Source of the DNA: an uncultured delta proteobacterium | GTDB taxonomy: Bacteria; Desulfobacterota; Desulfobacteria; Desulfobacterales; Desulfosalsimonadaceae | Assembly (NCBI GenBank): GCA_963826785.1 | Contig: CAWGYD010000008.1 | Coordinates: 384,001-448,000, forward strand | Direction of reading: 5' to 3' | DNA length: 64,000 bases | Part shown: positions 1-64,000 of the stretch, piece by piece | Position numbering within the stretch: position 1 is the first letter of the stretch | How the letters are laid out: every line of letters begins with the position of its first letter | The notes under the pieces: model-generated | Told to the model about the DNA's origin: nothing | Database searches by the model: none | The model's input: the letters and a program-made list of their open reading frames with translations, nothing else | Made by a program: the position numbers and the translations under genes

Positions 1-89
1 AAATTGAAAGCCGGCATATTCTCATCAAAACCAGAGATGCCCTGACCTGGCTTTTTTCACCCTATTTGTAGACAAAAGGACCAGCGCAT

Positions 90-614
90 ATGACCAAATA
101 CAAAAAACCCGTTAAAACCGAGATCAACGTCTCCTCGGTGACCCGGGAACTTCTTGGCCTGGTCATGAAAATGCCCTTGAACGAGAAATGCAAACTGATG
201 GGTGAGTTGAAAGCGCCGATCCGAAAGATCACCGAAGATGACGTGCATGCTTCTTCCGTCACCAAGATTTTGATCGAAACCATCATGGGTATGTCCCTGG
301 ATGAACGCTGCCAGATACTGGGGGAACTAAAGGCCCTGACCGGTTCATCCAAGCGCAATTACAGCCGCAGGGAATATTCCGCCCATGTTCAATGCATGAT
401 CTCGGGGAACCTGATCAAGGGGGACATCCGCAACATCAGCAAGGGCGGGGTTTTCGTCGACCTTGCGCCCATGGCCAGGCGCAGCTTTTACGTCGATGAC
501 CCGGTGACCCTGATTTTCGAACACCCCGATACCGGACGCAATATCAAGGTGACCGGGATCATCGTCCGGATCAACCAAAAGGGATTTGCGGTCCGGCTTG
601 ACGAACTTTTGTAG
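90..614 (+). CDS. PilZ-domain (c-di-GMP receptor) protein with a duplicated N-terminal helical motif
   Basis: RxxxR (KRNYSR) and NISKGG PilZ motifs, C-terminal VRINQKGFAVRL; AAAGGA RBS upstream. Confidence 0.8.
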   Translation: MTKYKKPVKTEINVSSVTRELLGLVMKMPLNEKCKLMGELKAPIRKITEDDVHASSVTKILIETIMGMSLDERCQILGELKALTGSSKRNYSRREYSAHVQCMISGNLIKGDIRNISKGGVFVDLAPMARRSFYVDDPVTLIFEHPDTGRNIKVTGIIVRINQKGFAVRLDELL

Positions 615-660
615 CAAAGCGGCTTTTTACAAGGGCACCTGAACCGGGATGGGCGCAACA

Positions 661-3600
661 TTAGCCGGATGCAAGGGGAAACCAGGCCTGCACCCGGGTG
701 CCATTCCCCGGATTGCCGGAGAAATGGATCTCTCCCCCGAAGGCATACGCCCGCTCCTTCATCCCCAGAATGCCGAATGAATTTTCCTTCTCCATCTGTT
801 CATCCAGAAAACCCTTTCCGTTGTCTGCGACCTCCAGCATGATCCGCCCCCCTTTCCAGTGGAGGAGAACATCCACCCGAGACGCTTCCGCATGCCGCAC
901 GGCGTTGGTGGCGGCTTCCTGAAAGACCCGGAAGATGGCGGTGGACAGGTCATCGCCGCAGTCGATGGTCTCCGGATCGATGGTGACATGAAAGTCGATG
1001 CCGGACCGTGTCTGAAGATCCTCCGCCTGCCAGCGGACCGCCTCGGCCAGCCCCAGGTCGTTCAACAGGGCCGGACGCAGCCGGGTAATGATCCGTTTGA
1101 CCGACTGGATGGCCTCATTGGCAAGCGAGGTCACCATTTCCGCTTTTGATTTCAGCACAGGCGCGTCCGAGAGCATTTTCTTTGACATCCATGCGGCTTC
1201 AAGCTTGATGGCGGTCAGGGCCTGCCCCAGCTCGTCATGGATTTCCCGGGCGATGCCTTTTCGCTCCTGTTCCCGGGCCGCCTGCAGGTGCCGGGACAGC
1301 TGCTGCATCCGTTCCTTGGCGGCCGTCAGTGCATCTTCCGCCGCGCGGAGCTTGGTGATGTCCCGGGCGAATACCGCCACCCGGGTAATATTTCCCGATG
1401 CATCCCGGATCGGGTGGATATGGGCATAAAACCACCGGCCTTCCTCGACATCGACCATGCTGACCGGTTCTCCGGATACAAAGACCTTCTCCAGTTGATG
1501 TTTGCGATCACGTGCGATTTGAGCTGAATACAGTTCCCAGACGCAGGCCCCGATCAATTCAGCTTTCGGCTTATCGAAGTGCGCTGCATAGGTGGCGTTC
1601 AAATCAAGGATTTTTCCATTACCGTCCAGCAGAACAATCCCGTCGGAGGCGGCGTCAAGCAGGGTCCTGGCCTTCTCCTCACTCGAGAGCAGGGCCGCTT
1701 CGGCCATTACCCGCAAGGTGATGTCTTCGGCCACGCACAATCCTCCGATCACCTGGTCCTTGCTGGAAACGATGGGAACAAAATCGGCTTTCAGATGCCG
1801 GGTCCGGCCGCCGGTAACCGATGTATATTCCCCCTCGTAACCGGCGTAAATTCCATTGAGACAGGATTTGATGGCTTGAAGCACCTGTAAATTCTCTATA
1901 CCGGAAAGCAGGTCAAACCCGGCGATCTGATGGGCGCCGGCCCCCATCATTTCCTGCGCTTTGGGATTGTTATCAGAGATGACGCCGTTGGTATCGAAAT
2001 AGAAAAACCCCACTGATGCTGAATTAAAAATGAGACGATACTTGAGTTCACTGTCTGCCAGTTCCCTTTGTATCCGTATCCGCTCCGTAATGTTCCGGCC
2101 GATCACCTGGATGTTGTCGACCCGGCCGTTTCTGATGATGGGAGTAACGCTCGCCTCGACATGAACGGTGCTGCCGTCCTTGGCCCGGATGACCAGGTGG
2201 CGGGACTTGATCCGTTCGCCCCCAACGACCTGTTCAAAGAGCTGCATGGCCTGGACCGATTCGGGTTCCTGGAAATACCGGTTGAAATGATTGCCGATGA
2301 CTTCCTTCACGCTGTATCCGAAAATGTGCTCCGAGGCGGAGGAGGCATAGGTGATTTTTCCACCCGTATCGATTTCATAGATGCCGTCCGAGCTGGTTTC
2401 GGCCAGCAGGCGGTACTTTTCCTCGCTCTCCCGGACCATTTGTTCCGCATTCACCCGCTCGGTAAGATCCGCATTCACGCCAATGCCGCCGGTCACCCTG
2501 CCCTGCGCATCCCGGACCGGCATAAAATCGACATTTAAAAACAGTTTCCGCTCGCCGGTGACTGACGTATACCATCCTTCGTAATGGCTCTTCTCTCCCT
2601 GCAGCGCGGCTTGAAGCTGTTTCAAAACCGCTGAATCGGAAAGATTTTCCAGCATGTTAATGCCGATGAGCTTCAAATGGGAAGACCCCATCATGCGGAC
2701 AAACTGATGATTGCATTCGGTAATGACGCCGTTTTGATCAAAATGGAAAATTCCCACCGGGGCCAGGTTGAAAATCAGCCGGTAGCGCTCCCGGCTTTCT
2801 TCCACCATTTTTTCCGCAATCCGGCGCGCCGTGATATCGCTCACAACTTTTACCACGCCCTTGAGCTTTCCCGCGGTGTCGTTCACCGGGAAGCTGCGGA
2901 CATACCACCACTTGCCTTCCGGGGTCTGTATTTCAGCTTCATCTGCGCTCCCGGACGCAAATGTAGCGAGCACCGGGCAATTCTCGCAGGGCTTTTCTTT
3001 GCCCATGTATTGAAAACAAGGGGTCCGGGATAATTCTTCGGCGGTCAACCCCGTCATGTCCAGGGCTCTGCGGTTCGACCAGACCAGATCGAGCTTCGGG
3101 CTGCCGAAATAGAATACCGAATCATGGAGGCTGTCTAAAATGATCGATTTTTCCTTTTCATTTTCCGCCAACACCCTTTCCGCCAGGCGCCGGTCATTGA
3201 TCATGAACCGCAGCACCAGGACAATTGAAAAAAACAGGCACAAAATGGCCCCGAATATGAAGCTGAAGTTGCGAACCGTTTGTTTCATAATGGTCGATTT
3301 TGACATGCCGGCAGGCAGTGCCACCGTTTCCAGCCCCACCACCCGATCGATGGGAAGATGAAAGGATGCGGTGTCGCCGTAGCGCGCAAGCAGTCCCGGC
3401 GGTGCATCCGCCGGGTCTCCATGACAGGCCAGGCAGCGCTGCTCCATGCGCATGGGCCTGAATCTGGCGAGATATTCGATTCCTGACAGGCTGATCTCAT
3501 CCGTCCATTCCCTGATCTCCGGATGGGCATTGAAAAAAGCGATCAAATTGATTTCCGACGCGCTGCCCCGGTTGGCGGGATTGCGGGGGTTGTCCGATGA

Positions 3601-3909
3601 AAATTTGACGACCAGATCCGGGAACCGGTTTCTGACCTTTTCGAAAATCAGGCGTGACACATAGCTCGATGACATGATTTCGGGGATGAATTCATCTTCA
3701 GGCAGATACCCCCCGACCATCGGCCGAAGAATCTGGGAAACGTATTCCCGAATGGAGAGCTCAAAATTCAATGCGATATCCAGCTGTTCTTGATGCAGAT
3801 GATCCACGCTGTCCTGAATCTGCCGATAGGCATAATAAAACTGGATGGACGAAAAGATCACCACCAGCATGCTGATGGTCAAAATGATTTTGAGTCGGAT
3901 TTTCTTCAT
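661..3909 (-). CDS. Membrane sensor histidine kinase: DUF3365/Tll0287-like periplasmic heme c domain, about 5 PAS domains, HisKA_3/HATPase
   Basis: Two TM segments flank NPRNPANR...CLACHG; PAS/PAC repeats; IAREIHDELGQ H-box, EAATNAVRHA N-box, DNGKGF and GILGMKER G-boxes. Confidence 0.9.
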   Translation of the reverse strand: MKKIRLKIILTISMLVVIFSSIQFYYAYRQIQDSVDHLHQEQLDIALNFELSIREYVSQILRPMVGGYLPEDEFIPEIMSSSYVSRLIFEKVRNRFPDLVVKFSSDNPRNPANRGSASEINLIAFFNAHPEIREWTDEISLSGIEYLARFRPMRMEQRCLACHGDPADAPPGLLARYGDTASFHLPIDRVVGLETVALPAGMSKSTIMKQTVRNFSFIFGAILCLFFSIVLVLRFMINDRRLAERVLAENEKEKSIILDSLHDSVFYFGSPKLDLVWSNRRALDMTGLTAEELSRTPCFQYMGKEKPCENCPVLATFASGSADEAEIQTPEGKWWYVRSFPVNDTAGKLKGVVKVVSDITARRIAEKMVEESRERYRLIFNLAPVGIFHFDQNGVITECNHQFVRMMGSSHLKLIGINMLENLSDSAVLKQLQAALQGEKSHYEGWYTSVTGERKLFLNVDFMPVRDAQGRVTGGIGVNADLTERVNAEQMVRESEEKYRLLAETSSDGIYEIDTGGKITYASSASEHIFGYSVKEVIGNHFNRYFQEPESVQAMQLFEQVVGGERIKSRHLVIRAKDGSTVHVEASVTPIIRNGRVDNIQVIGRNITERIRIQRELADSELKYRLIFNSASVGFFYFDTNGVISDNNPKAQEMMGAGAHQIAGFDLLSGIENLQVLQAIKSCLNGIYAGYEGEYTSVTGGRTRHLKADFVPIVSSKDQVIGGLCVAEDITLRVMAEAALLSSEEKARTLLDAASDGIVLLDGNGKILDLNATYAAHFDKPKAELIGACVWELYSAQIARDRKHQLEKVFVSGEPVSMVDVEEGRWFYAHIHPIRDASGNITRVAVFARDITKLRAAEDALTAAKERMQQLSRHLQAAREQERKGIAREIHDELGQALTAIKLEAAWMSKKMLSDAPVLKSKAEMVTSLANEAIQSVKRIITRLRPALLNDLGLAEAVRWQAEDLQTRSGIDFHVTIDPETIDCGDDLSTAIFRVFQEAATNAVRHAEASRVDVLLHWKGGRIMLEVADNGKGFLDEQMEKENSFGILGMKERAYAFGGEIHFSGNPGNGTRVQAWFPLASG

Positions 3910-3936
3910 GAATGCATACCTTGATTCCAGAGGTGT

Positions 3937-4830
3937 TTACAGGCTCAGGGGAATGTCGAAAAAACGGATGGCATTTCCATGAAGGATGCGCCTGAGGTCA
4001 GCCTCCGGGAGCCCGGAATCGCCGATCTTTTTCAATTCCCGATCCCATGCATAGGGGATGTTGGGAAAATCCGAGCCGTACATGATCCGATCCATTCTCA
4101 TTTCCGAAAGCCTCATCGGCGGGTCCGCCGGGAGATAATCGGCAAGCGCCATGGCCGTGTCCAGGTAGAGATTGTCATAGGTTTGAATCAGCCGGTTATA
4201 AGCGTCAAGTTCGTCAAAACCCAGGTGCGGCACGCAGATATTGACACGGGGAAATTTTTTCAAAACCGCCTCGAGCTTGTCCGCATGGCAGATCAGGTAA
4301 GGATCGCATGGATAGGCCTCGCTTTTGGGCTCTCTTCCGGCGTGCATGACCAAAGGCTTATGGGCCGCCTGGCATACGCTCAGGATATCGGCCACCTCCG
4401 GGCTGCTTAATTCATAGCATTGTACATGGGCGTGAAGCTTGACGCCGGAAAGGCCCGCGTCAAATGCCTCGTTTAGAATATCCGCGCAATCCGGTTCACC
4501 CGGGAATACCGTGGCCATGCCGGTCACCCGGCCGGGGAACTGCCGGCAGATGCCGGCCATATAGGCATTCAACTGTCGGGCGATCCCGGGTTTGTGGGCA
4601 TACTGGAGCGCCACCACGTGGCGGATCCCCTTTGCGAACAGAAATGAGAGCAGATCGTAAGAATGCAGCCTGTACCGGATGGGCCAGCCGTATTCATCAA
4701 ACCACCGCCAGACGGCATCAAAAATCCCGTCCGGAAAGAGATGGACGTGGGCATCCACCACACCGGGCAGCCCTTCCGGCACCCGCTCGCCCTCAACATC
4801 ATTTATTTCTGGAAGATTGCTGTTCAGCAT
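3937..4830 (-). CDS. Amidohydrolase family 2 protein
   Basis: DAHVH, GVKLH, PHLG and YGSDFP motifs. Confidence 0.85.
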   Translation of the reverse strand: MLNSNLPEINDVEGERVPEGLPGVVDAHVHLFPDGIFDAVWRWFDEYGWPIRYRLHSYDLLSFLFAKGIRHVVALQYAHKPGIARQLNAYMAGICRQFPGRVTGMATVFPGEPDCADILNEAFDAGLSGVKLHAHVQCYELSSPEVADILSVCQAAHKPLVMHAGREPKSEAYPCDPYLICHADKLEAVLKKFPRVNICVPHLGFDELDAYNRLIQTYDNLYLDTAMALADYLPADPPMRLSEMRMDRIMYGSDFPNIPYAWDRELKKIGDSGLPEADLRRILHGNAIRFFDIPLSL

Positions 4831-4891
4831 GAAAATTCGATAGCTTTCTGTTTGGGCATTTCAGTTATTTTTCAATTTTCAAAGCCGCCTG

Positions 4892-4943
4892 AAAAAAAAA
4901 GCAGGGGAAAGCCCGTTTTACAATGATGGTCTCCCCCTGCTTC
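4892..4943 (-). terminator. Intrinsic terminator after the aldehyde oxidoreductase gene
   Basis: AGCAGGGG...CCCCTGCT stem followed by a long U-tract on the minus strand. Confidence 0.7.
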
Positions 4944-4961
4944 TTCGTTTACAACTGCGCA

Positions 4962-6806
4962 TTATGAACGGGCGCGATACAGATCTTCCGCCAATTGTCC
5001 GAGCCCCAGTTCCATCAGTTTTGCCCGCTCGGGTTTTCCGGTCTCCCAGTCCCAGCTGCAGGTCGCGTAAAACTCTTTGAGCATCCGGTCCAGATCCGGT
5101 TCGATGCCCGCGGTGGCCCCCTCCTTCAGCGCCCGGCGGGCGATTCCCGGCACCTTGTCATCGGCCCGGGTGACCCCCAGCAGGTTATTGATGGCCCGCT
5201 TGAGATTCAGGGACCGCTCCCCGAAGGTGAGCAGGTCCATGGCCTTGTATTCGATTCCGGTGATGCAGGACAGGATTTTGGCGATCATGCCCGCCGGCAG
5301 GGGCGAGAATTCGCAGAGGGTGAAGCTGTTGTACAGTTCACAAAAGAAGAGGATTTTTGCGGTCATGGCCCCTTTCTGGGAAGGGTCGTTCTTGTCGGAG
5401 AAAGTGATGCCCACATCCAGGCCCACTTCGTTTCCGGGGGCATCCAGGCTGTAGAAGCTTCCTTTCAGGTGGCAGGCTCCCCGCGGCCCCACCGCGTAGG
5501 AGAGCGCCGACCCCTGGTAGGCCCGGGGGTCGTGCATGGGGATCTCCAGTCCCTTGACATGGGCGGCTTCCTCGGGGTCGACCCCAAGTTCCTCGGCCAT
5601 TTTCTTTACCCCCTTGGAAAGCAGAACCCCGATCCCTTCCTGCTTCACCATCAACTCCAGCAGCGGCAGCAGGACGTCTCCGTCTCCCCAGGAAATGGCC
5701 ATTCCCGCCTTCTCCTGCGTAAGCACCCCTTTTTCCTGGAGGTGCATGGCAAAGGCGATGGACACGCCTGCGGAGATGGTGTCCAGGCCGTGCTCATTGC
5801 AGAAATGGTTGGCCCGGACCACCGTGTCAAGATCGAAATTCATGCACAGCGGACCAAAGGCCGCCACGGTTTCGTATTCGGGGCCGTCCACCTGTTTGAT
5901 GTCGTCGGCAAAATCCTTGATGATGCGGCCGCACCCGATGGGGCATCCGGCGCAGGCGTAATTGGACATGACATATTTTTCCCGGAAGGCCGGGCCGTGA
6001 ACCTTGGCGGCGGGAAAGATCGATTTGGTGAAATACCGGGTGGGGACATCTCCCAGGCGCATGGCCAGATCCATGTAGAAATTGGTGCCGTAGAGCTTGT
6101 AGGCATTGGTGTTGGCGTTGGCCTTGATGCAGTCCCGGGCCTCTTCGATGATGCGCTTGAGCTGATCCTGATTGGCGATCGGGGTTTTTTGATTTCCGCT
6201 CACCGCCAGTGCCTTCAGGTTCTTGGCGCCCATGAGTGCTCCCAGGCCGCACCGGCCGGCGGCCCGGCCCTCATCATTCATGATGTTGGCAAAATGGATC
6301 TGGTTCTCCCCGGCCAGACCGATGCAGGCGATGGAAACCCGGCCCTCGAGTTCGTCCTTGATCAGGGACTGGGTCTTGTAGATATCCTTTCCCCACAGGT
6401 GGGCCGCATCCCTTAATTCGGCCGCACCGTCATGAACGTACAAATAGACCGGATTTTCTGCTTTTCCGGTGATCAGGATGCCGTCGTAACCGGTTGCTTT
6501 GAGCCGGACGGGAAACTTGCCGCCGGTGGTGGCCTCCCCCCACAGGCCAGTGGCCGGGGAAATGCCGCAGACAGCCGCCCGGCTGACCATGGGGACGTTG
6601 GAGCCGGTAAACGGACCGGTGGCAAAGACAATCGGATTTTCCGGGGCGAGCGGATCCATATCCGGCTTGACCGAATCATAGATCAATCGGGCGGCCAGGG
6701 TGGACCCGCCGATGTATTTCTGCTGATCCTCATTGCTGATGGGAACTTCCGAAATCTGCCCGGTGGACAAATCGACTTTGAGATATTTTCCGAAATATCC
6801 GTTCAT
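4962..6806 (-). CDS. aor: Aldehyde:ferredoxin oxidoreductase (tungstopterin AOR family)
   Basis: MNGYFGKYLKVDLS start with GGAGG RBS; AAGRCGLGALMGAKNLKA, CAGCPIGC, GPEYET, HDPR, RGACH motifs. Confidence 0.92.
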   Translation of the reverse strand: MNGYFGKYLKVDLSTGQISEVPISNEDQQKYIGGSTLAARLIYDSVKPDMDPLAPENPIVFATGPFTGSNVPMVSRAAVCGISPATGLWGEATTGGKFPVRLKATGYDGILITGKAENPVYLYVHDGAAELRDAAHLWGKDIYKTQSLIKDELEGRVSIACIGLAGENQIHFANIMNDEGRAAGRCGLGALMGAKNLKALAVSGNQKTPIANQDQLKRIIEEARDCIKANANTNAYKLYGTNFYMDLAMRLGDVPTRYFTKSIFPAAKVHGPAFREKYVMSNYACAGCPIGCGRIIKDFADDIKQVDGPEYETVAAFGPLCMNFDLDTVVRANHFCNEHGLDTISAGVSIAFAMHLQEKGVLTQEKAGMAISWGDGDVLLPLLELMVKQEGIGVLLSKGVKKMAEELGVDPEEAAHVKGLEIPMHDPRAYQGSALSYAVGPRGACHLKGSFYSLDAPGNEVGLDVGITFSDKNDPSQKGAMTAKILFFCELYNSFTLCEFSPLPAGMIAKILSCITGIEYKAMDLLTFGERSLNLKRAINNLLGVTRADDKVPGIARRALKEGATAGIEPDLDRMLKEFYATCSWDWETGKPERAKLMELGLGQLAEDLYRARS

Positions 6807-6810
6807 GCGG

Positions 6811-8106
6811 CTACCTCCATGTTTCCGATTGCATATCGAGCAGGGTGCCTTCATATGCGTTTACAAAAACGTCTTTGATCTGCTCCCGGGTCAGATCGTA
6901 CCAGCCGAAATAAAACGAGGGATCCGTGGGGGTCTGGGCCAGGATCACCTCCATGTGCTTATCCAGATCCTCCCGGGCGATCCCTGCATCCTTTAACCCC
7001 ACCGGCAGATTGATCTCGAGCATGAAATTGCGGATCTTTTCCACCAGGCCGGCCAGGCGCGTTTCATTCGATGATGAATTTTCAACTCCCAGCGCGTCGC
7101 ACAGCGTCAGGTAGCGGTCGGTGGCCTTTGAATAGACCTGGAGTTCATAGGGGATAAACAGCATGACCATCACCCCGTGGTGGATATGAAACAGCCCGCC
7201 CACGGTGTGGCCGAGGGAATGGGAAATGCCCGATCCCGCATTGCACAGGGGGATGCCGCCCATCATGGCGGCCTGCTGCATTTTGATCCGGGGCATGAGG
7301 TCGTCGCCGTCTTTGCAGGCCCGGGGCAGCCATTCGAAAATCATCTGAATGGTTTTTATGGCGATGGCCTGGTTGAGCTCATCCGATTTGGGGGCCATGA
7401 ACCCGTCAATGGCATGGGCCAGGGCGTCACCGCCGGTCCCGGCGGTGAGTTCCGGGGGCATGCCGAGGGTGAAGGTGGGATCGAGCAGGGCGTAATCGGG
7501 CACGAACTCGGGAATGGCACCGGCCACAGGCAGCTTTACCCCGTCCGGAAAAGAGATGACCGCCACCCCTGATACTTCGGAGCCCGTTCCGCTGGTGGTG
7601 GGGACCGCCACCAGCTTTGCCTTGTGCCTCAGATTCAGCGGCACCAGCGGACTTAAAATCTCCAGCTTCACGTCCGGATGCTCATAGAGCAGCCAGGCGG
7701 CCTTGGCCGTGTCCATGGCCGACCCGCCGCCGATGGCAAAGATCAGGTCCGGTGCGAACCTGCGCATCTGGGCCGCACAATCCCGCACCGTATCGATGGG
7801 CGCGTCCGGTTTGGCCTTGGCCCACATGTCGAATGTGATGCCGTGCCGCTTCTCATAGGGCGCCCGGACCTTGGGGGCAAACCGCTGGGCATATTCGTCG
7901 GTGACGATAAATGCCTTCTTCTTCTTCGATTCCCGGGCGATCAGGTCCACCGAATCGGGCAGCAGCTGGGGCTTTTCCAGAAACAGGTTGAGCCCGGAAA
8001 AAATCCGCGGGGTGAAAAAGGGTTTGGAGACATCTTTTAAAAATTCCGCCTGGACCATGGGGCCGCCATAGGTCCTGAGCAGGTATTCATTTGTCCAGTA
8101 CGTCAT
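6811..8106 (-). CDS. Iron-containing alcohol dehydrogenase
   Basis: GGGSAMDTAK, PTTSGTGSE, DALAHAID, HSLGH and HIHHG metal ligands; AAGGAGG RBS before ATG 8106. Confidence 0.9.
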   Translation of the reverse strand: MTYWTNEYLLRTYGGPMVQAEFLKDVSKPFFTPRIFSGLNLFLEKPQLLPDSVDLIARESKKKKAFIVTDEYAQRFAPKVRAPYEKRHGITFDMWAKAKPDAPIDTVRDCAAQMRRFAPDLIFAIGGGSAMDTAKAAWLLYEHPDVKLEILSPLVPLNLRHKAKLVAVPTTSGTGSEVSGVAVISFPDGVKLPVAGAIPEFVPDYALLDPTFTLGMPPELTAGTGGDALAHAIDGFMAPKSDELNQAIAIKTIQMIFEWLPRACKDGDDLMPRIKMQQAAMMGGIPLCNAGSGISHSLGHTVGGLFHIHHGVMVMLFIPYELQVYSKATDRYLTLCDALGVENSSSNETRLAGLVEKIRNFMLEINLPVGLKDAGIAREDLDKHMEVILAQTPTDPSFYFGWYDLTREQIKDVFVNAYEGTLLDMQSETWR

Positions 8107-8192
8107 TTCGACCTCCTTGGGATGCTTGAATGCGGCGTGCGCGTCAACGGACACGTGCTCGTGAACGTTCACGAATTCTTTATTCAAATCAG

Positions 8193-8546
8193 TCAGGACA
8201 TGACGAATTTAATGGCCGCGCCAAACCAGGTAAACGAATGGAGTTTGCCTTCGATGGCCACCCGGTGATTGGAAATCGCCTGCATCACCCCTTCATCGCC
8301 CGACTTCATGGCATTGAAGGCAGTGCCTGCGTCAGCCCACACCATGGCGGCGTCGAACTGGTCCAGGACCTTGTCCGTGGAAAACTTCCCGTCTTTGAAG
8401 ATAAACCGTTTTCCCACCTTATTGTCATTGGTTTTAACGACCACGCTGCACTCGTGGCCCATCAGAAATTTCTTGAAATGCGGGTTGGTCCGGGCGGCTT
8501 TCCTGAATTTCGACGCAAGGATGTTCAGAAGCAAAAAGAATCTCAT
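8193..8546 (-). CDS. Small hypothetical protein, probable SCP2 (sterol/lipid carrier)-like fold
   Basis: AAGGAG RBS; pattern D-x-A-M-x-W...A...V-x-I-E-G resembles SCP2 domains; first gene of the ADH-AOR operon. Confidence 0.55.
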   Translation of the reverse strand: MRFFLLLNILASKFRKAARTNPHFKKFLMGHECSVVVKTNDNKVGKRFIFKDGKFSTDKVLDQFDAAMVWADAGTAFNAMKSGDEGVMQAISNHRVAIEGKLHSFTWFGAAIKFVMS

Positions 8547-8621
8547 GGGGCACTCCTTCGAATCGGCTGGTTATCTGTCGATCTGTTCGCAATGAACAGA
8601 CGGAGCATAAATTTTTTATAG

Positions 8622-8635
8622 TAAGTACTCACTTA
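8622..8635. promoter_or_regulatory. Palindromic operator candidate TAAGT-N4-ACTTA
   Basis: Inverted repeat in the AT-rich divergent region upstream of the SCP2-ADH-AOR operon. Confidence 0.4.
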
Positions 8636-8778
8636 GATTGCAATCCACAAATTAACCTTAACGTGAAAATTTGTCATTTTCCGGCAACGGCGCTTCCGAT
8701 TTCGGGGTGATAGCATTGTGGCGTGTTCATCAAATGATTATGATTATGGGGTCACTTACTTTAAAAAGAGGCGGAGTA

Positions 8779-9054
8779 ATGAAAAAATCCCAAAAGAAAA
8801 CCGTCAATGCCCGGGTGAGGCTGCTCAGATCGTTGATTCGCGATTTTCCCTGGATCCATATCTTTCTGGGGCTGACTGGAAATCTCAGTTTTTTTATCGG
8901 CAGCATCTGCTTTTTATGGGAGAAATACAAACCTGCGGGCGTATGGCTCTTTATCATCGGCTCTTTCGGCATGCTGATCGGAAGCATGGGGCATGCCTTC
9001 ATCAAATGGGACGAATACCTGAACCATCAAAATGATGATTCGACAGACTTGTAA
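8779..9054 (+). CDS. YrhK-like small membrane protein
   Basis: Two TM helices GNLSFFIGSICFLW and GVWLFIIGSFGMLIG; GGAG RBS. Confidence 0.75.
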   Translation: MKKSQKKTVNARVRLLRSLIRDFPWIHIFLGLTGNLSFFIGSICFLWEKYKPAGVWLFIIGSFGMLIGSMGHAFIKWDEYLNHQNDDSTDL

Positions 9055-9080
9055 TTCCATATTCACCCGGGAAATGATCG

Positions 9081-10163
9081 ATGGGCCATCAAAAAAAGAT
9101 TCTTCTCATGATCAAACGTAAATTGATCCTGCTGATGCTGCCGGCCTTTTGCCTTCTGGCCTGCGCGGGCAGAGCCGGTACACCGGCCTTTGCACAGAGC
9201 CGCTCCCTGAGCGAGGTTTTCAAGAAGGTCAACCCGTCTGTGGTTAAAATCATCACCCTTACACAGGCAGACAGGATTGACGCTTCCGGCGTTTCAGGCG
9301 CCGTCAGCTCCGGGGTGATCATTTCCGACCAGGGCCAGATCATGACTGCGGCCCACGCGGTGAATACCGCCGACAAGATCATGGTCATCCTCAGCAGCAG
9401 CCAGGTCATCGAGGCGGATGTGGTATCACTGTCCACCGATTCCGATATCGCGCTGATCGCGCTCAAAACCGTCCCGGAAACCCTCCCGGTGGCGCAGCTG
9501 GGAAATTCCGACCAGGTCAGCATCGGGGATGAGGTCTTTGTCATCGGCGCCCCCTATGGCATCGACCACACCCTGTCCGTCGGCCATATCAGCGGACGGA
9601 GAAAATCGCGCACGATTTGCCGGGAGATAACGCCGTTTGAATTTCTCCAGACCGATGCGGCCATCAACCAGGGCAATTCAGGAGGCCCCATGTTCAATGA
9701 AGCGGGGCAGGTGGTCGGCATCGTCAGCCGGATTCTTTCCAGCACCGGCGGGTCCATGGGACTGGGATTTGCCGTCTCCATCAATACCGCCCGGCAGCTC
9801 CTGTTGGAGAACCAGTCCTTCTGGATCGGATTTGACGCATTTTTGCTGTACGGAGACCTTGCCAAATCCTTCAATCTTCCCCAGGAAGCCGGCCTGCTGG
9901 TTCAGACCGTGGCACAAAATTCGCCCGGAGCGGATTTGGGGCTGAAGCCCGGAACCATTCCCGTCCAGATCGGCGACGATTCATTCCTCATCGGCGGAGA
10001 TATTGTCCTGACGGTCCAGGGCTTTCCGGTAACCTACTCGGTGGATGATGTGTGCGCCATCCAGGACACCATCGGCGGCTTTACGAAAGATAGCAGAATC
10101 GACCTGACCGTGCTGCGTGAAGGAAAAATCATCCACCTGACCACCGACGCCGGCGAAAAATAA
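9081..10163 (+). CDS. HtrA/DegP-like periplasmic serine protease with PDZ domain
   Basis: Signal peptide; triad TAAH, DIAL, TDAAINQGNSGGP; C-terminal PDZ-like region. Confidence 0.9.
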   Translation: MGHQKKILLMIKRKLILLMLPAFCLLACAGRAGTPAFAQSRSLSEVFKKVNPSVVKIITLTQADRIDASGVSGAVSSGVIISDQGQIMTAAHAVNTADKIMVILSSSQVIEADVVSLSTDSDIALIALKTVPETLPVAQLGNSDQVSIGDEVFVIGAPYGIDHTLSVGHISGRRKSRTICREITPFEFLQTDAAINQGNSGGPMFNEAGQVVGIVSRILSSTGGSMGLGFAVSINTARQLLLENQSFWIGFDAFLLYGDLAKSFNLPQEAGLLVQTVAQNSPGADLGLKPGTIPVQIGDDSFLIGGDIVLTVQGFPVTYSVDDVCAIQDTIGGFTKDSRIDLTVLREGKIIHLTTDAGEK

Positions 10164-10238
10164 CCGAGTCAAAGCGCCTGGCTTTGGGTGCCCCATTGAA
10201 AAGAAGGGGAAATCCGCAGAACCAAAAATTTTAAAACC

Positions 10239-10254
10239 GGGCATGCTTATTGCT
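10239..10254 (+). promoter_or_regulatory. Putative sigma-54 (-24/-12) promoter
   Basis: GGGCATGCTTATTGCT has the exact GG-N10-GC spacing, upstream of the glucan synthase gene. Confidence 0.5.
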
Positions 10255-10416
10255 TAAGCATGAGGCGCTGTGGTAATTACCGGATGCCTGCCGCCGGTCA
10301 GGCCTGTTTCCTTCAGTCCATTATTGACATTTTTTATAAAACCTTTAAAACAGTGAATCCGGTTTTCCCTTCAGGCACATTCTCATGCAAAACAACCATA
10401 TAACGTTTCGGCGGCC

Positions 10417-13062
10417 GTGTGGCCGACATATATTTTCCGTATCTGGGACCAACCATTGATAAATAAAGCCAATGTGGTGATCACGATTGCCATCGCCCTG
10501 GTGACGGTGAGCATCTGGGCGTTCTTCAACCGGCCGGAGAAAGAACCGCTGTGGCCCGAAAAAATCATGGGATTCTGTTATTCGCCCTACCAGGCCGACC
10601 AGAATCCCGCTGAAAAGCGCTATCCCACTGAAGAACAGCTCGAATCCGATCTGGCATTGATGTCCGGCAGGACCCACGCCATCCGCACCTATTCCATGGA
10701 GGGTCCTCTCGCCCGAATTCCCCGGCTTGCCCGGAAATACCATATCAACGTCGCCCTGGGCGCCTGGATCGGAAATGACCCGGCGCGCAACAAGGCGGAA
10801 ATCGATCAACTGATCCGTGGGGCCACCGATAACAGCAATGTGGTGCGGGTGATCGTCGGAAATGAAGCCATCCTGAGAAATGATATTCCCCTGCCCCAGC
10901 TCATCAATTATCTCATCCGGGTGCGAAAGGCCCTGCCCGCCCCGGTCAGCACGGCCGAGCCCTGGCATATCTGGCTCAAATACCCGGAACTGGCTGAAAA
11001 TGTCGATTTTCTGGCCGTGCATCTCCTCCCCTACTGGGAAGGAATCCCCCTTGACCATGCAGTGGATTTCTGCATCGAGCAGATTAAAAAGCTGGAAACC
11101 GCCTTTCCCGATAAACCCATCGTGATCACCGAGGTGGGCTGGCCCAGTGAGGGGCGCACCCGTCAGGGCGCAGTGGCATCCGCCGCAAACGAGGGCGCCT
11201 TTCTTCGGCGCTTCCTGGAACGGGCCACCCATGAAAATTACGTCTACTATGTCATGGAGGCGTTTGATCAGCCCTGGAAACGCCGGAATGAAGGGTCGGT
11301 GGGGGCGTATTGGGGGGTTTACGACGTTTATCGGAATCCGAAATTCGCTTTTTCCAAACCCATTATCAAAATACCGGAATGGCGGGTTCTGGCCGGCATT
11401 TCCGTGCTCATTGCCATCATCACCCTGATCATGCTGGTCATCAACAGTGAAACGCTCAATATCCGGGGCCGGGGGTTCCTGGCCCTGATCGCCTTCTCCC
11501 TTGCCACGGCATCCGTCTGGTCCACCTACGATTATGTGCACCAATACCTGACGCCCAGCACCATCATCATCGGCATCCTCATCGTGTTCGGCATCATCGG
11601 AATCATGCTGGTGCTCCTGACCGAGGCCCATGAATGGGCCGAAATCCTGTGGGTAAAGGAACGGCGCCGGAAATTCGTCCCGGTCCGGGTGGAAGACGAC
11701 CAGCTCCCCATGGTATCGATCCACCTGCCCATCCACAATGAACCGCCCCAAATGGTCCGGCAGACCCTGGACGGACTGGCCCGGCTGGATTACCCCCGGT
11801 TCGAGGTGATCGTCATGGACAACAACACCTGCGATCCGGACACATGGATGCCCGTTCAGGAATACTGCCGTCATCTCGGCCCGCATTTCCGCTTCTTTCA
11901 TGAGGAACATCTCCCCGGGTTCAAGGCGGGGGCGCTGAATTATGCGCTGCACCGGACCCATCCGGATGCTTCCGTGGTGGGGGTGATCGACAGCGATTAC
12001 GTGGTGGATCCGTCATGGCTGCGGGATCTGGTGCCCCAGTTCACCGTGAAATCGGTGGGCATTGTCCAGGCCCCACAGGATTATCGGGATGACGGGAAAA
12101 CAATTTTTAAGTCCATGTGCTATTCCGAATACCGGGGATTCTTCTTTATCGGCATGATCACCCGCAATGAACGCAATGCCATCATTCAGCACGGCACCAT
12201 GACCCTGATCCGGCGAAATGCGTTAAACGAAGTGGGCGGCTGGGGGCAATGGTGCATCACTGAAGATGCCGAACTGGGGCTGCGCATTTTCGAGCGGGGA
12301 TACGAGGCCATCTATATTCCCCGCAGCTACGGGAAAGGGCTGATGCCCGATACCTTCATCGATTACAAAAAACAGCGATTCAGGTGGGCGTATGGCGCCA
12401 TTCAGATCATCCGCAGACATGCGGGCAAACTGACCGGATTTACCAAAAGCCGGCTGACCGCCGGGCAGCGGTATCATTTCTGGGCCGGATGGCTCCCCTG
12501 GATGGCCGATTCCATAAACCTGGTCTTCAACATGGGCGCGCTCTTCTGGTCGCTGGGCATGGCCGTGGCGCCGGAACGGTTTGATCCGCCCCTGATCATC
12601 TGCTCCGCCTTTCCCCTGGCCCTGTTCTGCTTTAAAGTGTCGAAAATCCTGTTCATCTATCAGCAGGCCCATATCGTGGTGAGCGTTCGTCAAACCTTTG
12701 CCGCGGCCACGGCCGGACTGGCCCTGTCCCACACCATCGGAAAGGCGGTGCTGGCCGGTTTTTTTACCCGAAGCATGCCCTTTTTCCGAACCCCCAAAAT
12801 GGCGCGCAAACATGCCCTGCTTCAGGCCGTAAATGCCTCCCGTGAAGAATTTCTGATGATGATCGCCCTGTGGCTGCTGGCTTTCGGGATCCGGTTTTCC
12901 GGTGCGACCCCCTCGCCGGACCTGGCCATATGGATCGTGGTCCTGCTGATCCAGAGCCTCACCTATGCGGCCGCCGTCGCGGTCTCTCTGGTCAGCGCCC
13001 TCCCCTCCCTGGATTCGGGCAATCCGTCCATTACCGAAGAACCGGTCCTGACCAGCCGCTGA
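10417..13062 (+). CDS. ndvB: GH17 + GT2 fusion, NdvB-like cyclic beta-1,3-glucan synthase (start uncertain)
   Basis: GH17 motifs VIVGNE and ITEVGWPS; GT2 motifs GFKAGALN, IDSD, ITEDAELG, QRFRW; multiple TM helices. Confidence 0.85.
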   Translation: MWPTYIFRIWDQPLINKANVVITIAIALVTVSIWAFFNRPEKEPLWPEKIMGFCYSPYQADQNPAEKRYPTEEQLESDLALMSGRTHAIRTYSMEGPLARIPRLARKYHINVALGAWIGNDPARNKAEIDQLIRGATDNSNVVRVIVGNEAILRNDIPLPQLINYLIRVRKALPAPVSTAEPWHIWLKYPELAENVDFLAVHLLPYWEGIPLDHAVDFCIEQIKKLETAFPDKPIVITEVGWPSEGRTRQGAVASAANEGAFLRRFLERATHENYVYYVMEAFDQPWKRRNEGSVGAYWGVYDVYRNPKFAFSKPIIKIPEWRVLAGISVLIAIITLIMLVINSETLNIRGRGFLALIAFSLATASVWSTYDYVHQYLTPSTIIIGILIVFGIIGIMLVLLTEAHEWAEILWVKERRRKFVPVRVEDDQLPMVSIHLPIHNEPPQMVRQTLDGLARLDYPRFEVIVMDNNTCDPDTWMPVQEYCRHLGPHFRFFHEEHLPGFKAGALNYALHRTHPDASVVGVIDSDYVVDPSWLRDLVPQFTVKSVGIVQAPQDYRDDGKTIFKSMCYSEYRGFFFIGMITRNERNAIIQHGTMTLIRRNALNEVGGWGQWCITEDAELGLRIFERGYEAIYIPRSYGKGLMPDTFIDYKKQRFRWAYGAIQIIRRHAGKLTGFTKSRLTAGQRYHFWAGWLPWMADSINLVFNMGALFWSLGMAVAPERFDPPLIICSAFPLALFCFKVSKILFIYQQAHIVVSVRQTFAAATAGLALSHTIGKAVLAGFFTRSMPFFRTPKMARKHALLQAVNASREEFLMMIALWLLAFGIRFSGATPSPDLAIWIVVLLIQSLTYAAAVAVSLVSALPSLDSGNPSITEEPVLTSR

Positions 13063-13384
13063 ATTTGACATGCCCGGCGAAAAACCCCCATATTTAATTT
13101 AAATCAGATCCGGGCACGACTCACCTTCTTCCTTTTTCACACCTGCGAAATCCACCTCCATCTGGTTGAGTGTAAAACACGAGACGCATCAATCCGGAGT
13201 TTTGCATGATCCTCAAATTTTGCACATATCGGCTTCCGGCGGCGTAAAGCGCTCTTCCTGCCGGAAGCCCGTCCCGTCCTCCAGGGGCCTCTTTCCGGAC
13301 CAGATAAAGCCCCGTCATGACAACAACCTGTTTTTCCATGCCCGGCCCCGGCCGATCCGCCGGCCCGGCAGACAAGGAGGCGAT

Positions 13385-13981
13385 ATGAAAAAGCAACTGC
13401 TGAACTACGACACCCTGCGCAAAATCACCGATGCCATTTCCCATTCCCGCGATCCCGAAGAAGTGGTCCTGATGACGGTCGACAGCATCAAGAGTGCGCT
13501 GGATGCAAAGGGGTGCACCCTTTTCCTGGTGAACCGAACCACCCATGAACTGGAAGTGGCCGCATCCTTTGGACTCAGCCACGAATATATCAATAAAGGT
13601 CCGGTCAGTGCGCTCAAGTCGATTTCCAAATCCCTGGAAGAAGGACCGGTGGCGATTTACGACGTCGCAGACGATCCGCGAATTCAGTACCCGGAAGCGG
13701 CGACAAAGGAAGGCATCGCATCGATCCTCTCGGCGCCCATCACCGTCCGGGGAAATGTCATCGGTGCCTTGAGGGTGTATACGGCCGAACCCTGGGAATT
13801 TGACATGGATGATGTGAATTTCGTCCAGGCGATGGCCAATATGGCAGGTATGGCCATCGACATGACCCGCTATTCAAAAGGCCTCAAGGACAGCATTGAA
13901 ATTCTTAAAACCCTCAGAGACCCCAAGACGATTAAATCCCGGAAACGAACCCCCTATGAAAGCGTCCCGATCAGCTTCTGA
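13385..13981 (+). CDS. Stand-alone GAF domain protein
   Basis: AAGGAGG RBS; DPRIQYPEAATKEGIASILSAPI...IGALRVY GAF signature. Confidence 0.85.
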   Translation: MKKQLLNYDTLRKITDAISHSRDPEEVVLMTVDSIKSALDAKGCTLFLVNRTTHELEVAASFGLSHEYINKGPVSALKSISKSLEEGPVAIYDVADDPRIQYPEAATKEGIASILSAPITVRGNVIGALRVYTAEPWEFDMDDVNFVQAMANMAGMAIDMTRYSKGLKDSIEILKTLRDPKTIKSRKRTPYESVPISF

Positions 13982-14222
13982 CAGCGGTTCGATTCATAGA
14001 CAAACAGCGCCCGCATGCCCAGGCCGGCGGGCGCCTGGAATTGCACCCGAACTACTCCCCGAAAAACTTGATAAAATACAGTCCATACCCCATTTACCCC
14101 GTCTCAGATCTTTACTATTCGATATCTGATGAGATGGCAAAAAGTCGTATTTCACGCTTTCGTATGTAAATTATCTTATGATCTGATGACATTTTTCAAA
14201 TGAAAAGCGATCAGGAGGCGGC

Positions 14223-16702
14223 ATGGCCAAAAGAAAACCGGGGCGTCAGGAACCCAAAAAACAGGATTCGGAGAACCTGAAGGATCTTCCGGTCGACAAA
14301 CTCATAAACCTTTTGAAAACGACCGCCGGCGGGCTGTCCACTCAAGAGGCCAATCAGCGCCAGGAGCAGTACGGATACAACGAACTTTCGGAAAAACGGG
14401 AAAGCGCCATTCTGCTGTTTCTCTCCTATTTCTATGGCACCATCCCCCTCATGATCATGGCGGCGGCCATCCTGTCTGCCGTCCTGGGGCACTATCCCAC
14501 CCTGGGCATCATCATGGCACTGCTGATCATCAATGCGGTGGTGGGATTCCGGGAAGAGCACCAGGCGGGGGATGCCATTGCCGCGCTCAAGCAGAAGCTG
14601 GCGGTCAAAGCCAATGTCCGGCGGGACGGCAAATGGATGAGCATTCCCGCCCGGGAACTGGTTCCCGGTGATGTCATCCGGCTGCGCATCGGCAGCATCA
14701 TCCCGGCGGATGCCAGACTTCTGGAGGGGGACGAGGTCCAGGTGGACCAGTCCGCCCTGACCGGAGAATCCATGCCGGTGAAGCACAAATCCGGTGATGC
14801 GGTCTATTCCGGCTCCATCCTCAAGCAGGGAGAAATCGATGCCGTGGTTTTTGCCACCGGCATCCACACCTACTACGGTAAAACCGCGCAGCTGGTGGAA
14901 TCGGCCAAGACCAAAAGCCACCTCCAGATCGCCATCATGAAAATGGCGGACTACCTGCTGGTGATCGCCATTTTCCTGTCCCTGGTCATCATCGGCGTGG
15001 TGTTTTCCCGCACTTCTCAGCTTCTGGAGGTGCTGCAGTTTGTTCTGGTGCTGATCGTGGCGGCCGTGCCCGTGGCCATGCCGGCCGTCCTCTCCGTGAC
15101 CATGGCGCTCGGGGCCAGCAAACTGGCCGATAAGCAGGCGATCGTCACCAAACTCTCCGCCATCGAGGAGGTGGCCGGCGTGGATATCCTCTGCTCGGAC
15201 AAGACCGGCACCCTCACCCAGTCCAAACTGACCCCGGGAGATCCATTTACGGTCAAGGGTGTCGCGCAGATGAGCTGATCCTTTATGCCGCCCTGGCATC
15301 CCGCGAGGAAGATCAGGATCCCATCGACATGGCCGTTCTCGGCGGCATTTCAGACCATGAAAAATTAAAATCATATGAAATTAAGCACTTCATGCCCTTT
15401 GACCCGGTGCACAAGCGCACCGAGGCATCGGTGGAAAGCCCAGAGGGGCCGGCGTTTAAAACCACCAAGGGGGCGCCGCAGGTTATCCTGGCGCTTGATC
15501 CCGATGCCTCGGGGATAAAGGATGAAGTGGAGCGCGCCATTGCCGATTTTGCCGGCCGCGGCTTTCGATCCCTGGGCGTGGCCCGCACCGGTGAAAATGG
15601 GAAGTGGCACTTCATGGGCATCATCCCCCTCTATGACCCGCTGCGGGAGGATACCAAGCCCACCATCGAGGCGGCCAAAAAACTGGGGCTTGCGGTGAAG
15701 ATGGTGACCGGCGACCAGGTGGCCATCGGAAAGGAAATCGCCCGGCAGCTGGACCTGGGCACCAACATTCTGGACGCATCCATGTTCGAGGAAACCCGGC
15801 CCCATGAGAGCGGCCAGCTGGAAGATGCCATTGAGGCCGCCGACGGTTTTGCCCAGGTCTTTCCCGAGCACAAATACCACATCGTGGATGTCCTCCAGAA
15901 GCGGGGCCATATTGTGGGGATGACCGGCGACGGCGTCAATGACGCCCCGGCCCTGAAAAAGGCAGACGCCGGCATCGCCGTTTCCGGGGCCACGGACGCG
16001 GCCCGGGCCGCGGCCAGCATCGCCCTGCTCAACCCCGGGCTTTCCGTGATTATCGACGCCATCCGGGAAAGCCGCCGGATTTTCGAGCGCATGCTGTCCT
16101 ACGCCGTCTACCGCATCGCCGAAACCGTGGCCCTGCTGGGCTTTATCACCATCGCCATCGTCTTTTTCAACATGTTCCCCGTCACCCCCATCATGATCGT
16201 ATTCCTGGCCATATTAAACGACGGATCGATTCTGTCCATCGCCTATGACAACACCCGCTCGGCCGAGGAGCCGCTGAGCTGGAACATGGTTTTCGTAATG
16301 GGAATGGCCGGGGTGCTGGGCAGCTATGCCGTGGCCCGCTCTCTGGGCATCTATGCCATCAGCACCTATTTGCTGCACATGGATCCGGACACCATCCGGA
16401 CCATGATCTACCTCAACCTTTCCGTGGGGGGCATACTGACCCTTTACGCGGCCCGCACCCGCGGCCCCTTCTGGTCTGTGGCCCCAGGAAAGATCCTGCT
16501 GCTCGTCACCTTGAGTGCCCAGATGATCGCCACGCTTCTGTCGGTGTACGGCATCCTCATGGCCCCTATCGGCTGGGCTAATGCCGGCATCATCTGGGGA
16601 TACTGCCTTGTGCTGTTTATCGTGCAGGATCAGGTCAAACTGGGCGCACGCCTCGTGTTCAGTGAAGGGCACTCGGGGTATTTCGGCCGGCACGCCAGAT
16701 AG
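14223..16702 (+). pseudogene. Plasma-membrane proton-efflux P-type ATPase (P3A-like), split by a frameshift near 15265 (pseudogene or sequencing error)
   Basis: TGES, VPVAMPAV and CSDKTGTLT in ORF 14223-15278; KGAP, VTGD and GDGVNDAPALK in ORF 15329-16702; DELILYAALASREEDQDPID is readable across the junction in the second frame. Confidence 0.85.
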
Positions 16703-16892
16703 ACCGACGAAGAAGCCTCTCCTTTCCATTTTATTTTCATCCACACTCGACCGGAAGGTTGACAAGATCCTTATTTCATGAAAAGAATGAAATTTTTTCA
16801 CGAAAGATGAAACCAAATGCCCTTCATCGAAAGGGCTTTGGAAAACGAAAAAATCATAGGGAAGGACCAGTTTTTTTAACTGAATTTTAGCC

Positions 16893-18221
16893 ATGCGCAG
16901 AAATATTGAACATGTCGGCTGGGGACAGCTGAATTATGAAATCCGCGAGATCGTCGCTGTGGCAAAAGACGTCGAAGCAATGGGCATGACGGTCACATGG
17001 GAGAATATCGGGGATCCGATCCAGAAAGGGGAAAAAATGCTCCCCTGGATCAAGGAGATCATCCGGGATCTGGCCGCCTGCGACCACACCTACGGATACG
17101 TGCCCACGCCAGGGGTTCAGGAAACGCGCGAATTCGTGGCGGAGCTGGTGAACAAGCGGGGCAGCTATCAGGTAACCGCGGAAGATATCATCTTCTTCAA
17201 CGGACTGGGCGACGCAGTGGCCAAAATCTTCGGATTTCTGCGCCGGGAAGCCCGTGTCATCGGCCCATCGCCTGCCTATTCCACCCATTCCTCTGCCGAA
17301 GCCGCCCACTCCGGGTATGAGCACCTCACCTACGACCTGATCCCGGATGACAACTGGATGCCGGACCTGACCGACCTGGAAAACAAGGTCAAATATAACG
17401 ACTCCATTGCCGGCCTGCTGCTGATCAACCCGGATAACCCCACGGGGGCCGTTTATCCCCGCCACATATTGGAAGCCATGGTGGATATCGCCCGCCGGTA
17501 CGGCTTGTTCATCATCAGCGACGAGATTTACGCCAATATCGTCTACAACGGGGCGGAAATGGTCCACTTGAGCCAGATCATCGGCGATGTTCCGGGCATG
17601 GCCCTGCACGGCATCTCAAAGGAATACCCATGGCCGGGCGCGCGGTGCGGTTGGGCCGAAGTGTTCAACAAGGACCGCAACTCTGATTTCAAGCGCTACA
17701 TCAAAAGCCTCATGAATGCAAAGATGCTGGAGGTCTGTTCCACCAGCCTTCCGCAATATTCCATCCCCAAAGTCATCGGGGATCAGCGGTATGCGCATCA
17801 CGTGGCCAGCCGACGGAAGATGTTCGAAAGAAGAGCCACTGAAGCCTATGAGATCTTTTCCGCCTGCGAAAACGTGCATGTGGTCAAACCCCAGGGCGCT
17901 TTTTACATGACTGTTCTGCTGAAGGAGGAATATCTCCATCCGCGGCAATCCCTGGATATTAAAAACCCGCAGATCCGGCGCTATATCGAATCCAAGGTCC
18001 GCGATGTGAAAATCGACAAGCGCTTCGTTTACTATCTGCTGGGCGCGACGGGCATCTGCGTGGTCCCCCTCACCGGTTTCTGCTGCGACCGCAAGGGCTT
18101 TCGCATTACCCTGCTGGAAACCGACGACGAAAAAAGGCGCTGGACCTGGAACACCATCGTCAAGAGCATCGATGAATACATGGCCTCGGTCCCTGTGGTA
18201 AACGCCGCGAAGGCCTGCTGA
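16893..18221 (+). CDS. PLP-dependent aminotransferase class I/II (alanine aminotransferase AlaA-like)
   Basis: NIGDP, INPDNPTG, SDEIY, GISKEYPWPGARCGW (PLP lysine). Confidence 0.88.
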   Translation: MRRNIEHVGWGQLNYEIREIVAVAKDVEAMGMTVTWENIGDPIQKGEKMLPWIKEIIRDLAACDHTYGYVPTPGVQETREFVAELVNKRGSYQVTAEDIIFFNGLGDAVAKIFGFLRREARVIGPSPAYSTHSSAEAAHSGYEHLTYDLIPDDNWMPDLTDLENKVKYNDSIAGLLLINPDNPTGAVYPRHILEAMVDIARRYGLFIISDEIYANIVYNGAEMVHLSQIIGDVPGMALHGISKEYPWPGARCGWAEVFNKDRNSDFKRYIKSLMNAKMLEVCSTSLPQYSIPKVIGDQRYAHHVASRRKMFERRATEAYEIFSACENVHVVKPQGAFYMTVLLKEEYLHPRQSLDIKNPQIRRYIESKVRDVKIDKRFVYYLLGATGICVVPLTGFCCDRKGFRITLLETDDEKRRWTWNTIVKSIDEYMASVPVVNAAKAC

Positions 18222-18300
18222 AACAAAGCGGCGACAGATTCACGTTGCAACCGACTTGCCTGGGATCGATGAACCCCGGCGCACCTGATCCCAGGGGGTG

Positions 18301-19203
18301 TCATTTTTCCGTAAAATACGGGACCACCATCACCGGAACCGTTGCCAGCCGCAACACCAGTTCGGTGGTTCTGCCAAAGACGGTGCTTTCCATGAACAGC
18401 CGGTGATTTGCCCCTATAATGATCAGATCATCCCGGTTTTCCCTGGCCTGGGCCAGGATCTGCTTGACCGCATTGCCTTTTCGCACCACGGTTTCAATTT
18501 CGCACGCATCTTGAACCGACCTGCCGATTTCCGAACACAGCCTTCTGACCTCTTCCTCGGCCCCGTCCGGCTGATGTTCTGAACTGTAGATCACGGTCAG
18601 GCGGGATTTAAACCGCCGGGCCATGGACACGGCCGCCTGCAGGGCGCAGGCGGCCGAAACCGTATCATTGCAGGGACACAGAATGCGCTTTAAGTGAAGG
18701 GCCTCCCCGGCATGGCTGACATCGATGAATTGATGGGCTTTCTGCCGCGCAGTGAATACGGGAATTTTCGCATTCCGGACCACGTTTTCCGCCACCGATC
18801 CCAGAAACAGGTGCTGCAACCCGCTGTGCCCGTGGGTTCCCATGATGATAAGATCAAATCCGCCCTGCTCCGCCGTGTCCAGGACAGCGTCCACCGGATG
18901 CCGGTCGATGACCCGGTAAGATATGGAGAGGCCTTCAACCAATGGCCCGAGAACCGTCGCGACATGAGCCCTCAGCTGACTTTCGACGGTCGTTTCCGCT
19001 TTTTTTAATTCGGAAAGGATCCAGGAATCATCTTTCCGGGAGAAATATCTCGGCACTTCAAATCTTTCCGCGTGAAGTACGGTCAATCCTGCCGAAAATT
19101 CCCGGGCACCCATTGCCGCATATTTCAGGGCCAGGCTCGAAAGATCGCTGAAATCAACCGGGCACAGGATCCGCCCGGGTTCAAATGGCTGTGGATGTTT
19201 CAT
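18301..19203 (-). CDS. Universal stress protein with two USP domains
   Basis: ILCPVDFS, DLIIMGTHG...LGSVAENVVR, second DLIIIG...FGRTTELVLR; AAGGAGG RBS. Confidence 0.9.
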   Translation of the reverse strand: MKHPQPFEPGRILCPVDFSDLSSLALKYAAMGAREFSAGLTVLHAERFEVPRYFSRKDDSWILSELKKAETTVESQLRAHVATVLGPLVEGLSISYRVIDRHPVDAVLDTAEQGGFDLIIMGTHGHSGLQHLFLGSVAENVVRNAKIPVFTARQKAHQFIDVSHAGEALHLKRILCPCNDTVSAACALQAAVSMARRFKSRLTVIYSSEHQPDGAEEEVRRLCSEIGRSVQDACEIETVVRKGNAVKQILAQARENRDDLIIIGANHRLFMESTVFGRTTELVLRLATVPVMVVPYFTEK

Positions 19204-19511
19204 AAAACCTCCTTCACAGGATGATAGGTCATGCCCGCATTTCCGATCCTCGATCAAAATGTAAACAATTACCGAATCATATTCAAATTTTTTTCGATAG
19301 GGTTTTATCATTACATGAATCAAATTGTTCCACGGAGATGATTGCGTTGATTTCCCACAAGAGTAACCATCCGATTTTTAAAATTAAATTAGGCCAACAG
19401 AGATGATCTGGTTTCCATTTTGCTGGAATACGCTCATTATATTTGTTATACTTATCTCTCGAAGATATAAAAGTTATCAGCGCATTCTTTACAGATCGGA
19501 GATGCCAAAAA

Positions 19512-20909
19512 ATGAAGTGCTTGAGAATTCTCTCGGGTTTGCTGATCTTCTGCGGGGTGGTGGGATCCACGGCAGCATTTGCCGCAGGAATGTCGCAGGA
19601 GGCTGTCCCTTCCACTCTTTTGCTCCAGGAAGCCATTGACCAGGCGCTGGCCCGCAATTCACAGATTTCCGCCGCGCAGTCCAGGGTGCGTGCATCCGAG
19701 GCCCGCATCTCCCAGGCCTTGTCCGGGTTCTACCCCCAGCTGTATGCGTCCGAAGTCTATCAGCGGACCACCAATCCCATGTGGGCGTTCGGGGCCAAGC
19801 TGAACCAGGAGATCATTACCCAGCAGGATTTTCTTCCTGAAAAGCTCAATAATCCCGAACCCATCGACAACTTCAACACCCAACTCGGACTGAAATGGTC
19901 GCTGTTTGACGGCGGTAAAACCTGGTTCGGCTGGAAACAGGCGGACATGGCCTACCAGTCGACCGAGCTGGGGCTGACCCGGACCCGGCAGGAGATTATC
20001 TTTGCGACCATCGCCGCCTACACGGATCTGGTATTTGCCCGAAAAAGCCTGATCGTGGTGGACCAGGCCCTTCAGACCGCCCGGAGTCATCTCCAGGTGG
20101 TGCAGACCCGATATCAAAACGGGCTGACCGTCAAAAGCGATGTGCTCCGCGCCAAAGTCCACATTGCCGAACTGGAACAGAACAAATACACCGCATTCAG
20201 CGCCGTATCCGTGGCCCAGGCGGCGTTAAACGCGGTCATGGGCACGGAAATGACCCGGGAAATCAATACCGCCACTCCCCTTGCCCCGGCAGAAGTCCCG
20301 GAAACACCGCTGCCCGAATGGATTGATACGGCCTTAAACCAGCGGCCCGAACTGATGCAGCTTTCATATCAGGCAAAGATGGCCCGGGCAGAGGTCAAAA
20401 AATCCAGGACGGCCCGTCTTCCTTCATTCATGCTAAATGGCGCCTATGAACTCAATTCCGAGGATTTCGACGGCTCCGGAGAAAGCTACACCGTGGGCGC
20501 AAATGTCACCCTCGATCTGTTCACCGGATTTCGCGTATCGGCCAAAACAACAGAAGCCCTGCACCTCCTCGATGCGGCCCGGGCCGGACAGACCGGCATG
20601 AAGCAGAAAATCCGGCTTGAGACCGAGCAGGCGTATTACTCCCTGATGAGTGCCCAAAAGCGGATCGAAGCCGCAAAAGCGGCCGTGGAAGAATCCCAGG
20701 AAGCCATGCGGATCATCTTAAACCGCTATGACAACGGGCAGGTGCCGATCATCTCGCTTCTGGATGCGGAAATTGCGCTTTACCGCTCACGCAACAACTA
20801 CTATCAGGCCGTAAAAGACCAGGTGCAGTCCCGGGCCCAGCTGGCCCTGGCCGCGGGAACGCTCGACCCGGCATTTCAATCGTCATCCATCATTCATGAA
20901 GGGGAATAA
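19512..20909 (+). CDS. TolC-family outer membrane efflux protein
   Basis: Signal peptide; two OEP repeats (LFDGG, RYQNG, RPEL, RYDNG). Confidence 0.9.
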   Translation: MKCLRILSGLLIFCGVVGSTAAFAAGMSQEAVPSTLLLQEAIDQALARNSQISAAQSRVRASEARISQALSGFYPQLYASEVYQRTTNPMWAFGAKLNQEIITQQDFLPEKLNNPEPIDNFNTQLGLKWSLFDGGKTWFGWKQADMAYQSTELGLTRTRQEIIFATIAAYTDLVFARKSLIVVDQALQTARSHLQVVQTRYQNGLTVKSDVLRAKVHIAELEQNKYTAFSAVSVAQAALNAVMGTEMTREINTATPLAPAEVPETPLPEWIDTALNQRPELMQLSYQAKMARAEVKKSRTARLPSFMLNGAYELNSEDFDGSGESYTVGANVTLDLFTGFRVSAKTTEALHLLDAARAGQTGMKQKIRLETEQAYYSLMSAQKRIEAAKAAVEESQEAMRIILNRYDNGQVPIISLLDAEIALYRSRNNYYQAVKDQVQSRAQLALAAGTLDPAFQSSSIIHEGE

Positions 20910-22089
20910 TACTGTGAAGAGCAAGTGGACGCACCCGCTGGTGCGATTGCTGATCATGTCCGCGGCAATACTCATGTTTTCCGGCTGCGGGGAGGAAATC
21001 GCTCCCGGCAATACGGAGTCAGGTCCCGGTAAAGCCGTTCAGACAGAAATCGGGACCGCTGAAACCATCGATCACCCCATTCAGTATCAAGCGGTGGGAA
21101 CCGTGTATCCCCGGACCACGGCCACCATTTCCGCCAAGGTGATGGGGGAGATCACCAGCGTTCCCGTCAGGGAAGGCGACCACGTGAAAAAAGGCGATCT
21201 CCTGGCCGCTATCCAGGGCAACCAGATGGCAGCCCAGCTGAATCAGGCCAAAGCCGGTCTGGCAGAGGCCAGACAGTCGGCCCGGGCGGCCCAATCCGCC
21301 GTTGAATCCGCCAAATCCCAGTTCGAACTGGCCCAGGCCACCTATGACCGGTATAAATCTTTGCTCGAAGCCGACTCCGTCAGCCAGCAGGAATTCGAAG
21401 AGGTGCAGTCCAGATTCCAGCAGGCTCAAGCCGCGCTCTCCCAGTCCAAATCCATGCGCGAAGCTGCCCAGGATCGGATCAACCAGGCCAAAGCCGCTGT
21501 TTCGGCGGCCGAGACCACATTTTCCGACACCAATGTCAGGTCTCCCTATGACGGTGTGGTGACCGCCAAGATGGTGGAACCCGGCGACCTGGCATCACCG
21601 GGCACACCGCTGGTCAAACTGGAGGAAACCGGGACGTATGAAGTGCACATGGTGCTCCCGGAAGAATATATCCGGCACATCAAAATAGGGGATACGGTCA
21701 CGGTTCGCGTCCCCTCCATACCCGATGAAAGACTTGAAGGCACGATCAAGACCATTGACCCTTCCGCCGACCCCTCCATCCGGTCGTTTCAGGTCAAGAT
21801 CGCCCTGCCCGAAGCCGCCGGTCTCCGGGCAGGCCTGTTTGCCCGGGTCCTGATCCCCATCGGCCGGACCGCCGCCATCCTGATTCCCCAAAGCGCGGTG
21901 GTGCATCAGGGCCAGTTGACCGGCATCTTCATTGTAACTGAAAGCGGCGTCGCCCGCTTCCGCCTGATCCGGACCGGACGGCCCTTTGGAGACCGGGTGG
22001 AAGTCCTGTCCGGCCTGAGTGCCGATGAACGATACGTGGTTCATCCGGGCGCCGACATTAAAGATGGTGTGAAAGTGGAGGGGGCATGA
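20896..22089 (+). CDS. RND efflux periplasmic adaptor (MFP), lipoprotein
   Basis: Lipobox [15 protein letters not shown], coiled coil, SPYDGVV, LRAGLF, VEVLSGL. Confidence 0.9.
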
Positions 22090-25000
22090 GCCACAATGTC
22101 GGCCCGGCGGGGAGACTCGCCGGCCTGTTTATCAATTCGAAGCTGACCCCGCTGATCATCATCGCCGGCATCCTGCTGGGGCTTGCCTCGGTGATCGCCC
22201 TCCCCCGGGAGGAGGAGCCGCAGATCATCGTTCCCATGGTGGACATTTTTGTCCAGATGCCCGGCGCGAGTTCCAAAGAAGTGGAGCAGCGGGTCACCAC
22301 CCCCATGGAGAACCTGCTCTGGGAAATCCCGGGAGTGGAATATATCTATTCCACCTCAAGTCCCGGACAGTCCATGACCATCGTTCGCTTCTATGTGGGG
22401 GAAGACGAGGAAAAAGCCATTGTCCGGCTCCAGTCCAAACTGATGGCCAATTATGACCGCATCCCCTTCCTGGTCAGCCAGCCGTTGGTCAAGCCCCGGT
22501 CCATCAACGACGTACCGATTTTGGCGCTGACCTTCTGGAGCGAATCCGAGGACCATTTTACCCTGCGCCGGGTGGTGGCGGAATTGGAGCAGAGCATCAA
22601 GCGGGTGCCCGACGTCTCCATCACCCATATCATCGGCGGCCAGAAGCGGCAGGTGGAAGTCCTGCTGGATCCAGTCCGGCTGGCGGCCTACAACCTGGAT
22701 GCCGCCACCATCGAACAGATGCTATCGGCAGCCAATGCCCAGGCCCAGGCCGGCAGCTTCCCCACCACTAACGGCCAGATCCTGGTCACCGTGGGCGGAT
22801 TCCTCAAAACCGTCCAGGATGTCCGGCAGGTGGTGGTGGGCGTGCACCAGGGCCGGCCGGTCTACCTCGATGATGTGGCCGCCATTGAAGAAGGACCGGC
22901 GGAACTTGACAACTATGTCTTTTTCGGCACCGGGCCGGCTGCCGGGGAAAAGGGGATCGAACCGGATATTCCGGAACTGGGGGACTACCCGGCTGTCACC
23001 CTGAGCGTGGCCAAGCGCAAGGGAACCAACGCGGTAGCCCTTGCCGAACAGATCCTGAAGCAGGTCGAAAGCGTCCGGGGAACCATCATCCCCGAAGACA
23101 TCCATATGACCGTCACGAGAAACTACGGGGATACGGCCGAAGAAAAATCAAACGAACTGCTGTTTCACATGGTCATCGCCGTATTTTCGGTCACCCTGCT
23201 CATCTGGTTTGCCCTGGGCCACCGGGAATCGCTCATCGTGGCTTTAGCCATCCCGGTCACCCTCGCCCTGACCCTGTTTATCTTTTTTCTGCTGGGCTAT
23301 ACCCTGAACCGCATCACCCTGTTTGCGCTGATCTTCTCCATCGGCATCCTGGTGGACGATGCCATCGTGGTGGTGGAAAACATCGTCCGACACTTCCGGC
23401 TTCCCTCAAACCGGGACAAAGGAAGGTTCGCCATTGCCATCGAAGCGGTCAGCGAAGTGGGGAACCCCACCATCCTCGCCACCGGCACCGTGATTGCCGC
23501 CATCCTCCCCATGGCCTTCGTGGGCGGTCTCATGGGGCCTTACATGCGGCCCATTCCGGTGGGGGCATCGGCCGCCATGGTCTTTTCCCTGCTGGTGGCC
23601 TTTATCGTCACCCCCTGGGCCGCGGTGCGCATCCTGGGCAAACGGGATAAATCCGGGGCGCACATGGAAGGCGAGAAGGAGGACTGGACCACCCGGCTTT
23701 ACCGGCGGTTCATGAACCCGCTGATCCATGAACCCGCCAAGCGATGGGCATTTCTGATCCTGGTGGTGGTGCTGCTTCTGGGGGCCTGCGCCATGATCGG
23801 CGTGGGCCTGGTCCGGGTGAAAATGCTCCCCTTCGACAACAAGAGCGAATTCCAGGTCATCATCAACATGCCCACAAAAGCCACCCTGGAGCAGACCTCG
23901 GGACTGGCCCTGGCCATGGGCGACTATCTCCGGACCGTAAACGAGGTGGTGGACTACCAGGTGTACGTGGGGACCGCGGCACCCTTTAATTTCAACGGCC
24001 TGGTCCGGCACTACTATCTGCGCCAAAGCCCCTGGCAGGCGGAAATCAATGTCAACCTGGCGGGAAAGGGGAAACGGCAGGAGCAGAGCCACGCCATTGC
24101 CAAGCGGGTCCGACCGGACCTGAAAAAGATCGCCGACCTGTTCGGCGCCCGCATCCAGGTGACGGAGGTCCCGCCCGGCCCGCCGGTGCTCTCCACCCTG
24201 GTATCGGAAATCTACGGCCCGGATTACAATGAACAGCGCGACATTGCCCGCAAAGTGATGGACATCTACGAGAACACCGAGGGCGTGGTGGATGTGGACT
24301 GGTACATGGAATCCGATCAGCCCCGGTACTATATCGCGGCAGACCCGGTCAAGGCGGCCCTGCACGGCATCGGGGTGGACCAGATCACCCGGATCGTGAG
24401 CCTTAATCTGAAAGGAAAAGCCATCGGCCTGCTGCACGCCCCCTCTGAACGCGAGGACGTTGACATCATGCTCCGAAGCCCGCTTCCCGACCGGGCCGGG
24501 ATCGATCGGCTGTTAAACGCCTCCATCAAGGCCCCCGGCGGTCAGATGGTTCCCCTGTCCGAACTGGTGACCGTCCGGAAAGAGAACATCGACAAGAGCA
24601 TCTATCACAAGAACCTCATGGAGGTGGTCTATGTGATCGGCGATGTGGCAGGGGCAAAGGAAAGCCCGGTGTATGCCATTCTGGAGATGCGAAACAAAAT
24701 CGATGACATCGCTATCCCCGGCGGGTACCGGATCCATCAGCTCTATGCCTCCATGCCGGACACGGAGGCGTTTTATTCCATGAAGTGGGATGGCGAATGG
24801 CAGATCACCTATGAGGTCTTCCGGGACCTGGGCATTTCCTTTGCCGTGGTGCTGGTGCTGATCTTCATCCTGGTGGTGGGGTGGTTCCAGAGTTTCACCA
24901 CCCCCCTGGTGATCATGGCGGCGATCCCCTTTTCACTCATCGGCATCCTGCCCGCCCACTGGGCCCTGGGGGCGTTCTTCACCGCCACCTCCATGATCGG

Positions 25001-25313
25001 CTTCATTGCCGGCGCCGGCATCGTGGTGCGAAACTCCATCATCCTGGTGGATTTTGTGGAGCTGCGCCTGGCCGAAGGCATGCCCCTGGATGAAGCGGTG
25101 GTGGACGCGGGTGCCGTGCGGTTCAGGCCCATGATGCTGACTGCGGCCGCGGTGGTGGTGGGCGCCTCGGTGATCCTGTTCGATCCCATTTTCCAGGGTC
25201 TGGCCATCTCCCTGATGGCGGGCGAAGTCGCCTCCCTGCTCTTCTCCCGGATGACCGTCCCCATCCTCTACTACATGGACAAGCGATGGGAGCATGACCA
25301 TCTTAAAGGATAA
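22086..25313 (+). CDS. RND efflux permease (AcrB/CzcA superfamily)
   Basis: [27 protein letters not shown] and RFRPMMLT motifs; ATGA overlap with the adaptor gene. Confidence 0.93.
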
Positions 25314-25346
25314 CAGCCAGATGGGGGTAGATTCCTCACCGGCCCA

Positions 25347-25432
25347 ACACCCCCCTGCCCCCCTCGATGGGGGAATTTGATCGTAATTTCAAGCCCTAAT
25401 CCCCCCTTGAGGGGGGAATAAAAGGGGGGTGT
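25347..25432. repeat. REP-like double-hairpin palindromic element
   Basis: Outer ACACCCCCC/GGGGGGTGT inverted repeat encloses CCCCCCTCGATGGGGG and CCCCCCTTGAGGGGGG hairpins. Confidence 0.7.
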
Positions 25433-25536
25433 ACCGGCGGCGGCCGTTGCGATTCGAAAATTCCTGCCTGTAAAAATACCGCGCATCGGGGTACAATACT
25501 TCCAAAGAGACAAAAGGAGCCCAAGGGAAAAAGTCC

Positions 25537-26606
25537 ATGCCAAAAGTCATGATCCATCCGGCCACCTATGAGAATGCCCGCCCGGCCGTCGACCGGGCGT
25601 TTGAACTGTTTCCGCTGGAATTTACAGGCAAAAAAGTCCTGATCAAACCCAATGTGCTGCGCTCATCGCAAGCCCACGAGGGCATCGTCACCCATCCGGC
25701 GGTGCTTTCCGCGGTGGTGAAAAAAGTGGAATCACTCAATCCCGCATCCATCGTGGTGGGGGACAATCCCGGCCTGTTCAGCTACGGGGCCAACGAAGAA
25801 AGCTTTAAAACCACCGGCCTGATGGATGCGGCCGGGGATACTATCAAAACATCGGAACCGATTCGGTCAAGGTTAAATTCAACCCGGACTTTCTGCCGTC
25901 GCTGAGCATCTCCCGCATCGTTTTTGACGCCGATATCATCATCAGCCTCCCCCGATTCAAGACCCACGGCCTGACCGTGATCACCGGCGCGATCAAAAAC
26001 AGCTACGGATTCATCCCCGGCGCCCAGAAGGCCATGCTCCACAAAGCCGCCGGCAGCCCCAAACGATTCCATGAAGCCATCGTAGCGGTATTTTCCCTGA
26101 GGGTGCCCGACCTGTTCATCATGGACGCGGTGGTGGGCATGGAAGGAAACGGCCCGGCCTCCCCCGACCTTCGCGACATCGGATTGATCCTGGCGTCCGA
26201 TAACGCCGTGGCCATGGATGCCGTGGTGGCCGACATGATGGGATGCGATCCGGGCCGCATTCTTTTTCTGCAGAAGGCCAAGGCGGCGGGACTCGGAGAA
26301 TGCATGACTTCGACCGCATCGAAATCATCGGTGAGTTGCAGCGGATTCCCGATTTCAAACTCCCACCCCTGGGCGGCGAAGCCGTCATCGGAAACCGCGA
26401 TATCCAGAACCTGATGGAAAGCCGGACCCTGCTTCGCCCCCAGGCGGACCCCGGAACGCTGCACAGCCTGCGGCACCTGCGTGGACCAGTGCGCCGCCTC
26501 GGCCCTGTCCATGGAAGACGACCTGCCCGTGGTGGATGCCGACACCTGCATTTCATGCTTCTGCTGCCAGGAAGTCTGCCCCGAAAAAGCCATGGCATTG
26601 AAATAA
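25537..26606 (+). pseudogene. DUF362-domain protein with C-terminal 2[4Fe-4S] ferredoxin, three apparent frameshifts
   Basis: VLIKPN, VTHP, PRFKTH and GAIKNSYG, then CTACGTCVDQC and CISCFCCQEVCP across shifting frames; breaks at about 25835, 26300 and 26450. Confidence 0.8.
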
Positions 26607-26642
26607 GTTATCGTCAAGACACGCACATAAGGGGCGGCAAAA

Positions 26643-28652
26643 TCACCGGAAGGTGATCATGACCGTCCCGGTTTCCACCGCGTCTCCGGGCTTTACGCTG
26701 ACGGCATCGACGACTGCATCGGCGGGGGAGGCCACCGCGCTTTCCATCTTCATGGACTCGATGACCACCAGTTCCTGGCCCTTGAAGACCCGGTCTCCCG
26801 GCGCCACGCGGATCTCCACCACCAGTCCGGGCATGGGGCACTCCAGGACGTTTTCGGCCACCTTTTTGACCGGCGCCGGCATGTATCCGGCCAGCTTCCA
26901 CTCCCTGGGATTGTAGATCTCAAACGTTTTTACGATCCCGGAGAAGGCGGCCTCGATGAAGTTGCCGTTATATCTCAGGCGGAAATAGTATTCATCTCCG
27001 TTGATGGTAAGCTTCAGTCGCCTGCGGAAGAATTCCAGGGGCGGTGTGGTCACCTCATATTTTTCGTCATCCACCTGGAAGCGCCAGTCATGCTCCGAAT
27101 TTGAAACCTTTTCAAGCGCGATACGAAAAACATCCCCGTCGCCTTTGGCCACGTATTCATGCACCGTCTTATGCACATAGGCGCTGCCCACCCGGGGGCT
27201 CAGCGGCAGGAGCGAGTCCTTGACCAGATTTTCCCGCAGGTGATAAACAAGCGTTGTCGCAAGGGCGATGATCCTCAGGATCTCGGGGGACGGCGGGACG
27301 GCCGTTTCCGGATCGGACAGGTGCTGCCCGATAAAATCCGTGGAAAGATCGCCTTCGATGTAGGCGGGATGGCCGATGATGCGGTTGATAAAATCAATAT
27401 TGGTGAGGATCCCTTCGATGTGATAGGCGTTTAACGCCTGGACCATCCGCTTTCGGGCGATCTCCCGGTCTTCGCCCCAGGTGATCACCTTGGCGATCAT
27501 GGGATCGAAAAACACGCTGATGGTGCTGCCCACCGCCACCCCGCTGTCCGTCCGGATGTGGGGGCCGCGGGGGGCCGCATACCGGGTGATGAGCCCCACC
27601 GAGGGGATGAAGTTCCGGGACGTGTCCTCCGCGCTGACCCGCGCCTCCATGGCCCACCCGGACATTTGGACGGCATCCTGGGTGAAGGGGAGCGTTTCCC
27701 CGCAGGCGATCTGAAGCTGAAGTTCCACCAGATCCAGGCCCGTTACCATTTCCGTCACCGGGTGCTCCACCTGCAGGCGCGTGTTCATCTCCAGGAAATA
27801 AAATTGCCGGTCCGCGTCCATGACGAATTCGACGGTGCCCGCATTGACATATCCCGCCGTTTTCGCCAGTTCGCAGGCCAACGCCCCCATCCGGGAGCGC
27901 AGCTTCGAATCGATGGCGGTCGAGGGGGACTCCTCTATGATCTTCTGGTACCGGCGCTGGATGGAGCACTCCCGTTCTCCCAGGTGGACGACATTTCCGT
28001 GGTTATCCGCCATGACCTGGATTTCGATGTGCCGCGGATGGCGGATATAGCGCTCGATGAAAATGCTGTCATCGCCGAAGGACTTTTTGGCCTCCTGCCG
28101 GCAAAGCTTCAGGGCGGAAGGAAGCGCCTGCTCCGAATCCACCACCCGCATCCCTTTTCCGCCCCCTCCGGCAGCCGGTTTCAACAGCACGGGGTATCCG
28201 ACCTGTTGCGCGATCCGGGCCGCATCCGAATCGGATGCCACCGCCTCCATGTGCCCGGGGACCGTGGGGACCCCGGCGTTTTGCGCAAGCTTCTTGGCCG
28301 CAATCTTGTCTCCGAGCTTCTCAATGGCCGACGCCGGCGGGCCGATAAACACAAGTCCCGCATCGGCCACCATCTGCGCGAAATTCGCGTTCTCGGAAAG
28401 AAAGCCGTATCCGGGGTGAATGGCCTCGGCGCCCGTTTCAAGCGCAACCGCTATGATCTTCTCCTTGACCAGGTAAGACTCGGAAGGCCGCAGCCCGCCG
28501 AGGGCGACCGCCTCGTCCGCCCCGGTCACATGCAGGCTTTTAAAATCATTTTCCGAATAGACGGCCACAGTCGAGACGCCCATGCGCTTGCAGGTCCGGA
28601 TAATGCGCAGCGCAATTTCCCCTCGGTTTGCAATCAGAATTTTGCTGAACAT
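26643..28652 (-). CDS. pccA: Acyl-CoA (propionyl-CoA-type) carboxylase alpha subunit: biotin carboxylase plus biotin carrier
   Basis: ILIANRGEIA, HPGYGFLSEN, GGGGKGMR, EMNTRLQVEH, ESMKM biotin lysine. Confidence 0.9.
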   Translation of the reverse strand: MFSKILIANRGEIALRIIRTCKRMGVSTVAVYSENDFKSLHVTGADEAVALGGLRPSESYLVKEKIIAVALETGAEAIHPGYGFLSENANFAQMVADAGLVFIGPPASAIEKLGDKIAAKKLAQNAGVPTVPGHMEAVASDSDAARIAQQVGYPVLLKPAAGGGGKGMRVVDSEQALPSALKLCRQEAKKSFGDDSIFIERYIRHPRHIEIQVMADNHGNVVHLGERECSIQRRYQKIIEESPSTAIDSKLRSRMGALACELAKTAGYVNAGTVEFVMDADRQFYFLEMNTRLQVEHPVTEMVTGLDLVELQLQIACGETLPFTQDAVQMSGWAMEARVSAEDTSRNFIPSVGLITRYAAPRGPHIRTDSGVAVGSTISVFFDPMIAKVITWGEDREIARKRMVQALNAYHIEGILTNIDFINRIIGHPAYIEGDLSTDFIGQHLSDPETAVPPSPEILRIIALATTLVYHLRENLVKDSLLPLSPRVGSAYVHKTVHEYVAKGDGDVFRIALEKVSNSEHDWRFQVDDEKYEVTTPPLEFFRRRLKLTINGDEYYFRLRYNGNFIEAAFSGIVKTFEIYNPREWKLAGYMPAPVKKVAENVLECPMPGLVVEIRVAPGDRVFKGQELVVIESMKMESAVASPADAVVDAVSVKPGDAVETGTVMITFR

Positions 28653-28660
28653 ATATCACC

Positions 28661-30214
28661 TCAAAGTGGGATGTTGCCGTGTTTGCGATCCGGCGACTTG
28701 GCTTTCTTGCTCTCCAGAAACTGCAGCGTCCGGATCAGGCGGTGCCGGGTGTGCCGGGGAAAGATGACGTCGTCGATATAGCCGCGTTTGGCGGCCAGAA
28801 ACGGATTGAGGTACTGCTCCCGGTAGGATTCCATCTTTTCTTTCAACAGCTGTTCCGGATCGGCGGCCTTCTGGATTTCGCGCCGATAGATCACTTCGGA
28901 GGCGCCCCGGGGCCCCAGGACTGCGATTTCAGCCGTGGGCCAGGCATAGTTGATATCGCAGTGGATGTGCTTTGAATTCATGACCAGGTAAGCCCCGCCG
29001 TAGGCCTTGCGGACGATCACGGTAATTCTCGGGACGGTGGCCTCGGTAAACGCGTACAAAAGTTTGGCCCCGTGGCGGATGATCCCGCCGTGCTCCTGCT
29101 CGGGACCCGGCATGAACCCGGGGACGTCCACCAGGCAGACCAGGGGGATGTTGAAGGCATCGCAGAAGCGGACGAAGCGGGCTGCCTTGAAAGAGGCGTC
29201 ATTGTCCAAAACCCCGGCCAGAACCGCCGGCTGATTGGCCACCAGGCCGATGGCCTGGCCCCCCAGGCGCCCGAATCCGCAGATGATGTTTCTGGCAAAG
29301 AGGGGCTGGACCTCCAGAAATTCCGCGCCGTCTAAAATGCTGTGGATCAGGATGTTCATGTCATATCCCTGGTTGGGGTTTTCCGGAACCAGGTAGTCCA
29401 GTGCCGGATCGGTCCGTTCCGGCGGATCATTGAGATCGAGGAAGGGGGCCTTCTGCCGGTTGTTTGACGGCAGGTAGTTGATCAGGCGGCGCACCGCCCG
29501 CAGGCAGAGGATGTCGTTGGGGTACATGAAATGGGCCACCCCGCTCTTGGACGCGTGAACGTCCGCGCCGCCCAGGTCTTCGGCCGAAATTTCCTTGTGG
29601 ATCACCGTTTTGACCACATTGGGGCCGGTGACGAACATGTAGGCGGTGTCGGCCACCATGAAGGTGAAATCGGTGATGGAAGGGCTGTAGACGGCCCCGC
29701 CGGCACACGGTCCCATGATGCAGGAAATCTGGGGGATCACCCCACTGGCGCTGACGTTGCGGTGAAAGATCTCGCCGTAGGCCGCAAGCGCGTCCACCCC
29801 CTCCTGGATCCGGGCGCCGCCGGAATCGTTTAGCCCGATAATGGGCGATCCCACGCTATAGGCCAGGTCCATCACCTTGCAGATCTTCTGGGAGTGGCCT
29901 TCCCCCAGCGACCCCCCGATGACCGTGAAATCCTGGGAAAAGACAAATACCTCCCGGCCGTTGATCCGGCCATGGCCCGTGATCACCCCGTCCCCCGGGT
30001 AGGTTTCACCGTTTCCGGAAAACTCTCCCCGGCCGACCTTGAGCATGTCGATCTCTTCGAAAGTTCCCTCGTCGAGCAGAAGATCGATGCGTTCCCGCGC
30101 CGAAAGCTTCCCTTTCCCGTGCTGAACCTCGACCCGTGATTTTCCACCCCCCTGGAGGGCTTCGTCTCTCAATTCAGCCAGCTCCAGTATATTGCTGTGC
30201 ATGATGTCAACCAT
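28661..30214 (-). CDS. pccB: Acyl-CoA carboxylase beta (carboxyltransferase) subunit
   Basis: GKLSARER, DSGGARIQEG, GPCAGGAVYSP, DVPGFMPG, C-terminal KHGNIPL. Confidence 0.92.
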   Translation of the reverse strand: MVDIMHSNILELAELRDEALQGGGKSRVEVQHGKGKLSARERIDLLLDEGTFEEIDMLKVGRGEFSGNGETYPGDGVITGHGRINGREVFVFSQDFTVIGGSLGEGHSQKICKVMDLAYSVGSPIIGLNDSGGARIQEGVDALAAYGEIFHRNVSASGVIPQISCIMGPCAGGAVYSPSITDFTFMVADTAYMFVTGPNVVKTVIHKEISAEDLGGADVHASKSGVAHFMYPNDILCLRAVRRLINYLPSNNRQKAPFLDLNDPPERTDPALDYLVPENPNQGYDMNILIHSILDGAEFLEVQPLFARNIICGFGRLGGQAIGLVANQPAVLAGVLDNDASFKAARFVRFCDAFNIPLVCLVDVPGFMPGPEQEHGGIIRHGAKLLYAFTEATVPRITVIVRKAYGGAYLVMNSKHIHCDINYAWPTAEIAVLGPRGASEVIYRREIQKAADPEQLLKEKMESYREQYLNPFLAAKRGYIDDVIFPRHTRHRLIRTLQFLESKKAKSPDRKHGNIPL

Positions 30215-30589
30215 ATCAACCCCTTACAGCCAAGATGTGTTTCGGCATTATAAATTTTCATTTTGGTCTTGTTATGCGCGCCGGATACAGGACTAATTAT
30301 AATTTCTATTTCCGAAAACTCCAATAAAATAGAGAAAAATGATTTGATAATGAATGCCGTTTCCGCCTGATATGCTTTCGAATTAATTATTCCGACTTGA
30401 CATATCGGCAATTCCTATGATTAAGTCTTTGAGGGGGAGAACAGCTTCAATTTATATTCGATTTACTTCAAAGTTTGCACGACAAGATGAATTGGGTTTA
30501 CGGGTTACCAAAAACAGCGTGTTCATGGTGACCGCTTGAGCGCATATTCATGTTCCTGTAACGCTCACCCCGGGGAATAGGGTTCGGCC

Positions 30590-32878
30590 ATGCATATCGA
30601 ACCTCATATTCTAGCCTCCTGCGGCTCGTTTTCCGTTGCCGTGATCGCCCTTCTGTTTGCCTTGCTGCAGGCCTGGCTTTATGCCGTCCGCCGTGAACAT
30701 GTATGGCATTTCTGGGGAATGCTGCTTTCCCTTTCCACCATGATATTCGCTTTCGGCGTGTTCCTGCAGTTTTACGGGCAACCCGATGAAATGAACCGCG
30801 TGGCGGATAAGCTCCAGATCACCGGCATTATTCTCCTGGCCTATTTTGCCCTGTGGTTCACCTATTCTTTTCTGGGGCTTTCGACCCGGACCATTTACCA
30901 GTGGCTCGGGGCCGTTTTTCACATCCTGCTCATCGTGCTTGTCTGGAAAACCCGGCTGATTATCAGCGATCAGTTTGTCTACCGTGATTTTCTTTTTCTT
31001 TCCAAGCCCTATATCGAGCCACGGCTGGGCTGGCTCGGCATCCTCGTGTTCACCTATGTCGGCATTGCAGTTTCGGCAGTGATGGTGATCCTTCTTCAAA
31101 ATTTGAATACCCATCAGGGCGAATCTAAAAACCTGTCCCTGTACTTTGCAGGATTCATCTTCTGGCTGTCGCTGGGGGTGCATGATATTCTTGTGACCCT
31201 GTTTAATCTGAAATCGATTCTGTTCTTGATGGAGTACGGGTTCCTGGCATTTTCCATCGCAGTGGTCGTCGTCGTTTTGAAAACCAACATCGATCTTTCT
31301 GCGCTCGCCGAACAGCGGGCCCAGAATCTCGTCCGTGAAAAGGAGCGGTATGAGGCCCTCTCCGAGGTGATTTTCGATTATGCCTTTGCTTTCCGGGTGG
31401 AACCCGACGGCCGTTTCATTCCGGACTGGACCGTCGGCCCCATAGAACGCATGACCGGTTTTACCGCCAGAGAACTGTCCGATTTTAAAACGCTTAGAAC
31501 GTTTATTCATGCCGAGGACCGCCCCGTCGTAAAGCAGCATATGCTCCGGCTGCTGGAAGGGAATTCGGAAACCGTTGAATTCCGTATCCGGACGAAAAGA
31601 GGGCAGACCCGGTGGATGCGCAACCACGGGCGTTCAATTTACGATCACCAGCAGCAAAGGACCACCTATATCTATGGGGCCATGCAGGATATCACAGAAA
31701 AAAAAGAAGCTGAAAAGGCGCTCCGGGAAAACGAAAGAAAATACCGGCTCCTGGTTGAAAACGCCAACGACGCCATCATTATTCTGCAGAACGGACGGGT
31801 TCTTTTCCCAAATCCCCGCGCCCTTGCCATCACCGGCTATTCTCTGGAGGAGTTGACGAAGATAGACATCGAAGATCTGCTGCATCCGGAAGACAAGGAA
31901 ATGGTCATCGAAAAGTACGAGGAAAGCCTGTCCGGTCAAGAAATCGAGCGGCCCTATACCTTTCGCCTGGTGACCCGGCAGAGACAGATCCGCATTGTTC
32001 AGATCAATACCGTTCATATCAGTTGGGAAAACCAGCCCGCAACCCTGAACTTCGTCCGGGATGTCACTGTGGAGAAAAAGCTTGAAGAACAGCTTCAGCA
32101 ACGGAAAAAATTTGAGGCCATCGGCATCCTGGCCGGCGGTTTGTCCCATGACATCAACAATGCCATGACGGGCATTCTGGGCAATCTGGAACTGCTCAAA
32201 TATAAATTCGACAGGGACCAGCTGGACGAAGTCAACATGGACCGCTACTTAAGTCAAATTATGACTTCGGCCCATCGGGTTACGGATAAATGCCAGAAGC
32301 TTCTGGCATATTCCCGAAAGGGAAGCTGCATCCCCCAGCCGGTCGACATCAATGATATCATTGTCCAGACGGTAGAGGCCATCCCCGAAACCGACCGGTC
32401 CCGCATCCGGTTTCACACGGAACTGGCGGATGCGCTTTTCGTCGTGTGCGCCGATGCCGACCAGATGAAACTGGTTATCAGCGCAATCGTGCAAAATGCG
32501 ATGGAAAGCATCCGGGACACGGGGGAAATTAAAATATCAACCGACTTCACGGCGGTCAACGCCGATTCAAACAAAGCGCTTCGCCCGGGTGTGTACGCCG
32601 TCATTTCGGTCGTGGACTCCGGGGCGGGAATGGATGAAGAGATCAAATCCAGAGTTTTCGACCCGTTCTTTACCACGAAATTCCATGGCCGGGGAATGAG
32701 TCTCGCCGCTGTTTACGGCATCCTGAAGAGCCACCGGGGTATTATTCAAATCGATTCAAAACCGCAAAAGGGGACCGCCGTCCGGATTTATATTCCGGCG
32801 GAGCCATCATCGGCCGGCAACAACATCGATTTGAAAACCGAATCATTGCTGGCTGCCGGCGGCAGGGCAGAATTGTAA
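30590..32878 (+). CDS. Sensor histidine kinase with 7TM N-terminus and two PAS domains
   Basis: About 7 hydrophobic helices; PAS/PAC; LAGGLSHDINN H-box; DSGAGM and FDPFFTTKFHGRGMSL. Confidence 0.88.
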   Translation: MHIEPHILASCGSFSVAVIALLFALLQAWLYAVRREHVWHFWGMLLSLSTMIFAFGVFLQFYGQPDEMNRVADKLQITGIILLAYFALWFTYSFLGLSTRTIYQWLGAVFHILLIVLVWKTRLIISDQFVYRDFLFLSKPYIEPRLGWLGILVFTYVGIAVSAVMVILLQNLNTHQGESKNLSLYFAGFIFWLSLGVHDILVTLFNLKSILFLMEYGFLAFSIAVVVVVLKTNIDLSALAEQRAQNLVREKERYEALSEVIFDYAFAFRVEPDGRFIPDWTVGPIERMTGFTARELSDFKTLRTFIHAEDRPVVKQHMLRLLEGNSETVEFRIRTKRGQTRWMRNHGRSIYDHQQQRTTYIYGAMQDITEKKEAEKALRENERKYRLLVENANDAIIILQNGRVLFPNPRALAITGYSLEELTKIDIEDLLHPEDKEMVIEKYEESLSGQEIERPYTFRLVTRQRQIRIVQINTVHISWENQPATLNFVRDVTVEKKLEEQLQQRKKFEAIGILAGGLSHDINNAMTGILGNLELLKYKFDRDQLDEVNMDRYLSQIMTSAHRVTDKCQKLLAYSRKGSCIPQPVDINDIIVQTVEAIPETDRSRIRFHTELADALFVVCADADQMKLVISAIVQNAMESIRDTGEIKISTDFTAVNADSNKALRPGVYAVISVVDSGAGMDEEIKSRVFDPFFTTKFHGRGMSLAAVYGILKSHRGIIQIDSKPQKGTAVRIYIPAEPSSAGNNIDLKTESLLAAGGRAEL

Positions 32879-33180
32879 GTCCGTGGGGTTGAGTCGGAGC
32901 AGTTTGTTTATGTATAATCACAGTTGTCTCGTCGAAAAGAATTGTTTACCCGTAAAACATTTGATATATTCCAAGCGATTCACATCGCGTAATGCCAAGT
33001 TGCCATTTCATTTGATTATTGCTCTTTGAAACGCATCAGGACCTCAAGTTTCCCGCCCCCGTTTCACATTGTCGGATGAATCGAACCTGTCTTCCCGACG
33101 AAAACTAATTCGCTGTCTATGAAGTAAGAGTTTTTTCCCGTTACGACGCTCTCATTTATAATCAAGAAAGGTTTCATGCC

Positions 33181-33618
33181 ATGAAAAGGATCCATTTGAT
33201 TGTTTCTGTCGTCCTCTCATTTTCCTTGATATTTATCACCCTGGGCTGCAGCAAACCCAAGGAAGCCAAAATCGAGCTGTCCAGCCATGAGTTTTATATC
33301 AAAAAGATAAGTGATAATTCATACTCGGTCTACGCCCGGGGAAAAATCAAAAATACCGGAGAAGTCGATGTCAAAAAAGTGGTGGTGACCGCCTACTGCC
33401 GGTCCTGCTCCAATGAACTGATTCCCGGTAAATGGACGGTCTCGGAAAGAGAAAGGGCGCCTGTTGAAATGGATGTGATCAATTATCTGGTGGCCGGCGG
33501 AGAGGCGGATTTTAATTTTGCGGATGTGGCGGTGATTTATAATACCGTCCCCGAACAGCCGGAAAAAATGCCCGATAACATGGAGGTGGTGATCCAATCC
33601 TACGATATCGTCAGTTAG
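33181..33618 (+). CDS. Hypothetical lipoprotein with a CxxC motif
   Basis: Signal peptide with lipobox TLGC; GKIKNTG beta-rich segment; CRSC. Confidence 0.7.
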   Translation: MKRIHLIVSVVLSFSLIFITLGCSKPKEAKIELSSHEFYIKKISDNSYSVYARGKIKNTGEVDVKKVVVTAYCRSCSNELIPGKWTVSERERAPVEMDVINYLVAGGEADFNFADVAVIYNTVPEQPEKMPDNMEVVIQSYDIVS

Positions 33619-33663
33619 CTCCATTCAGTGGATGTGGCATCTTGCCGGTGGACACCGCAATTT

Positions 33664-34281
33664 TTATTTTGATTCCTTTATCTTTTTGGCATGGACGATG
33701 TCTTCGCGTTCATCTTCTTCCAGCCGGTCTTCGATAAAGGCGATGGTATTTTTGTAGCGGGGCATGATGGTCGACTCCAGGGCATTGACCTGGCGCTGGA
33801 CTTTGCGGAGTTCCACGGCCAGGCGCCACACGGAGATGAAAACCTCCGAAGCCCTTGCCAGAAAAGACAGCACGTCCATCCATTTCTCCCGGGCCTCATC
33901 CAGGGATGCGCTGGTTTCCGTCATCCCGTACGGCGGATCGATGGCCTCGATCTCCATCTGCAGGATGGGGATCTTGAGCCCCATGATGGTATGCGTCTTC
34001 ATATTCAAATCCAGCCGGGCCGTGGGGGACAGGCTGATCCAGTCGATCCGGTCGCTTCCCATGCGCATGCGGGCCAGCAGCAGGGCCTCATGCGCCTTTC
34101 TAAAAAGGTCCAGGCTTTCCTTCTCCAGCGCCATGGCTCTGTCCAGCCGGCTCATGAGTTCCTGGACCATCACTTCCCGCTTGCGGTCGAGCAGATCGTG
34201 ACGGGTGCCGATCCCCTTGAGCTGATCCTTGAGCAGGAGCAGGTTTCCCCGGGTGGGATTGACGTTTAACATCTCGGCCAT
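33664..34281 (-). CDS. ntpD: V/A-type ATP synthase subunit D
   Basis: NPTRGNLLLLK, HDLLDRKR, QRQVNALE, LEEDERE. Confidence 0.93.
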   Translation of the reverse strand: MAEMLNVNPTRGNLLLLKDQLKGIGTRHDLLDRKREVMVQELMSRLDRAMALEKESLDLFRKAHEALLLARMRMGSDRIDWISLSPTARLDLNMKTHTIMGLKIPILQMEIEAIDPPYGMTETSASLDEAREKWMDVLSFLARASEVFISVWRLAVELRKVQRQVNALESTIMPRYKNTIAFIEDRLEEDEREDIVHAKKIKESK

Positions 34282-34282
34282 T

Positions 34283-35686
34283 TTATGCTTCCGATGAATT
34301 CTCTCTGCCGGTCAGATGGGCACTGATCTGCGATTTGTTCACCCGGGTCAGCTCCGCCTCGGGCAGCAGGGTCAGCAGTTCCCATCCCAGATCGAGTGTT
34401 TCCGTCATTTCCCGGCTCTCCATGTGCCCCTGGGCGATAAACCGGTTCTCGAATGCCTCCCCGAACCGCAGAAACCGCCGGTCACGCTCGGACAGGTCCT
34501 CCTCCCCGATGATCTGGGCGAGGTTGCGCACGTTCTGGACCTCGGTATAGGATGCGTACAGCTGATTGGACAGATCCTGGTGGTCCTCCCGGGTTTCTTC
34601 CCCGCCGATGCCGTCTTTCATCAGGCGGGAGAGGCTCGGCAGCACGTCGATGGGCGGATAGACCCCCTTGCGGTTGAGCTCCCGGCTCAAAACGATCTGC
34701 CCCTCGGTGATATATCCGGTCAAATCCGGAATCGGATGGGTGATGTCGTCGTTGGGCATGCTCAGAATCGGCATGATGGTGATCGATCCCTCGCTGTTTT
34801 CAACCCGGCCGCAGCGTTCGTAGATCTGGGCCAGATCGCTGTAGAGATAGCCGGGGAATCCTTTCCGGGTGGGGACTTCGTCCCGCCGGTTGGAAATCTC
34901 CCTCAACGCTTCACCGTAATTGGTCATGTCCGTGAGGATCACCAGGATGTGCATGTCATGCTCGAATGCCAGGAACTCGGCCAGGCTCAGCGCCACCCGG
35001 GGGGTGATGATCCGCTCCACTGCCGGGTCGTCGGCGAGATTGAGGAAAAGGGCTGCCTGGTTGATCATCCCGCTTTCCTCCAGGGTGCGCCGGAACGCGC
35101 GGGCGGTGCCGTGGGATACGCCCATGGCCGCAAATATAATGGAAAACTGTTCATCTTCCCCGGAGATCCGGGCCTGGCGGGCAATCTGCCCGGCCATGGC
35201 ATCATGGGGAAGCCCGTTTCCGGAAAAGATGGGAAGCTTCTGGCCCCGCACCAGTGTATTCATTCCGTCTATGGCCGAAATGCCGGTGACGATATGGCTC
35301 CTGGGGTAATTGCGGGATGACGGGTTGATGGGCGCCCCGTTGATATCGACCCGCTTTTCGGCAATGGGCGGCGGCAGATCGTCAATGGGCCGGCCCATGC
35401 CGTCAAACACCCGCCCGAGCATTTCCCGGGCCACCGGCGATATCATGGGATGGCCGCGAAAACGGATGCGCAGGCTGGCGGGGTTGAGCCCGAAGCTTTC
35501 CGTGAACAGCTGGATCACCGCCCGGTGTTCACCGACTTCCAGAACCTGGCCGAGGCGCATGGAACCGTCCGGCGCGACGACTTCGGCCAGTTCCCGGTAT
35601 TGGGCATTTCCCGCCCCTTCGATGACCAGGATCGGCCCTTCCAGGCGGTCGGCCCCGGCGTATTCCTGCATCAGCAATCGGTTCAT
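34283..35686 (-). CDS. ntpB: V/A-type ATP synthase subunit B
   Basis: [54 protein letters not shown]. Confidence 0.95.
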
Positions 35687-37500
35687 GTCGAGGCCTCTGC
35701 TTCTGCGGCGTCCGACGGTTCGTCGGCCCCTCTTTTCTGTTGCGGATCCAGATCGTCAAGTCTTTTGATGACCGCCTCCCGGTGCTGATCGAGCCCATCG
35801 AGATCATCGTTTGCAATTTCGCCCCGCAGCCGGATGAGGGTGGCCGGATCATAGGTTTTCTTGATCTCTTCAATGGGCACATTTGCGCCGAGCAGATTTC
35901 GTCCGCGTTCATGGATATCTAAAAACAGGCGGAGCATTTTGACCTGCTTTTCGGGCTTGGCATAGGCATCCACCGGATTTAAGGCGTTTTGCTGCAAAAA
36001 TCCCTCCCGGAGGAGCCGGGCTGCGGCCAATACCCACTGCTGGTGGTCGGACAGGGCATCGGGTCCCACCAGCTGGACCAGCTGCTGAAGGTTGGCCTCC
36101 TCGTGCAGAATCTCCATGGCCGTATGGCGAAGGTCCTTCCAGTCGGCGGCCGCCTCTTTTTCCCACCACCGGGCGATGGGGTCGGACTGGAGGCTGTAGC
36201 TGGTCATCCAGCCCACCGCCGGATAGTGCCGCTGATGGGCCAGATCCCGGTCCAGCGCCCACCAGCACTGGGTGAAGCGCTGGGTGTGCCGGGTCACCGG
36301 TTCGGAAAAATCGCCTCCGGGGGGAGATACCGCCCCCACGATGGTCACCGAACCCTCCCGGCCGCCCAGCGTGGTGACCCGGCCGGCACGCTCATAGAAG
36401 GCGGACAGCCGTGCTGAAAGATAGGCGGGATACCCCTCTTCCACCGGCATTTCACCGAGCCGGCCGGAAATTTCCCGCAGCGCCTGGGCCCATCGGGAGG
36501 TCGAGTCCGCCATGAGGGCCACGTCATACCCCTGGTCCCGATAATACTCCGCCATGGTAATTCCCGTGTAGATGCTCGAATCCCGTGCGGATACCGGCAT
36601 ATTGGAGGTGTTGGCGATCATGATGGTCCGCTCCATCAGGGAATGTCCGGTCCAGGGATCGGTCAGTGCCGGAAATTCCTCCAGGGCTTCTGTCATTTCA
36701 TTGCCCCGTTCCCCGCACCCGATATAGACGATGATGTTGGCGTTCGACCACTGGGCCAGGGCATGCTGGATGACCGTTTTTCCCGTGCCGAACCCCCCGG
36801 GGACGGCGGCCGTCCCGCCCTTGGCCACCGGGAAAAAGGTGTCGATGACGCGCTGACCGGTGATCAGCGGCACATCCGCCTCCAGCCGATGTTGAATCGG
36901 GCGGGGCGTGCGCACGTGCCATTGCTGGGCCAGGGTAAGGGGTTGCGATTTTCCTTCGCGGTCCCGGATGAGCGCAATGCGGTCAGTAATAATGTATTCA
37001 CCTTCATCGGCGAGTTCGATGAGTTCCCCGCTCAGACCGGGGGGAACCATGATCCGATGTTCGATGAGCGGCGTTTCCTGGACCACCCCCAGGGTATCCC
37101 CGGCGGAAATATGCGCGCCCTTTTCGGTTCGCGGCTCAAATTTCCATTCCTTCTCATGATCCAGAGGTTTTACATGAACCCCCCGGCGGATGAATGTGCC
37201 GGAGCGCTCCTTGAGCAGTTCCAGGGGCCGCTGAATGCCGTCGAATACACTGCCCAGCAGCCCGGGGCCGAGGGTGACGGAAAAGGGGCGGCCGCTGCGA
37301 AAGACCGGCATGCCCGCACGCAGACCGGTGGTGTCCTCGTATACCTGGATGGTGGCCGTACCCGATGCCAGGGCGATGACCTCGGCGGTGAGCCGGTCCT
37401 CCCCGATCCAGACCTGCTCGGAGATGGTGAGTTCACCTTCCAGCCGGGCATGCACGATAAATTCACTGATCCAGGTCAGGTAGCCGATTGCATCACTCAT
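35683..37500 (-). CDS. ntpA: V/A-type ATP synthase catalytic subunit A
   Basis: P-loop [44 protein letters not shown]. Confidence 0.95.
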
Positions 37501-38134
37501 GATCCACCAGTTGTTGAAATACCCGGTTCCGGATTTCCTCTCTTGCCGATTCCAGGCGGCCGGCAAACGTCAGGTCGATCCGGCGCCTGCCATCGATGTC
37601 CGTGACGATCAGGCCGCCGTCTGTCTCTTCGGGCTTGTCCGCGCGTTTAAAAACGACATCGCCCCCGGATAATCCGGATGCTTCATCCGCCCACGCCGCC
37701 AGGTGCTCCCCGGTGAGCAGCCTGTGGCCCTTTTGATCCGATGACAGCACCCGGGTGCCGTTTCCGATGGCAGATATCGCCGCAATTGCCAGGTGTTTTA
37801 AAATCCGGGTATATTCATCCTCGCTTTGGGTCAGCTGCTGAAGCTTCACCCGGGCCTGGTCCCACACCGTGTTCAACAGCGACTCCCTTGCCTTCAGGTA
37901 CTGGCTTTTTTCCTCGATCGTTCTTTTCATGCGGCGGTGAAGGCGGATTTCACGGGCGCGTTTACGCGCGTCGGACAGGATTTCTCCACGGACCTTATCG
38001 GCCCGGCTTTTGGCCTGATCCGCAATGTGGGCGGCATTCTGCTTCGCCTGGGTTTCGATGTCATGAATTTCGCTGCTGGACACGTGCCGGATCGCTGTGG
38101 TCAGTTCATCCGGATCGCCGATGACGTTTGGCAT
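37493..38134 (-). CDS. ntpE: V/A-type ATP synthase subunit E (peripheral stalk)
   Basis: N-terminal coiled coil; GGLIV...IDLTFAGRL C-terminal motif; operon position. Confidence 0.85.
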   Translation of the reverse strand: MPNVIGDPDELTTAIRHVSSSEIHDIETQAKQNAAHIADQAKSRADKVRGEILSDARKRAREIRLHRRMKRTIEEKSQYLKARESLLNTVWDQARVKLQQLTQSEDEYTRILKHLAIAAISAIGNGTRVLSSDQKGHRLLTGEHLAAWADEASGLSGGDVVFKRADKPEETDGGLIVTDIDGRRRIDLTFAGRLESAREEIRNRVFQQLVDHE

Positions 38135-38142
38135 TTTACCTC

Positions 38143-38445
38143 CTACACGCTGATGCCGATGGCCCGGCGGACCATTTCAGCCATCGACTGTTCCGGGGGC
38201 TTGAGATCTTTGCCGGGAATTTCGATGATGATGGGGGAAAGGCGTTTCATTTTAAGCCGGTCCACCTGTTGGCGCATCTGCTCCGCCATTTTCCGGGTGA
38301 TGAGCAGAAGCTGGATCCGATCGTCTGAAAGCGCCTGATCCAGGGCATCGAGCGCCTCCTCCCGGCTTTCCGCCGTTTTTCCTGAAACACCCACCAGCTG
38401 CATGCCCAGAACCGTCTCCCGGTCCCCGATCACGTGTACGGTCAT
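38143..38445 (-). CDS. ntpF: V/A-type ATP synthase subunit F
   Basis: VIGDRETVLGMQLVG, IIEIP, VRRAIG. Confidence 0.92.
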   Translation of the reverse strand: MTVHVIGDRETVLGMQLVGVSGKTAESREEALDALDQALSDDRIQLLLITRKMAEQMRQQVDRLKMKRLSPIIIEIPGKDLKPPEQSMAEMVRRAIGISV

Positions 38446-38500
38446 GAAGCACGCCCCCGCCGCAAGGGATCATGGTTTTTACATCCGATGGATGCCATCA

Positions 38501-41936
<3,436 letters not shown>

Positions 41937-41938
41937 GA

Positions 41939-42871
41939 TCAGAGCGCCTCCCGATTGCTTTCGGCAAAAATCCGGTGGGGATGGACGGCCTTCTCCCGGA
42001 GGGTGCGAAACAGCGCATCCATCTCCTTTTCGGGGATGGCGGCGTCAAATATCACCATTTCACCGGTCCGGCCATACCGATCCAGAATCCGGGCTGTTTT
42101 CAGTGCCGCTTGCGCCTGGTGGTCCGCCTCGACCAGATGATCGGCCCAGTCTTTTGCCAGGCGCTGCCGGTTCCGGGAAATACTTTCCAGATTTTCCCGA
42201 AGGACTGCGATCCGGTGCTCGAGATCCTGGCGTTCACGGCCGGCCGCGGGTTCCCATGGGTCCAGTTCAAGCGCTTCATAAAACAGGGACTGAAGGATCC
42301 GCGTGAGGACAAAAACATCTTTTTGAAGGGCGGATGCGGCGATAAACCATTTTCCGCCGGACTCGAAGATCGGCATGATGACAAGCGGGGTTGAAACGGC
42401 GGCCAGATGGATCCTGTCCTTCTGGTCCGACGGAATCCATCCGCATTCCAGATGAATGTAGGATAGGTGCTGCATCTGCCGGAACGAAATTCCCACCTGC
42501 TGCAACCGCTCCCAGTTTTTAGAAAGGATGCGCAGCCGCTCTAGCTGCGCATTCACCTCATTTTTCCGTTCCTCCAGGGCCTGAAGTTTTTCCTCGATTT
42601 CCTCCAGGAGTCTTTGACCGTCATCGACGGCCTTTTCGATATTGATGCCCGGCAGCGGCTTTTTTTCCACGGCATCCGAGATATGCAGGGCTTGTTTCAG
42701 CCTGTGCAGCCGATGGGTGTTGTCCAGTAAACGCTCGACCAGATCGTGCCATTTGCCGGCCCCCCTTTCTTGCCCCGGTTCAAAGCGCAGATCTTCAAAC
42801 CGGGCCAGGGCCGCCGCCACCGGCTCCAGATCGGCTTCATGGATGGCCATGCTGACTTTCGTGCGGTTCAT
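41939..42871 (-). CDS. Free-standing homologue of the subunit I/a N-terminal soluble domain, no membrane domain
   Basis: Aligns by eye with subunit I NT: ALARFEDL vs ALGRFESF, WHDL vs WSDL, ALHI vs ALQI, YIHLECGWIP vs YMHWVVGTMP, PLVIMP vs PFVVMP; ATGA overlap with subunit C. Confidence 0.75.
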   Translation of the reverse strand: MNRTKVSMAIHEADLEPVAAALARFEDLRFEPGQERGAGKWHDLVERLLDNTHRLHRLKQALHISDAVEKKPLPGINIEKAVDDGQRLLEEIEEKLQALEERKNEVNAQLERLRILSKNWERLQQVGISFRQMQHLSYIHLECGWIPSDQKDRIHLAAVSTPLVIMPIFESGGKWFIAASALQKDVFVLTRILQSLFYEALELDPWEPAAGRERQDLEHRIAVLRENLESISRNRQRLAKDWADHLVEADHQAQAALKTARILDRYGRTGEMVIFDAAIPEKEMDALFRTLREKAVHPHRIFAESNREAL

Positions 42872-43938
42872 GCATACCCCCGTTTTCCGATCAGGCACGG
42901 GCGGATCCGATCGGTCGGCCATCCGTAGGCGACGCCCTCCAGGGTGGTAATCAGATCTTCCACTTCCGATTCGACGAGCACCAGGTACGCCAGTATGGTC
43001 CCGAAGTGCAGGGGATAATGCATCAGTGTTTCAAGGGCCAGTCCATGCAGGTACCGGCGAAAAATGACTTCAAGATCGACCAGGGCATCCCGGGTACGCT
43101 GGTCCTGCAGCCGGTCCATATCGGGCAGACGGCCGTCCCAGATGGCGCTGATGATTTCGACCAGGGAACCGCCCGACGCCGCCCCCTGGATAAGCGCCGC
43201 ATTCACGCGGCCTCCGGTGGGCAGGGAATAGCCGAGAATGGTTTCGGGTTCCAGGTGAAAGAAAATCCGGTAGCGATATGCCCACAGGATATTGCGGCTG
43301 TCGATGATCGTGCCGACAATCCGCTGCGCATCCCTTCCGTCCCTGCCCGCAAGACGGTTGAGCAGATCCTGCAGCCGGCGGTAATAGGCCAGGTACAAGG
43401 CCACTTCCAGTATAAAAACATTGTCCCGGCGGATATATTCATTATAAGCGTTCTCCAGGGCACGGGCATAGAAGCGGCCGAAAAACGACATCTTGATTCG
43501 GCCGATGGCGTCATGCACGGAACTGGCGTTGCTCAGGACATGCCAGTCGAACTGGGTCCCGGCCCGCAGCGGAACCAGAAAAGACCGGATCCGGGCGGCC
43601 GGAATGCGGTTATGGAGGCCGCGCAGCAAAATGACCAGGTTGCTGATCTCAAACGGCCGCCAGAGCCAGTCGACCATATCGCTCACCGCGCCCTGCAGAA
43701 AGGGGATCGGCAACCGGAAACGGTCCGAAAGGAAACGGCGCAGCCGTTTTTCAATCTCCTCGATGTTTTGAGGCTGATCGGCAAACAGTTCTCCATAAGC
43801 GGTGCCGGCGGCTGCGGAAAGAAAGCCCTGGGTATCCGATGCGGTTATAAGGACCTCCCAGTCCGCATCTGAAAGCATGCGGCCGATGGCTGCCCGCACG
43901 GCGGCATGCGGGGCGGCATATGTGAACATGTCCATCAT
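42868..43938 (-). CDS. ntpC: V/A-type ATP synthase subunit C/d (AC39 family)
   Basis: Y...HAAVRAAIGRML, EISNL, IDSRNILWAYR, ILAYL..VESEVEDL; 356 aa. Confidence 0.88.
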   Translation of the reverse strand: MMDMFTYAAPHAAVRAAIGRMLSDADWEVLITASDTQGFLSAAAGTAYGELFADQPQNIEEIEKRLRRFLSDRFRLPIPFLQGAVSDMVDWLWRPFEISNLVILLRGLHNRIPAARIRSFLVPLRAGTQFDWHVLSNASSVHDAIGRIKMSFFGRFYARALENAYNEYIRRDNVFILEVALYLAYYRRLQDLLNRLAGRDGRDAQRIVGTIIDSRNILWAYRYRIFFHLEPETILGYSLPTGGRVNAALIQGAASGGSLVEIISAIWDGRLPDMDRLQDQRTRDALVDLEVIFRRYLHGLALETLMHYPLHFGTILAYLVLVESEVEDLITTLEGVAYGWPTDRIRPCLIGKRGYA

Positions 43939-43952
43939 GGTCGCATCATGGT

Positions 43953-44282
43953 TTACTCCGTTTTTGCGGTGACCCAGTCCACCAGGAAATCGACCGCCCG
44001 GTTCATGTTGTCCCGGGCGTGCCGGCGCAGCACCTGGATATCCGGGGATTCATCGGATGCCCCCGTGGCCTGTTCGGCCTCGGATGCTTCGACCAGGGCG
44101 TCGGCTTCGGATTGCGCCTCCTTTCGGGCCCTGTTCACCATTTCTTCCGCCCGGTTCCTTGCCGCCTCTATGGTCGATTCCGCCTCTCTTCGGGCGTTTT
44201 CCACATTCTGGCGGGCATTTCTGTCCGCATCGAATAATTGCCGGATGATGTTCTGATGTTCTGAAACGTTTTTTCCGGGCAT
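43953..44282 (-). CDS. V/A-type ATP synthase subunit G/H (peripheral stalk)
   Basis: IRQLFDADRNARQNVENARREAE coiled coil; N..RAVDFL C-terminus; first gene of the operon. Confidence 0.8.
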   Translation of the reverse strand: MPGKNVSEHQNIIRQLFDADRNARQNVENARREAESTIEAARNRAEEMVNRARKEAQSEADALVEASEAEQATGASDESPDIQVLRRHARDNMNRAVDFLVDWVTAKTE

Positions 44283-44365
44283 ACGATTTTTCCTGTACTT
44301 AAAAACACGATCAGGTTGTACCGAAATGATGAAACGATTGGACCTGAAGGACCGTTGTGATCAGG

Positions 44366-45055
44366 TTAGAAGGGGATTTCGACAAACATTTTGCATTCAC
44401 CGGAATCTCCCATGCTGCTTTCGAAAAAAAGATGCCGGCCGATTTCAAGTTCACCGATAATGTATTTCCCCGACAGGTCCGAACCGATCTTCCAGTTGAT
44501 CCGATCCGGAATCAATTCCTGCACGATCGGGCTCCGGGTGACCGCCTCTTTGACTCTGAACATGAAGCCGCCATTGAACTCGACATTTTCCTTGACCGCC
44601 CACTGGGAATCTTCCCTGATATTGACCCCGCCTTTGAGCTTCAATCTCTTCACATAATCATCCATCCGGTGCTCGACATCATGAAACATTTCCCGAAGCC
44701 CGGCAAACACATCGAATTCCTTCATGGCAAGTTCGATCATCTCGAGTTTATGGGGCCGCTCCCTGTCCGGTCCGCTGCAATAATCGGCAGGCCATTTGAT
44801 CCGATCTTCCTCCCTCCGGCAGGAAAGCGCCATGGGGTCGATGTCCGCCCGGTCAAACACGAATTTGAGTTCCCGACCAAACAGCGGATGCACGTTTAGC
44901 GTCAGACGGTTGCCCGATTCGGAAACCGCAAAACGAGGACCTGTAAAAGCGTCGCCTGCCGCACCTGCAGCCCCGATGAAGAAAAGCAGGTATACGGCTG
45001 TCATTACAATGAGTCGAACCGACAGGGGGATGATCTGATCCAGCGTCTGCGGCAT
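44366..45055 (-). CDS. Hypothetical exported protein
   Basis: N-terminal hydrophobic/signal segment; GGAG RBS-like; beta-rich C-terminus ending in Phe. Confidence 0.55.
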   Translation of the reverse strand: MPQTLDQIIPLSVRLIVMTAVYLLFFIGAAGAAGDAFTGPRFAVSESGNRLTLNVHPLFGRELKFVFDRADIDPMALSCRREEDRIKWPADYCSGPDRERPHKLEMIELAMKEFDVFAGLREMFHDVEHRMDDYVKRLKLKGGVNIREDSQWAVKENVEFNGGFMFRVKEAVTRSPIVQELIPDRINWKIGSDLSGKYIIGELEIGRHLFFESSMGDSGECKMFVEIPF

Positions 45056-45505
45056 TCAGGTAGTTGCTCCCCGTTGAATATGGTTTTAACGACATCCGCA
45101 ATTTCAAAAAATCATAGGTATGCAAAGCAAGGGCGTCAACAGGTCCGCTGCACATCAGGCAATCCATAACTTACCTGTTTTATATTCATTATTCTCGACA
45201 TCAGGTTCTGAGCAGCTCACAATAGAGCCTTGTTTTTCCGAAAATACATGATGCCACTCATGAACAACTTGAGCCTGTAAATATCAGCCGGGTGAACCCG
45301 CTTCTTGCACGAATTCCCCGTCCGCAGATTGAAACGTTGAGCATATCTGCCATCAAAAAACCGGGTTCGCCGGTTATCGTGCGATTCAGACCTTTTCTTG
45401 GTCGATTAAATTCAAATGCTTATATTAATATATGACAGAATCCATCGGGATAAGCACTCACATGTAAACCCGGAAACGCTTTAAAACCGGGAAGGGAGAG
45501 GCCGA

Positions 45506-45715
45506 ATGCAAAAACCAAAAGGAACGGATTTTAAATGCAGACGCAGCAACTGCTGGATCACGAACGCGGCCTGTCGCAAGCGGCAGCGGATCGCTAAACG
45601 GCAGCAGGAAACGCCTGCAGCTATATCCAGAATCTATTCCATTGCTTCTCTCGAGGATTGCCTCAATTGCCAGCAGGCACAAGAATCCGGAATCATGCCG
45701 TTTCCAGTCACCTGA
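45506..45715 (+). CDS. Small Cys-rich hypothetical protein
   Basis: GGGAGAGG RBS; C-x4-C-x6-C...C-x2-C pattern. Confidence 0.45.
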   Translation: MQKPKGTDFKCRRSNCWITNAACRKRQRIAKRQQETPAAISRIYSIASLEDCLNCQQAQESGIMPFPVT

Positions 45716-45900
45716 CGTTCACCCCGGTCAATTCCGAAAGCATCGCCCCCCTGGACAAGACCGCAGCAGGTCGGGACTGCCGGTCTTGACCCGGGAACGA
45801 ATTGGATACATACATTAATAAAATCAAAAACTTATCCCGAACATTTCCATCGGCGACCGGTCACGGAGACCGCCTTTTTAAAAAAAATGCGGAAAAAAAG

Positions 45901-45942
45901 TTGACATCCCGGGAAGAACTCTTTATTGTTCACACTATGAAC
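45901..45942 (+). promoter_or_regulatory. Sigma-70 promoter with overlapping MarR-type operator
   Basis: TTGACA(45901)-17 bp-TATTGT(45924); palindrome GTTCA-N5-TGAAC at 45928-45942. Confidence 0.7.
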
Positions 45943-46422
45943 GAAAAAAAACTATCTGCTTTCCGCACAAACCCGCCGGCGGCTTTTCAGGTGACCCGGC
46001 TCAAGGAACTGGTGACGGATATGGTCAAATGCTGCGAAGATCGCAGGATCTATGAGCATTCCCGCTTCGGCCTCCCCTATGGGGAATTGCGCTGCCTGAT
46101 GCTGTTTGACGGCGAGCATTACCTGACCGTCAAAACCCTTGCGAAAAAAATGGATGTGGCCAAGAGCCGGGTGACCCAGGTGGTGGACCAGCTGTCCGGA
46201 AAAGGGTACCTGACCAAACTCGACGACCCTGCGGACGCCCGGGTGAAGCTCATCGGCCTTACCGCCGCCGGCCGGGAAAAAGTGCGCCAGGTGGATGATT
46301 TCTACAAGGAAATTCATCGGGAAATTTTAAAGCAGATCAGCGAAGAAGATCGAAAAATGCTGCTGTCGTACATGGAAATGCTTCACGGGGCCATGGAAAC
46401 GGTCCGGGAAAAGCTGGTGTAA
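45937..46422 (+). CDS. MarR-family transcriptional regulator
   Basis: LTVKTLAKKMDVAKSRVTQVVDQL..KGY...DPADARVKLIGLTAAG winged helix. Confidence 0.9.
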   Translation: MNEKKLSAFRTNPPAAFQVTRLKELVTDMVKCCEDRRIYEHSRFGLPYGELRCLMLFDGEHYLTVKTLAKKMDVAKSRVTQVVDQLSGKGYLTKLDDPADARVKLIGLTAAGREKVRQVDDFYKEIHREILKQISEEDRKMLLSYMEMLHGAMETVREKLV

Positions 46423-46457
46423 ACCCGGGCAGACCTGAGATTTTTTTTGTCCTAATA

Positions 46458-46472
46458 GTTAATAGTATTAAC
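46458..46472. promoter_or_regulatory. Second operator GTTAA-N5-TTAAC
   Basis: Perfect palindrome of the same geometry as the marR site, 30 bp upstream of the dsrE-like gene. Confidence 0.6.
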
Positions 46473-46501
46473 AAAAACCAGAAACACAGGATGGAGACAT
46501 T

Positions 46502-47071
46502 ATGGAACCGACGACAACCGTCACCCTCGAATCCCTGCATGAGCAGATCGAAGCCCTGGAGGGACAGGTCCGGACCCTGGCCGGGTCCGGGCCGGAAAAC
46601 AAAATGTCCATGATCGTATTTTCCGGCGATCTGGACAAGCTCATCGCCGCTTTTGTCATCGCCACGGGGGCCGTGGCCATGGGAATGGATGTGGTGATGT
46701 TCTTCACCTTCTGGGGAACCCCCGCCCTGCGCAGTGAATCCGGGAATGCCGGCAGGAAAGACCTGATGGGCAAGATGTTCGGAGCGGCCCTGCCCCGGGG
46801 AGCGGACCGGGCCAGGCTTTCCAAGATGAACATGGGCGGCATGGGAACGGCCATGATGAAATCGCTGATGAAAAAGAAAAATGTGGCATCGCTTCCCGAG
46901 ATGATCCAGATGGCGGCCGAACTCGGCGTGCGCGTCTATGTGTGTGAAATGTCCATGGACCTGATGGGCTTTACCCATGAGGAAATGATAAAATACCCGG
47001 ACCTGACCTACTGCGGCGTGGCCAAATTCCTGGAGGAAGCCGCCGGCAGCAAAATACAGCTGTTTATCTGA
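46502..47071 (+). CDS. DsrE2/DsrE-like sulfurtransferase family protein
   Basis: FSGDLDK, FFTFWG, LSKMNMGGMG, VCEMSMDLMG, GVAKFL, C-terminal LFI. Confidence 0.88.
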   Translation: MEPTTTVTLESLHEQIEALEGQVRTLAGSGPENKMSMIVFSGDLDKLIAAFVIATGAVAMGMDVVMFFTFWGTPALRSESGNAGRKDLMGKMFGAALPRGADRARLSKMNMGGMGTAMMKSLMKKKNVASLPEMIQMAAELGVRVYVCEMSMDLMGFTHEEMIKYPDLTYCGVAKFLEEAAGSKIQLFI

Positions 47072-47105
47072 TGAGCCGTAAACAATTTCTTCCTGACTGA
47101 AACAA

Positions 47106-47237
47106 GATGAAGCCGTAAAAAGTCGGATTTTACGCTGTCGTCATTCCGGCGGAGGCCGGAATCTACTACAAACTAAGCTGGTTATAGACTCCGGTTTTCA
47201 CCGGAGTGACGAACTTTGGACTTTTTACGGGTTCATC
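47106..47237. mobile_element. MITE-like element with nested REP-like palindromes
   Basis: 19-bp terminal inverted repeats (18/19 match) flanked by AAACAA direct repeats; internal GTCATTCCGGC...GCCGGAATC and GACTCCGG...CCGGAGTGAC hairpins. Confidence 0.8.
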
Positions 47238-47278
47238 AAACAAGCCTAACCCAAAAAACGAACAAAGGAGATTCGATA

Positions 47279-47515
47279 ATGTCTGAAGCCATCGCAAAAT
47301 CCGTCGATCTTAAAGGGCTGCCCTGCCCTATGCCCGTGGTGAAAATGAGCAAGGCCATAAAGGAAGTTCAAATCGGGGAAGTGATCGAGTGTGAAACATC
47401 CGATCCCGGCGCCCGGGCCGATTTTCCCGCATGGGCCAGGACCAGCGGAAACGAAATCCTCAAATCCGAACAGGACGGCAAGATCACCCGATTTCAGATT
47501 AAAAGGCTCAAGTAA
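47279..47515 (+). CDS. tusA: TusA-family sulfur carrier protein
   Basis: DLKGLPCPMPVV and SDPGARADFPAW; AAAGGAG RBS. Confidence 0.92.
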   Translation: MSEAIAKSVDLKGLPCPMPVVKMSKAIKEVQIGEVIECETSDPGARADFPAWARTSGNEILKSEQDGKITRFQIKRLK

Positions 47516-47528
47516 CGGGGAGTTTGAA

Positions 47529-48239
47529 TTGGAAAACCTTTATTATTTCATTCTGGTCCCCATGGTCTACCTGGCCTTTGCGGTTTTCTTCGGGGGCACA
47601 GCCTATCAGCTGGTAAGGATCTGGCGGAGGCCGGCGAATCCGGTCCCCCTTCACCTGTATCCGAAAAAGCGGCATGGCTTTCTAAATGCCCTTTCCGACA
47701 CATTTCTGCTGCCCACGGTCCTGCGGCGAAAACCCCTGCTGTGGGGGTTTCTCATGGCCTTTCACATCTGCCTGCTGCTGACCATCGTCGGCCACCTGGA
47801 GCTGTTTGCCGATATTAAGGCGATCCAGGTCATTCCCCACCAGATTTTTCTGGGGGGTGGATTTTTAGGGCTGATCCTGTCCATCTGCCTGCTCTATTTT
47901 TTAGGCCGCCGGTTCTTTTCACCCGTGCGGGATATCTCCGTGCCCGAGGATTATTTCCTGCTGATCCTGCTCTTTCTGGTGGTCCTGTTCGGATCGGAGA
48001 TGGACTGGGCCCGCAACTGGTTTTATTACAGCACCATGTATGTCGAGGACTACCGGGAATACCTGATGAGCCTGCTCACCTTGAAGCCGGTGCTGAGCGA
48101 CACCATTACCGGCTCGGGGCATACCTTCATGCTGGTGCTGCACGTGCTGTTCGCCAACCTGTTTTTAATGGCGTTTCCCTTCAGCAAGATCATGCATGCC
48201 TTTCTGGCCCTGCCGGTCAACCAATTGAAAAGAGGATAG
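47529..48239 (+). CDS. NarI/DsrM/HmcE-like membrane b-type cytochrome
   Basis: About 5 TM helices; heme His pairs FH...GH and LH...PFSKIMH; TTG start with GGGGAG RBS. Confidence 0.82.
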   Translation: MENLYYFILVPMVYLAFAVFFGGTAYQLVRIWRRPANPVPLHLYPKKRHGFLNALSDTFLLPTVLRRKPLLWGFLMAFHICLLLTIVGHLELFADIKAIQVIPHQIFLGGGFLGLILSICLLYFLGRRFFSPVRDISVPEDYFLLILLFLVVLFGSEMDWARNWFYYSTMYVEDYREYLMSLLTLKPVLSDTITGSGHTFMLVLHVLFANLFLMAFPFSKIMHAFLALPVNQLKRG

Positions 48240-48242
48240 ACA

Positions 48243-49496
48243 ATGGATGCCAAAACCCGCGCCGATCTCTTGGCGCTTTTTGAAAGCAAGCTCAACTATG
48301 CCATGCGCCTCTACCTGGAAACCTGCTCCCGGTGCGGCGTGTGCACCGAGGCCTGCCACGTGTATGCCTCCATGCCCAAGGCCAAAAATATCGCCGCATA
48401 CCGCGCAGAGATCGTCCGCCGGATATACAAGAAATATTTCAAAGCCCAGGGCCGGATCATGCCGGCTCTGGGTGAAGCCCGGCCCCTTTCCGAACTGGCC
48501 CTCGAGGAACTCTACGAGGCCGCCTACTCCTGCACCGGATGCCGGCGATGCATGACCTTCTGCCCCTTCGGCATCGACACCCAGATGATCATGTCCATTG
48601 CCAAACTCCTGCTGGTGGGCGCCCACGCGGAGCCGGAAATCCTGACCATGCTGGCCGATACCTCCATCCAGAAGGGTCAATCCCTGGAGATCTTCCGGGA
48701 AGGTTTTCTGGAATCGGTGAAGGAACTGGAGGCGGACGTTCTGGAAAAATGGAAATCCGAGGCGGGAAAAACGGTGATTCCCGTGGATGTCAAGGGTGCA
48801 AACCTGCTTTACGTGGCCCTGGCCGGTTCCCATTCCATGGTCCCGGCGGCGGCCGTGTTCAACGCGGCCGGTGAAAAGTGGACGCTCTCTTTTTTCGAGG
48901 CGGTCAATTTCGGAGCGTTTGTGGGCGATCCCTCCCGGACCCGGCTGATCCTGGACCGCATCATCAATGAGGCCAGGCGCCTTGAAGTCAAGGAAGTCTG
49001 CATCTGCGAGTGCGGCACCGCCTTCCGGGTGATGAAGCAGATGGCCGGAAACCAGCCCTTTACGGTCAGCTCCATCACCGAGGTTCACGCGCGGTATATC
49101 CGGGAGGGTCGGATCAAGCTGAAAAAGGAAAAAATTTCTGCCCCCCTGACCTATCACGATCCCTGCCAGCTGGCCCGAAACGGCGGGGTCATGGACGAGC
49201 CGCGCTATATCCTCTCCCACCTGGCCGGCAATTTCCGGGACATGTCCCCCAAACCGGCGGACAACTGGTGTTGCGGCGGTGGCGGCGGCCTGGTGGCGCT
49301 GGGGGAAGACACGCTGGATTTCAGGATGAAGTCGGCAAAAGTCAAGGCCGAACAGGTGAAGAAAACCGGCGCAAAAATCCTGGCCACCGCCTGCGAGAAC
49401 TGCCACACCCAACTGTGCAATTTAAACGACCATTACCAGATGGGCACCGACGTCCGCTTTCTCTCCTCCATGGTGGCAGACGCCCTGGTAGAATAG
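48243..49496 (+). CDS. DsrK/HdrD/HmcF-like Fe-S oxidoreductase with CCG domain
   Basis: CSRCGVCTEAC, CTGCRRCMTFCPFGID, ECG, YHDPC, WCCGGGGG, TACENC. Confidence 0.88.
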   Translation: MDAKTRADLLALFESKLNYAMRLYLETCSRCGVCTEACHVYASMPKAKNIAAYRAEIVRRIYKKYFKAQGRIMPALGEARPLSELALEELYEAAYSCTGCRRCMTFCPFGIDTQMIMSIAKLLLVGAHAEPEILTMLADTSIQKGQSLEIFREGFLESVKELEADVLEKWKSEAGKTVIPVDVKGANLLYVALAGSHSMVPAAAVFNAAGEKWTLSFFEAVNFGAFVGDPSRTRLILDRIINEARRLEVKEVCICECGTAFRVMKQMAGNQPFTVSSITEVHARYIREGRIKLKKEKISAPLTYHDPCQLARNGGVMDEPRYILSHLAGNFRDMSPKPADNWCCGGGGGLVALGEDTLDFRMKSAKVKAEQVKKTGAKILATACENCHTQLCNLNDHYQMGTDVRFLSSMVADALVE

Positions 49497-49634
49497 CAGG
49501 GATCGCATTCCTCTTTGGCCTGCCCGGGGGCATGGTTAAATCAACGGGGCGATTCCGGCTTGCCGCAAAATGGTTATTGGGATAATGAAAGGGCAAAGCC
49601 AAAAAATACCTTTATCCCTGTTACGGATCATCAA

Positions 49635-50825
49635 ATGACCAGAGTCATATTGAAAAAAGGGCGTGAACGGTCCCTTCTGCGCGGGCATCCGTGGGTGTTT
49701 TCCGGTGCGGTCGGGCAAATCGATATCACACCCCAGCCCGGCGAAACCATCGAGGTCTTTTCGGACAGCGGCCAGTTTCTGGGACGCGGGGCCTTTTCCC
49801 CCGCCTCCCAGATCCGGGTGCGCATCTGGACGTTTGATCCGAAAGAAGCCATCGATGAGCGCTTTTTTGAAAACCGGATTCAGGCGGCCATGTCATTGCG
49901 GGCATCTTTGGGTATTTCCGGGCAGACCAATGCCTTTCGCCTGGTTTCCGCGGAAGCCGACGGGCTTCCCGGGTTGATCGTGGACCGCTACGGCGATTTC
50001 CTGGTGTGCCAGTTTTTAAGCACGGGCGCCGAAAACTGGAAAGGCGTCATCGTCGATCACCTGACAAAGCTTGCCGGCATCAAGGGCATTTTCGAACGCT
50101 CCGATGCCGGCGTCCGCAAAAAAGAAGGATTGCGGCCACAAAAAGGACTGCTATGGGGAGAAAATCCACCCGACCGGATCGAGATCGAGGAAGCGGGTAT
50201 AAAATTTCTGGTTGATGTCGAAAACGGCCATAAAACCGGATTTTACCTGGATCAGCGGATCAACCGCCATCTGGTTTCCGCGCACAGTTTCGGGACGGAG
50301 GTGCTCAACTGTTTTGCCTACACCGGGGGATTCGGCCTGGCGGCCTTAAAAGGCGGGGCCAAACACGTGACCCACGTGGAGGATGTGGCCGGCCTGCTGG
50401 AACAAATCGACCAGAATGTGCGCCTGAATCCGTTTGAAGCGCACCGGTCCGAAAACATCAAGGCCGATGTTTTCCAGTTGCTGCGGAGATACGATGAGCA
50501 AAAAAAAACCTTTGATATGATCATCCTGGACCCGCCCAAATTTGCGGAATCCCAGCGTCACCTGCCCCGGGCCAGCCGCGGGTACAAGGACATCAACCGC
50601 CTGGCATTCAAGTGCCTGCGGCCGGGCGGCATGCTGTTCACCTTTTCCTGCTCCGGCCTGATGGGCATGGAATTATTCCAGAAAATCGTCGCCGATGCGG
50701 CCATCGATGCCGGCCGTGACGCGCAGATCATCCAATGGCTCGGACAAAGCCCCGACCACCCCGTAAAGCTGCATATCCCCGAAAGCCAGTATCTGAAAGG
50801 CCTGATCGCACGCGTATCCGGTTAG
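49635..50825 (+). CDS. rlmI: 23S rRNA m5C1962 methyltransferase RlmI
   Basis: GHPWVFSGA PUA domain, GHKTGFYLDQR, LNCFAYTGGF, DPPKF, FSCSG, YLKG; 396 aa. Confidence 0.92.
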   Translation: MTRVILKKGRERSLLRGHPWVFSGAVGQIDITPQPGETIEVFSDSGQFLGRGAFSPASQIRVRIWTFDPKEAIDERFFENRIQAAMSLRASLGISGQTNAFRLVSAEADGLPGLIVDRYGDFLVCQFLSTGAENWKGVIVDHLTKLAGIKGIFERSDAGVRKKEGLRPQKGLLWGENPPDRIEIEEAGIKFLVDVENGHKTGFYLDQRINRHLVSAHSFGTEVLNCFAYTGGFGLAALKGGAKHVTHVEDVAGLLEQIDQNVRLNPFEAHRSENIKADVFQLLRRYDEQKKTFDMIILDPPKFAESQRHLPRASRGYKDINRLAFKCLRPGGMLFTFSCSGLMGMELFQKIVADAAIDAGRDAQIIQWLGQSPDHPVKLHIPESQYLKGLIARVSG

Positions 50826-50959
50826 CCGCTTTAAGTTTTTGAAGGAACTTAACTCGGTAAAGCGGTTTAAAGGGTTGCAACATGGATGCGCATATGGTAA
50901 TTGCAAACATCATAAGCAAGTAAATCTCCATTTTATGAACCCTCACAGAGTTTCATGTT

Positions 50960-52034
50960 TTGATCCGGTCATATCTTCCCCTTTTCATTCTGCTTCCGTT
51001 GTTCCTGCTGTCGGGCTGCGATTCATTTTCCTATTACCGCCAGGCAGCCGCGGGCCAGATGAGCCTGTTATCCAAGAGACAGCCCATTGAAAACCTGATC
51101 GCAGACACATACACGGATGAAAATCTCAAAGCGCGCCTGAAGCTGATCCTGTCCATCCGGGATTTTGCCCGGACCGAGCTGAACCTGCCGGTTGAAAAAC
51201 AGTTTCTCTCCTATGTGGATCTCGGCCGGACGCATGTGGTCTGGAATGTATATGCCGCCCCGGAATTTTCACTTTCCCCCAGGACCTTTCATTTCCCCAT
51301 TGTCGGCGATACGGTATACAAGGGCTTTTTCTCGGAAGAAATGGCTATGGAATCTGGCGGACAGGCTTCACCGCCAGGGGTTTGATGTCTATGTCAGCGG
51401 CGCCACCGCCTATTCCACCCTGGGATGGTTTTCGGACCCGATTCTGAGCACCACGGTTTACCGCAGGGAGGACAACCTGGCGGGCCTGATATTTCATGAA
51501 CTGGCCCACCAGGTGCTCTATATTAAAAACGACACCGCCTTCAACGAGGGGTTCGCCGTGGCCGTGGAGCAGGAGGGGGTGCGCCGCTGGCTGGAAAGCC
51601 GCGGCGAACATGCCCTGTTTGCGCAGTATCTGCAGGGAAAGAAGCAGCGGGCCGAATTTGCCGATCTGGTCAAAACCTGCCGCGCGCACCTGCAAACGCT
51701 TTACCAAAGAGGAGATATCGGCATACCCGAGAAAAAAGCGCAAAAAGCATCCATATTCGAACAACTTCGCAGCGATTATGCGCAGCTGAAAACAAAGTGG
51801 GGCAACGACAGCCGCTATGACGCCTGGTTTGACTCGCCCATGAACAATGCCAAGTTGATTCCGGTGGCGGTCTATTCGGATTTTGTCCCTTTTTTTGCGG
51901 GCATGATTCAGCAGACAGACGGCAACATGCAGGCGTTTTTTAAAAACTGCCGCAGGCTGTCCCGACAAAGGCCGGAAAAAAGGATCCTCCTGTTATCCCA
52001 GATCCCACCCCTTAACCTGACTCCCCACCTGTAG
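50960..52034 (+). pseudogene. Putative zinc aminopeptidase lipoprotein (DUF2265-like), frameshifted near 51350
   Basis: Lipobox LSGC, VVWNVYAAPEFSL and YKGFF in the first frame; AYSTLGWFSDP, HELAH and FNE in the second frame. Confidence 0.82.
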
Positions 52035-52053
52035 CACCAGTGTCGGCAGCCGG

Positions 52054-53653
52054 TCACATCGAAACGGATGTTTCCGTTGCTTTTTCCATCATCATGTCCA
52101 GATGAAAACGGACCGGGCCCCGGTAGCGGTGATCCTCGCCGAAACGGGTATGCAGCGCATATTCGGATGTGGGCAGGGACCAGGAAGTGGCAATGGCCAC
52201 ATGCCCTTTGGGAAAGGGTGCGATTTCCGCCTGAATGTAATCCAGGGGGGCCAGCGCGCTCGGCTTTTCCACCAGGGAATCCTGCTCCCCGTAGCAGATA
52301 AGCATCCGGATGCCCTTTTCCTGCAGCCGTTTGATGTTGAGCGGCCGGTCGAAGGCCTTGAACGGAAGGGTCCCGTCCTTGGAAATGGGATGGTTATAGG
52401 ACAAAAAGCTCAACCGGGTGATTTCCATGGGCAGATCGTGACGCTGGCAGGTAATCCAGTAATTTAAAGCCGCGGCGGTTTTGCTGAGTTTCATCCCCCG
52501 TTTCTTCAGGATGCTGAACATGGCCAAATCCCGGTACAAGGTATTTACCGGATATTCCGTCTGGATGCTCTTTAATTTATAGACCCAGCTCATCAGGTCG
52601 CCATCGGCTACCCGGTTGCCGTTTGGAAGCACCTTGGTCCCGTATTCCAGGGAGTTGAACCGATCGGGCAGGTTTTCCAGAAAATGCCGGAAGTGTGCGC
52701 TCCGGGTGCCGTCGATGGGGGCCACACAGGTGATATGGGTATCCACCAGGCCGTCGAGTTCACCGGAAAGCAGGTTGCTCAGGGTGATCAATCCCCCCTG
52801 GCAGTATCCGTTCAATGTCAGCGGCCGGCCATGTTCCGCCACGATCTTTTCACAGAAATATTTCATATCCCGGATATCGTCTTCCAGGGTGATCTTTTGC
52901 ATGGCCGGGGTGGTGTCGATGGGTTTCATGATCCGCACATAGGTGGGAATCCCCTGGTTGGCAAAGCTGTGCACATAGCTCTTGTTCTCCCCCGGAAGAA
53001 AGGCCAGGATATCGGCCCCCAGCACATAAGGGTGAACAATCAGGATCGGCTTTGCCGTTTTCGCGTTCGTCGATATCGGTTTCCGTCGGCAGGACCCGGT
53101 AGCAGAAGAAGCGGTCGGTTTCGGCAATCTTGCGGTATCCGCCGCGTTCGAAGTGAAATCCGAATTCATCTGCGATCTCCGAAATCGCCCGGGGATATTC
53201 ATGCGCCACCTGCCGGGTGATGTCGGCAATTCGCTCGATATAATCGAATATGTCGCCTTCCGTGCTGCCGGCAAAGGTTTTCATCACGGCATTGACGGCC
53301 TTTTCCATTTCAGCGGAGTGGAATTCAACCATGGTATCCAGGCTGCTTGAAATCGCCTGAAAGGCAAGATCCATATTAAAAGCGATCAATTTCATATACT
53401 CGGGCCAAGCGCCGGCCGGCGGATCGGTGCCCGCTTTTGCCGCCTCGGCCTGGTTGAAATAATTGAGCGCCTTGACCCAGGAATTGAAATAATCCGCGTT
53501 GTAATCCGCCAATGCCTGCCAGTAATCATATCCGGCCCGGGTCAGCCCGTAATTCGCGTTTTCGATCTTCTTCTCATAATTCCAAAATTTATCGATTCCT
53601 TTAAACAAAGACGGATTGAAATCAGAGATCGACATATTCATGATGGTTTCCAT
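52054..53653 (-). pseudogene. PHA synthase-like alpha/beta-hydrolase, frameshifted at about 53052
   Basis: One extra A breaks NGKPILIVHPY; GYCQGG nucleophile elbow, GEQD and KGH triad positions. Confidence 0.75.
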
Positions 53654-53687
53654 TCAGAAATCTCCATAAGGCCCTGGTTTGTGGATT

Positions 53688-54155
53688 TCAAAGCACGTTG
53701 CCCTGCAGGTATTGATGCATACAGGTTTTAAGATGCCCCTTCAAATGCGAATCCAGCTCTTCCAGGCACTCATTGCACAGAGAAATCGATTCTTTCGTCT
53801 GGTACAACTGTCTGAACGGCACTGTCTTGTTGCACCAGTTGCAGCTGACGGAAAGCCATTTGATCCCGGCGATGTAGGGCGGCTCGGATCGCTTTTTCTG
53901 CCAGATGAGCTTTGCTTCGGGAGCATAGATGGGGGCCGAGCCGGTCTGGCCGGCAATCGGAGGCGCAAAATGGATGACGGAATTTTCAGGAAGCGGGTGG
54001 CTGGAGATGAATCCGAGCCCGCCCTTGCTGTAATTTTTCGTCAATGCCGAAAAAACATCCTTTTCTCCTTCGGCGCGAAACCGGATGGGGGCATTGACGG
54101 CGTATCGTTTATATGCCCTGGCATTTGAATCTTCAACATGATCCTGATTCATCAT
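53688..54155 (-). CDS. PilZ-domain protein with C-terminal CxxC...CxxC zinc-ribbon-like motif
   Basis: RAYKR and NYSKGG; CNWC...CNEC; AAGGAG RBS. Confidence 0.75.
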   Translation of the reverse strand: MMNQDHVEDSNARAYKRYAVNAPIRFRAEGEKDVFSALTKNYSKGGLGFISSHPLPENSVIHFAPPIAGQTGSAPIYAPEAKLIWQKKRSEPPYIAGIKWLSVSCNWCNKTVPFRQLYQTKESISLCNECLEELDSHLKGHLKTCMHQYLQGNVL

Positions 54156-54411
54156 TGTTCGTCTCCTTTCATTGGGGAATGGAGAACTGTGTAAACAAAT
54201 GTAATGCCCGCAGCACTATGATGCCAGTGGGGTCAGCCGCTTTATTTGAAGAAATCGGTTGCGCCACCCGCACCCGGAAATGACCAGGCCATAGCCGATG
54301 GAACAGGCGCTGATTTGACAGCAGCGGATCCGATGGAAACCATTTTGCCATGCCCTTTCTTCGGGGCCTCGGGAAAACTTCAAACACGCGAACAGCAGCA
54401 AAGGAATGGTA

Positions 54412-55260
54412 ATGAATATTCAAATTCAGGAACCTCAAATCCTCGAGCAGGATATACTGAGAGTGGACGACCCGGATTTTCGTCCGGAGCATGTATGCAT
54501 CGTCACCGGCGCCGGCGGCGGGATCGGGCGGGCCACCGCCATTGCCGCCGCCGCCAACCATCTAACGGTGGCGGGGCTGGATATCGATGAAGAAAGCGGT
54601 CAACAGACCGCGAAAATGGCAAAGGACCTGGGCGGCCAGATGGTGTTCATCCGGACGGATCTCACCCGGGATGAAGATATCGTGCACGCCGTTTCCGAAG
54701 CGGCCAAAAAGGGAACGATCAAGTACCTGGCCAATATCGCCGGCATCCAGCACATCGATTCCATCGAGAATTTTCCCATGGACAAATACGACCTGATGCA
54801 GAAGATCATGCTGCGCGCCCCCTTTTACCTGTCCAAACTCAGCCTGCCCCACATGAAAAAGAGTTCCGGCGGGACCGGGGCTGTCGGCAACATGGCTTCC
54901 GTGCACGCCCACATCTGCACCATCAACAAGGCGGTTTACAACATCACCAAGTTCGGCCTGCGGGCGCTGACACAATCCATTGCCGCAGAAGGGGGAGGCA
55001 AAGTCCGGTCCTTTTCCGTGAGCACCGGGTTTGTGAAGACCGCCCTGGCCCTGAAGCAGGTTCCGGCCCAGGCGAAGCAGCGCGGTATCACCGAAGACGA
55101 AGTCGTGCGCGACGTGATGATGGGCAAGTCGCGGATCAAGGAAATGATGGCCCCCATAGAGGTGGGGAACCTGTTCGTCTACGGTTTTTCACGATTTTCC
55201 AGGTACCTGATCGGAGGTGATCTCCTGTTTGACGGCGGGATGACGCTGACGTACATGTAG
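54412..55260 (+). CDS. bdhA: SDR oxidoreductase, D-3-hydroxybutyrate dehydrogenase-like
   Basis: TGAGGGIG, AGIQHIDSIENFP, ASVH, YNITK; located in the pha cluster. Confidence 0.75.
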   Translation: MNIQIQEPQILEQDILRVDDPDFRPEHVCIVTGAGGGIGRATAIAAAANHLTVAGLDIDEESGQQTAKMAKDLGGQMVFIRTDLTRDEDIVHAVSEAAKKGTIKYLANIAGIQHIDSIENFPMDKYDLMQKIMLRAPFYLSKLSLPHMKKSSGGTGAVGNMASVHAHICTINKAVYNITKFGLRALTQSIAAEGGGKVRSFSVSTGFVKTALALKQVPAQAKQRGITEDEVVRDVMMGKSRIKEMMAPIEVGNLFVYGFSRFSRYLIGGDLLFDGGMTLTYM

Positions 55261-55279
55261 GAACGATCTTGGACGAAAT

Positions 55280-55302
55280 CGCAAAAAGCATCCCTTTTTG
55301 CG
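55280..55302. terminator. Hairpin between convergent genes
   Basis: CGCAAAAAG-catcc-CTTTTTGCG. Confidence 0.45.
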
Positions 55303-55358
55303 CGATATTTTTGCAGTAAGCGGCGCTTTAAAAAGTGGTCAAACCATTTGATGGGCGC

Positions 55359-55778
55359 TTATTTTTTGGGCGGGCTGATGACGGCTGTGCCGTCCAGGAC
55401 GACCGTGCCATCCTGATTGATGCACCGGGTGCTTGCGGTGATCCGGTTTTTTTCGGAATCGATGCGGGTGACCTCCACCACCGCTCGGATGGTGTCGCCG
55501 ATTTTTACCGGGGCCTTGAAATTGAGTTCCTGGCGGATGTAAATCGCGCCGGGGCCGGGGAGATGGTTTCCTAAAACATTGGAGATAAAGCCCGCCGACA
55601 GCATGCCGTGGGCGATGCGGGTCTTGAAGAATGTGCCCCTGGCATATTCCTCGTTGACATGGGCGGGGTTGAAATCGCCGGTGATCCCGGCATACGCATA
55701 TATGTCGCCCTCGGATACGGTCTTGGCAAATTCGGCCGTGTCCCCGACCCGGATTTCATCAATTGTCCTGCCCTTCAT
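55359..55778 (-). CDS. phaJ: MaoC-family (R)-specific enoyl-CoA hydratase
   Basis: TGDFNPAHV, RIAHGML, LPGPG, FKAPVKIGDT. Confidence 0.88.
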   Translation of the reverse strand: MKGRTIDEIRVGDTAEFAKTVSEGDIYAYAGITGDFNPAHVNEEYARGTFFKTRIAHGMLSAGFISNVLGNHLPGPGAIYIRQELNFKAPVKIGDTIRAVVEVTRIDSEKNRITASTRCINQDGTVVLDGTAVISPPKK

Positions 55779-55806
55779 CCAAAGGCTCCTTTTCTAAAAT
55801 ATAATA

Positions 55807-56829
55807 TCAGAACCATGACCGGTGTGCCCACATGTCATCTTTCAAATCACTGTATTTGTCTTCGAGAATGGCAAAACTGGTGGCATTCCCGATGGACAGC
55901 CCGGCCTGATGGGCGAGTGCGTTGAACATCATGATTTCATCATCATAAAAAGGCCGATATGCGGCGAAATACAGCCACATCATGCCGGAAATATCCTCAC
56001 CGGAGCGGATCGGGGCGCCCATGAGGCCCATGACGCCCTGTTGCTGCAGCGCTTCCGGCACAGGCATATGATCATTGGGAAGAATCAGCGTTTTGCCTGT
56101 CAGGATGTCCCGGGTACGGATTCCCCCGGCCACCGCGGCGGCAGCCAGGATATCGGGGCTCAATCCATGATGGGTCACCAGCACCGGTTCCCCGGTTTTC
56201 CGGTCCACCAGGTAAACGGCTGCGCCCTTTGCCCCGTAACCCCGGGTGAGGTCAACGGTCAGCGTATTCATGATCTGCTTTAGATCCAGAGACGCATTTA
56301 TACCTGCCGTCAGGTCGTGAAACATCTTCGTCATCTTCCGGATATGCACGATCAGCCGGGCCCGGTCAACTGCAATTCCGGCATTGGCTGCAAGGGCCGA
56401 AAAGAAGGCGATTTCGTCGCGGCCGAATTCGTGCTTTTCAGATTTGTACAAAAAGAACACCCCCATGGGTTGGTTGCCGGTCATCACCGGAACGGCCATG
56501 TAGGAAGCGATCCCTTCCTCGGCCAGAAGTCCCGGATGCGAGGCGCAGTCGTCATCGATGATATCGGAAATTTTCCGGCACCCGCTTTTGAGAAGCTCCT
56601 CGAGGATGGCTTTTGCGCGGTCCGGCTCCGCCTGGAGATGTTTTTCGGACAGTCCCCGATGCACCGCAGGCAGAAACCGGCTGTTTTCCGGGTGCATCAG
56701 GCAAAGGCACGCACCCCTGGCGTCGAGGGCGTCAACGGCGATATCCATCAGCAGGTCCAGCAGTTCCCTTTTTTTGATGGCCGCACCCTGTGCCCGGCTG
56801 ATTTCACAGAGATGTTCAAAGTAGTTCAT
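55807..56829 (-). CDS. Tandem-GAF domain protein in the pha operon
   Basis: Two GAF-like repeats (EGIASYMAVPV; GVMGLMGAPI); start overlaps the phaC stop. Confidence 0.8.
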   Translation of the reverse strand: MNYFEHLCEISRAQGAAIKKRELLDLLMDIAVDALDARGACLCLMHPENSRFLPAVHRGLSEKHLQAEPDRAKAILEELLKSGCRKISDIIDDDCASHPGLLAEEGIASYMAVPVMTGNQPMGVFFLYKSEKHEFGRDEIAFFSALAANAGIAVDRARLIVHIRKMTKMFHDLTAGINASLDLKQIMNTLTVDLTRGYGAKGAAVYLVDRKTGEPVLVTHHGLSPDILAAAAVAGGIRTRDILTGKTLILPNDHMPVPEALQQQGVMGLMGAPIRSGEDISGMMWLYFAAYRPFYDDEIMMFNALAHQAGLSIGNATSFAILEDKYSDLKDDMWAHRSWF

Positions 56830-57979
56830 GTTCCGCTCCGGTTTGCTTGTCCTTTGCCAGTAAATAGTAATCCTTCACATGGATCGATGCACGGTCCGCA
56901 TCCCGATCCGAAAGCCAGCTGATGATTTTGGGGACAAATTCCTTTTTCGATTTGGAGCTGACATAAATGCCGATATGGCCGGTTTCCAGCCGGAAATCTT
57001 CCGTGTCGTGGCTGCCCACCCGGCTCGTGATGAGATTGGCCGCCCCCGGCGGCACCAGATGATCGAACTGGGCGTAAATATTGAGCAGCGGCATGGTGAT
57101 GCGGTTTAAATCCACATGCTTTCCCTCCAGTTCGTACCGGTTTTGAATCAGCAGGTTCTTCTGGTAGAAATCCCGAATGAACTGGCGAAAGGTCTCCCCG
57201 GGTACATCGGGACTATCGAAGATCCATTTTTCCATGCGGATGAAATTTTCCACGTAATCCATGCTGTCGAAATTTTCCGTAAACCCCACGTATTTGTCGA
57301 TCATCAACCGGGCGGGATTGAGCAGCAGGAATCCCAGGTTCATGATGTCCCCGGGGACGTTTCCGTAGGCCTCGACCAGGGCGTCGGGATCCACGTACTT
57401 CATCCAGATATGCAAAAGCCCGTCATCCGTATCGAAATTGGACGGGGTGACCGTGGTGATCAGGTTCTTGATCTTTTCCGGGTAGAGCGCGCTGTAGATC
57501 AGGCTGAACGTGCCGCCCATGCAGATACCCATCAGGTTGATCTGCTCCAGATCATGGCGGCGGCGGATAAAATCGACAATGTTGTTCATGTAGCCGTTGA
57601 CGTGATCCCCGATGCCGACGAACCGGTCCATCTTCGTAGGATATCCCCAATCGACCACATACAGCTCCATGCCGGCATCCAGCATGCTGCGGATCACGCT
57701 TCGGTCCGGCTGAAGGTCGAGCATGGTCTCCCGGTTGATCAGGGCATATACCATCAGCAGGGGCGTTTGGATATGCCCCTCCGGGCGGTTTGGGGGCAGG
57801 TAGTGCTTCAGCTTGACCCGATCCTCCGTGTAGACCACCTCATACGGCGTTTCGGAAATCCGGGTGTTTAACGGACTGACCATGATCTGGGCGGCCTTTT
57901 TGCTTCTCTTTCTTGCCCTGTCCATGTCCTGGGCCAGACGGGATAAAATCAGATCCACCGGAACACCTGAGCGGTTCAT
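56816..57979 (-). CDS. phaC: Class III PHA synthase catalytic subunit
   Basis: YALINR, LDLQPDRS, GICMGG, RMEKWIFDSPDVPGE, DHLVPP, GHIG. Confidence 0.95.
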   Translation of the reverse strand: MNRSGVPVDLILSRLAQDMDRARKRSKKAAQIMVSPLNTRISETPYEVVYTEDRVKLKHYLPPNRPEGHIQTPLLMVYALINRETMLDLQPDRSVIRSMLDAGMELYVVDWGYPTKMDRFVGIGDHVNGYMNNIVDFIRRRHDLEQINLMGICMGGTFSLIYSALYPEKIKNLITTVTPSNFDTDDGLLHIWMKYVDPDALVEAYGNVPGDIMNLGFLLLNPARLMIDKYVGFTENFDSMDYVENFIRMEKWIFDSPDVPGETFRQFIRDFYQKNLLIQNRYELEGKHVDLNRITMPLLNIYAQFDHLVPPGAANLITSRVGSHDTEDFRLETGHIGIYVSSKSKKEFVPKIISWLSDRDADRASIHVKDYYLLAKDKQTGAEHELL

Positions 57980-58917
57980 GATTCACCCCCATACGGCCGG
58001 GTCGCTTTTTCGATTTTGCCGATTCGCTTTTTTAAAAGGTACAGCTCCTTCTGCATTTCCTCAAAATCGGATATGCTGGGCAGGGACAGGTACTGCAGAA
58101 GATCGTTGACCAGTTCCCGACGGGCCTTGGCGTATGCGGAAGCGGCGTTGAGGGCTTCTGAGAGCATTTTCAGGTATTCCGGGCTGCGCAGCAGGCGCAT
58201 GTAATGGCCTTCCAGGATCTTGATCCAGATGGTGTAATAGGATCTGAGATCTTCCGGCAATCCGTTTCGGATGGATTTTTCAGCGATTTGCTCCTGGAAG
58301 GTCGCAAATGAATCATAGAGGGGCTGAAATACCAGCTGCAGAAATCCGGCCATGATGGTCTCGAGTTGTCCCAGGCAGTCGAAGAACTGGCTGAACTTCT
58401 CCTGGTGATACCGCATCAGACCCAGCTGGGGAATATTGATGAATTTCCTAAATTCCGAATCATAGACATCGTGCCATATCCGGAACGCCTGGCGGTCAAC
58501 ACCCGGGGAAATGGCATACTGCGCCGATTTTCCCATCTGCCCGGTCATTTTGCCGGTCATCTCCGCCAGGTTGTCGAATGCCGGCTGAATCATTTTCAAG
58601 ATGATGTCCGGAATGGCGGTGACGCTTTTCAGGGAGGACACCAGTGAATCCGGCTGGCCCATGGCCGATGCCAGGGCGCCGGCAGCCGTCATGGACGCCG
58701 CCAGAACCTGGGCGGCAGATCCCGCCAAAGGATCGTGATCAGCATCACCATGATCCTCGTCTTTCACATGGTCTTTTACATGCTCGAAAGTACCCGATTC
58801 CGGTTGCGGCATCATCGATCCGGCCATCTGCAGCCAGAAATCCGTTGCTGATTTCATCCATGTGCCGAAAACTTCGGCGGGTTCGTTATGATGTTCACCG
58901 GCCGCTGTCATATTCAT
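57976..58917 (-). CDS. phaE: Class III PHA synthase subunit PhaE
   Basis: PQLGLMRY, YY..WIKILE..Y...L.SPEY, C-terminal ELYLLKKRI; ATGA overlap with phaC. Confidence 0.88.
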   Translation of the reverse strand: MNMTAAGEHHNEPAEVFGTWMKSATDFWLQMAGSMMPQPESGTFEHVKDHVKDEDHGDADHDPLAGSAAQVLAASMTAAGALASAMGQPDSLVSSLKSVTAIPDIILKMIQPAFDNLAEMTGKMTGQMGKSAQYAISPGVDRQAFRIWHDVYDSEFRKFINIPQLGLMRYHQEKFSQFFDCLGQLETIMAGFLQLVFQPLYDSFATFQEQIAEKSIRNGLPEDLRSYYTIWIKILEGHYMRLLRSPEYLKMLSEALNAASAYAKARRELVNDLLQYLSLPSISDFEEMQKELYLLKKRIGKIEKATRPYGGES

Positions 58918-59029
58918 CTCACCATCTTATCAGTTGATTATATTGTAAAAAAAGCGCAATCCTCTTTTCTTTTCCGTACGTTTTGAAAAAACAGATTGCG
59001 CTTGGATACTTCTTATCGGCAACAACTTA

Positions 59030-59293
59030 TCAGTGGGTTTCTTCGAGGTATTGCTCCACCTTCCGGTACTGATCATCGACGGCCGCCTTGAAATCACCCA
59101 CCCCTTTCTGGTAAGTCTTGACCCAATCCTTGATGGTCCTTTTTCCATCTTCCGGAAGCCAGGCGCCCTGGTCCAGAAACGTATTGAGCATTTTTTCCCC
59201 CTGCTCCTGGGCCAGACGCATGGCATAAAAGCCATTGTCAAACGTCATCTTGTTAAACTGTACGATTTGCTTTAATACCTGTTTGTTATCCAT
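59030..59293 (-). CDS. Small helical protein, candidate phasin (granule-associated)
   Basis: 87 aa amphipathic helices; AAGGAG RBS; lies between phaR and phaE. Confidence 0.6.
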   Translation of the reverse strand: MDNKQVLKQIVQFNKMTFDNGFYAMRLAQEQGEKMLNTFLDQGAWLPEDGKRTIKDWVKTYQKGVGDFKAAVDDQYRKVEQYLEETH

Positions 59294-59487
59294 GGCAAAT
59301 TCTCCTTTTGCGGTAATCATTTTGTGTAAAGCCTGTCTTGCCCAGGCTTATTGATCGCATGAATTAAAGTAAAATTTTCCCTTCAAATGTCAAATAGGGA
59401 TAAAAGGGGCTGATTCCAGATAACCCTTTGACTTTCTGAAAGGTTTTACATTAGAATATGTCCTGAATGGTGCTTGTCAAGCAGGCC

Positions 59488-59507
59488 TTTTGTTGCAATG
59501 CACAAAA
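59488..59507. promoter_or_regulatory. PhaR-type operator TGC-N3-GCA
   Basis: TTTTGTTGCAATGCACAAAA beside a minus-strand TTGACA (59475-59480), between the phasin candidate and phaR. Confidence 0.7.
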
Positions 59508-59634
59508 CGCAACCGGGCACTTTTGGCCCGGGATTTTTTCAGGTGATATAAGCAGTTATATCTGCTGACAGATTTTTGGGTGATAACTGAAAATTTTATG
59601 TTGAGGGATGATTTTATTCGTGCCGGGGGAGAAA

Positions 59635-60123
59635 ATGGCGGATCCGGAAAAAGTGCATTTAAAGAAGTATGCCAACAGGCGGCTGTATAATACGGAAAAG
59701 AGCGCCTATGTGACCTTGAATGATGTGGCGGGCCTGATCCGCCAGGGCCGGTGGGTCAGCGTGACGGATGCCGACACTGGCGAGGATGTGACCGCGTTTA
59801 CGCTCACGCAGATCATCATGGAGGAGGCCCGGAAGAAAAATGCGCTGCTTCCGGCTCCGCTGCTGCACCTGATCATCCGGTACGGCGAAAACATCCTGTC
59901 CGATTTCTTTGAAAACTACCTCGAAAAAATTCTTAAAAATTATATTTTCTACAAGAATATGGCCGATGACCAGTTCGGAAGATGGCTGGAAATGGGCAGC
60001 CGATTCCAGGACCTGGCCAAGCCCCCTTTTTCCGAAATGAACCCGTTCCAGTCATTTTTCAGGCAGTTTTTCAGGGCGTCCGCCGATGAGAAGGATCAGG
60101 GCGGGAATGACAAAAAGGATTAG
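59635..60123 (+). CDS. phaR: PHA synthesis regulator PhaR/PhaF
   Basis: LKKYANRRLYNTEKSAYVTL and DTGEDVT..TLTQII. Confidence 0.92.
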   Translation: MADPEKVHLKKYANRRLYNTEKSAYVTLNDVAGLIRQGRWVSVTDADTGEDVTAFTLTQIIMEEARKKNALLPAPLLHLIIRYGENILSDFFENYLEKILKNYIFYKNMADDQFGRWLEMGSRFQDLAKPPFSEMNPFQSFFRQFFRASADEKDQGGNDKKD

Positions 60124-60129
60124 AAAAAC

Positions 60130-60173
60130 AAAAACGGCACATGTGCATCCGGAAAAGCACGTGTGCCGTTTTT
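60130..60173. terminator. Bidirectional intrinsic terminator
   Basis: AAAAACGGCACATGTGC...GCACGTGTGCCGTTTTT between convergent phaR and phaZ. Confidence 0.8.
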
Positions 60174-60196
60174 ATTTTTTCTTTTTTCGATTGGCG

Positions 60197-61624
60197 CTAT
60201 GAGGCGATCGACAGCATCGCTTCTGCCCGGTCGCTTCTGGCCATGATGAAATCCACCACCTTGCTGTAATGGTCCCGCAGGATCCGGGAGGACCTGAATA
60301 TGCCCATGTGCCCGGCATCGGCCACCACGGCCAGCTTGTCTTCGGGCGGGACCGATTCGATTTCATCCAGGTGCCCGATCCCCTGCAGCGGCGGAACGAT
60401 TTCATCTCTTGACCCGCCCAGCGCCCAGATGGGCACATTTGCCGGATAGTCCTTTATGCCGACGGTCTTGCCGCCGATGGCCAGACGGCCGCGGATGAGG
60501 TCGTTGTTGACAAAAATTTTCTTGTAGGTGTCGCGGATGAATTCGGCCGGAAAATGATGGCACCAGTTGTACCAGTCATAAAATTCCTTCTGCCGTTTTA
60601 CCCCGTCCCGGTTGCCCGACTTCAGGTCCGCATACATGCGGCGAAAGTTTTTCATGTGCTGTTCAATGCCCAGGAAATAAAACCCCGACACCTGGAGACG
60701 GCCGTCATACACCTTTCGCCCCGCACCGATTTCCCCTTCGGCAATGGTGCCGGAAAACCGGTCGATCAGGTAGTCGATGTATCCCTCACCCATGTGACGG
60801 GAAAAATCGGTCAAAAAACCCGGCTCGGCCTCCGTGTGCATGGGAGAACCGGCGCAGCCGAAGGTTTTGCCCAGCCCGGGGTTTAGAATCAGGGTGGCCA
60901 TCAACAGGGGGCCCGGCTGGCAGACCGCCACCAGGTGGGAGGGATACCCGGTCTTATCTTTCAGATGGGTTAAAATCGAGGTGAATTGCGCCACCTGGCC
61001 GGCAAACCCCTCGTCATGGCGTTTGCCGTCGACCTGCACCGGAATATCCGATGCGCATTTCTGCTCCACCACGGCCATGCGGGTCAGGCCGTTATCCCGC
61101 ATGTACACTGCGGTTCTTTCGGCGATATTGGAATGATGGCCCGCCCGGGGGGCGACTACCACCGTGTAATTTTGGATCGCATGCGGGCCGTCGGCTGAGA
61201 TATCGATCAGCCGCATGGAGGGAAGGTCAAGCAAAACATTTTTTTCCGAATAGCTGACCTGCCAGTCCTGGGGAGCGGGTTCTTTGGTCAGGAAATCGAT
61301 AAATTCACTGTTGATCCGCGCATGGCGGGCCAACTGGTCCAGCATGCCCACCGCGCCGACAGCGGCCGCCTGCTGGAAGAAAAACGCGCCCTTGGCGCCC
61401 GAAACCGCAAGCTGCCGGGTGGTTCTCATGGGGTCGCCTTGCCCTTTGCCATATGAGAAACAGATATCGCTTGCGCTTTTAAACAGATTTTCCATCCGCC
61501 CGGCATGCCGCTCCAGGTTGCGCGCCGCTATTTCAGACAAGGCCGTTCCGGCCTGAAGGGACGCCATCAGGCAATTTGCCGCAACCTTTACCTGCGGAAA
61601 AAAACTCATCAATGATGCTGGCAT
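60197..61624 (-). CDS. phaZ: Intracellular PHB depolymerase-like protein (Cys nucleophile type)
   Basis: APRAGH, AVCQP, GRKVYDG, GSRDEI, GHMGIF. Confidence 0.78.
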   Translation of the reverse strand: MPASLMSFFPQVKVAANCLMASLQAGTALSEIAARNLERHAGRMENLFKSASDICFSYGKGQGDPMRTTRQLAVSGAKGAFFFQQAAAVGAVGMLDQLARHARINSEFIDFLTKEPAPQDWQVSYSEKNVLLDLPSMRLIDISADGPHAIQNYTVVVAPRAGHHSNIAERTAVYMRDNGLTRMAVVEQKCASDIPVQVDGKRHDEGFAGQVAQFTSILTHLKDKTGYPSHLVAVCQPGPLLMATLILNPGLGKTFGCAGSPMHTEAEPGFLTDFSRHMGEGYIDYLIDRFSGTIAEGEIGAGRKVYDGRLQVSGFYFLGIEQHMKNFRRMYADLKSGNRDGVKRQKEFYDWYNWCHHFPAEFIRDTYKKIFVNNDLIRGRLAIGGKTVGIKDYPANVPIWALGGSRDEIVPPLQGIGHLDEIESVPPEDKLAVVADAGHMGIFRSSRILRDHYSKVVDFIMARSDRAEAMLSIAS

Positions 61625-61749
61625 GTATTCCTGCTTCCTTTCTTATCATCGAACTGACGTTCGAATAAAGGTTATCATGTATTCATCGGTGTTTTTAGAA
61701 CGTACGTTCTGTTCATACTCTCAATACCATGGCAGGGAAGTCAATCATT

Positions 61750-61769
61750 TTTTGTGCAGTGCATCATAA
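61750..61769. promoter_or_regulatory. Second PhaR-type operator upstream of phaZ
   Basis: TTTTGTGCAGTGCATCATAA, 17/20 identical to the reverse complement of the 59488 site. Confidence 0.65.
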
Positions 61770-62068
61770 GAGCGGATGGCGCGGCCGTGTTTTCCGTAGC
61801 GTCTTTTGCGCCGGTGATATCGCGTCAAATAAGAATCTGCAAATTTCATGCGCGAAAAGCAGCCGCTATTCATCATGCTTTAAGCATTTAGAAGGCACAT
61901 CGGGTGAGATGGTGCCCACCAAGGCCTGATATGAAAGCATTGGCTGGATCTATTCGGCTGGGTAGCCTGAGGAATGATTCAAATCGAGGCGAGGGATTTG
62001 ACGCACTGCAAAAAAACGCGGGAAACCAAATTTCATGCTCGTCGACCCGGGCGCTTTAATATCCGGAA

Positions 62069-62902
62069 TCAGTCATTTTTGGCCAGGGCATCTTTAAATT
62101 CATTCAGGGCAGCCTGTATCGGAATAGCGCTTCCTGTTGAAGAGCCGCTCATAACACTGATGCCGACCACCTGCCCCTGTTGGTTGATCAGGGGGCCGCC
62201 GCAGTTTTGGGCATGAATACCGGCATCGGTCCGGATGTATCCCCTTATGAATTCCGTAATGGTCCCCCTGCTGGCAAAATCCCGATACGGCATGGGTGCG
62301 CCGATGGCGTAGACAATATCCCCGATTTGAACCGCGCCCGGGGCTGCAGGTTCAATATACGGGGCGATGCACGCGTCTGCCTTGAGCAGCGCCAGGTCAT
62401 AGGCAGTGCTGGTCATCACCAGAACCGCTTTTAGTTCCATGTCGTTTAGCAGGGTGATCTTGTATTCATGAGGCGGCTTTTCTTCTCTAATCCCGTCTCC
62501 GGTCATTTCATCAGTATCTTCAAGGATTTGACCGCCCATGGTGTAAACCGCGATCTGGCTTTTATTGGTCAGGATGTATCCGTCTGGCGATATAAAAAAA
62601 CCGGCGCTGCGGTGGTCATCGGAGTTGATGGTCACCACGCAAAGCGAGGCCTGTTCGACACCGGCACCGCCCGGGTGTTTATCACGACGGGACCCTATGA
62701 GCGCTTTTCTGATATCGAGAAAATCGGGGGCGCCGTCAGACGTGTTTTCCAGCCTTTTGCCCCCATCCGGTCCGGCCTGCGGGGTATCGGTGAATCGGAG
62801 CACCCCGTTTTCATCGGTATACTGATATATGCCGCCATGCCCGGTTCCGGGAAGACCGGCCAGCAGAAAGCACAGGCAAATCCATAAAAGATTTTTTTTC
62901 AT
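62069..62902 (-). CDS. Exported DUF4124 + trypsin-like peptidase-fold protein with a degenerate catalytic triad
   Basis: IYQYTDENGVLRFTDTP; GFFISPDGYILTN; DLALLK; TDAGIHAQNCGGPL. Confidence 0.78.
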   Translation of the reverse strand: MKKNLLWICLCFLLAGLPGTGHGGIYQYTDENGVLRFTDTPQAGPDGGKRLENTSDGAPDFLDIRKALIGSRRDKHPGGAGVEQASLCVVTINSDDHRSAGFFISPDGYILTNKSQIAVYTMGGQILEDTDEMTGDGIREEKPPHEYKITLLNDMELKAVLVMTSTAYDLALLKADACIAPYIEPAAPGAVQIGDIVYAIGAPMPYRDFASRGTITEFIRGYIRTDAGIHAQNCGGPLINQQGQVVGISVMSGSSTGSAIPIQAALNEFKDALAKND

Positions 62903-63140
62903 ATCGGAAAATCCCGATGATCCGGAGGTGAAGCCCTTCATTAAAACTTAAATGGCTAAAAGCCCTCTTCCCCTATGACAAAAATCGGATTTCATGTCAA
63001 TCCGCAAGCGCTGTAATGCGCTTTCCATCCCGGCGTCATTTAGAACGAACGTTCGCTTTTGCTTGACAAGCTGCCGGCGGCACATTAGATCATCTGTTTT
63101 AACGTTCATGAATATCATGCGCCAGGAGGAATCTGCTCAC

Positions 63141-64000
63141 ATGGAATTTTTTTTCAACCCCCGGGGGATTGCACTCATCGGAGCCACTCCCAATCCGCTG
63201 AAGGGGGGGAACACCATACTCAAGAACCTGGTCCACGGATTTGCCGGCCCGATCTATCCCGTCAACTCCCGGTATACCCAAATCGATTCAATGCCATGCT
63301 ACCCCTCCATCGCAGATGTTCCGGACCCGGTGGATCTGGCCATTATTTTTGTCCCGGCCGCTTTGGTGCCGCAAATTTTAAAAAAGTGCGCCGGCAGGGG
63401 CATTCCGGGGGTCATTATCGAATCCGGCGGATTTGCGGAAACCGGGGAGGAAGGGAAAAAACTCCAGGATGAACTGTGCGCCATTGTCCGCAAAACCGGC
63501 ATCCGGGTCTGGGGCCCCAACTGCATGGGCCTGGTGGACGGCGTGAACGGTCATGCGTTTTCGTTTGTATCGCCGGTGATATGGGAGGAAGGGCTGCTTC
63601 CCGGGGAGGTGTCCCTGGTGGTGCAGAGCGGCATGCTTTCCGCCGGGTTCCTGATCGACCTCATCAGCCACGGCATCATGGGCATCAGCAAGGCCTGCTC
63701 CATCGGCAACAAGGCGGACGTCAATGAAATCGATCTGCTTGAATACCTCATCGATGATCCGCACACCGGGGCCGTGGGGCTTTACCTGGAATCCATTCCC
63801 CAGGGGCGGCGGTTTACACAACTCTGCCGGCAAACGAACAAACCGATTGTGGTTTTAAAGGCCGGCAAAAGCCTCAAAGGTGCCGAAGCGGCGATGAGCC
63901 ACACGGCCAGTATGGCCGGAAACGATGCGGTGGTACGAAATTCGCTGATTCAATCCGGAGTGGTCATGGCATCGGATTTCAAGCAGATGATGGATATCTG
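63141..64000 (+). CDS. ADP-forming acetate/acyl-CoA ligase family protein, 5' part (runs off the window)
   Basis: Open frame MEFFFNPRGIALIGA...YPVN...DLAIIFVP...SGGFAE...GPNCMG...QSG...SIGNKAD...SHTAS; AGGAGG RBS; absent from the ORF track because it has no stop codon. Confidence 0.88.
   Translation, partial: MEFFFNPRGIALIGATPNPLKGGNTILKNLVHGFAGPIYPVNSRYTQIDSMPCYPSIADVPDPVDLAIIFVPAALVPQILKKCAGRGIPGVIIESGGFAETGEEGKKLQDELCAIVRKTGIRVWGPNCMGLVDGVNGHAFSFVSPVIWEEGLLPGEVSLVVQSGMLSAGFLIDLISHGIMGISKACSIGNKADVNEIDLLEYLIDDPHTGAVGLYLESIPQGRRFTQLCRQTNKPIVVLKAGKSLKGAEAAMSHTASMAGNDAVVRNSLIQSGVVMASDFKQMMDI

Follow-up and report, generated by a model that had tools for sequence, protein, structure and literature searches.

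The sequence analysed here (the window) is a 64,000-nt stretch of contig CAWGYD010000008.1 from an uncultured delta proteobacterium, covering positions 384,001 to 448,000 of the forward strand. Five same-strand open reading frames form one run at 45937-49496 and encode a MarR-family regulator, a DsrE2-like protein, TusA, a cytochrome b resembling NarI/DsrM and an Fe-S protein resembling DsrK. This agrees with the initial annotation, which had placed TusA with a CPMP motif, a b-type cytochrome and a 2[4Fe-4S]+CCG protein here. The intergenic gaps, in the same order, are 79, 207, 13 and 3 bp. A dispersed repeat (47106..47237, no strand) with 19-bp terminal inverted repeats and 35 copies genome-wide occupies 132 bp of the 207-bp dsrE-tusA gap; it is an insertion that lies outside the module proper. 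Ten terminators were found within the unit against 7.3 expected. As read from the ORFs, the unit is flanked upstream by a gene for a hypothetical protein and by a V-type-ATPase-like operon encoded on the opposite strand, while an RlmI-like methyltransferase gene lies downstream. No dsrC, dsrJOP or hmc/tmc genes adjoin the unit among the ORFs of the window, as had also been noted initially; dsrAB, dsrC, dsrMKJOP and one HmcF gene are located elsewhere in the same genome.

The MarR-family repressor (45937..46422, + strand) contains the cysteines Cys32, Cys33 and Cys53, which are conserved in 63/63, 61/63 and 53/63 sequences, respectively. Its gene is preceded by a sigma-70-type promoter, TTGACA-17-TATTGT (45901..45929, + strand), that ends 7 nt before the marR ATG, and the transcript is probably leaderless; CTTGACA occurs in 39 of 55 marR upstream regions. 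A palindromic operator (45928..45942, no strand) with the consensus GTT(C/A)A(T/C)-N3-(A/G)T(G/T)AAC overlaps the end of the -10 element and the marR start codon, and 58 of 60 loci have a site at the beginning of marR. The second palindrome (46458..46472, no strand) lies in non-coding DNA of the marR-dsrE gap, where 37/60 loci have a site against a background of 60 matches in 669 kb. Within the 4.4-Mb genome, this second operator has the best score and the first has the second-best. Conserved cysteines and an operator over the own promoter, as in sulfane-sulfur-sensing repressors, are both present, and MarR is predicted to bind both palindromes. Of the inducible system proposed earlier, it is the self-regulation that gains support, through the conserved operators at the start of marR and ahead of dsrE. 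Candidate sites near hcp-like and aprB-like starts score only 14-15 bits and were rejected, the two sites of the unit being at the top, and the MarR regulon of the source genome appears to consist of the five-gene unit alone.

Two putative sulfur carriers are encoded downstream of the regulator. The first (46502..47071, + strand) belongs to the Pfam family DrsE_2 (E 8e-51) and has an invariant Cys148 (120/120). Its original assignment as DsrE2-type needs refining, as it is not of the membrane-anchored Allochromatium type: it scores 78.5 bits against a cut-off of 210 for NCBIfam DsrE2 (NF047629) and has one hydrophobic segment instead of the two transmembrane helices of that type (PMC12998232); we therefore call it DsrE2-like. 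The TusA-family protein (47279..47515, + strand) carries Cys16 in a CPMP motif, with Cys16 invariant in 123/123 sequences and P17 and P19 likewise invariant. It reaches 73 bits against Pfam PF01206 (cut-off 28.6) and has the N-terminal CPxP, but misses the E. coli-type cut-off (38 vs 78 bits). Other TusA proteins carry sulfane sulfur on the motif cysteine (PMC11094781), and the module TusA may do so on Cys16. A weak search for TusA fused to a longer protein returned no example. The source genome encodes a further TusA-family protein as well.

The NarI-gamma/DsrM-like dihaem membrane subunit (47529..48239, + strand, TTG start) has five hydrophobic helices and His79, His89, His205 and His223. 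The four haem histidines are each invariant (128/128), which corresponds to the five-helix, four-histidine pattern of NarI-type cytochromes b; however, the score against the DsrM-2 profile of DsrMKJOP is 46 bits, below the cut-off of 300. Unlike DsrM, which has Arg before the haem histidine (Arg-His-x-Arg in 17/17 aligned sequences), the subunit reads Gly88-His89-Leu-Glu. The DsrM positions probably represent the arginines described as blocking the quinol site in bioRxiv 10.64898/2026.08.25.746951, and Gly88 would fit an open site. In NarI and DsrM-1 the quinol site faces the periplasm (bioRxiv 10.64898/2026.08.25.746951). For methylmenaquinone methyltransferase, a motif filter too crude to carry weight gave 0 matches in the source genome.

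The predicted catalytic subunit (48243..49496, + strand), related to DsrK, HmcF and TmcB, has two ferredoxin clusters, one CCG site (C308, C343, C344, C384, C387) and an extra cysteine, Cys257, in an ECGT motif. Cys257 and all CCG cysteines are invariant (89/89), matching the DsrK combination of ferredoxin clusters, CCG site and extra cysteine, and the fold matches HdrB and EtfD. It differs from DsrK at the following positions: the last ligand is Cys instead of the common Asp, and the His of the DsrK motif GECGH (24/24 in the comparison set) is Thr259 here, with Thr in 66 and His in 23 of 89 homologues. Its best NCBIfam hit is DsrK (NF045796), yet the 267.5 bits fall below the cut-off of 400, and the 203-215 bits against HmcF/TmcB fall below cut-offs of 735-750. 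In a quick tree with SH-aLRT support and without bootstrap, the subunit forms its own clade (99), separate from the DsrK side (97; this includes a dsrC-M-K locus, L260) and the HmcF/TmcB side (99); this was the phylogenetic check that the initial annotation had called for. Because all three cut-offs are missed and the clade is separate, the protein is, by sequence comparison, not DsrK, HmcF or TmcB. Membership of the basal DsrMK group of PMC10504309 was ruled out by the tree, which took in basal dsrC-linked DsrMK but not the sequences of that paper.

The genes are also syntenic elsewhere. Among loci with room upstream, tusA lies beside the cytochrome b/Fe-S (M/K) pair in 71/71 genome loci and 54/54 metagenome loci (125/125), a grouping far beyond chance, and dsrE in 63/66 and 45/47 loci with room, respectively, while dsrC is found beside the pair in 1/159 loci. 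The tusA linkage persists in loci whose Fe-S subunit is as little as 42% identical, as well as in four loci with changed gene order (L093, L095, L102, L118) and three loci that lost dsrE (L029, L065, L087).

Most carriers of the unit also have Dsr genes: 62 of 78 genome entries match dsrAB, some entries being the same genome, and 68 of 78 have a DsrC-family match. Together with DsrK as the best NCBIfam hit and the DsrK label given to homologues by some sources, this would suit an auxiliary DsrMK for the reduction of DsrC-trisulfide, in which TusA and DsrE serve only to supply DsrC with sulfur; PMC13293266 reports TusA-DsrC sulfur exchange in vitro. We consider such a role very unlikely. Fourteen genomes have neither a dsrA nor a real dsrC match, and the Fe-S gene is whole in 11 of them, which speaks against an Fe-S protein that uses only DsrC, the outcome named beforehand as fatal to the proposal. 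In 10 tested genomes of this set aprA was not found, while the positive control was; since the unit is intact without dsrAB and aprA, the special tie to disproportionation suggested earlier is unsupported. On the other side, G505 and G507 have dsrA but no dsrC match, so assemblies can drop dsrC, and in two dsr-less genomes, G190 and G335, the Fe-S gene is broken, as if the unit decays after Dsr loss in that genus. TAG read-through in G190 was rejected, since a stop interrupts its membrane gene too and a frameshift takes its place in the sister genome. One further genome, G050, has dsrC 1.3 kb downstream of the unit, between miaA and ahbA; this proximity was judged accidental because dsrC also lies near an ahbA-like gene in the source genome. 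The clade apart from DsrK likewise argues against DsrC as partner. Moreover, three dsrAB-less genomes carry a second, separate dsrC-linked Fe-S gene and the relative P0134 is a fusion with a DsrC-like domain, so that every paralogue seems to retain a carrier of its own.

The suggested complex prediction was run for TusA and the Fe-S subunit and scored 0.76 against 0.01 for the best control, DsrC not being among the controls and close cousins of a partner being able to pass. The pass mark was reached by 116/157 solved pairs and 2/215 mismatched pairs, a calibration that applies roughly to our own alignments. At least 89% of contacts are common to the model runs, and TusA pLDDT is at least 85. 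The contacts join TusA 15-21 with Fe-S subunit residues 193-199, 217-223, 351-354 and 385-389, which places the CPMP/Cys16 loop, as predicted, at the catalytic cleft holding Cys257 and the single non-cubane cluster. A search by sequence found no solved DsrK-type chain. The predicted docking face is lined by residues other than those of HmcF/TmcB and of DsrK, the difference from DsrK being a further point against an auxiliary DsrMK. In two copies without tusA, 5/8 conserved predicted contact sites are altered compared with 3/83 other conserved sites (Fisher p 6e-5), although these copies are sisters and represent one event. In contrast, 39 of 44 tusA-linked copies have no conserved contact site altered, and L137, L193 and G195 of the Fe-S subunit are kept in 120/120 further homologues. 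The Desulfomonile tiedjei homologue, P0333, retains three of four docking residues. Genome G200 (99% complete) has kept the M/K pair, and module-type tusA was not found in it. The proposal that TusA acts instead of DsrC is supported by synteny, intact copies without dsrA/dsrC matches, the passing model and the contact loss in tusA-less copies, and TusA as the likely partner of the membrane enzyme is well supported. To the extent that sequence can show it, both refuting outcomes set out in the initial annotation were decided in favour of the proposal.

The distribution of the unit is patchy, with 23/400 genomes of the phylum and 0/36 others of the same family, and the named hosts are anaerobes of sulfate-reducing orders. 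Such patchiness, along with the part of TusA proteins in E. coli anabolic relays (PMC11094781), could be taken for biosynthetic sulfur supply, in which TusA is reduced or loaded for cofactors, tRNA thiolation or cysteine with no energy or detoxification role. This is highly improbable, considering that annotated recurrent neighbours include no biosynthetic gene, the regulon appears to be the unit alone and TusA falls below the E. coli-type cut-off. Among the annotated clusters of flanking genes, the sole recurrent neighbours of the module were the genes for a FadL-type channel and for ArsR. In 37 of 60 Desulfobacterota-type loci the gene for the FadL-type outer-membrane channel directly follows the Fe-S gene, with an operator before the channel gene in 0/37; no FadL-type gene is present at the unit in the source genome.

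We assign a probability of about one half to the following reading: the locus is a conserved five-gene unit with its operator, in which cytochrome b and the Fe-S protein likely form a quinone-linked enzyme that is predicted to dock TusA and likely frees its sulfur as sulfide. Reactive sulfur would modify the MarR cysteines and lift repression. Cys148 of the DsrE2-like protein would take up sulfane sulfur and hand it to Cys16 of TusA, from which it would reach Cys257 of the Fe-S subunit, just as DsrC is proposed to pass sulfur to Cys329 of DsrK. Electrons would flow from quinol through two haems and two cubanes to the non-cubane cluster, H2S being set free. In FadL-bearing relatives the sulfur would arrive from outside as S8 or polysulfide, while in the source genome the unit would serve the disposal or use of sulfur reaching the cytoplasm.

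Reduction to sulfide is the best reading of the direction, but the redox potentials favour oxidation. Menaquinone has a potential of about -74 mV and persulfide/sulfide of about -230 to -270 mV; menaquinol would therefore have to reduce a plain persulfide uphill, the more so with a quinol site on the periplasmic side. A quinone of lower potential, or a sulfur adduct in a more oxidised state, would be required for reduction. The same parts with TusA as partner could run in reverse, passing electrons from sulfide or TusA-bound sulfane sulfur to the quinone pool in the manner of a membrane-coupled sHdr or a reverse DsrMK. With menaquinone this would be downhill, and the membrane potential would add to the pull if the quinone site faces the periplasm, which the open-site signature would fit. 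Sulfur oxidation is the setting in which TusA and DsrE2 are best known, and relays from DsrE to TusA supply oxidising enzymes in organisms with sHdr or rDsr (PMC11094781, PMC13293266). A TauE/SafE sulfite-exporter gene also lies upstream of one copy (L138), but this copy had lost tusA. We regard oxidation as a serious though doubtful alternative: the named hosts belong to sulfate-reducing orders of anaerobes, many carriers have no dsrAB and aprA for sulfite processing, and the recurrent neighbours in the annotated clusters are limited to the FadL-type channel and ArsR.

Metallosphaera TusA and DsrE3A form Cys-S-thiosulfonates from tetrathionate (PMC4175335). Instead of a plain persulfide, the enzyme might reduce a TusA-S-thiosulfonate of tetrathionate origin, or else a mixed di- or trisulfide of TusA and DsrE taking the role of the two DsrC cysteines. 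By the potentials above, menaquinol would reduce such adducts more easily; each of the two carriers has one invariant cysteine, and L185 and L217 have a PhsA/PsrA-like gene in divergent orientation to the unit. We find this unlikely, since the PhsA-like neighbour was seen in a single lineage and dsrE is missing from 5/113 loci with room where tusA is still present. Furthermore, FadL-type channels suit hydrophobic solutes rather than polythionates.

The closest known system is the DsrMK core of DsrMKJOP, a menadiol:DsrC-trisulfide oxidoreductase (PMC10861901; bioRxiv 10.64898/2026.08.25.746951). Both pair a dihaem NarI-type membrane subunit with a two-cubane subunit that has one CCG non-cubane site and an extra cysteine in an ECG motif, and both would act on protein-borne sulfur. 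In contrast to DsrMK, the unit described here scores below the DsrK/DsrM cut-offs, is linked to tusA/dsrE rather than dsrC/dsrJOP, occurs without dsrAB, and has its own repressor and operator. HmcEF/TmcBC and the dsrC-linked M/K pairs of their clade, on a neighbouring branch, share the domain plan, the single CCG motif ending in a Cys ligand and T/GECG; however, the multihaem partner is absent here, and dsrC or a fused DsrC-like domain goes with the sister pairs. In sHdr, too, DsrE and TusA form a relay next to an enzyme of the heterodisulfide-reductase type (PMC11094781), but the unit in the window has no HdrA/B/C or LbpA gene, has a membrane cytochrome b and occurs, where hosts are named, in anaerobes. 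The YTD cluster (yedE-tusA-dsrEFH type II) likewise combines tusA with a DsrE-family gene in Desulfobacterota (PMC13293266, PMC12998232). Unlike YTD, our unit encodes one DsrE2-like protein of larger size together with a redox enzyme of its own; yedE and dsrEFH type II genes are absent from it and from the annotated neighbour clusters. A soluble NADH-using flavoprotein system, itself a prediction, ties TusA and DsrE modules to a redox enzyme with proposed sulfide release, whereas the present unit is predicted to be membrane-bound and quinone-linked.

A literature search, mostly of open-access papers, found no published description of the five-gene set, although supplements (PMC10504309, PMC8477390 and the 2026 preprint) might hold it. 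If the sulfide-releasing reading is true, the unit represents an undescribed way of handling elemental-type sulfur with TusA replacing DsrC as the docked carrier, and DsrK-type enzymes switch protein substrate through few docking-residue changes. The unit, common to many anaerobes including some without sulfate-respiration genes, points to a carrier and an enzyme, to a regulator together with the operator it would bind, and to a candidate channel, each testable with existing DsrMKJOP and TusA assays. Only tentatively do we extend this to a second widespread branch of DsrMK in which TusA has taken the place of DsrC; with DsrE2 and a dedicated FadL-type channel it could possibly provide a complete, inducible, DsrAB-independent path for the uptake of elemental sulfur and its coupling to the quinone pool, a cytoplasmic S0 step still lacking for sulfate reducers, disproportionators and uncultured anaerobes. 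For annotation, the DsrK label on homologues can make Dsr-less genomes look like sulfite reducers. The FadL-type gene, when found without the M/K pair, still adjoins a dsrE2-like or module-type marR gene in five of seven genomes.

The window carries the five same-strand genes that the initial annotation had proposed for positions 45937-49496, which encode a MarR repressor (45937-46422), a DsrE2-like protein (46502-47071), TusA with a CPMP motif (47279-47515), a NarI/DsrM-like protein with five helices (47529-48239) and an Fe-S protein (48243-49496) bearing two ferredoxin motifs and a single CCG motif. Only 13 bp separate tusA from the membrane subunit gene, and 3 bp separate the latter from the Fe-S gene. 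Most of the 207-bp gap upstream of tusA is filled by a 132-bp repeat (47106-47237) that ends in 19-bp terminal inverted repeats and has 35 copies genome-wide. Since the host genome (88% complete) has its own dsrA, dsrC, dsrMKJOP and HmcF gene elsewhere, the module is an additional system in a genome of the sulfate-reducer type. The host dsrK lies in two frames (host contig C6, 513414-515034) and the dsrB frame is short at 316 aa (C4, 79493-80404); either may be an assembly error. A protein with two tandem DsrC-like domains and without C-terminal cysteines is encoded at C1, 465810-466436, and similar paired matches occur in several carrier genomes. No description of the five-gene set was found in the main-text literature searched, including the accessible parts of PMC10504309, PMC8477390, PMC8528874, PMC13490349, PMC10839748, PMC6378623, PMC12998232, PMC13293266 and PMC3543383.

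The module enzyme would work in a DsrMK-like way and stands outside DsrK by score, clade and gene context. The Fe-S protein scored 267 bits as DsrK, 215 as HmcF and 203 as TmcB, against cut-offs of 400, 735 and 750, respectively. A quick maximum-likelihood tree built from 125 proteins (SH-aLRT support only; 46 loci hand-picked for spread, two comparison loci left out as too short) placed the tusA-linked Fe-S proteins in a clade of their own (99); the DsrK side (97) branches separately, as does a group made up of HmcF/TmcB and the dsrC-linked pairs (99). The tusA-linked clade also includes two copies lacking tusA, along with a membrane-fused protein. All 89 homologues keep Cys257 and every cluster ligand; Cys257 corresponds to the Cys of the DsrK GECGH motif, which is probably essential according to the accessible part of PMC10861901 and, in that of 10.64898/2026.08.25.746951, persulfidated in cryo-EM and a proposed sulfur relay. 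The GECGH His of DsrK is replaced by Thr in 66 of 89 module homologues, and the last cluster ligand is Cys, whereas most DsrK (19 of 24) have Asp. The AlphaFold model of the Fe-S subunit (pLDDT 90.5) matches EtfD and HdrB structurally. In the membrane subunit, the four haem histidines are kept in 128 of 128 sequences; the residue before His89 is Gly, in contrast to Arg in all 17 aligned DsrM. On a putative residue mapping, this Gly is consistent with the open quinol site that the available text of 10.64898/2026.08.25.746951 assigns to NarI and DsrM-1.

The genome scan (33 of 64 parts, best 80 matches) returned at least 79 loci, and a metagenome scan including distant relatives 80. Wherever a listed locus had contig room, tusA was beside the membrane-Fe-S pair (71/71 genome and 54/54 metagenome loci), bearing out the synteny expected initially, and dsrE was present at 63/66 and 45/47; these loci are related to each other, so the counts are not independent. 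dsrC was found at one of 159 listed loci. tusA is retained despite rearrangement to dsrE-M-tusA-K (M and K being the membrane and Fe-S subunits) and in loci that lost dsrE. The exceptions among listed loci are L137 (7208-9186) and L138 (6771-8734), in which the pair stands alone. In another locus, L067, the dsrE-tusA-M-K block is duplicated in tandem (1122-7248). By record title, listed carriers belong to Desulfobacterales, Desulfatiglandales, Syntrophobacteraceae, Desulfarculaceae, Nitrospirota and Ca. Eisenbacteria. The distribution is patchy: the module occurs in 23 of the 400 phylum genomes sampled and in none of 36 other Desulfosalsimonadaceae genomes, where the single match is 36% identical and lies in another clade of the tree.

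TusA is very probably the partner of the Fe-S subunit. The complex predicted from separate 90-row alignments scored 0.76 versus 0.01 for the best control. In a calibration that applies only roughly here, 116 of 157 solved complexes attained this level, as did 2 of 215 mismatched pairs. Contact agreement between runs was at least 89% and TusA pLDDT at least 85, and predicted contacts place TusA residues 15-21, including Cys16, against residues adjoining the CCG ligands. A sequence search found no DsrK-type chain among solved structures, and model recall of a similar complex is therefore unlikely. The prediction supports a putative binding of TusA to the Fe-S subunit. As an independent line of evidence, the tusA-less L137 and L138 copies have changes at 5 of 8 conserved predicted contact positions, compared with 3 of the 83 conserved positions elsewhere (p 6e-5), which counts as one event because the copies are sisters; among 44 tusA-linked copies, 39 have no change, four have one and one has two. 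The module TusA profile had no match in G200, a genome whose sole copy is of the tusA-less type. Residues L137, L193 and G195 of the Fe-S subunit are kept in 120 of 120 additional homologues. A TauE/SafE gene precedes the L138 copy, where the substrate may therefore be new.

The most likely mechanism, to which we give a probability of about 0.5, is a relay in which Cys148 of the DsrE2-like protein would hand sulfane sulfur to TusA Cys16, which would pass it on to Cys257, with quinol supplying electrons and sulfur leaving as H2S. The DsrE3-to-TusA direction of transfer appears in the accessible part of PMC11094781. The initial annotation had proposed a menaquinol-linked persulfide reductase using TusA instead of DsrC; linkage, predicted docking and dsr-less carriers uphold the part concerning TusA, and the direction is contested on redox potentials. 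Plain persulfide is not easily reducible by menaquinol, least so from a periplasm-facing site, and energetics is the weak point of the reductive mechanism. Persulfide reduction is somewhat more likely than not. Operation in the opposite direction, as an oxidation, is a serious rival, if a rather unlikely one. Reduction of a more oxidised adduct is also serious and less likely again; one such adduct, a TusA thiosulfonate, is described in the available text of PMC4175335. A biosynthetic role fits poorly and is the least likely of all.

An auxiliary DsrC reductase is likewise a poor fit and quite improbable. A survey covered 78 entries, drawn from 50 of the 79 genome-scan loci plus 28 genomes (some genomes counted twice). 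The DsrC family was matched in 68 and dsrAB in 62; matches to both were absent from ten, counting two whose sole DsrC matches were weak and stop-interrupted. aprA had no match in these ten (positive control G182 matched), and no other DsrK was found in the five of them examined. dsrAB and dsrC were also missing from four further carriers of a small phylum (positive control G508 matched). Of these 14 dsr-less carriers, 11 have a whole Fe-S gene; one copy is truncated at a contig end, and two (G190, G335) are broken, a decay suggesting that the module is of less use in that genus once Dsr is absent. Carriers with a whole gene are 94% and 91% complete where known, and six came from a set filtered at 80% completeness; two dsrA-positive genomes without a dsrC match indicate that assembly gaps do occur. 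A separate dsrC-membrane-Fe-S unit (L141, 7204-9595; L142; L140) accompanies the module in three genomes that matched neither dsrAB nor aprA, and a DsrK-like relative, P0134, is fused to a DsrC-like domain, which we read as each paralogue having its own carrier.

Sulfane-sulfur sensing is a property of such MarR/ArsR-family repressors, and the module repressor would be a putative sensor of this kind. The MarR cysteines are conserved (Cys32 63/63, Cys33 61/63, Cys53 53/63); distant clades have, in place of marR, a gene of the ArsR family whose Cys is conserved (34 loci matched). A palindrome, GTT(C/A)A(T/C)-N3-(A/G)T(G/T)AAC, lies across the start of marR in 58 of the 60 listed loci and recurs in the marR-dsrE gap in 37 of 60, against a background of 60 matches per 669 kb. 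Coding constraint may contribute to the first copy, which contains the start codon; the second lies in non-coding DNA. The window copies, at 45928 and 46458, are the two top-scoring sites of the whole genome.

Directly behind the Fe-S gene, 37 of the 60 closest listed loci have a FadL/TodX-family outer-membrane channel gene with a conserved Cys pair (for example L092, 7319-8578, and 36 more). So does one of the 11 more distant genome loci, against none of 57 metagenome loci listed; no such gene adjoins the module in the window. In the phylum sample, 11 of 18 channel carriers also have the module Fe-S gene, and in five of the other seven the channel adjoins a dsrE2-like gene or module-type marR. 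Where the membrane pair is absent, the channel gene adjoins dsrE2-like, marR or CsoR-like genes. Transport of hydrophobic sulfur chains by a FadL protein is a proposal for Chlorobaculum in the accessible part of 10.1101/172254. The channel link points to S8 or polysulfide as the sulfur. In one lineage (L185, 128-2926; L217), PhsA/PsrA-like molybdoenzyme and Fe-S genes are divergent from the module.

Judged from the ORF list, the window also has, on the minus strand, a V/A-type-ATPase-like operon (37493-44282) and a cluster of polyhydroxyalkanoate-synthesis-like genes (52054-57979; synthase-like, MaoC-like, short-chain dehydrogenase), the latter including a GAF-domain-like gene. The former encodes a 980-aa I-type subunit whose N-terminal part is apparently duplicated, and an adjoining 327-aa gene product resembles that N-terminal part.
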